Shown here: positions 1 to 32,000 of the stretch, piece after piece
Layout: every line of letters begins with the position of its first letter
Numbering within the stretch: the stretch's first letter is position 1
Source: a virus
Length of the DNA stretch: 32,000 nucleotides
Virus record (IMG/VR): IMGVR_UViG_3300022745_000046
Location: 15,502 to 47,501 of that record
Direction: 5' to 3' (one strand)
Notes under the pieces: generated by a model
Databases searched by the model: none
The model's input: only the letters and a program-made list of their open reading frames with translations
Told to the model about the DNA's origin: nothing
Made by a program: the position numbers and the translations under genes

Positions 1-540
1 TTGAGAACATCATCAGTTGCTCAAACAAGAGAAGCATTTGAGACAACTGAAGGAAATTCGTATATTGTCTCGTCAGACATAGCCTTGAATGGCGGAGCTT
101 ATGTGCCTCCAGTCAGTGGATCATATCTCGCATATGTTACGAATAATTCAAAGACACAGAATGCAATAGTGACTGAACTTGTTCTTTCTGCTGAAGCAAG
201 TGTCGGAATGAGATTTAGAATTGAAGCAGGGAATACAATAGGCACCCCAGCGAACAATATAAAGACATTGCCATTCAACGATCTTCTTTTTGATCTTGTT
301 CCAACAGATCTTGACATAGAATTTTGGTCAGGTCTAGCAACTTTTGATGGAATTTCAAATGACGGGCATGCTATAATCTCAGGCTTCCTTCCAGGAATCC
401 CTGTTTCTATAAACACAAATAGCTCGAGAGTCATTCCTCCAAATAAGACTCTTGCAATTTGGGCATCAGGAAATGGCATTTCGAAGCTTAGCTTCGCAGT
501 TAGATTCATTCTTGAAGATCAACTTTCTGAAGAACTATAA
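1..540 (+). CDS. hypothetical virion/tail-associated protein, 5' end probably outside the window
   Basis: The frame is open from base 1 to TAA 538-540. The position-1 TTG is probably not the true start. It lies directly upstream of, and co-oriented with, the fibre gene cluster. The sequence is beta-rich with no catalytic motif recognised. Confidence 0.5.
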   Translation: MRTSSVAQTREAFETTEGNSYIVSSDIALNGGAYVPPVSGSYLAYVTNNSKTQNAIVTELVLSAEASVGMRFRIEAGNTIGTPANNIKTLPFNDLLFDLVPTDLDIEFWSGLATFDGISNDGHAIISGFLPGIPVSINTNSSRVIPPNKTLAIWASGNGISKLSFAVRFILEDQLSEEL

Positions 541-553
541 TCTGAGGTAGGAC

Positions 554-922
554 TTGCCCTTAGACATTCACGTAATAGATCCAGCAACAGGAAATTCTGT
601 CAGAGTTGACAGAGATGGCTCTCTTCATGTTTCTGCGTCTATCTCTATTACGCCAGTCAGTTCGTCTCTTAAGATTGTTCATGCGATGACGGGATCTGGT
701 GGTTTGCTTTTGACGGCAAAAACGAGAGATAGTTTCTCTGTCTATAATCATTCGACTTCAGTCTTATACTTAACATTTGGAGACGTTGCTTCAACTTCAT
801 CATTCTCTGTTGCTCTGTTGTCAAATGGCTTTTACGAGTCTTCGAATCACTATTCTGGACCAGTAGCAGGAGTCTGGGACAGCCCAGTAACAGGAAGTGC
901 ACAGGTAACTGAGTATACATAA
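554..922 (+). CDS. hypothetical small beta-rich structural protein
   Basis: TTG start at 554 is preceded by a strong SD (tGAGGTAGGac, 544-551). Its TAA stop overlaps the ATG of the fibre gene (TAATG at 920-924), suggesting translational coupling. No motif recognised. Confidence 0.55.
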   Translation: MPLDIHVIDPATGNSVRVDRDGSLHVSASISITPVSSSLKIVHAMTGSGGLLLTAKTRDSFSVYNHSTSVLYLTFGDVASTSSFSVALLSNGFYESSNHYSGPVAGVWDSPVTGSAQVTEYT

Positions 923-3900
923 TGCCACTATATCAACCACCAGGCCAACAGATAACAGTTAATCTATCTCAGACAATAAGTGGAGTTGCCACTGTGTCTG
1001 CAGGTTTGTCTTCGATGAGCTCTGGAGAGCTTGTATTCTCCAATTCGAATGGTGTGTCATTTGGAATGAACAATGGCACAATCACAGCTTCTGTTGCTGG
1101 AGGCGGCGGAGGCGGAGCAGGAAGCTACAACATTCTTGCAGCAGGAACTCAAACAGCAAATTCAACAGGGACTGTTGCTTTTGTCAACAGCAACAATGTC
1201 TCATTTGGAATGAGCAACAACTCTGTCATAACTGCTTCAGTAAGTTATTCTCAGTCAACAGCTCCTTCTGCAATATCAGCAGGAACAGCTATAGCAACAA
1301 ATGGAACAGTTGCTCTTGCAAATTCAAACGGCATCTCATTCGGAATGAATGCTGGAACTATAACTGCTTCATATACTGTTCCAAACGTTCCAGTTCAGAC
1401 AAATCAGTCAATTGGACTTTATGCTTCTGGAAATACAACAGGGCAGTCAAGCTCTTCAACTTTTGATGCTAGATCATTGTCAGTTTCTGGAGTGGGAATA
1501 GTCTCAGTTGGAGAATCTGGCGGGCAGCTTATAATTTCTGCAACAACTGCACAGTCAGTTCAAACACAGAATTCAGTTCAAGTTCTAGGATCATCTGGCA
1601 ATGTTTCTTTTGGAAACGCTAATGGTGTGTCATTTGGCGGTAATGCTTCTACAATAACGGCCTCAGTTGCAGCAGGAGCAACTGCAACGGGAAATCTAGG
1701 CGGCATCTCAGCTGGAACAACTTTGGCAACAAATGGCACAGTTGCTCTCTCTAACAGCAACGGAATAAGCTTTGGTATGAATGCTGGAACTATAACTGCT
1801 TCATACACAGTTCCAACGCAATCTGTTCAGACTCAAAATTCTGTTCAAGTTCTGGGATCTTCTGGAAACATTTCATTTGGAAATGCCAATGGAATTTCAT
1901 TCGGTGGAAATGGTTCAACGATCACAGCTTCATACACTGTGCCAACTCAGACAAATCAGACCCAGGGAATTTACGGAGTAGGAAATACAGCTGGACAGTC
2001 ATCTTCTTCTACATACGATGCAAGAAGCTTGACAGTAAGCGGAGCTGGAATAGTCTCTGTCGGAAATTCTGGTGGATCTATCATAATTTCTGCAACAACA
2101 GCTCAGTCAATTCAGACTCAGAATTCAATTCAAGTTCTTGGATCAAGCGGAAATATCTCGTTTGCCAATGGAAATGGCGTGTCATTTGGAGCAAATGCTT
2201 CAACTGTCACTGCTTCTGTTGCAGCTGGTGCTACAGCAACAGGAAACTTTGGAGGAATATCAGCTGGAACGACACAGGCAACAAACAACACTGTCATTCT
2301 TTCAAATTCAAATGGTATAAGCTTTGGAATGAATGCTGGAACTGTTACAGCTTCATATACAGTTCCAACACAGACAAATCAGACAGAGGGTTGGTATGCT
2401 GTTGGAAACACGACTGGTCAGTCATCTTCTTCAACTTACGATGCCAGAAGTATAACACTGAGCGCTGCAGGCATAATCTCAATTGGCAATTCTGGTGGCT
2501 CAGTTATTATCTCAGCTTCTTCTAATCAATCTGTTCAGACTCAAAACTCTGTTCAGGTTCTAGGATCTAGCGGCAATGTTTCTTTTGGAAATGCAAATAA
2601 TGTAACATTCGGGGCAAATGCTTCCACAATAACAGCATCAATTCCAGCAGGGGCAACAGCAACTGGTAATCTTGGAGCTCTAGCTGCAGGAACACAAACA
2701 GGATCATCTGGCACGATTGCTCTTGTCAACTCAAACGGTATCTCATTTGGAATGTCAAATAGCAGTCAAATAACTGCTTCATACACTGTTCCAACTCAGT
2801 CTGTTCAGTCATACAATATTCTTGCAGCAGGAACTCAGACTGCAAATACGTCGGGAACTGTTTCATTTGCGAATAGCAATAACATATCCTTTGGCATGAG
2901 CAATAGCTCAGTCATCACAGCTTCATTCAGTTACACTCAGTCAGTCGCGCCTAATGCTATATCAGCTGGAACTACTCTTGCTTCTACAGGCACTGTAGTG
3001 TTCTCAAACTCGAACAATGTAACGTTCGGTATGAACAACGGAACAATCACAGCTTCTGCAAATGCTGCTGGAGTTGGTGATGGTTACAATATCATTGCTG
3101 CAGGAACACAGACTGCTAACACGACAGGAACGATAGCTTTCCTTAACAGCAACAGCATTTCATTCGGAATGAGCAATAGCAGCCAAATCACTGCTTCATT
3201 CTCTTATACGCAGTCGACAGCACCAGCAGCATTCTCAGCAGGAACTACTCTTGCTTCAAATGGAACTGTTGCTCTCTCAAACAGTAACGGCATTTCATTT
3301 GGAATGAATGCAGGAACAATTACTGCTTCATACACTGTTCCAAACGTCCCTGCTCAGACAAATCAGACTCTGGGACTTTATGCTTCTGGAAATACAACAG
3401 GACAATCTTCATCTACGACGATAGATGCAAGAAGTTTGACATTGAGTGCCGCAGGCAACGCAAGTTTGGGTTACTCAAATGGAGCAATAGTCGTTTCAGT
3501 TGTGGCAGCAGGAGCAGCTGACGGTGTCAATATTCTTGCAGCAGGAACTCAAACAGCAACGTCAAACGGAACAGTTGCATTCCTGAACAGCAACAACATT
3601 TCATTCGGAATGTCAAATAGCAGTCAGATAACTGCTTCATTCTCATACACACAATCAACTGCTCCTTCTGCAGTCTCAGCAGGAACAACTCAGGCAACAA
3701 ACGGGACGATCGCTCTTTCTAATTCAAACGGAATCAGCTTTGGAATGAACGCGGGCACAATCACAGCTTCATATACAGTTCCCAACGTTCCAGCCCAGAC
3801 AGCACAAACAGTCGGTTACTATGCAACGGGAAACACGACTGGACAGTCATCTTCTTCAACTTACGATGCAAGAAGCATAACTCTCAGCGCTGCAGGAATA

Positions 3901-6531
3901 ATTTCAATTGGTAATTCAGGCGGTTCACTGATAGTTTCTGCAACAACTTCACAATCTGTTCAGACTCAGAATTCAGTTCAAGTTCTTGGTTCCTCAGGAA
4001 ATATCTCGTTTGGTAATGCAAACGGAGTTACATTCGGAGCAAACGCTTCGACAGTGACAGCGTCAGTTGCAGCTGGAGCAACGGCAACAGGAAATTTCGG
4101 AGCAATAGGAGCAGGAACACAGACTGCGACATCTGGAACAGTAACTTTTGCAAATTCAAACAATATAACATTCGGGATGTCTGGTTCTAACCAGATAACT
4201 GCTTCATTCTCTTATACACAGTCAACAGCTCCTTCTGCAATATCTGCCGGAACAACTCAAGCAACGAACAACACAGTTGTTTTGTCAAACAGTAATGGCA
4301 TTTCATTCGGAATGAATGCAGGAACAATTACTGCTTCTTACACAGTCCCAACACAGACAAATCAGACTGTTGGCCTTTACGCATCGAACAACACAACGGG
4401 GCAATCAAGTTCTTCTACATATGATGCTAGATCAATAAGCTTCTCTGGAGCCGGAATAATTTCTGTCGGCAACTCAGGCGGAGCATTCCAGATTTCTGCA
4501 ACTCAGTCTGTCCAGACTCAAAACTCTGTTCAGGTTCTGGGATCTTCAGGAAACATAAGCTTCGGCAATGCAAACGGAATTTCATTCGGTGGAAATGGTT
4601 CCACAATAACAGCTTCGTATACTGTTCCAGCTCAGACAAACCAGACAGAAGGATTCTATGCTGCTGGAAACACTACAGGACAGTCTTCATCTTCTACATT
4701 TGATGCAAGATCAGTAACAATTCAAGGAGCTGGAAACGTTTCTGTCGGTTACTCTGGTGGTTCCATCATCATCTCTGCAACTGGAGCAGGCGGAGGTGGA
4801 GCAGATGGTGTAAACATCATTGCAGCCGGAACTCAGACTGCTAACACAACTGGAACGGTTGCATTCCTGAACAGCAACAATGTATCATTTGGAATGACAA
4901 ACAGCAGTCAGGTCACTGCTTCATTCTCATATTCTCAGTCAACAGCTCCCTCTGCAATTTCAGCAGGAACAACACAGGCAACGAACAATACTGTCGTATT
5001 CAGTAATTCAAACAACATTTCATTTGGAATGAATGCAGGAACGATAACAGCATCTGTTTCAGAAACTCCATTTGGCATTTCTGCTGGAACTCAGTCAATC
5101 TCAACTGGAACGATGGTATTCTCGAATTCGAATAACGTTTCGTTTGGTATGTCTGGTTCTTCGAGAATAACTGCTTCATTCTCTTATACGCAGTCAACAG
5201 CTCCTTCTGCAATATCTGCTGGAACAACTCAGGCAACAAACAACACAGTCGTCCTTTCAAACAGCAACGGTATAAGCTTCGGAATGAATGCTGGCACAAT
5301 TACAGCTTCATATACTGTGCCAACTCAGTCTGTTCAGACAATCGGACTGTACGCTGGTGGAAACACAACAGGACAATCTTCATCTTCAACATTTGATGCA
5401 AGAACAATCAGTTTCTCTGGTGCAGGTATAGCGAGCGTCGGTTACTCTGGAGGTTCTGTCATCATTTCTGTTCCTGCTGGAGGCGGTGGTGGAGATGGTT
5501 ACAATATTGTTCAGGCTGGAACAACTGGCACAACGGGTTCAACTTGGTCTTCAATATCTGCAACAGTTAGACTTAATGGATCTAACGGGATAATAGTCTC
5601 ACAAAACAATTCAAACGACATCGTAATCTACGACAATGACAATCTTGCAATAGTGGGAAATACTGCAGGTGCTCAGTCAACAGTATCTGCAAATGGAACT
5701 TTCTATTTGTCTGGTGGACCAAACGTAACTCTGTCGCAGAATGGTCAGACAATCGCAATTTCTGCTGGCGCTGGAGGCGGTGGTGGCGCTCTTACATTGA
5801 ATGATCATGTTCCTTATTGGCCAGCATCAACTGCAGGTCAGACTTTGGGAGCTCTTAACGCAACAACAGCAAGCGCGTTTGTATTCCCTATCTCTGTCGG
5901 AGCTTACTTAAACTTCAATGCAATAAGAATGCTTTTCAGCAATTCTTATGTCACTTCAACAGCTGCAGGAAGCCAGACGATAACAAGTCAGTTTGGTCTA
6001 TACAGCAACAATGCAAGCACTCTATCTCTAATCTCTTCAAACTCATTCTCAATAGCTATTTCAAACTCAAGCGTTTCTGCAACAGTAAGTGCTCCTTTGA
6101 CAACTGCAACAACTGGGTACGCATATAACACGTTGACAGCTTCAACAACAGCTCAGATACACTCTCTGTTTGGAACAGTTGGATTTAGACAATTTGATCT
6201 TCAGTTTGGAAATTCAATGTCAATGACACCTGGAATCTATTGGCTTGCAGTTCATCAGAGATTCTCTTCTTCAAGCAACGCTATCGGAGTTTCTGCTTCT
6301 ATGGTCGGAAACGTTGTTGCAGCTATAAACAACGTTGCTCCATTTGGACTTGCAACTTCTGCAAACACAACGAATTTCGCGCTGAGAGATCCTCTGTATG
6401 GTCTCGGTGTCTATACATCAACTGGTTCTGCTGGTTATGGTGGTGTTGGAATCCCCTCTGCTTCAATGTTCCTGTCAGGTATTGCTCATACAGTCACTCT
6501 TCTTCCTCTCGTAACAATTTTAAGCACATAA
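922..6531 (+). CDS. giant repetitive tail-fibre/adhesin-like protein (1869 aa)
   Basis: Uninterrupted 5.6-kb frame. By eye there are ~24 modules of the type NSN(G/N)(I/V)SFGM(N/S)xxx(I/V)TAS(Y/F)(T/S) and 8 modules of the type GNTTGQSSSSTYDARSxxxSGAGIxSVGxSGGSxIISAT. Gly runs (GGGGGG, GAGGGGADG, PAGGGGGDG, GAGGGGGAL) act as apparent hinges. A non-repetitive ~330-aa C-terminal domain spans about 5530-6531. The fibre call rests on position in the tail module and on composition. Confidence 0.75.
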   Translation: MPLYQPPGQQITVNLSQTISGVATVSAGLSSMSSGELVFSNSNGVSFGMNNGTITASVAGGGGGGAGSYNILAAGTQTANSTGTVAFVNSNNVSFGMSNNSVITASVSYSQSTAPSAISAGTAIATNGTVALANSNGISFGMNAGTITASYTVPNVPVQTNQSIGLYASGNTTGQSSSSTFDARSLSVSGVGIVSVGESGGQLIISATTAQSVQTQNSVQVLGSSGNVSFGNANGVSFGGNASTITASVAAGATATGNLGGISAGTTLATNGTVALSNSNGISFGMNAGTITASYTVPTQSVQTQNSVQVLGSSGNISFGNANGISFGGNGSTITASYTVPTQTNQTQGIYGVGNTAGQSSSSTYDARSLTVSGAGIVSVGNSGGSIIISATTAQSIQTQNSIQVLGSSGNISFANGNGVSFGANASTVTASVAAGATATGNFGGISAGTTQATNNTVILSNSNGISFGMNAGTVTASYTVPTQTNQTEGWYAVGNTTGQSSSSTYDARSITLSAAGIISIGNSGGSVIISASSNQSVQTQNSVQVLGSSGNVSFGNANNVTFGANASTITASIPAGATATGNLGALAAGTQTGSSGTIALVNSNGISFGMSNSSQITASYTVPTQSVQSYNILAAGTQTANTSGTVSFANSNNISFGMSNSSVITASFSYTQSVAPNAISAGTTLASTGTVVFSNSNNVTFGMNNGTITASANAAGVGDGYNIIAAGTQTANTTGTIAFLNSNSISFGMSNSSQITASFSYTQSTAPAAFSAGTTLASNGTVALSNSNGISFGMNAGTITASYTVPNVPAQTNQTLGLYASGNTTGQSSSTTIDARSLTLSAAGNASLGYSNGAIVVSVVAAGAADGVNILAAGTQTATSNGTVAFLNSNNISFGMSNSSQITASFSYTQSTAPSAVSAGTTQATNGTIALSNSNGISFGMNAGTITASYTVPNVPAQTAQTVGYYATGNTTGQSSSSTYDARSITLSAAGIISIGNSGGSLIVSATTSQSVQTQNSVQVLGSSGNISFGNANGVTFGANASTVTASVAAGATATGNFGAIGAGTQTATSGTVTFANSNNITFGMSGSNQITASFSYTQSTAPSAISAGTTQATNNTVVLSNSNGISFGMNAGTITASYTVPTQTNQTVGLYASNNTTGQSSSSTYDARSISFSGAGIISVGNSGGAFQISATQSVQTQNSVQVLGSSGNISFGNANGISFGGNGSTITASYTVPAQTNQTEGFYAAGNTTGQSSSSTFDARSVTIQGAGNVSVGYSGGSIIISATGAGGGGADGVNIIAAGTQTANTTGTVAFLNSNNVSFGMTNSSQVTASFSYSQSTAPSAISAGTTQATNNTVVFSNSNNISFGMNAGTITASVSETPFGISAGTQSISTGTMVFSNSNNVSFGMSGSSRITASFSYTQSTAPSAISAGTTQATNNTVVLSNSNGISFGMNAGTITASYTVPTQSVQTIGLYAGGNTTGQSSSSTFDARTISFSGAGIASVGYSGGSVIISVPAGGGGGDGYNIVQAGTTGTTGSTWSSISATVRLNGSNGIIVSQNNSNDIVIYDNDNLAIVGNTAGAQSTVSANGTFYLSGGPNVTLSQNGQTIAISAGAGGGGGALTLNDHVPYWPASTAGQTLGALNATTASAFVFPISVGAYLNFNAIRMLFSNSYVTSTAAGSQTITSQFGLYSNNASTLSLISSNSFSIAISNSSVSATVSAPLTTATTGYAYNTLTASTTAQIHSLFGTVGFRQFDLQFGNSMSMTPGIYWLAVHQRFSSSSNAIGVSASMVGNVVAAINNVAPFGLATSANTTNFALRDPLYGLGVYTSTGSAGYGGVGIPSASMFLSGIAHTVTLLPLVTILST
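1000..5520 (+). repeat. intragenic tandem/interspersed coding repeats of the fibre gene
   Basis: Repeated ~120-400 nt blocks. For example, 4201-4340 vs 5171-5310 and 3281-3340 vs 4289-4348 are near-identical at protein level and roughly 85-90 percent identical at DNA level by eye. Confidence 0.9.
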
Positions 6532-6547
6532 ATTCATGCGTAAAGAA

Positions 6548-6571
6548 GTCCTAGGTATTTTAGGATTTTTG
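6548..6571 (+). terminator. weak hairpin plus T-run after the fibre gene
   Basis: GTCCTA (6548-6553) pairs with TAGGAT (6561-6566) including one G-U pair. The loop is 7 nt and is followed by TTTTT. Confidence 0.3.
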
Positions 6572-6586
6572 CCTGAAAGGTAATGC

Positions 6587-7333
6587 ATGGAAAATAAGAA
6601 CATTCCTGTTCAAGAAGTTGTTGACAACTTGAAGGGAAAAGGTTTCGAGAATGTTGAGCTTATCTCTGGAACAACATACAAAGATAGCTCCACTGTGATA
6701 ATCATTCCGACAAGAGGAATGATCTCTCATAGAGTTGTACAGTCTTGGCAGAACTTGATTGCTCCAATGAATCAGAAGAGAGCAATCATCTTTGCTCAAG
6801 GTCATGAAGTCGGTCATGCTTACAATGAGATGATCAAGAACATCATATCAAATCCAGAATTGTCAAAGTGGAAGTATATCATGACTCTGGAAGATGACAA
6901 TATCCAACCAGCAGATGCTCACATCAGACTTCTTGAAACGATAGAGTGGGGAAAGTTTGATGCTGTTTCTGGTCTGTATTTCACTAAAGGTGAGTACGGA
7001 ATGCCAATGGCATACGGAGATCCAGAAGAATATTTGAGAACAGGTGTTCTGGACTTCAAGCCAAGAGATGTAAGAGAAGCTCTTAAGAGAGGACATGTCA
7101 TGCCAGTAAATGGCATTGCAATGGGCTGCAGTCTGTACAGAATGGATATGTTCAAAGAGATTCAGGGTCCGTGGTTTGTGACTCTGAATGATGTCGTTCC
7201 AGACAAGGGAGTTGCATGCTTCACGCAAGATCTCTACTTCTGTGAAAAAGCAGTCAAAGCTGGAAAGAGATTTGCTGTAGATATGAGAGTCAAGGTCGGA
7301 CATCTTGACGTCAATTCTGGCGTAGTTTACTGA
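6587..7333 (+). CDS. GT-A fold (family-2-like) glycosyltransferase
   Basis: ATG with AAAGG SD. N-terminal beta-strand VIIIPTRG (about 6694-6717). Acidic DxD-type motif TLEDDN (6890-6898). Downstream GCSLYRMDMF and QDLYFCEKAVKAGKRF resemble GT2 acceptor-side motifs. Confidence 0.65.
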   Translation: MENKNIPVQEVVDNLKGKGFENVELISGTTYKDSSTVIIIPTRGMISHRVVQSWQNLIAPMNQKRAIIFAQGHEVGHAYNEMIKNIISNPELSKWKYIMTLEDDNIQPADAHIRLLETIEWGKFDAVSGLYFTKGEYGMPMAYGDPEEYLRTGVLDFKPRDVREALKRGHVMPVNGIAMGCSLYRMDMFKEIQGPWFVTLNDVVPDKGVACFTQDLYFCEKAVKAGKRFAVDMRVKVGHLDVNSGVVY

Positions 7334-7340
7334 GGATAAA

Positions 7341-8033
7341 ATGGCTAAAAAGAAAAGTGAAAAAGTAGTTCAGTCTAACTCTGAAATTCCTGCATGGTCA
7401 GCTCCATACAGTGGTCCACCACTCGAAGCGATTGTTGCTCCTCAACTGTCAAGTCCGACAACACTGAAGAAGCTAGATCTTGCTGCTGGTCAGAGACCAA
7501 GAGAGGGATTCGAAGGAGTTGACATTTGGGAGAAGTCTCAGCATCGTGTAGACTTGACAAAGTTCCCGTGGCCTTTTGAAGACAATTCAGTAGAAGAGCT
7601 TCACTGCTCTCACTACATCGAGCACATTCCAGCAAGAGAAATTGAAGAGAGAGATCTCGCTGACAAGAAGAGGACAGATCTTCTCGGTAAAGATCACTTC
7701 TTTGCATTCTTTGACGAGTGTTATAGAATTTTGGCTCCGGGTGGGTCAATGAAGATCATTTGTCCCGCTCTAAGAAACAACAGGGCTTTTCAGGATCCAA
7801 CTCATAGGAGATTCATTCCTGCAGAAACATTCTTGTATTTGAATGAAGAGTGGAGAAAGATCAATCTTCTTGACCATTATCGTTCAAACTGCAATTTCGC
7901 AGTGAATGTTGTTCCAACAGTTCCAGTTGAGATAACTCTTCTAAACCAAGAGACATCGAACATGAGAATGAACAACTATTGGAATGTAATCATAGACTGG
8001 GATGCAACTCTTAAGTCGATGAAAGTAAAGTAA
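7341..8033 (+). CDS. class I SAM-dependent methyltransferase (Methyltransf_11-like)
   Basis: SD GAGGA. Motif I-like LDLAAGQRPREGFEGVDI (about 7473-7530). FPWPFEDNSVEELHCSHYIEHIP and RILAPGGSMKI match the post-I/II/III pattern of small-molecule/protein methyltransferases. No DPPY/NPPY DNA-methyltransferase motif. Confidence 0.7.
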   Translation: MAKKKSEKVVQSNSEIPAWSAPYSGPPLEAIVAPQLSSPTTLKKLDLAAGQRPREGFEGVDIWEKSQHRVDLTKFPWPFEDNSVEELHCSHYIEHIPAREIEERDLADKKRTDLLGKDHFFAFFDECYRILAPGGSMKIICPALRNNRAFQDPTHRRFIPAETFLYLNEEWRKINLLDHYRSNCNFAVNVVPTVPVEITLLNQETSNMRMNNYWNVIIDWDATLKSMKVK

Positions 8034-8058
8034 CGATAGGTATTTAGATTATTGCCTC

Positions 8059-8094
8059 GAAGTCCCTGGGTCACTCTGGGGACTTTTTCTTTTA
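8059..8094 (+). terminator. rho-independent terminator
   Basis: AAGTCCC (8060-8066) pairs with GGGACTT (8079-8085). It is followed by the T-rich run TTTTTCTTTT. Confidence 0.7.
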
Positions 8095-8247
8095 TTTGTT
8101 GATAAATCATATGGTCACTCTAGTTAGAGTAACTGAGTGTCACAGACTTTTTGCTGAAGTTTTTTTGAAATTTGCTGAAAAACAAAAAGGTGCGATACTT
8201 AGTGATGAAGGTTGTATAGTTTAACAACTTTTCGGAGAGTGAAAGAT

Positions 8248-8739
8248 ATGGCTGCAGAAATTCTTGGTGTAAATGATTTGTTGGCAAATACGTACGAGCC
8301 AAAAAGAAAGTTCAGGTGGTTCTTGCAGATCGATGGCATCGATGCATATGTTCTCAAGACAGCTGCACGCCCTCAAGCTACATTCGAAGAAACTGTCATC
8401 GACTACATCAATGCAAAGCGTTATGTTTCAGGTAAGATGTCTTGGAACCCAATTCAGGTTACAATGCATGATCCTGTCGCTCCATCTGCTTCTCAGAAGA
8501 TAATGGATTGGTTGAGACTCAACTATGAACCTTTGACAGGAAGAATGGGCTATGCTTCTTTCTACAAGAAGAATATCTCTCTAAAGGTTCTTGATCCTCA
8601 AGGAACTGTTGTTGAACTCTGGGATCTAACTGGCGCATGGCCTCAAGACATCAACTGGGGAGATCTTGATTATGCTTCTTCAGACAATGTTGAAATTTCA
8701 TTTACATTGAGGTTTGACAATGCTACTTTGCAGTATTGA
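8248..8739 (+). CDS. tail tube protein, T4 gp19-like
   Basis: ATG 8248 with GGAGAG SD; the track's TTG 8212 start lacks an SD. KFRWFLQIDGI...VLKTAARP at the N-terminus. WNPIQVTMHDPVAPSASQKIMDWL and LWDLTGAWPQDINWGDLDYASSDNVEISFTLRFD align by eye with T4 gp19 DDWTVTVMNDEAHDARQKFVDWQ and IEIKGLWPTNVGELQLDWDSNNEIQTFEVTLALD. Confidence 0.8.
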   Translation: MAAEILGVNDLLANTYEPKRKFRWFLQIDGIDAYVLKTAARPQATFEETVIDYINAKRYVSGKMSWNPIQVTMHDPVAPSASQKIMDWLRLNYEPLTGRMGYASFYKKNISLKVLDPQGTVVELWDLTGAWPQDINWGDLDYASSDNVEISFTLRFDNATLQY

Positions 8740-8773
8740 TTGAATCGAGCTTATCTAGACAAGTTTTACAAAG

Positions 8774-15630: not shown

Positions 15631-17541
15631 ATGCCAAATCAAGCTTCTTACACTCCAAAAGATTTCTATATCATAAACAGCGGATCAAAGCCTTTCTCTG
15701 AGGCAGCAATTTCTGCTGTTCATGAACTTGAAAAGATTGAAGCATCTGATAAAGCTCAAGCTGTTCCCTATGTTGCAATCTGGGAAATAGACGAGATGAA
15801 TGGTCATGCGATGCATCCCATCTCTTCAAATCCGTTTGAACCACTCAAACCTCTCACGATGCAGCTCGTTGAGACACCTGACTTCGGAAGATCTCTGAGC
15901 GGAGATGAAAGATTTCTTGAAAGACCGCCTGTCTCTCTTGAGAGAATCACGATAAAGACAGAGAATCCAAGAGGGACAATTTTGTACAGGAGACTTGAAT
16001 TTGCAATGACTGTGCATCGTCCAGACGTCGTATTTGACATGCACATAGATGACAATGGAGTTCATTCAGGAGATGCAGACTCTTGGTCTTCTCTCATTAC
16101 TCCAGGTCAAGCATTTTGTATGGACTTTGGTTGGTCAGCTCCAGCTGGATTGACAAATTCAGTTTTGACAGGTGAATTCAGCCCTATCGAAAACAAAGTT
16201 GACGAATTCGGCAAGACAACTCCAGTTGTCATTCCGTCTAGACAGCAAATAAGATTCAAGGTTACAGAATACAAATTTGATATTGGTGCAGACGGTCAAA
16301 TGAAGTTTGTCATATCTGCTTTTGAAAACGGTGAAGTTGGAATGAGAAGAGCATTTCTTGTTAAGCAGAATAGGGGGGCTAACGAGATTGTCACTCCATA
16401 CGAAAATGACTCTAAACCACTTAAAGAGCTTCTGAGTTCATTCAAGAATGCAGTTAAGAATACCAATGGTGCAATTGTAAAGAACTCAAAAACAAAAACG
16501 GCGAGCATCAGATTTGGCTTCCTGTTTGATACTGTCTTTGCACCCAAAATAAAAGAAGTCTTTGGAACGACTGAATTAAAAGGCATCTTCATGGGAAGGT
16601 TCAATGCAAGAGCTGGAACTCCTGTTGACAAGTATGGCGGTGTCGACATGTCTGGACTTCCAATCAGTGACTTCATTCTTCCGCTTGATCAAATTGAGAG
16701 AGTCTTCAGAGATCTTATCTCAGCTGGAACTCAGATGACGATTTACAATTTCATCAATCCATTTCTTGACTTGATGTGCACCCAAGAAATCTGGGATCGT
16801 TCTGGTCAAAAGGGGCACGATCCGTCAGAGCAGACAATTCCGCACATTGTGATGAAGACAACAACAAACAAGAATAAAGTCGGACCAAACGAAGTAGCAG
16901 TCTATCTCTTTGATGTCAATGAAGCATTTTGCGGTTTGTCTGCAAATGATGACGAAAAAGATCTCGGCATCAACGCACCTCGCGCAACAATAAGAAAAGA
17001 AGTTGAAAAGAAAAATGTTCCTTTCATCTCTCTTGTATCTGGAAACTCTTTCATACTTGAATCATCATTCACTTCGAATCAAGATGAGAAGATGTCCGCA
17101 ATCATGATCAATAGATACTACGGAAAGAATGACACGACAAGAGAAGAGAAAACAACGAAGCCAGATGCTCAGCAGAAAGTTGATAAAGCTCCACCTCCAC
17201 AGCAGGTTTATTCTCCAACACTGACAGGTAAAATAACAATGCTCGGCAATTTTGTCTTTGACACTTTTGCTCTTGTGTGGATAGACTTCGGAGTCTTTAG
17301 ATGGGACGGTGTTTTCAACTTTCATGAAAGAGAAGATGTCATCTCTCCTGGAACTTTCACAACTTCATGGACTGCAATTTCTGCCGGAACTGACCCACTC
17401 GGAACAAAGGGAAGACCAAAGAAGCAGAAAGTTGTTAATCAGACAGTTGCCGTTCCTGTCAAGAGGAAGGGACAGGGAACTCAAGTTGAATATGTGACAA
17501 CTAAAAAGCCAATTGATGAGAGAAATTGGTGGAACAAGTGA
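15631..17541 (+). CDS. putative baseplate hub / tail-tip protein (positional call)
   Basis: 636-aa ORF starting 1 nt after the LysM gene stop. It is the last ORF of the tail module. In P2/Mu-like tails the gpD/gp27-like hub follows X. No motif recognised by eye. Confidence 0.35.
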   Translation: MPNQASYTPKDFYIINSGSKPFSEAAISAVHELEKIEASDKAQAVPYVAIWEIDEMNGHAMHPISSNPFEPLKPLTMQLVETPDFGRSLSGDERFLERPPVSLERITIKTENPRGTILYRRLEFAMTVHRPDVVFDMHIDDNGVHSGDADSWSSLITPGQAFCMDFGWSAPAGLTNSVLTGEFSPIENKVDEFGKTTPVVIPSRQQIRFKVTEYKFDIGADGQMKFVISAFENGEVGMRRAFLVKQNRGANEIVTPYENDSKPLKELLSSFKNAVKNTNGAIVKNSKTKTASIRFGFLFDTVFAPKIKEVFGTTELKGIFMGRFNARAGTPVDKYGGVDMSGLPISDFILPLDQIERVFRDLISAGTQMTIYNFINPFLDLMCTQEIWDRSGQKGHDPSEQTIPHIVMKTTTNKNKVGPNEVAVYLFDVNEAFCGLSANDDEKDLGINAPRATIRKEVEKKNVPFISLVSGNSFILESSFTSNQDEKMSAIMINRYYGKNDTTREEKTTKPDAQQKVDKAPPPQQVYSPTLTGKITMLGNFVFDTFALVWIDFGVFRWDGVFNFHEREDVISPGTFTTSWTAISAGTDPLGTKGRPKKQKVVNQTVAVPVKRKGQGTQVEYVTTKKPIDERNWWNK

Positions 17542-17550
17542 ATCAACTTG

Positions 17551-17559
17551 TGTTATAAT
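17551..17559 (+). promoter_or_regulatory. extended -10 promoter element TGTTATAAT
   Basis: TG-n-TATAAT at 17551-17559, in the 27-nt gap between the tail module and the polymerase gene. It ends 9 nt before ATG 17569, and there is no SD in between. Confidence 0.45.
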
Positions 17560-17568
17560 TGAGTCACT

Positions 17569-18918
17569 ATGACTCGTGTAAACTTTGTTGAATCTTTTTC
17601 TGACAGCAAGGGAACTTATTCAACTGCGTCACAAAATCCATTTTCTGATAATCAAGTAGTTGTTTGTTACGACATTAGAAGAAATAAGAGATTTCTGAAG
17701 AATGAAGGGTGGCTCGACAATCCGTCAACAATCTTTGATCTTAGGATTATATTCGGTGAAGAGTATGATGTCATCAAACTAGCCAAGCTGAAGAACATAG
17801 AGTCAATTCAAGATCTTGAATTTGAAGAAAAGAGATTCTCTGCAAATTTGAAAGCTCTTGAGCAGTCAAAAGTTGACATTCAAGACTTTAGCATCGAGCA
17901 AATCGTACCAGAAGAAATTCTGACAAGTTATCTGTCTGCTCGCTTTAATGCAGTGAAGCAGATCTGGAATGTTGTGACAGACGAAGATATTCTGAATTAC
18001 GAAAAGAATATCTGGCCAGTATACAAAAACATTCTAAAGATTGAAGAGTCAAAGATCTTTGTCGACAAGGAATTCATTTCAAGGTCAATCAAGAAAAATG
18101 ACATCGGAGTTCATGAGAGAAAGTTTCTTCATCACATGAATGACTTGTCAACTGACGGGTTTCTTAAAACTAGAATAAGCCCAGTCGGCTCAAAGACATG
18201 GAGACTGAGAGTAGAGAAGGGTTTCATGTGCATGTCAGTTCCACATGGAATCTGCAGAGAAGCAATTGTAAGCAGATTTGAAAATGGAAAGATTGCCTCT
18301 CTTGACTTCAATGCAATCGATTATAGATGCATCATCAAGACAGTGAATGATCCAGATTTGAATTCGTTCTATGAGAACTGTGATGATTTTCATGCTAGAA
18401 CATCTTCTCTTTTTGATAGCTCAATCGAAAATCTCAGAGACAGAACAAAGAAGATAACGTACGTTCACATCTATGGTGGATCAGTAGAAACTCTCCAGAA
18501 AAATACAATTCTGAACAGAATCAAGATCGTAGAGATGCTCTCTGTTCTAGAGAAGAAATTTACTCCGATTTCTCTTTTTAGAAGCAAGCTTTCATCAGAG
18601 TCAAGAGAGAGAGGTTTTCTGTTCACTCCGGGCGGTCACAAAGTTATTGTAGAAAAGGATGATCATGATGGTAAAGTCATTGGACTTTTTGCACAGACAT
18701 TCAGCTCATTCATTCTAAATGAGACAATCTCAGTTGCTCTAAACTTTCTTGATAATAGGAAGAGCAAACTTCTTTTCACAGTTCATGATGAGCTTATTTT
18801 TGACGTTCATCCAGACGATGAAGATGATTTTTCAAAGCTTGTTGAAGCAATTCAAGCAAAAACAGGTTTCAAGATTAAGATGAAGAAAGGTAAGAACTAT
18901 GCAGAAGCAACTAAGTGA
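17569..18918 (+). CDS. compact family A DNA polymerase (polymerase domain only, 449 aa)
   Basis: Motif A-like LDFNAIDYR (18301-18327; compare DYSQIELR). Motif B-like RDRTKKITYVHIYGGS (about 18438-18485; compare RxxAKxxNFGxxYG). Motif C TVHDELIFDV (about 18778-18807). No 3'-5' exonuclease Exo I/II/III motifs recognised in the N-terminal ~220 aa. Confidence 0.75.
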   Translation: MTRVNFVESFSDSKGTYSTASQNPFSDNQVVVCYDIRRNKRFLKNEGWLDNPSTIFDLRIIFGEEYDVIKLAKLKNIESIQDLEFEEKRFSANLKALEQSKVDIQDFSIEQIVPEEILTSYLSARFNAVKQIWNVVTDEDILNYEKNIWPVYKNILKIEESKIFVDKEFISRSIKKNDIGVHERKFLHHMNDLSTDGFLKTRISPVGSKTWRLRVEKGFMCMSVPHGICREAIVSRFENGKIASLDFNAIDYRCIIKTVNDPDLNSFYENCDDFHARTSSLFDSSIENLRDRTKKITYVHIYGGSVETLQKNTILNRIKIVEMLSVLEKKFTPISLFRSKLSSESRERGFLFTPGGHKVIVEKDDHDGKVIGLFAQTFSSFILNETISVALNFLDNRKSKLLFTVHDELIFDVHPDDEDDFSKLVEAIQAKTGFKIKMKKGKNYAEATK

Positions 18919-19498
18919 AGCAGAAATTATGAAGAATCATGACACTTTCTGGAATCTAGTGAATCAGATTCAGGGACAGAGACTGTCAAAGATCACAAAG
19001 CTTTTTGAATCGAAGTTCGGAAATAGCTACTTCATGGCTCCTGCTTCTTCAAAGACAGAATTTCATAATTGTTTTGTCGGAGGACTTCTGGCCCATTCTT
19101 TGAATGTCGTCAAGAACCTCAAGAAGCTGACAACGACAGTCGCCACAAAGAAATATCCAGATGAAAGCATCATTATTGCTGGACTCTTTCATGACCTCGG
19201 CAAAGCTGGAGACGGAGAGAATGAATATTACACTCCGAACAAGTCAGATTGGCATATCAAGAACGGTATTCTGTTCGAAATAAACAAGAATTGCCTGTAC
19301 TTGCCAACGTCTGAAAGAGGTCTTTTCGTTCTTCAAAAGAATGGAATTGAACTTTCATCAGATGAATATCTTGCAATCAGATTAAATGACGGTCAGTATG
19401 ATGAGACAAATAAGTCTTACAAGATGAAAGAGCCAGAGTTTGCTCTCCTGACTCACTGGGCAGACATGCTGAGTGTTAAGCAAGAGAAATCTCTGTAA
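18899..19498 (+). CDS. HD-domain metal-dependent phosphohydrolase, YhaM-like
   Basis: ATG with AAAGGTAAG SD, overlapping the polymerase 3' end by 20 nt. FHNCFVGGLLAHSLNV (about 19064-19111) and IIAGLFHDLGKAG (19181-19204 for GLFHDLGK) match the H...HD pattern. They also match the GGLL.H(S/T)L.V / LLHDIGK signature I recall for YhaM-type 3'-5' exonucleases. Confidence 0.7.
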   Translation: MQKQLSEAEIMKNHDTFWNLVNQIQGQRLSKITKLFESKFGNSYFMAPASSKTEFHNCFVGGLLAHSLNVVKNLKKLTTTVATKKYPDESIIIAGLFHDLGKAGDGENEYYTPNKSDWHIKNGILFEINKNCLYLPTSERGLFVLQKNGIELSSDEYLAIRLNDGQYDETNKSYKMKEPEFALLTHWADMLSVKQEKSL

Positions 19499-19554
19499 TT
19501 TGAAGCAAAAGATTCAAGACACATACTTACTTTGTAAACTCTTGGAGTCTAAAA

Positions 19555-20040
19555 ATGAAGATCAAACGATCAGTCCTTGAAAGCATCATTAAAGAAGAGC
19601 TTGCTGCTCACATCAGAAGTCTCACAGAAGCAGATGAACCTGATGTTGTTGATGCCGAAAAAGAAGACAAAAAGTCAAAAGATAAGAAGAATTCTGACAA
19701 GAATGCTGAAAAGAAGCCAGCAAAAGAGCCTGTCAAGAATCAAGCAAAAGATCTCAAGGTAGATGATGATGAAGCAGATAAGCCTCTTGAGAAAGATGTT
19801 GCTGATCCTGAAGCCGATGCAGAGTCTGAAGATGCAGAAGATGTGACTGGCGGAAAGATTGCCGATGAAATAACTGGCAAGACAATTCAGTCCGTAACGA
19901 TGGAGCCCAAGTCAAAGACTCTTCCAGGAGCAATAGAAGTCAATTTTACATTCAAAGAAATTCAAGATCCACTGAAGATTCTTGTTACGAAGTCTGGACA
20001 GGTAAAGTTTTACTTCAAGGGACTTCATAACAAGATGTAA
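19555..20040 (+). CDS. hypothetical protein with a highly charged Lys/Asp/Glu low-complexity centre
   Basis: SD GGAG. The central ~80 aa is KEDKKSKDKKNSDKNAEKKPAKEPVKNQAKDLKVDDDEADKPLEKDVADPEADAESEDAEDV. A short beta-rich C-terminal domain follows. Confidence 0.5.
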   Translation: MKIKRSVLESIIKEELAAHIRSLTEADEPDVVDAEKEDKKSKDKKNSDKNAEKKPAKEPVKNQAKDLKVDDDEADKPLEKDVADPEADAESEDAEDVTGGKIADEITGKTIQSVTMEPKSKTLPGAIEVNFTFKEIQDPLKILVTKSGQVKFYFKGLHNKM

Positions 20041-20131
20041 ACATGAAAATTGAAATAGCAAATTTAAGAAACGAATTTAAGAAAGCCCCCATTCAGATCA
20101 GGTTGGGAGAAGTTTTCAAGAGAAATCTATA

Positions 20132-20527
20132 ATGCCTTTCAAGTCAGACAAGCAGAGAAGGTGGATGTTTGCAAACGAGCCAGCAATGGCTAAACGTTGG
20201 GTAAAACACGTAAGTGAAATGCCACATCTAGAAGCTGATATTGAAATAAACGGAAAAGATGTTAAAGTTGTAGATCTGAATGTTGAGAAATATCCAGTGT
20301 CGAAAGAAGATAAGGACAGAATTTTTAGAGCCTTTTCTAAAAGCGGTGTCGTTGGCGAAGTTGGCGGAGAGTATTTTCATTTCAAGCCAGACTACACTGT
20401 AGAAGTTATTGATAAAAATGCTGCAAGTCGTCTTCTACGTCTTCCCATGGGATGGGATAGAATCATGAAGTTCGTATCAGAAAGCAAATCTATTCCTTCC
20501 TTGATGGAAGTTTTTCGTATAGGGTAA
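20132..20527 (+). CDS. hypothetical protein
   Basis: 131-aa ORF with ATG start. The N-terminal MPFKSDKQRRWMFA motif resembles a short motif common in small phage proteins of unknown function. Confidence 0.5.
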   Translation: MPFKSDKQRRWMFANEPAMAKRWVKHVSEMPHLEADIEINGKDVKVVDLNVEKYPVSKEDKDRIFRAFSKSGVVGEVGGEYFHFKPDYTVEVIDKNAASRLLRLPMGWDRIMKFVSESKSIPSLMEVFRIG

Positions 20528-20532
20528 GTAAA

Positions 20533-20901
20533 ATGGCTCCCAAGAAGAATGAGACAAGTGAGTTGCTTAATAGAGTCGAGGTGAAGCTCGATCTGTTCAA
20601 GGAACACTTTGACGGAAACATGACAGAGGTCTCAAAGAGATTCTCAGAAGTCCAGACTCAGATGAATGGCATTGATGGAATTCTTGTAAAGCAACAAGCC
20701 ATTCTTGACGAACACGTTAGAAGAACGAATCTGCTTGAAACAAAAGTAGAGAATGACAAGAGAATTCTAGAAGGAAAGATAGAACCTCTTGAGAAGCAAG
20801 CATTCACATTCAAACTTGCTTTAAAGCTTATTGCTGGTCTCGCTGCTGCAGGTGGCGGTGCTATTGGTATAAAGGAGATTGTCGCTCTACTTATTGGGTG
20901 A
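20533..20901 (+). CDS. coiled-coil protein with C-terminal hydrophobic (tail-anchor-like) segment
   Basis: SD AGGGTAAG. Heptad-like charged N-terminal ~90 aa. C-terminal LALKLIAGLAAAGGGAIGIKEIVALLIG. Its 3' end overlaps the SD/start region of the giant ORF. Confidence 0.55.
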   Translation: MAPKKNETSELLNRVEVKLDLFKEHFDGNMTEVSKRFSEVQTQMNGIDGILVKQQAILDEHVRRTNLLETKVENDKRILEGKIEPLEKQAFTFKLALKLIAGLAAAGGGAIGIKEIVALLIG

Positions 20902-20914
20902 GAGGACAATCAAA

Positions 20915-23900
20915 TTGAATCCAAAACTTAACGTAAGACAAGGTGCTGCAGGCTCTCGTGGAAATGGCGGAGGCGGCAAGCCTGGGTACCCACTCCCAGA
21001 TAATCTCAAGAACAATCTAGCTCCAGTTGAGGAAGATCTTCTTTCTCTTTCTCCTGTTGACTTTTCTGTTTCAAAGAAACAACACAATGATTCTGACTTT
21101 GTAAAGAAGTCAGATGTTTTAGACATTGTTGTCAAGAGTGTTATTTCAAAACTTCTTGGAGAAGGTGGAGCAGCTGTCAAGGGAGACAGAATAGAGAAGA
21201 AAGATATTGCTCCGACACTTGAGAAATTCTCAAAAGAAGTTCTTTCAAAACTCAAGCACAAGTGGGCAGGTCCAATTGGATCTACTGGAAAGAAGTCAAC
21301 AAGCGGTGATATAGACATTGGCTTCGATTCAGATCTTTCAATTGGTGATGTCGAGAAGATTGTAGATGATCTTGGACTTGAAAACAAAGCAATGAAGGGA
21401 CTTGGGGTTATCAGCATAAAGTTCCCTCAAGTTGATAGTGAGCAACAGGAAAATGGCAAGCACGTTCAAATAGACCTCATGTTCGGTCCAAGAGAGTGGA
21501 TCGAATTTGCATTTTATTCTCCAAGTGAAGGTGAGTCACAGTATTCTGGTGTTCAAGCAAGAGCTCTCTTCATCGCAATGATGAAGGCAGTCACGGGTCA
21601 TTCAGTTTCTCCAGCAAGGGGATTCTTCACGAGCGGAGATAAGAGCAAGGATAAGAAGTACATGAATGATCCAAAGCAAGCTGCTGCTCTCTTGAGTGCA
21701 AAAAGCTCAGAGCAGTGGTCTGTCGACGATCTAAATCAACCATTTGAAAAGATCTGGCTAAAGGCAAAGAAGAGCTTCACTCCTGAGCAAATAGAACAAG
21801 TCAAGAATACAATGAAGGAATTCATGGGAAGCATAAAGAAGCCCGTTCCTAAGGAGCTTGATGAAGCTTCAAGGAAGGGAATGCCAACTGGAATTCAGCA
21901 TCTTGAAGACTTGAATTATGAAGACTTCGTAACATTCCTTGAGAAATATCAGAGTCTTGAGTTAGATGGTGGTCTTGAAGTTTCTGAGAAAGTAGACGGT
22001 TCAGCTGCTCTCGTATTCGGTGTCGAGAATGGAAAACTCTGGACTCAGTCAAAGAAGGGCATGAAGTTCTTCTCATCATCACAGTATGGTGACAAGCCTA
22101 TGTTCAAGCCACTCAGAATGGCCCACGAAGCACTCCAATCAAAGAGTAAGGAGATTATAGGTGCCTGGCCAAAAGACATAGAATTCATGACTGGAGAGAT
22201 CCTATACACAAAGATCCCTAACACAATTGAGTATGGTCCAAATGTGATCATGATTCACGGTGTTCAGAAAAAAGACGGATCTGTTATAAGCGACGAAGAG
22301 TCTAGAAAGCTTGCAACTGCAGTGACAACTGCAGCTCATGGAAAGCTAAATGACGGTCAAGAAGAGTGGAAGTTTGAGTACAAGAGAATTATTCCAAACA
22401 AAGACGTCATGCTTGATGTCAAGAATGAGTATGATTCTCTTGGAGATGTTCTCAAGAGACTCAGAGAACTTGAACCAAACAAGTTAAAGAAAGACGGTAA
22501 GGGACCTTACAAGGCTGCTCTTGAAAGCTTCAAAGCAATTCAGCTTGCAGTCAAGAAGAAGCTTCTCACTCAGCTTAGAAAGCAGAAATCTGTTTACGGA
22601 CCCGAAGGCGGAGCAATAGAGGGAATTGTCTTCAGAGATCTTGACTCTGGTGGGATGGTCAAGCTTGTTGACAAGGATCTTTTCTCAAAGCTCAATCAGT
22701 TTCTTTGGAGTTTCAGAAATGATCTCGACAGAGGAAATAAAGTCGGTGACAAGATGGAGCTCGGAGTATTCCAGAAGTTCCTACAGAATGTTGGCAAAAA
22801 CGTAATCGGTTCAGAAGACATAAGACTCACAACATTTGTCTCGAGACTCAAGAAAATTCAGGATGAGATCCAATTCCCAGAAAATGTAGATACTGCTGAA
22901 AAGAAAGCCGACTATACTCTCGCTTACTACATCAAGAAGAATAATTTGATGTCTGGAGATTACATTCTTCAGTTTGAGAAAGCAGTAGCTGATGCGAAGA
23001 AGAATTATGATGAAGTCAAAGCATCTTGGGATAAGAGAAAGCAAGATGACATCAACTATGAAATAAAAGACGACGAGGGGAATGTCGTAAAGACTGTCAA
23101 GATGGACAAGCTCATCAAGGACAGAACTGATACTTCGTATGAAGAGATGGGAAAGCTTATTGACTCGATGAAGTCAACTGCTGAAGTCATCAAAGGAATG
23201 TCAAATGACGACACAAAGAAGACTGCTCTTCTCAAACTTGTCATGGGGCAGAATAGATTCAACAAGCTTGTTGGAAATGCCGATGATGAAGAACAGGCGA
23301 ATGAGTCAATAGCAATCCTTGAAAAGGATGATGTTTCTGACAAGAAGTTTGATCATGAGAGACAAGTTCTCAATTCATTTAAGGAAAAGCTGGCAAGCAA
23401 AGGAATGAATGCTGACAGCATGAAGGAACTTGGCTCTGGTAATAATGGCTCGGTCTTTGAATTGTCAGACGGAAGAGTTCTCAAGATAACAAAAGATGAT
23501 TCTGAAGCAAGAACTGCAAATCATCTTAAAGGAAAGAAACTTAAGCACGTCATCTTTATTCACGATGTTTTTGCTTTCCCAATCAGGAGGGGAGTAAAGT
23601 GGTACGGTATTGTCGAAGATAAAGCAGAACCGCTTCAAGACGAGGAAAGATTTGACAGTGCAACAAAAGACGTTATAAGAAGTGTAACTGCTGACGGTGA
23701 AGTTCATCATAATCCTTGGACAATGTCGTGGGGTCTCATAAAGAAGAAAGCTCTTCACAATGCATGGGATGAAGAAGTCACTCAAGAAAATCTCGACTAT
23801 CTAGAAGAACTCAGGTTCCCAGATCTTATGAAGGAACTTGAGAAGAATAGAGTCAATTATTCAGATGTTCACGGCGGAAACTTCATGATGAAGAATGGAG

Positions 23901-26900
23901 TTCTTGTTCTTGTAGATCTTGGCGGTCGCTCAGAGTCTCCCGGAAAGCCACCAAATGTTCTTGAGAAGAAGTTAAGAGAAGAACAACACAAAGAGATTCC
24001 TGCAATACTCAAGAAATTTGCCGATAAACTTGAGAAGAAGGGAATAAAGATTAAGAATGAAACTCCACTCGGCTCTGGATCAAGAGGCCAGGCTTTTGAA
24101 ACTCAAGATGGGAAAGTTCTGAAGATAACAAATGACGCTTCTGAAGCTAAAGCATCAATGAAGTTGAAAGATTCAAATAGCGAGCATCTTACAAAAGTTC
24201 TTGATGTTTTCAAGTTCAACCTGAGAGTCGGAAATAGAGAGTTCTTCGGTATTCTTCAGGAAAAGCTTGATAAGCTTTCTCATAAAGAATCATTTGAACT
24301 TGAAAGAGCAATAGACAATTCTCTTCTCAGAATGATTTCACCTGGAAAGATAGAGACATGGGAAACTTTCAAGAGCAATGCAGAGAACATAATTGACAGA
24401 CACAACAGAGATAAAGAAAAATTCTTGAATTCTCTGAAGATTCTTGAAAAATTCAATGTCGACAAAATAATGGATGAGCTGTATCAAGCAAGAATACACT
24501 ACACTGATTATCATGCTGGTAACTTTATGAAGCGTGGTGATAAGTATGTTCTGATAGACTTGGGTTATTCAAAGTCTGAAGGTGCACAAGAGCCACCTAT
24601 TCTTGAAAGGATAGCTCAGATGTCACAGAATTCACTCAGGGAAGCGACAAGTGATCAAGTAGGTGTTACTATAGGTCGCTTTCAGCCTTTTCATGCGGGT
24701 CACGCAGAGATTATAAGAAACCTCACAAAGAAGTTCAACAAGGTCATCGTGATCATTGCTGGAAACTCAAAGGAAAAGAAGAATCCTTTCTCGTTTGAGT
24801 TGAGAAAAGAGATAATGAAAAAGTCTCTTCCTGATGTTTTCTCAAAGCTAGAGATTCACAAAGCTGAAATAGAAGGAAAGGGTTCGGGTTTCATTCCAGG
24901 CATCATTTCTGAGCTTGTCGGAATGGGTAAGACCAAACTCACTCCAGACACTGCGTTCCATGTTCTTGTCGGAGAAGACAGAATTGAAACAATAAAAAAA
25001 CAGTTTGATCTTGCAAAGAATGCAAGAGAGAATAAAGGAATCGCCTTCAATTTTGATCTTGATGCTGTCATGATTCAAGCTCTTCCCGATGTCAAGAATG
25101 ACGATGATTCTGGAAGAGTTTCTGGCACCAAAGTTAGAGAAGCTCTTGCTAGTGATAACAAGGAGGAGGTCAAGAAGTTAATGGATCCTCATCTTGTTTC
25201 AAATGAATCTGATTTTGAAAAGATTTACTCTGAACTTAAGAATCAACTGTCAGCAAGTCAACCTGTCAAGAAGAAAGAGAAAGTTACAGAAGCTCTCTCG
25301 ACATACTTTGATAAACATGATGTCGAAGATGTTGTAACACAGAATGAAGAAGAGCTAAAGAAGAGAGGAATTGAGGTCGGTGGAGAACTTGGATCTGGCA
25401 AGGATGGTGTTGCGTATCAAGTAAACAATAACAGAGCCTTGAAGGTCACAACTGACGTTGGCGAAGCTCAGACTGCTCTTAAGATCATTTCAAGTGGCAA
25501 GAATCTGAAGCACGTAGTTCATTTCTTTGATGTGTTCAGATTTAGAAAGGGAGTCAAGAAAAATATAGAACTCTTTGGAATTGTCACAGAAAGATTGACA
25601 AAGCTTTCAAGAGATGAAGAAGAGAAGTACGATTTCATTTCAGCATTTTGGTTGACAGACGAGAAAGATTCAAGATCAAATCAAATTCTTGACGCAATCA
25701 GAGAGGGAAACTATGACAAGCTTCTTAACATTGTTTATGAAGTTTTCCTTGAAGCAGAAAGAAAAGGTGATCCGCTTGCTGTGGTAGAAGCATCAACTGC
25801 TCCAACTGCAAAGCATGGAGTGTTTAGAAAAAACCCATCTCAACAAAAGGCCCCTCAAATAGACAAAAAGCCTCAAGGTATAAAGAGCATCGCTGGAAGA
25901 AATCCAGAAGATATAGCAAATAGAAAGTTTGACGTTTACAAGAAAACAGCAGAGCACTTCAAGCTTCGTGAAATGATTCAGGATCTGAAATCTCTTGGAA
26001 TAGAATTTTCAGATTTTCACTCGGGAAATGTTATGAAAAGAGGAAATGATTACGTCATCAATGATCTTGGAAGGTCGGGTGGTGGTCTTGATAAATCCGG
26101 AATAAAGCATCTTGAATCAAAGAATCCAGATGACGTTCTTGAATCTATAACTGAGATGGTTATTTCAGAACTTGGAGCAATGAATGGATACGGATTCAGC
26201 CAGACAGGTTTGAATGCAGGGTCTTCAGCTGTTTCAAGATTCAAAAACAGAGTTGATCCCGACTCAGAAGAGTTGTGGCAGAATCAATTGTCAAGAGTAA
26301 GTTTAAAGAATCCTAATTCAGATCTGCAGGAAGACAATCAAGAGATGTTCTCTTCAGGAGAAGTAGATTCTCAGAAGCTTGGAAAGCTTGAGGAAGAGAA
26401 GTGGATCAAGTGGTCAGAAAAAACTGACACAGTTGACTTTGATTTGAAGAAGAGAGCCGGTTCAGGAAGAGGAGAAGCTAAGCTTGCTGCTGAACTTGAG
26501 CTTAGAGGATACGATGTAAAAGAAGAGAGTGAAGGAAAGGGAGAAGGATCATTTGACCTTCTTGTAAATGGGAAGCGCTGGGAAGTTAAAGAGTTCAAAC
26601 CAATAAGAATAGAAACGACAGGACAAAAGCAGATTAGAACAACTCTGAACTTTTTCTATTCATTCTCAGAATCTATTAAGCAAGCACTTGAAGAAATAAA
26701 GACTCTAAATCTTGGAGAAGATGTTTTCAAGATTGGAAAGCTAAATTCTCCATCTCTTGAAAAGTTTGCTGAGAAATCAATGAGCGCAGTTACGAATGGA
26801 AACGTCCCAGTTGGATTGTCTGGTTTTTCAAAAAGCGCTGCTCATCCAAACTATCTTGAAGTTGCAAAAGCTCTTGACTCATTCATAAAAGAATCTGAGA

Positions 26901-27646
26901 AAGCAAAGAAAAGTGGCAAGCTAAAGATCTCTCTAGGCGATGGGCAAGATGCAAAAGACTTGTTCAGCGGAGATATGGATATCTCTGACATAAAATACTT
27001 GATGAAGATGCTTAAGAAGTCAGCTCCTCAAGGATCAGTTAGTGATCTGAATGACATTGGTGCTCTTCAAATTCTAGAAAGTTCTCTCACTGAGAATGGA
27101 ATAAACAAGACAAACTTGACTCAGGAAGTTGTCAATCACTGGAAAGAAGCATTCGATCCAGAAAAGATTCTCGGTGAAGATGAAAAGATTATCATAGTTG
27201 ATAAGGAAAAGGGATTCTTTATCATGCAACCAAAAGATCTTCTTAAGTGGTACGGACCAGCTGGAATTTCCAAGTCAACTCAGCAACTTCGTCCCAGAAA
27301 GGAACTTAAGACAGCAGGACAAGTCCAGCCTCAGCCAGGTGAACAGAAACCAAAGAAGCCAAAGACTCAAGGACAAGCTACATCAAAGAAGACAAAACTG
27401 CCTCAGGGTCAAATAGACTTCATGAGTCCGGAGTATAAGAACATTCTTGATAAGAAGTCAAAGGTTGCTTCAGATGCACTCGATGTGTTCAAGAGAAAGC
27501 TGAGCATTCTTGATAATGCAAAGAAGAGAAAGACAAGTCCAGAAGAACTTCAGAAGAAAGAACAAGACGTCAAGAAAGCAGAAGAAGAAGCAAGAAAGCT
27601 ATTTAGCAAAGTAGGGCTTGATTTTCCGAACATAGAGCAAACTTGA
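20915..27646 (+). CDS. giant multidomain enzyme: Pol-beta NTase + Rnl1-like RNA ligase + 3x protein-kinase-like + NMN adenylyltransferase + PD-(D/E)xK-like + basic C-terminal tail
   Basis: The frame is open from 20879 to TGA 27644-27646. The start is uncertain because the first in-frame ATG is about 540 nt in. TTG 20915 has the best SD (GAGAGGA 20900-20906, 8-nt spacer). TTG 20879 lies only 1 nt after its GGAG. Domain motifs are listed as separate features. Confidence 0.85.
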   Translation: MNPKLNVRQGAAGSRGNGGGGKPGYPLPDNLKNNLAPVEEDLLSLSPVDFSVSKKQHNDSDFVKKSDVLDIVVKSVISKLLGEGGAAVKGDRIEKKDIAPTLEKFSKEVLSKLKHKWAGPIGSTGKKSTSGDIDIGFDSDLSIGDVEKIVDDLGLENKAMKGLGVISIKFPQVDSEQQENGKHVQIDLMFGPREWIEFAFYSPSEGESQYSGVQARALFIAMMKAVTGHSVSPARGFFTSGDKSKDKKYMNDPKQAAALLSAKSSEQWSVDDLNQPFEKIWLKAKKSFTPEQIEQVKNTMKEFMGSIKKPVPKELDEASRKGMPTGIQHLEDLNYEDFVTFLEKYQSLELDGGLEVSEKVDGSAALVFGVENGKLWTQSKKGMKFFSSSQYGDKPMFKPLRMAHEALQSKSKEIIGAWPKDIEFMTGEILYTKIPNTIEYGPNVIMIHGVQKKDGSVISDEESRKLATAVTTAAHGKLNDGQEEWKFEYKRIIPNKDVMLDVKNEYDSLGDVLKRLRELEPNKLKKDGKGPYKAALESFKAIQLAVKKKLLTQLRKQKSVYGPEGGAIEGIVFRDLDSGGMVKLVDKDLFSKLNQFLWSFRNDLDRGNKVGDKMELGVFQKFLQNVGKNVIGSEDIRLTTFVSRLKKIQDEIQFPENVDTAEKKADYTLAYYIKKNNLMSGDYILQFEKAVADAKKNYDEVKASWDKRKQDDINYEIKDDEGNVVKTVKMDKLIKDRTDTSYEEMGKLIDSMKSTAEVIKGMSNDDTKKTALLKLVMGQNRFNKLVGNADDEEQANESIAILEKDDVSDKKFDHERQVLNSFKEKLASKGMNADSMKELGSGNNGSVFELSDGRVLKITKDDSEARTANHLKGKKLKHVIFIHDVFAFPIRRGVKWYGIVEDKAEPLQDEERFDSATKDVIRSVTADGEVHHNPWTMSWGLIKKKALHNAWDEEVTQENLDYLEELRFPDLMKELEKNRVNYSDVHGGNFMMKNGVLVLVDLGGRSESPGKPPNVLEKKLREEQHKEIPAILKKFADKLEKKGIKIKNETPLGSGSRGQAFETQDGKVLKITNDASEAKASMKLKDSNSEHLTKVLDVFKFNLRVGNREFFGILQEKLDKLSHKESFELERAIDNSLLRMISPGKIETWETFKSNAENIIDRHNRDKEKFLNSLKILEKFNVDKIMDELYQARIHYTDYHAGNFMKRGDKYVLIDLGYSKSEGAQEPPILERIAQMSQNSLREATSDQVGVTIGRFQPFHAGHAEIIRNLTKKFNKVIVIIAGNSKEKKNPFSFELRKEIMKKSLPDVFSKLEIHKAEIEGKGSGFIPGIISELVGMGKTKLTPDTAFHVLVGEDRIETIKKQFDLAKNARENKGIAFNFDLDAVMIQALPDVKNDDDSGRVSGTKVREALASDNKEEVKKLMDPHLVSNESDFEKIYSELKNQLSASQPVKKKEKVTEALSTYFDKHDVEDVVTQNEEELKKRGIEVGGELGSGKDGVAYQVNNNRALKVTTDVGEAQTALKIISSGKNLKHVVHFFDVFRFRKGVKKNIELFGIVTERLTKLSRDEEEKYDFISAFWLTDEKDSRSNQILDAIREGNYDKLLNIVYEVFLEAERKGDPLAVVEASTAPTAKHGVFRKNPSQQKAPQIDKKPQGIKSIAGRNPEDIANRKFDVYKKTAEHFKLREMIQDLKSLGIEFSDFHSGNVMKRGNDYVINDLGRSGGGLDKSGIKHLESKNPDDVLESITEMVISELGAMNGYGFSQTGLNAGSSAVSRFKNRVDPDSEELWQNQLSRVSLKNPNSDLQEDNQEMFSSGEVDSQKLGKLEEEKWIKWSEKTDTVDFDLKKRAGSGRGEAKLAAELELRGYDVKEESEGKGEGSFDLLVNGKRWEVKEFKPIRIETTGQKQIRTTLNFFYSFSESIKQALEEIKTLNLGEDVFKIGKLNSPSLEKFAEKSMSAVTNGNVPVGLSGFSKSAAHPNYLEVAKALDSFIKESEKAKKSGKLKISLGDGQDAKDLFSGDMDISDIKYLMKMLKKSAPQGSVSDLNDIGALQILESSLTENGINKTNLTQEVVNHWKEAFDPEKILGEDEKIIIVDKEKGFFIMQPKDLLKWYGPAGISKSTQQLRPRKELKTAGQVQPQPGEQKPKKPKTQGQATSKKTKLPQGQIDFMSPEYKNILDKKSKVASDALDVFKRKLSILDNAKKRKTSPEELQKKEQDVKKAEEEARKLFSKVGLDFPNIEQT
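21180..21500 (+). other. domain: Pol-beta-superfamily nucleotidyltransferase
   Basis: IGSTGKKSTSGDIDIGFD (21275-21328) matches hG[GS]x9-13DhDh; compare Pol beta GSFRRGAESSGDMDVLL. A third-carboxylate strand candidate is HVQIDLMF (Asp at 21473-21475). Confidence 0.55.
21900..22740 (+). other. domain: ATP-dependent RNA ligase, T4 Rnl1-like (covalent nucleotidyltransferase)
   Basis: Motif I EKVDGSA (Lys codon 21989-21991; T4 Rnl1 is KEDGSL). Motif III-like MTGEILYTK. Motif IV EGIVFRD (22619-22639). Motif V MVKLVDKD (about 22655-22678). Confidence 0.6.
23410..23940 (+). other. domain: protein-kinase-like module 1
   Basis: Gly loop LGSGNNGSVF (from 23429). Beta3 Lys in RVLKITKD. SEA helix-C Glu. 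Catalytic loop YSDVHGGNFM (Asp 23864-23866). DFG-equivalent VDLGG (about 23912-23926). Confidence 0.6.
24050..24580 (+). other. domain: protein-kinase-like module 2
   Basis: LGSGSRGQAF (from 24068). KVLKITND. YTDYHAGNFM (Asp 24506-24508). IDLGYS. Confidence 0.6.
24655..25200 (+). other. domain: NMN adenylyltransferase (NadM/NatV-type HxGH nucleotidyltransferase)
   Basis: VGVTIGRFQPFHAGHAEII (His codons 24692-24694 and 24701-24703). VIVIIAGNSKEKKNPFSFELRKEIM. C-terminal SGTKVREAL (about 25121-25147), equivalent to the ISSTxxR motif. Confidence 0.7.
25370..26080 (+). other. domain: protein-kinase-like module 3 (with a larger insert)
   Basis: LGSGKDGVAY (from about 25387). RALKVTTD. FSDFHSGNVM (Asp 26012-26014). 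INDLGRS. Confidence 0.6.
26400..26700 (+). other. domain: PD-(D/E)xK nuclease-like module
   Basis: GSGRGEAKLAAELELRGYDV...GSFDLLVNGKRWEVKEFK. Asp at 26555-26557 and E-V-K at 26582-26590 fit D-x(n)-E-x-K. This is a weak single-motif call. Confidence 0.35.
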
Positions 27647-28170
27647 TGCAGAGTTGGAATGCTATATTCGTAGAAGACAAAGAGTATCAACTTCTCAATA
27701 GCAGTCTAACTTCAATAAAATTCAGTAATGCTTCAAAATTTGACCTCGCTCTTCTCATGAGTAAAATGGAAGAGCGAGGTGTTCCTTTGAGTTATACTTC
27801 TGAACTCACAGAGATCAAATTCACTCAACTTAGAAATGGAGATCACGGAGATTATCTGAATGGAGTTATCCGTCTCTCTTCAGATAAAACAACTCAATCT
27901 CTTATGGACAAGATCTTTGTTCATGAGCTTGCTCATCATGTTGATTGCACGAATAATATCACTGATGATGACTCTATCTTGAGAGAGAAGAAAAAGAAGT
28001 CGAAGTACATGAAAGACAAGTACGCAAGAAAAGATGTGTTTGAGTATTTTGCTGTTGGCTTTGAAGTCTTTTATTGTGGTACAGATGAAGAAAAAAGATT
28101 CATGAAGAAGAAAAATCCCATTCTTTTTTCAGTCATTTCTAAACTTCATAAAGAGCATTGCAAGAAATAA
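27646..28170 (+). CDS. small HExxH zinc-metallopeptidase-like protein
   Basis: ATG 27646 overlaps the giant ORF stop (TGATG). IFVHELAHHVD contains HExxH. No other motif recognised. Confidence 0.55.
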   Translation: MQSWNAIFVEDKEYQLLNSSLTSIKFSNASKFDLALLMSKMEERGVPLSYTSELTEIKFTQLRNGDHGDYLNGVIRLSSDKTTQSLMDKIFVHELAHHVDCTNNITDDDSILREKKKKSKYMKDKYARKDVFEYFAVGFEVFYCGTDEEKRFMKKKNPILFSVISKLHKEHCKK

Positions 28171-28180
28171 CTTTTTGTCC

Positions 28181-28209
28181 TTCCTGTATGTGTGAATCCT
28201 ATTTATAAT
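28181..28209 (+). promoter_or_regulatory. possible sigma70-like promoter upstream of the SSB gene
   Basis: Perfect -10 TATAAT at 28204-28209. Poor -35 (TTCCTG, 28181-28186) at 17-nt spacing. It lies in a 96-nt intergenic gap. Confidence 0.3.
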
Positions 28210-28266
28210 GTGCGAGTAGGCCATACGGCAAATGCACAATAACACATAACACAAAGGACAAAACTT

Positions 28267-29157
28267 ATGGATTTTAATGCACTTAGAGAGAGACTCAATT
28301 CACTGAACAAGAAGACATCGAAGGCTGATGATCTTTGGAAGCCAAAGGACGAGCATCAGGTTAGACTCGTTCCTTCTGCTGACGGTTCGGACCCTTTCAA
28401 GGAAGTTTACTTCCACTATGAGCTTGGTGACAATCAGCAGATTCCTTGCCCAAAGATGAATCATGGTGAGGAATGTGCCATCTGTGATTTCGCAGATGTT
28501 CTCAAGTCTTGGAATGGACCTGATGGTGAGAAGAAGCCGGACAATGAGAGAAAGGCCGACTTCGAAATCTTCAAGAAGATTCAGGCAAAGGCAAGAATCT
28601 TTACTCGAATGATAGAGAGAGGTCAGAAGGGAGCTCCCGATTCTGAAACTGCAAAGTGGTGGGGAATGACTTCAGCTCAAGTCAATCAGGCTCTTGATGT
28701 TTGCACTGACGGTGATCGTCTTGAAGCTCTCGGTCTTTCAAGCGGAGACAGTGAATCTTTGAAGATTCTCTTTGATCCCAAGAAGGGCTATGACCTGACT
28801 GTCAGCTATGCAAAGCCTGGCGAGAAGGGTAATGCAAAGCAGTATACAAACATCACAATCAAGGGAAGAATCAAGCAGTCTCCTCTTGCAAAGAGTGATG
28901 CAGATGCAAAGAAGATTATTGATTCAGCAAAGGATCTTTCAGAACTCTTCCCAAAGGTCAGTTCAACTGATATTGAGAAGATCTTGAAGAAGTTTGTTGG
29001 TCGCTCTTCTGAAGAGGCAAAGCCCGAAGGTGGAGTTGAGAAGTATTCTGGCTCTGAAAAGCAGGCTGTTAAGCCAGCAAACACGAAAGAAAATGCTAAG
29101 GTTTCTGGAACTCGTTCCATTGATGAAGCCTTTGGCGACATGGTTGCTGACGACTAA
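28267..29157 (+). CDS. single-stranded DNA-binding protein, T4 gp32-like
   Basis: SD AAAGGA. LWKPKDEHQVRLVPSADGSDPF resembles gp32 [21 protein letters not shown]...APF. The zinc motif H-x10-C-x8-C-x2-C (FHYELGDNQQIPCPKMNHGEECAIC, about 28413-28487) compares with gp32 H-x12-C-x9-C-x2-C. Acidic C-terminus DEAFGDMVADD. Confidence 0.8.
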   Translation: MDFNALRERLNSLNKKTSKADDLWKPKDEHQVRLVPSADGSDPFKEVYFHYELGDNQQIPCPKMNHGEECAICDFADVLKSWNGPDGEKKPDNERKADFEIFKKIQAKARIFTRMIERGQKGAPDSETAKWWGMTSAQVNQALDVCTDGDRLEALGLSSGDSESLKILFDPKKGYDLTVSYAKPGEKGNAKQYTNITIKGRIKQSPLAKSDADAKKIIDSAKDLSELFPKVSSTDIEKILKKFVGRSSEEAKPEGGVEKYSGSEKQAVKPANTKENAKVSGTRSIDEAFGDMVADD

Positions 29158-29174
29158 GTTGAGAATTTCTTTTT

Positions 29175-29210
29175 AGGCTTCAGGGGATTCATTTCCCCTG
29201 TCGCCTTTTT
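29175..29210 (+). terminator. rho-independent terminator
   Basis: CAGGGGA (29181-29187) pairs with TCCCCTG (29194-29200). The stem is extended by AGGC/GCCT and followed by TTTTT. Confidence 0.8.
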
Positions 29211-29222
29211 CTCAAGGAAACT

Positions 29223-29723
29223 ATGACAGGTAAATTCTACAAAGTTCAAAACCTAGCTCCAGGTTTTGATGGGCTAGTTGTGCAAGCAGAGCAAAGTTTA
29301 GACAATGACAAGTACTTTGTTGTCTCAAGAATCATTGAAGAGAATTCTTTCAATGGAGATAGACTTGTCTCTGTTCAAATTCCTCTTCACTCTCTTTTAA
29401 TTCATTCTGACAATCTCGCTTTGTCTGAAGATCAGGGAGTTGCAACAAGGCAGTTTGCTTCTGACAATCCGTATGGTAAGTTCATTCTTGAAGGAAGAAT
29501 GGATCTCGGATCTGTGAGAGTAACTTACTCAAGATATGAAAAAGCTCTTCAGGTTACAATCTTCGATACGATCGCAAATAAGACAGTCGTGTCTCAAAAT
29601 TTCTATAAGAACTTTGAGCATGTGATTGACTCAATCGAGCAGTGCCTCAAAGAAGGCGATCAGAGTGGCGAGGACCTTGTTTTTAAGCTAGTCGAACTAA
29701 AGGAAATGGAATCCAATGGCTAA
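29223..29723 (+). CDS. hypothetical protein
   Basis: 166-aa ORF with SD AAGGAA. It overlaps the recombinase start by 8 nt. No motif recognised. Confidence 0.5.
   Translation: MTGKFYKVQNLAPGFDGLVVQAEQSLDNDKYFVVSRIIEENSFNGDRLVSVQIPLHSLLIHSDNLALSEDQGVATRQFASDNPYGKFILEGRMDLGSVRVTYSRYEKALQVTIFDTIANKTVVSQNFYKNFEHVIDSIEQCLKEGDQSGEDLVFKLVELKEMESNG

Positions 29724-32000: not shown

Follow-up and report, generated by a model that had tools for sequence, protein, structure and literature searches.

The 32,000-nucleotide stretch of viral DNA analysed here (the window) contains one giant gene on its + strand, at 20915..27646, which consists of 2243 codons and a TGA stop. The ORF listing of the window gives a stop-free frame of 2255 codons on this strand (20879..27646), within which the likely start is a TTG at 20915 with a Shine-Dalgarno-like site, GAGAGGA, 8 nt before it. 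The remaining five frames over 20879..27646 are full of stops (87–210, with longest open runs of 47–179 codons), and for the base composition of the window the log10 probability of 2255 codons without a stop is approximately −66. An initial annotation had proposed one stop-free 6.7-kb frame that fuses seven enzyme-like modules: a nucleotidyltransferase (NTase), an Rnl1-like RNA ligase, three kinase-like modules, an NMN adenylyltransferase (NMNAT) and a PD-(D/E)xK-like module. The frame is confirmed, with a product of 2,243 aa, and every motif quoted was found in the order given, with the catalytic motifs all intact. Five of the seven domain calls are upheld; the Rnl1-like label, the NMN specificity and the PD-(D/E)xK assignment are unsupported as worded.

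The product is identical to a database protein (P0001) from a 47.5-kb JGI contig, and a 95-kb ENA contig carries the same 2243-aa gene. Homologues of 1300–2500 aa from JGI, ENA, Logan and NCBI assemblies are likewise single ORFs, which excludes an assembly artefact as the source of the fused ORF. The fused gene is kept as one gene across independent metagenomes, as the proposal of a single multi-enzyme phage gene implied, and it is a genuine single gene, carried by an uncultured myovirus that is distantly T4-like. The giant protein lacks transmembrane segments and is not fused to any virion protein.

The gene is flanked by baseplate genes and replication genes, in a block that holds a DNA polymerase A fragment, a gp32-like SSB, UvsX, a 5'-3' exonuclease, DnaB and ribonucleotide reductase. 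An HD phosphohydrolase gene is conserved three genes upstream. Elsewhere the window encodes one glycosyltransferase-like and one methyltransferase-like protein, together with tRNA-Lys(UUU) and a PTH2-like protein, the last two of which hint at pressure on tRNA or translation. Immediately downstream lies a gene for a 174-aa zincin metallopeptidase with the motif HELAHH (27646..28170, + strand). Its ATG overlaps the TGA of the giant gene (TGATG), so that the two genes are translationally coupled. The HExxH protein scores 34.9 bits against the ATLF cut-off of 27.4 and also has M90 matches. Each of the four related syntenic loci examined (L001, L002, L003 and L005) has a zincin gene downstream of its giant gene, with one 330-aa gene between the two in L002.

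Nucleotidyltransferase and ligase-like modules

The protein begins with a Gly-rich leader (aa 1–59; 20915..21091, + strand) that contains the motif GKPGYPLP. The conserved form of this motif, (R/K)G.PGYP(V/L/I)P, occurs at residues 13–53 in 30 of 66 family proteins, regardless of which module comes next. It is followed by the NTase module (aa 60–314; 21092..21856, + strand), with the motifs GSTGKK..GDIDIG at aa 121–136 and QIDLMF at aa 185–190. Among 16 aligned sequences G122-S123-x8-D132-I-D134 and D187 of QIDLMF are invariant, matching the Pol-beta pattern hG[GS]-x(9-13)-DhD with a third carboxylate, and the triad is also kept in Phosso XYS97604 and PA5oct gp231. The AF2 model of the module (pLDDT 84) was matched by Foldseek to the palm-thumb region of Pol beta (3lqc_B, E 1.6e-4, TMt 0.54) and to more than 30 further Pol beta/lambda chains, a share of the list that is inflated by the over-representation of Pol beta chains in the PDB. 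The modelled palm fold, along with the invariant catalytic motifs, places the module in the Pol-beta superfamily, as had been proposed. A search of the PDB with the NTase sequence profile gave nothing significant, and no Pfam family was matched by this module in either the window protein or its homologues. Approximately 200 stand-alone relatives exist (199 found), with a precomputed Pfam domain in none of the 120 listed (the best 120 of 199).

The next module has a ligase-like adenylyltransferase domain (aa 315–590; 21857..22684, + strand) and a C-terminal extension that is mainly alpha-helical in the model (aa 591–810; 22685..23344, + strand). Motif I (SEKVDGSA, lysine K359; EKVDGSA at aa 358–364), motif III (region GEILYTKIPNTIEYG, pattern GEILY..PN.IEYG), motif IV (EGIVFRD, aa 569–575) and motif V (KLVDK, within VKLVDK at aa 582–587) stand in canonical order, with little or no variation across the family. 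In an alignment of 32 proteins that includes DUF6267 members, K359, D361 and G362 are invariant, as are E569, G570, K583, V585 and D586 (EG, K.VD), and the K, D and G of KxDG show no variation in 53 stand-alone relatives either. These stand-alone proteins, of 430–500 aa, are homologues of the module (hhalign probability 100%, E 2e-54), and the ligase profile retrieves 470 cluster representatives.

The AF2 model of the ligase-like module (pLDDT 84) has no OB fold and carries a helical C-terminal part, as in Rnl1/Rnl2-type RNA ligases. Among the top Foldseek matches in the PDB were T4 Rnl2 (2hvr, E 4.5e-5) and the Palaeococcus Rnl3 RNA ligase (E 4.7e-5), with T4 Rnl1 after them at rank 44 (E 6.3e-4); the BFVD database returned many annotated viral RNA ligases (E 1e-7 to 1e-4). 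The PDB Foldseek E-values for the NTase and ligase modules are modest, at 1e-4 to 1e-5. The module of the window protein passed no curated ligase model and had no match to Pfam RNA_lig_T4_1 (PF09511) at E<=1, its sequence profile found nothing in the PDB, and an hhalign comparison of the stand-alone family with T4 Rnl2 was below significance. Eight of 32 homologues matched RNA_lig_T4_1 below threshold, the best being P0013 (E 4.9e-5; 23.7 bits vs a cut-off of 28.3). The RNA_ligase family PF09414 was matched by one of 23 close homologues (E 3.4e-3) and by 31 of 53 stand-alone relatives (best E 1.9e-7), which did not match PF09511. With Rnl1 subthreshold in Pfam, Rnl2 and Rnl3 above it in Foldseek, and relatives that match PF09414, the label ‘Rnl1-like RNA ligase’ is too specific. 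The ligase part of that label is borne out by K359, Foldseek and the PF09414 matches of relatives, and the model indicates a covalent-nucleotidyltransferase (ATP-dependent ligase) fold for which formation of an enzyme-AMP intermediate is predicted. RNA, not DNA, is suggested as the probable substrate by the lack of an OB domain and by the order of the matches.

The initial annotation had also raised the question of whether the modules occur as separate genes in other phages, and they do. In Phosso, XYS97603 is ligase-like (probability 96.5%) and the overlapping XYS97604 is an NTase (probability 98.9%, E 1e-17); in PA5oct, gp228 is ligase-like (E 7e-13) and gp231 NTase-like (E 1.5e-12). In both phages these stand-alone genes come after primase and helicase genes. 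A further locus, L011, has an NTase gene followed, after an intervening 150-aa gene, by a 638-aa gene for a ligase with a HIGH-motif NTase. The two modules are fused in the window and lie in neighbouring or nearly neighbouring genes of Phosso, PA5oct and L011, which matches the gene ‘syntax’ by which Pol-beta NTases such as RlaP are associated with RNA ligases (PMC7824862) and strengthens the RNA-repair theme of the initial annotation. By analogy the NTase module would resemble RlaP in its action, yet it is not a recognisable member of the RlaP family.

HIGH-motif enzyme, kinase-like modules and C-terminal region

Between kinase-like modules 2 and 3 lies a nucleotidyltransferase with HIGH motifs of the HxGH/SGTxxR type (aa 1240–1465; 24632..25309, + strand), in which GRFQPFHAGH occupies aa 1254–1263 (HAGH 1260–1263) and SGTKVREAL aa 1403–1411. 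It passes the curated cut-offs of Pfam CTP_transf_like (E 5.6e-11, 43.2 bits vs 21) and TIGR00125 (46.9 bits vs 27.7) and matches phrog_395 (E 7e-19). The best matches in a PDB profile search were the NMNATs MJ0541 (1.4e-11) and NadM (8.7e-11), with pantetheine-phosphate adenylyltransferases lower (3e-7) and no glycerol-3-phosphate or sugar-phosphate cytidylyltransferase among the matches listed. Scores at the NMNAT equivalog level are far below the cut-offs (NF002243, 46.1 bits vs 127; TIGR01527, 41.1 vs 181); the NMNAT models align with approximately 60 N-terminal residues only, and the middle of the domain is divergent. The call of ‘NMNAT’ is borne out as an HxGH nucleotidyltransferase and not as an NMN-specific enzyme: by sequence the module is a member of the HIGH superfamily closest to NadM and archaeal NMNAT, with NMN specificity putative. 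NARP2-type Nampt and Nmnat pathways are examples of NAD+ salvage in phages. No NadV or NAPRTase gene was found in the window or in flanks of up to 10 kb around the gene or a close neighbour at four related loci (95–200-kb genomes), and phages encoding NadM have been reported always to carry NadV (PMC9503650).

Three paralogous kinase-like modules are present, with motif sets near aa 839–1004, 1052–1218 and 1492–1720. Module 1 (aa 811–1025; 23345..23989, + strand) has a G-loop, the VLKIT lysine, a DVHGGN catalytic loop and DLG; it ends in PPNVLE, without a C-lobe. Module 2 (aa 1026–1239; 23990..24631, + strand) is recognized by paralogy and by a weak APH match at 1192–1219, and module 3 (aa 1466–1750; 25310..26164, + strand), also recognized by paralogy, has an insertion of approximately 70 residues in its helical middle part. 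The copies are clearly related (modules 1 and 2, 35% identity, E 4e-34; 1 and 3, E 2e-15; 2 and 3, E 4e-20). Across 28 proteins 68 complete modules were collected; the residues G, G, K, D, N and D never vary in 23 representative modules and are kept in all three window copies. In Pfam the window protein remains below the APH cut-off (16.6 bits vs 23.2) and homologue P0002 passes ABC1 (35.6 bits vs 22.9); nine homologues match ABC1 and seven match APH. Some modules match the small-molecule and LPS-kinase families APH, WaaY and RfaY. A kinase profile found 225 PDB sequences at E<=1 (best E near 1e-3), and nearly all among the best 60 of the 225 are protein kinases, such as YopO, SteC, NleH, MK2 and RSK. 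Together these comparisons bear out the proposal of three kinase-like paralogues and point to protein-kinase-like modules without a C-lobe, for which activity is predicted. Known polynucleotide 5'-kinases are P-loop enzymes and not protein-kinase-like, so that these modules do not fit classical RNA repair.

The C-terminal module (aa 1751–2150; 26165..27364, + strand) is present in approximately six relatives only. Six sequences share the invariant pattern GRGE..K..E / YD / EVKE (E1854, E1860, D1881, E1890-V-K1892), with the E..D..ExK residues at nt 26474–26593 and WEVKE at aa 1889–1893. The predicted order of elements (helix, 3–4 strands, helix) fits a PD-(D/E)xK core, and the remainder of the module is helical with no recognisable fold. 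No Pfam match and no Foldseek match below E 0.35 was found, which leaves the proposed PD-(D/E)xK nuclease with a conserved motif pattern and without profile or Foldseek support. The Mrr_cat match of homologue P0009 is to a different, non-aligning domain and gives no support to this call. The protein ends in a poorly conserved region (aa 2151–2243; 27365..27643, + strand), with a basic tail rich in Lys, Pro and Gln ahead of a charged helical stretch.

Family architectures and known systems

Among approximately 45 family representatives, modules are shuffled, duplicated and swapped around a constant core of ligase-like domain and HIGH NTase. In nearly every architecture the HIGH NTase has kinase modules as its immediate neighbours, and the minimal proteins, with ligase and HIGH NTase, carry no kinase. 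Some orthologues contain extra domains: a lytic transglycosylase (SLT), inserted in orthologues that occupy the same locus, a pyrophosphatase (InPase), 2H and Nudix; in one orthologue a 2H phosphoesterase of RNA type is added immediately upstream. The coupled peptidase, the family-wide shuffling and the invariant core were overlooked in the initial annotation.

This architecture fits the published class of polyvalent proteins from phages and conjugative elements (Iyer, Burroughs, Anand, de Souza and Aravind 2017; PMC5512222), and the earlier statement that no such protein had been described was over-stated. Shared properties are a large phage polypeptide, disparate enzymatic domains shuffled between relatives, and a family repertoire with Pol-beta NTase, C-lobe-less kinases, InPase, 2H, Nudix and peptidoglycan-cleaving SLT. 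A zincin-like metallopeptidase is linked to both, as a separate coupled gene here and as a fused domain there. In contrast, the giant protein has no MuF, portal, ArdC, ART or methylase modules, and its packaging is putative. The core of RNA-ligase-like domain and NadM-like HIGH NTase is absent from PMC5512222, where a text search found no ‘NMNAT’ and whose authors state that their 2H domains were never seen associated with RNA ligases.

Comparison with phage RNA repair (T4 Rnl1/Pnkp, T4 Rnl2 and RlaP; PMC7824862) reveals a common covalent-nucleotidyltransferase fold that has a KxDG lysine and a C-terminal domain of helices, a physical link between NTase and ligase, and the presence of a 2H phosphoesterase (in one orthologue), of a conserved HD phosphohydrolase gene upstream and, in the window, of tRNA-Lys(UUU). 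The family differs in being far in sequence from Rnl1, Rnl2, Rnl3 and Rnl5, in its NTase module, which does not match the RlaP model, and in having protein-kinase-like kinases and no P-loop polynucleotide kinase/phosphatase. Homologues of the ligase-like module include DUF6267 (PF19782) and the jumbo-phage hypothetical proteins PA5oct EST35_0228, RsoM2USA and Phosso XYS97603, which share the motifs H.ED, KxDG, PN..Y, EG and K.VD; they differ in being stand-alone or in other architectures, and all carry annotations of unknown function.

The HIGH module resembles NadM/NadR-type NMNATs (PMC9503650) in GRFQPFHxGH, NPFS..R and SGTxxR, with NadM and archaeal NMNAT as best matches; like NadM, the family includes a Nudix domain (in relative P0033). 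The combination of a HIGH NTase with kinases in one chain is reminiscent of NadR, which joins an NMNAT to a nicotinamide riboside kinase, with the difference that the kinases here are not of the P-loop type. Unlike NadM-type NMNATs, the module invariably shares its chain with a ligase-like domain, with no NadV in the flanks examined. The kinase modules share a minimal core (G-loop, Lys, catalytic Asp/Asn, DxG) with T7 gp0.7, NleH, SteC and YopO, kinases that a parasite deploys against its host, and differ in the tandem arrangement of three paralogues per chain; the similarity is at profile level only, with E near 1e-3.

Proposed roles of the giant protein

The reading that we favour, with a probability of roughly 60%, is that the giant protein is a soluble chain of 250 kDa in which the enzymes fold independently of one another, and an undescribed variant of polyvalent counter-defence proteins. 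In one polypeptide it would unite the repair of nucleic-acid ends, chemistry on nucleotides and NAD+, and phosphorylation. The NTase and ligase block would heal and seal broken nucleic-acid ends, the likeliest substrates being tRNA or RNA cut by host anticodon nucleases or other endoribonucleases, and the NTase would put back lost nucleotides ahead of sealing. The HIGH-NTase block would adenylylate a small phosphorylated compound, with the conversion of NMN to NAD+ as the likeliest reaction, and the flanking kinases may supply this phosphorylated substrate, in a NadR-like logic, or phosphorylate host proteins. Purely by inference, the neighbouring zincin may cut the giant chain into separate enzymes. 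At least part of the protein may be carried by the virion and become active just as infection begins: hints towards packaging, by analogy, are the SLT domains of orthologues, the conserved leader and PA5oct gp231, the NTase homologue that is annotated as a virion protein (ESI-MS/MS; PMC7318152). With packaging a possibility, the earlier description of the gene as ‘non-structural’ was an over-statement.

Packaging and processing are the points at issue with the earlier picture of a purely cytoplasmic fused counter-defence enzyme, made after infection, neither processed nor packaged, and with an unrelated peptidase beside it. The soluble sequence without virion-protein fusions would fit such an enzyme, as would the early/replication gene neighbourhood; in addition, no MuF, portal or capsid fusion was found, and the ligase-like PA5oct gp228 is not flagged as a virion protein. 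SLT domains at the same locus, however, make little sense in a cytoplasm-only protein, and the conservation and translational coupling of the peptidase, the virion-associated homologue in PA5oct and the conserved leader motif also argue against it; we regard it as unlikely. A role as an accessory of DNA repair or replication appears comparably improbable. Here a minimal PolX-like polymerase and a nick-sealing ligase would fill and seal gaps and nicks in phage DNA, much as with ASFV Pol X and ligase or bacterial LigD, with the remaining modules in support of nucleotide supply. Structurally the NTase is indeed matched best by the palm-thumb regions of DNA polymerases beta and lambda, and both the replication block around the giant gene and the primase and helicase genes ahead of the Phosso and PA5oct stand-alone genes are consistent with this role; but Pol beta chains are heavily over-represented in the PDB, the ligase module has a helical C-terminal part like Rnl1/Rnl2 in place of an OB domain, its top fold matches and the Pfam matches of its relatives are RNA ligases, and the 2H phosphoesterase directly upstream in one orthologue is of RNA type.

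Activation of a small molecule seems more doubtful still. The kinases would phosphorylate a sugar or alcohol and the HIGH enzyme would make a CDP-, ADP- or NDP-linked donor for the modification of DNA, virion or cell surface, with the other modules as unrelated passengers. Jumbo-phage HIGH NTases are paired with sugar kinases for NDP-sugar synthesis (PMC7824862), and the kinases flanking the HIGH NTase, the APH, WaaY and RfaY matches, and the glycosyltransferase-like and methyltransferase-like genes of the window would all fit such a pathway. Against this, the GRFQPFHxGH and NPFS..R motifs and the best PDB/NCBIfam matches point to NadM and archaeal NMNAT, ahead of the lower-scoring pantetheine-phosphate adenylyltransferases and with no sugar-phosphate cytidylyltransferase among the matches listed; the kinase profile finds protein kinases first; and it is the ligase-like domain that invariably accompanies the HIGH NTase, the minimal proteins being kinase-free.

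One open frame in a conserved gene neighbourhood

The DNA is that of a phage, with every gene on the + strand. The initial annotation had described one long frame across 20879..27646, and this is borne out: the interval holds 2255 codons without a stop, the remaining five frames carry 87-210 stops each, and the chance probability of such an open frame is ~1e-66. The giant gene (20915-27646, +) probably starts at TTG 20915, behind a GAGAGGA site, giving a 2243-aa product that is identical to a database protein present on two independent contigs. All of the motifs quoted in that annotation are found in the order claimed, and the three kinase-like modules are true paralogues, as it had proposed. 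An artefactual fusion through assembly or frameshift is excluded by independent single-ORF homologues and by the identical copy on a second contig. No 19-residue hydrophobic window exceeds 1.13 (Kyte-Doolittle), and a role in the membrane or as a channel was rejected on that ground. Judged by its sequence, one gene encodes the whole chain of predicted enzyme modules, with catalytic motifs intact; it is part of a modular phage family that is so far uncharacterised, and a zincin peptidase gene is coupled to it.

Upstream lie genes for a T4 gp19-like tail tube (8212-8739, +), a T4-type baseplate protein (9589-10398, +), a baseplate wedge (15315-15629, +) and a partial family-A DNA polymerase (17569-18918, +), which matches positions 141-379 of the 381 in the Pfam model and so only the C-terminal half. 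The end of this gene is overlapped by that of an HD/HDIG phosphohydrolase (18899-19498, +). The fragment may represent a split polymerase, and the HD enzyme might functionally belong with the giant gene. Downstream are genes for a gp32-like SSB (28267-29157, +) and UvsX/RecA (29716-31023, +). Gene order is kept in three other phages of the lineage (loci L001-L003): baseplate genes, polymerase-A fragment, HD, three small genes and giant gene, then zincin peptidase, SSB, UvsX, 5'-3' exonuclease, DnaB and ribonucleotide reductase, with the polymerase/HD overlap also retained. By RecA comparison the nearest deposited phage is Microcystis phage Mel-JY01, at merely 43.8% identity, and no close relative was present among 50,697 deposited phage genomes.

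Several other features of this lineage were recorded. Besides the family-A fragment it encodes ThyA, ribonucleotide reductase, Cpn10, a DnaE-type Pol III alpha subunit (PHP, DNA_pol3_alpha) and an exonuclease resembling RNase T, as seen at 19112-20543 of the related locus L005 and in the flanks of L001, L003 and L005. A second giant ORF in the window (922-6531, +; 1869 aa), upstream of glycosyltransferase-like, methyltransferase-like and tail-tube genes, had no significant match in PHROG or Pfam. Immediately upstream of the giant gene, a 122-aa ORF (20533-20901, +) is predicted to form a coiled coil and to end in a hydrophobic anchor, LALKLIAGLAAAGGGAIGI (Kyte-Doolittle 1.77); a family search with it gave no match.

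Modules of the giant protein and their relatives

A whole-protein search returned 33 proteins of 1300-2500 aa, and a scan of representatives yields further ones. For an architecture census, five module profiles made here were run locally over the family. Module order and number are variable, as in L-A-B-K-K-N-K-C, L-B-K-N-K and A-K-B-K-K-N-K (L, leader; A, NTase; B, ligase-like; K, kinase; N, HIGH nucleotidyltransferase; C, C-terminal module). Ligase-like and HIGH NTase modules are nearly always found together, and minimal B-N proteins comprise ~680 aa. Domains added in orthologues include SLT lytic transglycosylase (four), InPase pyrophosphatase (two), Nudix (one) and a 2H phosphoesterase placed immediately before the ligase (one). 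In 30 of 66 family proteins a conserved leader motif, (R/K)G.PGYP(V/L/I)P, lies between residues 13 and 53, whichever module comes next; in the giant protein it is at aa 21-31 (window 20975-21007, +). This N-terminal leader may be a targeting or processing signal.

The NTase module (aa 60-314) has an invariant Pol-beta signature, G122-S123-x8-D132-x-D134 together with D187, and no match to Pfam, PHROG or NCBIfam models. A 16-sequence NTase profile found nothing significant among PDB sequences, and neither did profiles of the ligase-like module or of its stand-alone relatives, so evidence from the fold was required. An AlphaFold2 model of aa 60-810 (pLDDT 84.3) places the NTase close to the palm-thumb of DNA polymerases beta/lambda (Foldseek: 3lqc_B, E 1.6e-4, TMt 0.54). 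Profile searching gave 199 relatives. Among the 120 listed, almost every one is a stand-alone protein of ~270-320 aa (a few up to 480); all are called 'hypothetical' and none has a Pfam domain. The module is a member of an unannotated Pol-beta NTase family.

Across 32 proteins the ligase-like module (aa 315-810) keeps without exception the SEKVDGSA lysine, EG within EGIVFRD and K.VD within KLVDK. Its profile, run with HMMER against the full set of 1.84 billion representatives, retrieved 470 proteins, many of them stand-alone, 430-500 aa long and unambiguous homologues (hhalign probability 100%, E 2e-54). Pfam PF09414 RNA_ligase is matched by 31 of 53 stand-alone relatives (best E 1.9e-7), and dozens of viral proteins annotated as RNA ligase were found by Foldseek in BFVD. 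The region after motif V is helical in the model, with no OB fold, as in Rnl1 and Rnl2 alike. Membership of the ligase superfamily therefore stands; the more specific Rnl1-like assignment in the initial annotation does not, as RNA_lig_T4_1 was matched only sub-threshold, in 8 of 32 homologues, and T4 Rnl1 ranked below T4 Rnl2 and a Palaeococcus Rnl3-type ligase, the leading matches of the Foldseek PDB search. Alignment of the stand-alone family with T4 Rnl2 by hhalign was not significant, the KxxG motifs being paired only informally.

A second group of giant proteins (P0030-P0032) carries DUF6267 in the same slot, directly after the same NTase module, and shares with the ligase-like module the motifs H.ED, KxDG, PN..Y, EG and K.VD. 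This second type (8001-13229 of locus L004) is found in another phage context, without the peptidase. DUF6267 is probably a domain of ligase fold. Separate, neighbouring NTase and ligase-like genes occur in cultured phages, annotated as hypothetical and downstream of primase and helicase genes. In Sinorhizobium jumbo phage Phosso (PV764938.1), ligase-like XYS97603 (6806-8041) is overlapped by NTase XYS97604 (7998-8858). Pseudomonas jumbo phage PA5oct (MK797984.1) encodes ligase-like gp228 (5974-7314) and NTase-like gp231 (8570-9283); gp229 was tested as the NTase homologue and rejected, gp231 being the true one. Two further loci show other combinations: an NTase gene, a small gene and a 638-aa ligase + HIGH-NTase protein in metagenomic locus L011, and an NTase, one gene and a stand-alone HIGH NTase in L008.

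Kinase-like modules are present as 68 complete copies in 28 of 33 family proteins (1-4 per protein), with invariant G-loop glycines, beta3 lysine, catalytic Asp and Asn, and DxG Asp. Some homologues passed or approached the ABC1 and APH Pfam models. A 23-module profile matched 225 PDB sequences at E<=1 (best E near 1e-3), and of the 60 listed nearly all are protein kinases, among them YopO, SteC and NleH, which are effectors. The modules stop ~15 residues past DxG and therefore have no C-lobe; kinases lacking this lobe have been described in polyvalent proteins (Iyer et al. 2017, PMC5512222).

The HIGH nucleotidyltransferase (aa 1240-1465) passed Pfam CTP_transf_like and TIGR00125. It had been called an NMNAT, and superfamily membership holds, with NadM and archaeal NMNAT as best matches in both single-sequence and 13-sequence-profile searches (by profile, NMNAT at 1.4e-11 versus pantetheine-phosphate adenylyltransferases at 3e-7). 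Assignment at the NMNAT equivalog level fails: alignment with NMNAT models is limited to the first ~60 residues, and all equivalog cut-offs were missed by a wide margin. The C-terminal module is kept in only ~six relatives. An invariant E..D..ExK pattern and a predicted element order compatible with a PD-(D/E)xK core agree with the earlier nuclease-like call, which we grade as unconfirmed: profiles gave no support, and the model (pLDDT 73.7) returned only helical-bundle noise from Foldseek. A homologue search with the C-terminal 351 aa found nothing, so that the alignment was limited to 6 sequences; this search is untrustworthy in its negatives for internal fragments, since it missed the parent protein P0001, which the full-length query had returned.

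Candidate functions and processing

According to a published proposal, ligase-associated NTases (RlaP) add back, ahead of sealing, the nucleotides that are lost when an anticodon nuclease attacks, and by analogy the fusion or adjacency of Pol-beta NTase and RNA-ligase-like modules would follow this published logic of RNA repair (PMC7824862). The alternative of DNA gap filling and nick sealing by a PolX-like enzyme and a ligase is compatible with the fold matches and the genomic neighbourhood, but fits the ligase architecture and the ranking of matches less well. The window has a single tRNA, tRNA-Lys(UUU) (9287-9359, +), directly 3' of a 102-aa ORF resembling peptidyl-tRNA hydrolase (8875-9183, +; Pfam PTH2 E 4.9e-6, 27.2 bits vs a cut-off of 23). 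PrrC-type anticodon nucleases cut tRNA-Lys. This pair of genes suggests that the phage buffers attacks on translation and, together with the 2H orthologue and the upstream HD gene, fits a phage under tRNA-supply pressure.

The NadM-like module would most plausibly make NAD+. In NadR, an NMNAT is fused with a nicotinamide riboside kinase (PMC9503650); kinases likewise flank the NadM-like module here, but their fold is unrelated, and they may just as well be protein kinases aimed at the host, like T7 gp0.7. A pathway of small-molecule activation by kinase and HIGH NTase is possible, yet it is disfavoured by the NMNAT-type motifs and by the occurrence of the ligase + NTase core without a kinase.

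The peptidase gene (27646-28170) follows the giant gene, its ATG overlapping the stop codon (TGATG); the product passed Pfam ATLF and M90 and contains HELAHH. Zincin peptidases in polyvalent proteins have been proposed to process the chain (PMC5512222). Two observations hint at packaging. Orthologues encoded at the same position carry SLT domains, and the NTase homologue of PA5oct is assigned to the virion: the PA5oct record marks gp231 as a structural protein by ESI-MS/MS, and the study behind this entry reports 93 virion-linked products (PMC7318152). Head-protein fusions are absent, the neighbourhood is one of replication genes, and gp228 bears no such mark, so that processing and packaging are given no more than even odds. 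Each kinase module ends in a conserved 'PPxLE', and 'P.EL.EA' is found where the NTase joins the ligase. We considered these as T4 (L/I)xE-type protease sites and do not claim them, because the Glu is possibly equivalent to that of the APE motif and hydrophobic-x-Glu tripeptides are frequent by chance.

An improbable reading, with perhaps one chance in seven, is that the giant protein is a virion-delivered polyprotein cut by the coupled zincin, releasing a toolkit against abortive infection at DNA entry. The toolkit would act before any phage gene expression and would comprise an RNA end-repair pair (NTase and ligase), an NAD+-regenerating adenylyltransferase fed by small-molecule or polynucleotide kinases of an unconventional, protein-kinase fold, and host-directed kinases, thereby forestalling defences that act through tRNA cleavage or NAD+ consumption. 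In this reading the obligatory pairing of ligase and HIGH NTase would represent a new coupled chemistry, for example a NAD+-charged ligase with NAD+ re-made in situ from released NMN.

Relation to polyvalent proteins and significance

As a whole, the giant protein fits the concept of polyvalent proteins, with which it shares disparate enzymes on one chain, shuffled architectures, InPase, 2H, Nudix, kinase, NTase and SLT domains, and a link to zincin peptidases (PMC5512222). The individual folds and this concept are already known. None of the papers searched describes this architecture or DUF6267. Relative to that literature, the new elements are the invariant core of ligase-like and NadM-like modules, the mini-kinases in tandem, a coupled peptidase with a gene of its own, the leader motif, and the recognition that DUF6267 and a set of 'hypothetical' jumbo-phage genes are probable ligase-fold enzymes, with Pol-beta NTases of an unannotated family as their partners.

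Two large enzyme families that lack annotation are thereby defined: the Pol-beta NTases, with ~200 stand-alone relatives and no Pfam model, and the ligase-fold family of ~470 cluster representatives, including DUF6267 and 'hypothetical' genes of the cultured and experimentally tractable jumbo phages PA5oct, RsoM2USA and Phosso. The fusion of ligase-like and NadM-like adenylyltransferase modules is invariant, the minimal kinases could be new reagents, and the gene is a candidate case of polyprotein processing in a tailed phage. If the proposed activities are real, a single gene would counter two of the major forms of abortive-infection immunity, one that cleaves tRNA and one that depletes NAD+, and would carry kinases as well.

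Follow-up and report, generated by a model that had tools for sequence, protein, structure and literature searches.

The giant phage protein analysed here (2,243 aa) contains three paralogous kinase-like modules (M1 to M3) that very probably have the fold of a kinase and are under selection for catalysis. By sequence comparison, these modules are a distant sister family of the gp0.7 kinase of phage T7 (T7K). There is perhaps an even chance that they act as T7K-like protein kinases for host takeover or anti-defence, with predicted activity, substrates, anti-defence role and autoinhibition. The gene lies in a window of 32,000 nucleotides, i.e., the whole stretch of viral DNA that was analysed (Table 1).

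Table 1. Positions in the window of the giant gene and of its parts. K, kinase-like module; NTase, nucleotidyltransferase; NMNAT, NMN-adenylyltransferase. Numbers after residues of the modules are codon positions.
Feature	Position	Strand	Details
Polyvalent phage protein gene, 2,243 aa	20915..27646	+	NTase-like, RNA ligase, K, K, NMNAT-like, K, C-terminal region
N-terminal conserved domain, putative pol-beta-type nucleotidyltransferase	21095..21889	+	motif GSTGKKxxSGDIDxG ... QxD
ATP-dependent RNA-ligase-like adenylyltransferase, then helical C-terminal part	21890..23359	+	motif I EKVDGSA
M1 (type T1)	23381..23968	+	G-loop LGSGNNG; Lys 23483; Glu 23504; catalytic Asp 23864; Asn 23879; DLG Asp 23915
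M2 (type T2)	24020..24610	+	G-loop LGSGSRG; Lys 24122; Glu 24143; catalytic Asp 24506; Asn 24521; DLG Asp 24557
NadM/archaeal-type NMNAT-like domain	24635..25339	+	GRFQPFHAGH ... ISGTKVR
M3 (type T3)	25340..26116	+	G-loop LGSGKDG; Lys 25442; Glu 25463; catalytic Asp 26012; Asn 26027; DLG Asp 26063
C-terminal region	26120..27643	+	conserved block GRGE..LAAELE.RG ... YD..V.G..WEVKE

The three units are encoded within one open reading frame, listed as 20879..27646, whose true start is likely the TTG at 20915, with a GAGAGGA ribosome-binding site upstream. This start agrees with the N-termini of the homologues (MNPKLNV...) and with the 2,243-aa P0001. The protein has 31 giant homologues, and further domains occur among homologues: InPase (3e-33), SLT, 2H phosphoesterase and a weak ART-PolyVal match. 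An earlier sequence-only reading had called the tandem triplication of a kinase within a phage protein unusual, but multiple copies are the norm in this family (0-5 modules per relative), and C-lobe-truncated kinases are known from giant phage 'polyvalent proteins', where they are predicted to modify host proteins (PMC5512222). The context of RNA ligase and NMNAT, absent from that reading, bears on the substrates of the modules. Since the kinase copies adjoin an RNA ligase and a NAD-synthesis domain, the protein is probably a multi-tool for taking over or disarming the host.

The modules (~200-260 aa) share the complete series of ordered motifs that had been described for them, e.g., LGSG at 23429, 24068 and 25388 and LK(I/V)T at 23480, 24119 and 25439 (M1, M2 and M3, respectively), and the catalytic Asp codons lie exactly at 23864, 24506 and 26012. 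The units had been put at ~170-230 aa; M3 exceeds this (~260 aa) because of an insert of ~60 aa. Their similarity is far above chance and they are paralogous, as pairwise BLASTP bears out (M1/M2, E 6e-33 and 35% identity; M2/M3, 2e-20; M1/M3, 1e-15). M1 and M2 are in tandem, but a cytidylyltransferase/NMNAT-like domain of ~240 aa (Pfam PF01467, CTP_transf_like, E 5.7e-11) intervenes before M3, so that the tandem arrangement proposed earlier holds only for the first two modules and the triplication is not a simple one. No in-register repeat was found at the DNA level among the three, which makes them old protein-level paralogues rather than recent duplications. The module phylogeny agrees: M1 groups with its orthologues (P0002_m3, P0003_m3, P0004_m2, P0005_m2, P0007_m1) in 171/200 neighbour-joining bootstraps, the T2 clade of M2 is weakly resolved, and the nearest neighbour of M3 in every homologue is the post-NMNAT module. 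M1 and M3 thus have clear orthologues in other phages.

The N-lobe of the modules is complete (G-loop, VLK(I/V)T Lys, (S/G)EA Glu). Behind it come four helices, the (F/Y)xDxHxGNxM catalytic loop and the DLG, which binds metal. The AlphaFold2 model of M2 (pLDDT 95.5, pTM 0.90) has 449 Foldseek matches in the PDB at E<=1e-3, the best 50 of which are all kinases, including MK2, JNK1, CK2, APH(2''), FN3K and YabT; TM-scores against experimental kinase structures are low (0.36-0.48). Among PDB sequences, a profile built from 56 modules found YopO, MSK1, MK2 and TTK with the motifs in correct register. Single modules match known families weakly: ABC1 and APH in 17/56 cases each (best 1e-5), Pfam Pkinase in only 2/56, with further weak matches to RfaY, Bud32 and RIO (the last two at E 0.03, far short of family cut-offs). 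The kinase domain ends ~15 residues past the DLG, so that the greater part of a normal C-lobe is absent: the M2 model has only about 20 residues beyond the DLG, and the DLG Asp of M1 is residue 1013 of the open reading frame, while the lead-in of M2 begins around residue 1048. The modules have no activation segment, helices F-I or canonical protein-substrate groove. The lack of this groove, the low TM-scores and the weak family matches count against protein-kinase activity.

The residues needed for catalysis are nevertheless kept. G25, K40, T42, D168 and D185 are invariant in the 56 modules, and in a larger set of 341 modules (164 proteins) the Lys, Asp, Asn and Asp are conserved in 339, 337, 339 and 339 cases, with all four present in 333, which implies strong selection on the catalytic set. 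Taken with the kinase fold, the motif register and the orthologues of M1 and M3, this argues for three working active sites instead of decayed copies, as had been suggested from the sequence. [quoted passage not shown]

The flanking domains could be assigned to varying degrees. The N-terminal domain, kept in 17/31 homologues and nearly always immediately 5' of the ligase domain, has ten invariant residues (G62, S63, G65, K67, S70, G71, D72, D74, Q125, D127) and no Pfam, NCBIfam or PDB sequence match, so its putative assignment as a pol-beta-type nucleotidyltransferase is a reading of the motif alone. Pfam RNA_lig_T4_1 matches the ligase domain of the window protein at E 5e-4 and those of 11/15 homologues at E up to 3.4e-7. 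The model of this region (pLDDT 83.8) retrieves RNA ligases as all of its top Foldseek matches (P. pacificus Rnl3, 8.6e-5; T4 Rnl1, 9.3e-4; Naegleria Rnl; TbREL1; tRNA ligase), with DNA ligases next. The C-terminal region, full-length in P0004-P0007 and partial in others, has no Pfam or NCBIfam match; its conserved block gives the impression of being nuclease-like.

Among the comparators that had been named for the modules, profile comparisons place the T7 gp0.7 type closest, rather than RIO, Bud32 or APH. When aligned by hhalign to eight T7K-like kinase domains, the module profile matches over the N-lobe (97.2% probability, E 3.4e-11) and from the catalytic loop to the DLG (96.3% probability, E 1.9e-9). 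T7K reads FDMHSGNIM ... ITDPVSFS, with a charged linker next, and a conserved module Ser (S189) just past the DLG aligns with Ser216, the inhibitory autophosphorylation site of T7K. The gp0.7-type phrog_15752 is matched by 12/56 modules (best 8e-8) and phrog_18305 ('kinase') by 18/56; structural matches in BFVD include short kinases from T7-like phages. Experiments have shown T7K to be a hyperactive protein kinase whose role in anti-defence is broad (PMC13645617). Since it shares the truncated layout, this layout is compatible with protein-kinase activity. If the modules work in this way, each would bind Mg-ATP via the Lys, Glu, Asn and DLG Asp, and the loop Asp would serve the transfer of the gamma-phosphate, most likely to Ser/Thr(/Tyr) residues of host, perhaps also phage, proteins. 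Phosphorylation would serve host takeover or anti-defence, as it does for T7K. Target preferences could differ through the three paralogue lineages and the tethered domains, and the modules may switch themselves off by T7K-like autophosphorylation, given the alignment of the conserved Ser.

The neighbouring domains suggest other substrates. As the main alternative, at least the T3-type module M3 could be a small-molecule kinase feeding the adjacent NMNAT (e.g., nicotinamide riboside (NR) -> NMN in the kinase step, then NMN + ATP -> NAD+ in the NMNAT step), in which the kinase fold replaces the P-loop ribosylnicotinamide kinase (RNK) of NadR-like phage enzymes (NARP3); NAD+ would then be rebuilt against NAD-depleting defences or supplied to ADP-ribosyltransferase modules. 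We consider this unlikely, but it has several points in its favour. A module follows within 100 aa in 72/90 NMNAT domains, and 51/54 modules directly 3' of NMNAT score best as T3, an adjacency more in keeping with metabolic coupling than with protein kinases that act on their own, although the census is biased towards module-rich proteins because these were picked by module score. Minimal two-domain genes point the same way, i.e., P0106 (NMNAT-K, complete, 512 aa) and P0129 (K-NMNAT, 529 aa; at the corresponding syntenic position in a 180-kb phage contig). The NMNAT domain has the NadM/archaeal signature (GRFQPFHxGH, ISGTxxR), matches phrog_395 (E 7e-19), NadM 2qjt (2.5e-7) and archaeal NMNAT 1f9a (best PDB matches), and is likewise assigned to NMNAT families by NCBIfam, but only its first ~60 residues match known NMNATs strongly. 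The weak ABC1 and APH matches also fit. Enzymes that pair a kinase with a HIGH-motif nucleotidyltransferase for two successive steps are common (NadR, RibF, HldE). Another precedent is the phage NMNAT-kinase fusion of NARP3, established by experiment to convert NR to NAD+ (PMC13464706). Against this reading, we know of no NR kinase with a kinase fold, no PnuC, Nampt or other NAD-salvage gene turned up in the window or, for L002, L005 and L006, within 10 kb, and the closest characterised relative, T7K, is a protein kinase. Modules also occur often without NMNAT: of the 171 proteins in the survey, 33 consist of a lone module (220-330 aa), among them one from a T4-like contig, which indicates that the kinase domain works without NMNAT or ligase.

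M1 and M2 might alternatively be polynucleotide 5'-OH kinases that 'heal' RNA ends so that the Rnl1-like ligase next to them can act (tRNA repair), like T4 Pnkp and Rnl1 or fungal Trl1, with a protein-kinase fold replacing the P-loop kinase. Fused ligase-kinase repair enzymes are well known and set a precedent, the ligase domain is kept in 30/31 homologues, a module follows within 100 aa in 44/56 ligase domains, one homologue has a 2H phosphoesterase domain, of end-healing type, and searches of the giant protein with Pfam and NCBIfam found no P-loop kinase or phosphatase domain. Yet to our knowledge no polynucleotide kinase has a kinase fold, and the homologue with the 2H domain lacks any module (P0027). 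Another homologue (P0028) has ligase and NMNAT without modules, and modules are frequent without ligase. Together with a homology that indicates protein kinases, this makes an RNA-end kinase improbable. It is more doubtful still that the modules only bind ATP, or hydrolyse it with no phosphate passed on to a substrate, as regulatory ATPase switches (Bud32/RIO-like), or that they use it in other chemistry. Some atypical kinase-fold enzymes use ATP for AMPylation, and the missing activation segment and substrate-binding lobe, the faint Bud32, RIO and RfaY matches and the tethering to nucleotide-using enzymes would suit such roles. However, the near-universal phosphotransfer set, catalytic Asp included, and the very active T7K, of the same truncated layout (PMC13645617), speak for phosphotransfer, and the Bud32/RIO scores are poor.

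The modules resemble several known systems in part. The NadR-like NMNAT-RNK of NARP3 likewise has NMNAT then kinase in one phage polypeptide, with HxGH/ISxTxxR motifs, but its kinase is of the P-loop type and it is paired with the transporter PnuC, which was not seen here, where the function is a candidate from sequence (PMC13464706). With T4 Pnkp and Rnl1 and the fungal/plant Trl1 (ligase-kinase-CPDase), the giant proteins share a Rnl1-like adenylyltransferase directly before the kinase(s) and, in one homologue, a 2H domain, whereas the kinases of these enzymes are P-loop proteins and the link of the modules to RNA is by analogy. Iyer, Burroughs, Aravind et al. (2017) did not see ligases with their polyvalent 2H domains (PMC5512222). 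Kinase-PolyVal (PF18762), a C-lobe-less Ser/Thr/Tyr kinase from (pro)phages of Verrucomicrobia, Chlamydia and Bacteroidetes, has also lost the C-terminal subdomain and kept its active-site residues; it occurs by itself or as part of giant multidomain proteins of phages, alongside SLT, InPase or ART among other domains, and often has the Gln in the last N-lobe strand. However, its model is touched by only 1/56 modules (E 0.016), and its description does not pair it with RNA ligase or NMNAT (PMC5512222). T7K differs in having DPV instead of DLG and a shut-off/DNA-binding C-terminal domain, in its very low sequence similarity (13.7 bits with the module HMM) and in its origin: it comes from T7-like podoviruses, while the modules, known from sequences and models, come from roughly 180-200-kb T4-like myovirus contigs, in 1-5 copies inside giant multidomain proteins or as small stand-alone proteins. 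Yet T7K (with its Autographiviridae homologues) and the modules are both phage-only, and they share the G-loop, the (V/I)(L/I)K Lys, the helical insert, the FDxHxGNxM loop and the DFG-equivalent, after which the kinase domain ends.

All three kinase-like modules (M1, M2 and M3, of types T1, T2 and T3, respectively) are encoded in one giant gene, which probably starts at the TTG codon at 20915. We took this codon as the start because it follows a GAGAGGA ribosome-binding site and yields an N-terminus (MNPKLNV...) resembling those of the homologues; the protein then has 2,243 aa. A regular-expression scan recovered all the motifs that the sequence-only reading had described as shared by the three units, with LGSG at nt 23429, 24068 and 25388, LK(I/V)T at nt 23480, 24119 and 25439, and DLG at nt 23915, 24557 and 26063 (M1, M2 and M3, respectively). 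The Asp codons of the DxHxGN motif lie exactly where that reading had put them, at 23864, 24506 and 26012. Pairwise alignment of the modules, a check that it had proposed, shows similarity far beyond chance (BLASTP E 6e-33 with 35% identity for M1/M2, E 2e-20 for M2/M3 and E 1e-15 for M1/M3). The depiction of three tandem modules fits M1 and M2, but M3 is split from M2 by a cytidylyltransferase-like domain of ~240 aa (Pfam PF01467, E 5.7e-11; phrog_395, E 7e-19). Overall, the earlier observation was confirmed and its interpretation is supported in part.

From N- to C-terminus, the protein has seven domains: NTase-like, RNA ligase, M1, M2, NMNAT-like, M3 and a C-terminal region. The label of the first is suggested by a GS...SGDIDxG...QxD motif; this putative NTase-like domain gave no database match, and searches of PDB sequences with the N-terminal 840 aa, a ligase profile and an NTase-like profile returned nothing significant. 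The RNA ligase was assigned from three sources: Pfam RNA_lig_T4_1 matches in 11 of 15 homologues (up to E 3.4e-7), an AF2 model (pLDDT 83.8) and a Foldseek search of that model, in which the top matches are all ATP-dependent RNA ligases (P. pacificus Rnl3, 8.6e-5; T4 Rnl1, 9.3e-4; Naegleria Rnl, TbREL1 and tRNA ligase) and DNA ligases come after them. The ligase profile matched 21 IMG/VR viral contigs and nothing in 185,579 species-representative genomes. The NMNAT-like domain carries the motifs GRFQPFHAGH and ISGTKVR, and NadM and archaeal NMNATs match it best. Homologues contain further regions that are not in the window protein, i.e., InPase (3e-33), SLT (6e-24 to 4e-29), 2H phosphoesterase (3e-11) and HExxH regions, and one of them has a weak ART-PolyVal match. 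The family thus combines many unrelated enzymatic domains in architectures that are shuffled among relatives, and the added InPase, SLT and 2H domains and the weak ART-PolyVal match place it among the polyvalent proteins (PMC5512222). Three homologues (P0010, P0019 and P0021) have an extra segment near the ligase, 'VFRGLRGL...YWSANPK...VYATTAATAE' (e.g., residues ~365-470 of P0010), which by eye resembles an ADP-ribosyltransferase; a Pfam scan of P0010 gave no family at this segment.

We analysed the module fold using a set of 31 giant homologous proteins, in which an HMM located 75 modules, 56 of which were aligned. In this alignment (numbering of M2), G25, K40, T42, D168 and D185 are invariant, and G23, G28, D44, E47, A48, N173, G187 and S189 are nearly so. 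The corresponding profile retrieved only protein kinases as top matches among PDB sequences (YopO, 3.4e-4; MSK1; MK2; TTK). The G-loop, the Lys, the catalytic loop and the DFG are in the correct register in the alignments with YopO, MSK1 and MK2, and the helix-C Glu is shifted by about one helical turn in that with MK2. An AlphaFold2 model of M2 built from the alignment (pLDDT 95.5, pTM 0.90) had 449 Foldseek matches in the PDB at E<=1e-3, of which the best 50 are all protein-kinase-like (including MK2, JNK1, CK2, APH(2''), fructosamine-3-kinase and YabT). The TM-scores to PDB kinases are modest (0.36-0.48) because the C-lobe of the module is reduced. In both model and sequence, the hinge is followed by four helices, the catalytic loop, two strands and the DLG motif, and the domain ends ~15-20 residues further on; the activation segment and helices F-I are absent. 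The DLG Asp of M1 is residue 1013 of the ORF, and the lead-in helix of M2 begins at about residue 1048. The modules have thus lost the C-terminal kinase subdomain and kept the active-site residues. M1-M3 follow the motif order of the PKL superfamily (G-loop, beta3 Lys, helix-C Glu, catalytic Asp...Asn, metal-binding Asp), the model predicts its bilobal fold, and the alignment suggests that Lys, Glu, Asp, Asn and Asp would meet at the ATP site. The tails of the modules (23940-23968, 24580-24610 and 26090-26116) share a conserved '...S.S.G..P..LE' stretch, whose Glu is kept in 256 of 341 modules and which may act as a linker, mediate docking or be cleaved.

The same residues are conserved across the wider family, for which we counted 341 full-length modules in 164 proteins. 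The Lys (339/341), the catalytic Asp (337/341), the Asn (339/341) and the DLG Asp (339/341) occur together in 333 modules. The helix-C Glu is present in 318, with Asp at this position in 20 more. Two positions after the catalytic Asp there is a His in 257/341 modules and in 20/341 a Lys, which is typical of Ser/Thr kinases. The middle position of DLG is L in 239, I in 50 and P in 14 of the 341, and the following Ser (S189) is found in 282. Pseudokinase decay is not apparent in this set, and the reading of the copies as decayed pseudokinases is rejected, as the retention of the catalytic residues argues against it. The sequence-only reading had taken the full set in all three copies as an argument for three active sites rather than decayed duplicates; M1-M3 do have every motif, as do nearly all modules of the family. 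We regard it as very probable that the modules fold as kinases and that selection acts on their catalysis.

The family is large. A HMMER search with the profile of the 56 modules against 1.84 billion cluster representatives detected 4,227 proteins at E<=1e-3, 1,784 at <=1e-10 and 312 at <=1e-30. The contexts surveyed are large T4-like myovirus contigs from metagenomes, and the 171 proteins surveyed have 0 to 5 modules each, 33 of them being stand-alone module proteins of <330 aa (one such gene lies among head and tail genes in a T4-like contig). A word-indexed homologue search with the module profile gave five proteins without names, cluster look-ups produced no informative name, and M2 alone had no match in IMG/VR. 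When the whole giant protein was searched by tblastn against 50,697 GenBank phage records, it had weak matches only, to the NMNAT and N-terminal parts, and none over the kinase modules.

The copies are old. In a neighbour-joining (NJ) tree of the 75 modules, M1 clusters with one module each of P0002-P0005 and P0007 in 171 of 200 bootstrap replicates (numpy NJ), the nearest neighbour of M3 in every homologue is the module following the NMNAT domain, and the M2 clade is weakly resolved. These orthologous module clades imply that the duplications are older than the divergence of the proteins concerned, which are 42-50% identical overall, and each module lineage has been retained since. A recent tandem duplication is rejected by these clades and by the lack of any in-register DNA-level repeat among the three modules. 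After the ligase, T1 precedes T2 in the window and follows it in P0004 and P0005, which indicates that whole modules are shuffled.

The closest characterised relative is the protein kinase gp0.7 of phage T7 (T7K). The M2 model matched uncultured marine phage proteins best among predicted viral structures (Foldseek E 3e-10, TMq 0.60), followed by short 'protein kinases' of T7-like phages (RSB1, Paz, IME278 and others). The T7K sequence has the same plan as the modules (LGNGHFSAAY ... RVIKVG ... helical segment ... FDMHSGNIM ... ITDPVSFS). The module HMM aligned to T7K in two collinear pieces with only 13.7 bits. When we compared the modules with an alignment of eight T7K-like kinase domains, hhalign gave 97.2% probability (E 3.4e-11) for the part spanning G-loop and hinge and 96.3% (E 1.9e-9) for the part spanning catalytic loop and DFG-equivalent. 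In a PHROG scan, 12 of the 56 modules matched the gp0.7-type phrog_15752 (best 8e-8), a further 18 phrog_18305 ('kinase') and 18 phrog_3809 (no name). These results establish homology to the T7K kinase domain. Both groups have a conserved Ser directly after the DFG-like motif, and in the catalytic part of the hhalign alignment S189 falls on T7K Ser216, a reported inhibitory autophosphorylation site (PMC13645617). They differ in that T7K has DPV for DFG, whereas the modules have DLG, and in what comes next: a charged linker and a shut-off/DNA-binding domain in T7K, but another module, the NMNAT or the C-terminal region here. We found no T7K-type shut-off/DNA-binding domain in the giant protein.

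The published anatomy of Kinase-PolyVal (PF18762), a kinase without C-terminal subdomain inside polyvalent phage proteins (PMC5512222), also fits the modules well, and the two are possibly related. Its Pfam model was matched by one of the 56 modules (E 0.016) and by none of those in the window. The small-molecule or atypical kinase families ABC1 (ABC1/UbiB) and APH (APH/ChoK) each matched 17/56 modules, over the catalytic loop only, and the window modules at E 0.0073-0.15 with bit scores under the gathering cut-offs; Bud32 reached E 0.031 (13.8 bits for a cut-off of 125) and RIO1 matched one of 56 modules (E 0.034). Membership of PF18762, APH, ABC1, RIO or Bud32 is rejected, every match being under the family cut-off. 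In our view, the modules thus make up a sister family of T7K in their own right, are analogous to Kinase-PolyVal and belong to neither.

The giant gene occupies a conserved slot in a phage replication block, after PolA and before genes for an ATLF-like peptidase, a gp32-like SSB and UvsX; it adjoins replication genes, not head genes, and the window also encodes T4-type tail-tube and baseplate proteins. In related contigs of 180-200 kb, the same slot holds proteins that range, including the window protein, from 529 to 2,243 aa (see the table for the loci L002, L005 and L006), and appears to be a site where domains are readily gained and lost. The start of the peptidase gene overlaps the stop of the giant gene, and L002 and L005 have the same neighbour. 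The peptidase could serve in processing or as an additional effector; compared with the internal HExxH regions of giant homologues, it gave E 0.083 for one and no match for another. A phosphohydrolase-like ORF sits between PolA and the giant gene. The PolA region has a split arrangement, seen also in L002 and L005: the family-A match is confined to a 449-aa ORF, and the preceding 636-aa ORF had no matches, which suggests a two-gene or highly diverged polymerase.

Features of the window and of the equivalent slot in three related phage contigs (K, kinase-like module; LIG, ligase)
Feature	Coordinates	Strand	Description
Lys-free repeat ORF	922-6531	+	1,869 aa; no Pfam or PHROG match
Glycosyltransferase-like and methyltransferase-like adjacent ORFs	6587-8033	+	phrog_12406, E 7e-5; phrog_6636, E 3e-7 (weak)
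Peptidyl-tRNA hydrolase PTH2-like small ORF	8875-9183	+	E 4.9e-6
PolA region	15631-18918	+	family-A match in 449-aa ORF 17569-18918 (Pfam profile positions 141-379)
HD-type metal-dependent phosphohydrolase-like ORF	18899-19498	+	phrog_5889, E 4e-22; phrog_28876, E 2e-11
Giant ORF (call as listed)	20879..27646	+	one very long ORF holding all three modules
M1	23381-23968	+	BLASTP paralogue of M2 and M3
M2	24020-24610	+	BLASTP paralogue of M1 and M3
M3	25340-26116	+	BLASTP paralogue of M1 and M2
ATLF/M90-like zinc metallopeptidase	27643-28170	+	HELAHH; Pfam ATLF, E 1.7e-8
L002, same slot	10001-13957		LIG-K-NMNAT-K, 1,318 aa
L005, same slot	10001-11590		K-NMNAT, 529 aa
L006, same slot	10001-12130		NMNAT-(weak ART-PolyVal)-K, 709 aa

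Other genes of the window include a long repeat ORF whose product contains 30% Ser+Thr together with Gly, Ala and Asn, but just 0.3% Glu and 1% Asp and not a single lysine, a striking absence. It is built from repeats like 'NSNG(I/V)SFGMNAGTITAS' and probably encodes a fibrous or decoration protein. The glycosyltransferase-like and methyltransferase-like ORFs are directly downstream. The PTH2-like ORF represents an additional translation- or RNA-related function of this phage.

The evidence on function diverges, since homology points to protein kinases and domain adjacency to coupled chemistry. T7K shares with the modules the truncated layout and the DxHxGNxM loop. Experiments have established it as a hyperactive Ser/Thr/Tyr kinase that acts broadly against bacterial defences and is directed to its targets by an attached DNA-binding domain (PMC13645617). 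On this homology, we give about even chances to the modules being T7K-like protein kinases, possibly steered by the attached domains. That a DxHxxN loop by itself denotes a small-molecule kinase is rejected, because this proven protein kinase has the same loop. The many stand-alone modules imply that the domain works without NMNAT or ligase. The adjacency counts come from proteins chosen by module score and so overstate co-occurrence: a module lies within 100 aa after the NMNAT domain in 72 of 90 cases, modules right after NMNAT are of type T3 in 51 of 54, and the ligase is followed by a module in 44 of 56. The first two of these counts, together with the existence of complete two-domain NMNAT-K and K-NMNAT genes, favour a reading of the T3 copy as a metabolite kinase coupled to NMNAT. 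There is a precedent in NARP3, a phage NMNAT-kinase fusion that converts nicotinamide riboside to NAD+ (PMC13464706), and the window protein resembles it in this conserved pairing, with M3 directly after the NMNAT-like domain. However, the kinase of NARP3 is a P-loop RNK paired with PnuC, whereas M3 has a predicted protein-kinase fold and neither the window nor the flanks of L002, L005 and L006 yielded a PnuC. We consider a metabolite kinase unlikely.

The succession of ligase and module recalls the ligase-kinase enzymes of RNA repair, but the sole homologue with a 2H end-healing domain carries no module, and it is improbable that the modules are RNA 5'-kinases. A broader scheme would join both ideas in a giant protein combining RNA repair and NAD+ reconstitution, where NMNAT and T3 form a two-step NAD+-rebuilding enzyme (a protein-kinase fold replacing the P-loop nicotinamide-riboside kinase) and the ligase-adjacent modules act as RNA 5'-kinases. 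We know of no protein-kinase fold with these kinase chemistries, and we regard this scheme as unlikely. An ATPase activity or some other chemistry is the least probable of all.

Protein-kinase activity of the modules would mean that phages rely on phosphorylation for takeover or anti-defence far more often than documented, and the paralogue arrays would be a natural experiment in which a minimal kinase core gains target preference. Should the NMNAT-linked copy phosphorylate a metabolite instead, a new enzymatic route of NAD+ reconstitution would be defined. Few kinase cores that retain all catalytic residues are as small as this module (~200 aa), and this makes it useful in structural studies and engineering. 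T7K disarms many bacterial defences by mass phosphorylation, and only ~222 homologues, almost all in T7-like phages, were reported for it (PMC13645617); the modules form a much larger sister family, without a name. Minimal phage kinases (T7K), C-lobe-less kinases in polyvalent proteins, and NMNAT and RNA ligase in phages are already known. What appears undescribed is a large DLG family for which no Pfam model reaches its cut-off, its arrays of up to five long-diverged paralogues, and the tight pairing of these modules with a NadM-like NMNAT and an Rnl1-like ligase.

Follow-up and report, generated by a model that had tools for sequence, protein, structure and literature searches.

This locus raises the question of what two adjoining catalytic domains, one resembling enzymes that add nucleotides and the other enzymes that seal nucleic acid ends, are doing within one very long phage gene. 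For the segment 21180-22740 of the window (the whole stretch of 32,000 nucleotides that was analysed) the sequence-only reading had proposed an RNA 3'-end repair and sealing unit, composed of a Pol-beta nucleotidyltransferase (NTase) and an Rnl1-like ligase, in a genome that also has a tRNA-Lys-like gene. All features given below lie on the + strand.

The giant gene and its surroundings

The source contig is jumbo-phage-like. The segment is placed inside the N-terminal third of a polyvalent-protein gene (20915-27646) encoding 2,243 aa, within a single open frame that extends from 20879 to 27646. The gene starts with a TTG at 20915, which is preceded by a GAGAGG ribosome-binding site 9 nt before it and by the TGA of the preceding gene 13 nt before it. 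This start agrees with the starts of the homologues (MNPKLNVRQG...) and with a 2,243-aa database entry (P0002). Thirty-seven homologous giant proteins were found in metagenomes. Against the phage database the gene gave no match with Megablast and only two weak matches with tblastn, to RsoM2USA_438 and Phosso 447, and PADLOC run on the whole protein returned no match.

At least seven modules are held by the giant protein. Residues 1-94 are low-complexity or belong to a conserved N-terminal peptide, NVRQG...G(K/T)PGYP(V/L)P (20930-21000), which was recognized by homologue comparison; in most homologues it is found 40-200 residues before the NTase or the ligase domain, and it may mark a site of processing or targeting. 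Behind these two domains come two truncated protein-kinase-like modules (23414-24628; weak APH/ABC1 Pfam matches and signatures), a HIGH-motif nucleotidyltransferase of the NMNAT/NadM-like type (24644-25348; PF01467 by Pfam, and homologue comparison), a third kinase-like module (25364-26248; homologue comparison and signatures) and a C-terminal domain with a D...EVK signature resembling PD-(D/E)xK (26438-27250). This last domain is present in the closest homologues only and its profile (A3) found nothing significant among solved structures. The HIGH domain is the most constant fusion partner of the ligase. A zincin metallopeptidase gene (27646-28170) follows, its ATG overlapping the stop of the giant gene (TGATG), and the same gene is likewise found behind the giant gene in two related contigs (L007 and L008).

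Disparate catalytic domains and a zincin peptidase, the combination by which polyvalent proteins are recognized, thus occur together here. Moreover, homologues of the giant protein carry SLT, InPase, 2H and Nudix domains, and eight of them have a lytic transglycosylase domain (PF01464). As far as can be judged from domain content, the giant protein bears the hallmarks of an injected polyvalent protein (zincin gene, truncated kinases and transglycosylase homologues). An identity with the 'Swiss Army Knife' RNA-repair protein was considered and not adopted, as its sole link to the data is a sub-threshold 2H-SAK match in one homologue.

The giant gene lies between PolA and SSB/UvsX, and its surroundings comprise PolA, HD, SSB, UvsX, FEN and DnaB. 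Similarly, a DnaB-like helicase is encoded 1-1.5 kb upstream of the corresponding genes in the phages Phosso and RsoM2USA and in the records L022-L025.

The NTase and ligase domains

The NTase domain (NT; residues ~95-330, 21161-21868) was delimited with an alignment of 20 homologous domains (A1), an AF2 model and Foldseek. The Pol-beta motif set reported in the sequence-only reading is indeed present: G134-S135 is followed after eight residues by D144-I-D146 (21278-21316), the spacing that the Pol-beta superfamily motif requires, within GSTGKKSTSGDIDI (residues 134-147, nt 21278-21319). The third catalytic carboxylate is D199 in QIDLMF (21473-21475; Q108 and D110 of A1 are invariant), and the G, the S and the three D are invariant in all 20 domains. 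The model (pLDDT 92.9) consists of a palm, a thumb-like part and a C-terminal helical bundle, and its palm has the Pol-beta superfamily fold, with a Foldseek probability of 1.00 to the palm-thumb of pol beta, lambda and mu. The best 50 of 193 significant PDB matches are all family-X polymerases (pol beta, lambda, mu or TdT) with E ~1e-5; in BFVD an uncharacterised phage-protein clade ranks first and giant-virus PolX next. TM-scores to family-X structures are just 0.43-0.49 and sequence places the domain outside PolX, with no Pfam PolX match among the 20 members at E<=1. The A1 profile gave nothing significant against solved structures.

The 8-kDa and HhH DNA-binding domains were not found on NT, which begins one helix ahead of the palm; to our knowledge minimal viral PolX enzymes likewise do without them. 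The comparison proposed earlier with CCA-adding, MenT/AbiEii and CD-NTase enzymes showed no resemblance to any of them, the nearest annotated folds being family-X DNA polymerases. No Pfam match to any of these three types was obtained with the 20 members and none appears among the best 50 of the 193 PDB matches, while the sole CCA/PAP-head-like match in BFVD has a TMq of 0.29 and a probability of 0.72. These identities were rejected, having neither profile support nor fold support among the matches listed. The RlaP profile (PF10127) also failed to match any of the 20 members. NT is a Pol-X-like nucleotidyltransferase of minimal type within the Pol-beta superfamily, and its two-metal catalytic triad is intact.

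The ligase domain (LIG; residues ~331-630, 21869-22768) corresponds to the nucleotidyltransferase core of an ATP-type ligase that is RNA-ligase-like but divergent, as delimited with two alignments (A2, LIG with the helical part behind it, and A4, the core with distant members), an AF2 model and Foldseek. Its motif I lysine, K371 (SEKVDGS; 21989-21991), comes 225 aa after the DxD, close to the ~230 aa first estimated. It is invariant in A2, A4 and a further alignment (A5) and is the predicted AMP acceptor, so that an adenylatable lysine appears to be in place. Motif III contributes E440 (GEILY; 22196-22198), corresponding to E110 of A2/A4, where it is nearly invariant, and invariant in A5. Motif IV with E581-G582 (EGIVF) and a variant motif V, K595-L-V-D-K599 (VKLVDK), occupy 22619-22675, their E, G, K, V and D being invariant. 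The K, D and G of motif I and the E and G of motif IV remain invariant in distant relatives as well. Of the ligase motifs I-V claimed before, I, III and IV were thus recovered, and V deviates: the family has K-x-V-D-[KR] and not the canonical K-x-K, with the first lysine invariant and the second basic residue at +4 instead of +2. The core is followed by a mostly helical region (22769-23413), defined by the secondary structure of the AF2 model and by conservation, which is kept in nearly all family members and has no OB fold. The model of LIG with this part reaches a pLDDT of 80.8; no OB domain or motif VI was found after motif V, where the model has only helices with short hairpins.

Foldseek related LIG with probability 1.00 to T4 Rnl2, Rnl3, NgrRnl, REL1, Rnl1, Trl1 and DNA ligases. 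T4 Rnl2 ranks first (E 5e-5) and T4 Rnl1 only 17th. RNA ligases and DNA ligases overlap in their E-values (5e-5 to 1e-2). Against PF09511 LIG reaches 20.3 bits, with the cut-off at 28.3, and is matched at model positions 38-94 only, around motif I; 13 of the 21 giant-clade members match this family in the same weak way, below threshold (best E 4e-7). PF09414 does not match the query LIG. It is matched, below or near threshold and nearly over its full length (positions 3-170 of 171), by 45 of the 79 stand-alone LIG relatives (best E 1.9e-7), the first of which scores 24.5 bits against a cut-off of 27. These two are the only ligase-clan Pfam families matched, and neither PF01068 nor any other DNA-ligase or capping-enzyme family matched the 100 LIG members scanned. 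The family comprises 794 clusters at 50% identity (E<=1e-3), reaches no curated Pfam threshold and matches no solved structure by sequence, the profiles of both A2 and A4 giving nothing significant. In addition, hhalign of A2 against the single sequences of T4 Rnl1 and Rnl2 was uninformative, with no alignment to Rnl2.

LIG belongs to the covalent nucleotidyltransferase superfamily as a divergent ligase and comes nearest to RNA ligases, above all to Rnl2 and after it to Rnl3/Rnl5/Rnl1. The label 'Rnl1-like' was too specific because the structural search puts T4 Rnl2 at the top and the Pfam matches are weak. LIG does not side with DNA ligases or capping enzymes instead, an outcome that would have told against the RNA-ligase assignment: RNA ligases rank ahead of DNA ligases and the OB domain is absent. 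The nearest Pfam relative of LIG is DUF6267 (PF19782), for which our literature search found no paper naming it. The two share H-[IV]-E-D, KxDG, EG and KLVD[KR] motifs, and DUF6267 sits directly after NT in two homologues (P0036 and P0037), as LIG does elsewhere. Homology between them is likely, although hhalign of A2 against a DUF6267 segment aligned the motif IV-V region only (probability 6.8%) and the DUF6267 model is touched weakly by just two of the 79 LIG relatives.

NT and LIG form an evolutionarily conserved pair, found as fusions in either order or as neighbouring genes in other large phages. The fusion has the order NT-LIG in the giant proteins and LIG-NT in a 901-aa protein (L026/L027); Sinorhizobium phage Phosso (446/447) and L022-L025 encode the two domains as separate genes that are next to each other or nearly so. 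Ralstonia phage RsoM2USA also has the ligase, and in P0036 and P0037 NT precedes the DUF6267 ligase-like domain. This linkage fits the '3'-end repair and sealing unit' proposed before. What survives of that proposal is that the catalytic domains are real and conserved and that they are a linked pair; a PrrC-type specific version of it is quite unlikely.

Possible roles of the pair

RlaP adds one or two NMP to damaged RNA 3' ends, after which ligation takes place (PMC12776372), and in jumbo phages RlaP occurs together with RNA ligases (PMC7824862). By analogy, we consider it about an even chance that the stretch encodes a two-enzyme 'fill-and-seal' unit in a polyvalent phage protein, acting like RlaP together with an RNA ligase. 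NT and LIG would then probably serve during infection to repair RNA breaks, or else nicks that contain RNA. A host nuclease would break the RNA and trim nucleotides from it, the NTase would extend the 3'-OH by one nucleotide or a few, and LIG would self-adenylylate on K371, pass the AMP to the 5'-phosphate and seal the break. The likely target would be a tRNA or another translation RNA, possibly base-paired as for Rnl2. The giant protein would probably be a multi-tool, either delivered or produced early, that is cleaved by the adjoining zincin peptidase.

Pnkp-type end-healing is absent within this stretch, as had been observed. A Walker A motif is missing from the 2,243-aa protein, D-x-D-x-[TV] occurs twice in it (at residues 71 and 1393) but in neither case within a HAD context, and Pfam found in it no PNK, HAD, 2H or metallophosphoesterase domain. 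No match to AAA_33/PNK or 2H was obtained in the 47.5-kb contig either, which is 23% complete by CheckV. Since end-healing is not encoded in the stretch it must come from elsewhere, unless the ends are already 3'-OH/5'-P. Ends with 2',3'-cyclic-P/5'-OH might be healed by another phage gene, by the host or by a 2H domain such as the phosphoesterase that lies beside LIG in one homologue (P0024); alternatively the substrates might already carry 3'-OH/5'-P ends. The kinase-like modules, to which healing had tentatively been assigned, are poor candidates because they have protein-kinase signatures (G-loop, HxGN, DLG) and no P-loop. Their profile (A6) gave non-significant PDB matches only, mostly to Ser/Thr kinases.

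The 2H domain of P0024 gives some RNA-repair flavour, as do the genes for tRNA-Lys(UUU), a second tRNA-like molecule and a PTH2-like protein on the contig. The tRNA with a UUU anticodon noted earlier is confirmed as tRNA-Lys(UUU) by ARAGORN and Rfam (51.1 bits) at 9287-9359, outside the module. It speaks for a T4-like explanation, in which an Rnl1-type tRNA ligase would reverse a PrrC-type anticodon nuclease acting on tRNA-Lys, with healing by the kinase-like modules or the host; the weak PF09511 matches at motif I and the Pnkp/Rnl1 precedent of T4 (PMC7824862) likewise favour it. We find this explanation quite unlikely. LIG falls outside Rnl1 by its score, by the restriction of the match to motif I and by its structural rank, the wider family leans to Rnl2, the kinase modules are of the wrong kind and no phosphatase was found. 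Moreover, the tRNA gene belongs to the tail module, 11.5 kb from the giant gene, and phages often carry tRNA genes for other reasons.

Several observations count against the fill-and-seal proposal itself: the missing +2 lysine of motif V, an NTase fold nearest to DNA polymerases, the placement in a replication module, the failure to find an end-healing enzyme on a contig of limited completeness, the lack of sequence matches to solved ligases or polymerases, the sub-cut-off Pfam scores and the overlapping Foldseek E-values. Some of them point to DNA. A DNA-repair role is possible because the LIG/NT genes are always in replication modules. The pair could be a repair or replication accessory in which NT performs Pol-X-like gap filling, perhaps with ribonucleotides, and LIG seals the nick, including one with a 3'-ribonucleotide, in a BER- or NHEJ-like protection or completion of the genome. 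ASFV pairs a Pol X with a ligase, ribonucleotide patches are used by LigD and Pol mu, and nicks whose 3' strand is RNA are sealed by Rnl2-type enzymes. The conserved synteny with DnaB, PolA, HD, SSB, UvsX and FEN and the family-X fold of NT favour such a role, as does the finding that five related metagenomic records, among them one of 296 kb, yielded no canonical DNA ligase. Nevertheless the complete genomes of Phosso and RsoM2USA encode canonical DNA ligases in addition to LIG, which counts in favour of fill-and-seal and led us to reject LIG as the only DNA ligase of these phages as far as the cultured relatives are concerned. LIG, besides, lacks an OB domain and a motif VI region, none of its scanned members matches a DNA-ligase family, RNA ligases head its fold search, and NT is devoid of the family-X 8-kDa and HhH domains. 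As the main rival to fill-and-seal, a DNA-directed role is possible but doubtful.

A further point against fill-and-seal is the near-constant fusion of LIG with the NMNAT-like domain, for which simple RNA repair gives no reason. A more speculative idea, which we hold to be unlikely, is that the NTase, the OB-less Rnl2-like ligase and the NMNAT-like domain constitute a previously undescribed nucleic-acid repair system, brought in or expressed as infection begins and working as an NHEJ/BER-like ribo-patch counter to restriction. Breaks in the phage genome, or primer-containing replication intermediates, would be patched with ribonucleotides and then sealed, with NAD+ made on the spot as a possible fuel for the ligase. 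The adjacency to DnaB and to the replisome genes would be accounted for by such a system, and so would the polymerase-X fold and the fusion with the NMNAT-like domain. It is also conceivable, yet very unlikely, that the domains are mere neighbours and independent effectors, the NTase modifying a protein or making or destroying a nucleotide signal and the ligase-like domain adenylylating some other substrate. Activities without relation to one another are indeed brought together in polyvalent proteins (PMC5512222), whose Pol-beta NTases known so far are predicted to modify proteins, and kinases and an NMNAT-like domain are present in the same giant protein. However, NT and LIG are linked outside polyvalent proteins too, as two genes or two domains and in either order. 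In its fold NT is akin to polymerases, thumb-like subdomain included, and not of the minimal MNT/NTox45 type, and no CD-NTase, MenT or AbiEii family is among the matches listed.

Significance and comparison with known systems

What is known of RNA repair in phages comes chiefly from T4 (Pnkp, Rnl1, Rnl2), with predicted RlaP-ligase pairs as the other main source. The present analysis delimits a large ligase family whose constant partner is a Pol-X-like NTase, in jumbo phages that include the cultivable Phosso. If the pair repairs RNA, it would be a third ligase/NTase combination in the phage counter-defence repertoire and may give a handle on the biological role of Rnl2-type ligases; it would show that polyvalent proteins can carry RNA ligases, an association that the 2017 survey reported never to have met with its 2H domains (PMC5512222, where 'ligase' has three occurrences, all in the 2H passage). 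If it acts on DNA, an OB-less ligase for DNA-end repair would be more surprising. The enzymes could also serve as reagents (ligases, terminal transferases).

The giant protein resembles the polyvalent proteins of Iyer et al. 2017 (PMC5512222) in its many unrelated catalytic domains, its truncated protein-kinase modules, the associated zincin and the InPase, 2H and lytic transglycosylase domains of its homologues. It differs in having a ligase as a core domain, a peptidase encoded by a separate downstream gene and not fused, and a replication module around it where those proteins have head-gene neighbours. With family-X polymerases (ASFV Pol X, giant-virus PolX) NT shares the GS-x8-DxD palm with its third Asp and a thumb-like helix-hairpin after the palm, and its SGDxD string and G-x-S-V-S-x-x-G-F hairpin are similar, by eye, to PolX motifs; it differs by the additional C-terminal helical bundle and the missing 8-kDa and HhH domains. 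The best structural matches of LIG are T4 Rnl2 (PF09414), TbREL1, NgrRnl and archaeal Rnl3. With T4 Rnl2 and its relatives it has in common KxDG, motifs III and IV, a helical C-terminal part and the absence of an OB domain, whereas its sub-cut-off Pfam scores, the K-x-V-D-[KR] motif V, a ~50-residue helical insert ahead of motif IV and a conserved N-terminal H-[LI]-[ED]-D motif set it apart from T4 Rnl2. The 2H, ligase and kinases of P0024 recall the ligase-kinase-CPDase set of Trl1 (T4 Rnl1/Trl1, PF09511), although these kinases are not P-loop kinases.

The closest parallel to the fill-and-seal proposal is offered by the pairs of RlaP (PF10127) and RNA ligase, in which a Pol-beta NTase is likewise genomically coupled to a covalent-nucleotidyltransferase ligase and the predicted order, nucleotide addition at a 3'-OH and then sealing, is the same (PMC12776372, PMC7824862). 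NT is distinct from RlaP in its family-X-like structure and its lack of a PF10127 match, LIG is distinct from the partner ligases in falling outside PF09511 and PF09414 at curated thresholds, and here the pair is embedded in a polyvalent protein of 2,243 aa.

Contig, giant gene and domain architecture

The window is phage DNA with every gene on the plus strand. Structural genes (tail tube, baseplate hub) and replication genes (a family-A polymerase fragment, HD hydrolase, SSB and a UvsX-like recombinase) were recognized in it, and the 15.5 kb of the contig upstream encode the major capsid protein, a head-tail adaptor and the tail sheath. Directly 3' of the major capsid gene a 476-aa ORF (5500-6930 of the upstream contig, L031) matches homing/HNH-endonuclease PHROGs. 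The window is the final 32 kb of a 47.5-kb record with a CheckV completeness of 23%, which implies a genome of approximately 200 kb.

The segment 21180-22740 lies inside a single long open frame (20879-27646). Its gene starts at a TTG codon at 20915, with a GAGAGG ribosome-binding site ahead of it and the stop of the preceding gene just upstream, and encodes a 2,243-aa protein (P0002) whose N-terminus agrees with those of its homologues. The gene order is conserved in the giant lineage: large proteins, PolA, HD, three small genes, the giant gene, a zincin peptidase, SSB, UvsX, FEN, DnaB and RNR. Within a 161-aa ORF (19555-20040) located three genes ahead of the giant gene, ADEITGKT, a string resembling a Walker A motif, occurs near residue 103 (residue 120 when counted in the stop-to-stop frame 19504-20037); Pfam and PHROG matches were sought for this ORF and none were found.

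Thirty-seven homologous giant proteins, P0002 included, are 1,284-2,485 aa long. The sole domain recognized by Pfam in P0002 is a cytidylyltransferase-like HIGH nucleotidyltransferase (residues 1264-1421), nearest to NMN adenylyltransferases in PHROGs and PDB sequence searches. When the protein was cut into pieces and each was searched separately, the order obtained was an N-terminal peptide, a Pol-beta-fold nucleotidyltransferase domain (NT, ~95-330), an RNA-ligase-like domain (LIG, ~331-680), a helical region to ~845, two kinase-like modules, the HIGH domain, a third kinase-like module and a C-terminal domain. Each of LIG, the helical region, the HIGH domain and one or more kinase-like modules is found in 33-34 of the 37 proteins, while 22 have NT, and the domain order is not constant among them. 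The C-terminal domain (26438-27250) is restricted to the five closest homologues and bears an invariant, PD-(D/E)xK-like D...E-V-K-E signature; a profile search of the PDB gave no match for it.

A peptide, NVRQG...G(K/T)PGYP(V/L)P (20930-21000, residues ~18-40), is kept in most family members, mostly near the N-terminus but internally in P0014 (residue 276), P0015 (284) and P0047 (443), and in every case upstream of NT or LIG. A similar string, YPGYPVP, is found in a subtilase-like protein adjoining a LIG-NT gene (locus L027). This peptide could serve in targeting or mark a site of cleavage.

The nucleotidyltransferase and ligase-like domains

NT belongs to the Pol-beta superfamily. The motif set noticed in the sequence-only reading is real, as G-S...G-D-x-D and Q-x-D are invariant in an alignment of 20 domains. 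The AlphaFold2 model is confident (pLDDT 92.9), and the best 50 Foldseek matches listed from the PDB were all family-X polymerases (pol lambda, beta, mu and TdT), with E ~1e-5, TM-scores of 0.43-0.49 and 170-210 aligned columns across palm and thumb. Among predicted viral structures the top matches were uncharacterised phage proteins of 240-340 aa (TM-score 0.65-0.75), including one of Agrobacterium jumbo phage Atu_ph07, followed by giant-virus family-X polymerases; the only match of CCA/poly(A)-polymerase type was poor. The comparison with CCA-adding, MenT/AbiEii-type and CD-NTase enzymes proposed in that reading turned up no such family: in a Pfam scan of the 20 members at E<=1 neither these nor PolX or RlaP was matched, the exception being one weak poly(A)-polymerase palm match in a distant member. 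Minimal family-X polymerases are the nearest known relatives of the domain. It cannot be assigned to family X itself, given the lack of a PolX match at E<=1 and the TM-scores of 0.43-0.49.

In LIG, 21 segments taken together with the helical region were aligned, and H341, S-E-K371-x-D-G-S, K392, E440, K595-x-V-D, P-N-x-x-E-Y-G and Y-G-P-E-G-G-x-x-E581-G582 are invariant or nearly so; the residues of motifs I, III and IV stay invariant when far more distant relatives are added. Motif V reads K-x-V-D-[KR] against the canonical K-x-K. The model (pLDDT 80.8) has a nucleotidyltransferase core with a pair of long helices inserted ahead of motif IV and is mostly helical beyond motif V; an OB-like barrel was sought in it and none was found. 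Foldseek ranked T4 Rnl2 best (E 5e-5), then archaeal Rnl3 (1.5e-4), Naegleria RNA ligase (1.6e-3), TbREL1 (3.4e-3), T4 Rnl1 (4e-3) and Trl1 (4.7e-3), with DNA ligases (LigIV, ASFV, LigD, Lig1) interleaved from 1.7e-3 downwards. In Pfam scans of the individual members RNA-ligase families alone were touched: PF09511 (Rnl1 type) in 13 of the 21 members of the giant clade, in each case just around motif I, with P0002 scoring 20.3 bits where the cut-off is 28.3, and PF09414 (Rnl2 type) in 45 of 79 stand-alone relatives, over nearly the full length and near or below the cut-off. Profile searches of PDB sequences and hhalign against the single T4 sequences of Rnl1 and Rnl2 found nothing. The conserved motifs, the Foldseek ranking and the Pfam contacts together support a ligase fold with an adenylatable lysine, as had been proposed, with K371 in the invariant motif I. 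The earlier term 'Rnl1-like' is too specific, since PF09511 is touched below cut-off at motif I only and T4 Rnl2 is the top structural match; 'RNA-ligase-like' is the best label. Both enzyme families appear to be undescribed, as they fall below every curated Pfam threshold and have no solved relative detectable by sequence.

Pairing of the domains and their possible role

With a LIG profile, 794 clusters were obtained from 1.84 billion representatives at E<=1e-3, and 511 when the threshold was E<=1e-10; stand-alone proteins of 350-500 aa are numerous among them. HMMs of both domains were then applied to all fetched loci. The two are fused as NT-LIG in the giant proteins and as LIG-NT in a 901-aa protein (L026/L027), in Sinorhizobium phage Phosso the gene for LIG overlaps the NT gene that follows it (446/447), and the two lie 0.2-1.6 kb apart in four further loci (L022-L025). 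In P0036 and P0037 NT is followed by a Pfam DUF6267 domain, which has the motifs H-x-E-D, KxDG, EG and KLVD[KR] in common with LIG; no mention of DUF6267 was found in the literature searched. This coupling of a Pol-beta nucleotidyltransferase to a ligase in several independent arrangements is the strongest argument for joint action. LIG and the HIGH domain alone also form proteins of ~700 aa, in both orders (L019 2365-4476; L021 2986-5082), and thus make up a conserved core that does not depend on the giant proteins. The ligase might draw on NAD+ or require it.

A conserved synteny was observed in Phosso (326000-334392), Ralstonia phage RsoM2USA and L022-L025: a DnaB-like helicase, two or three small genes, LIG and then NT, the last missing in RsoM2USA only. 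In the two cultured phages these genes are annotated as hypothetical proteins.

By analogy with RlaP and its partner RNA ligase, NT would extend a trimmed 3'-OH, after which LIG would self-adenylylate on K371, hand the AMP on to the 5'-phosphate and close the break. What the two domains are, and that they are coupled, has been shown; whether they act on RNA or DNA, which nucleotide cofactor is used and where end healing comes from are inferred. RNA repair, argued from that analogy, has about an even chance of being the role. DNA repair or a ribo-patch type of repair has roughly half that chance. Its main support is the replication-gene neighbourhood, which in the giant lineage has the order given above and which in both the Phosso/RsoM2USA lineage and L022-L025 places LIG 1-1.5 kb downstream of the DnaB-like helicase. 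Nevertheless, a replicative ligase is argued against by the complete cultured genomes, each of which encodes a canonical DNA ligase too (NAD-dependent in Phosso, ATP-dependent in RsoM2USA); in five metagenomic relatives, all of them incomplete records, none was found. Independent effector roles for the two domains, against which their repeated joining speaks, take up what probability remains once the PrrC/tRNA-Lys version treated below is counted too.

The absence of a Pnkp-type end-healing module, noted earlier, holds within P0002, where no Walker A motif and no PNK, HAD, 2H or metallophosphoesterase domain (Pfam) was found, and within the 47.5-kb contig (23% of the genome), where neither AAA_33 nor 2H was matched. 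It cannot be extended to the phage because three quarters of the genome is missing. An HD hydrolase gene lies 1.4 kb upstream. The tRNA-Lys(UUU) gene at 9287-9359 was confirmed; in the Rfam alignment its anticodon loop, UAUUUAA, has A at position 33 where U33 is expected. Four nucleotides past it there is a second tRNA-like sequence (9363-9432, 32 bits) whose anticodon loop is shortened, and directly upstream of the tRNA genes, within the tail gene block, a small ORF (8875-9183) matches PTH2, peptidyl-tRNA hydrolase 2 (E 4.9e-6). Together these genes show an investment of the phage in translation rescue, but they establish no tie between the ligase and tRNA-Lys, and the specific PrrC/tRNA-Lys version of RNA repair is improbable.

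Comparison with known systems

The principle of a ligase working with a Pol-beta nucleotidyltransferase is already known, as are polyvalent phage proteins; the placement of the two enzymes here, in a polyvalent protein and beside replisome genes, is unusual. RlaP adds one or two NMPs at damaged RNA 3' ends, so that the ligated tRNA is functional again (PMC12776372), and its distribution in jumbo phages mirrors that of RNA ligases (PMC7824862). NT-LIG resembles this system in the coupling itself, and 3'-end extension followed by sealing is predicted for it.

Polyvalent proteins combine several enzymes around a central zincin peptidase, have truncated kinases and presumably enter the cell together with the injected DNA (Iyer et al. 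2017, PMC5512222). The giant protein matches this description. A zincin metallopeptidase gene of a lethal-factor-like Pfam family (27646-28170) overlaps its stop codon with its own ATG (TGATG), which suggests translational coupling, and is likewise found 3' of the giant gene in L007 (16640-17143) and L008 (15076-15495); the peptidase may process the giant protein. The three kinase-like modules (~180-290 residues) have a G-loop, Lys, HxGN and DLG but no P-loop, and gave only non-significant PDB matches, mostly to Ser/Thr protein kinases. Moreover, the homologues include lytic transglycosylase (eight proteins), InPase, 2H phosphoesterase, Nudix and ABC1-type kinase signatures. In the survey of polyvalent proteins RNA ligases were never seen with 2H domains (PMC5512222), whereas in the homologue P0024 a 2H domain adjoins LIG.
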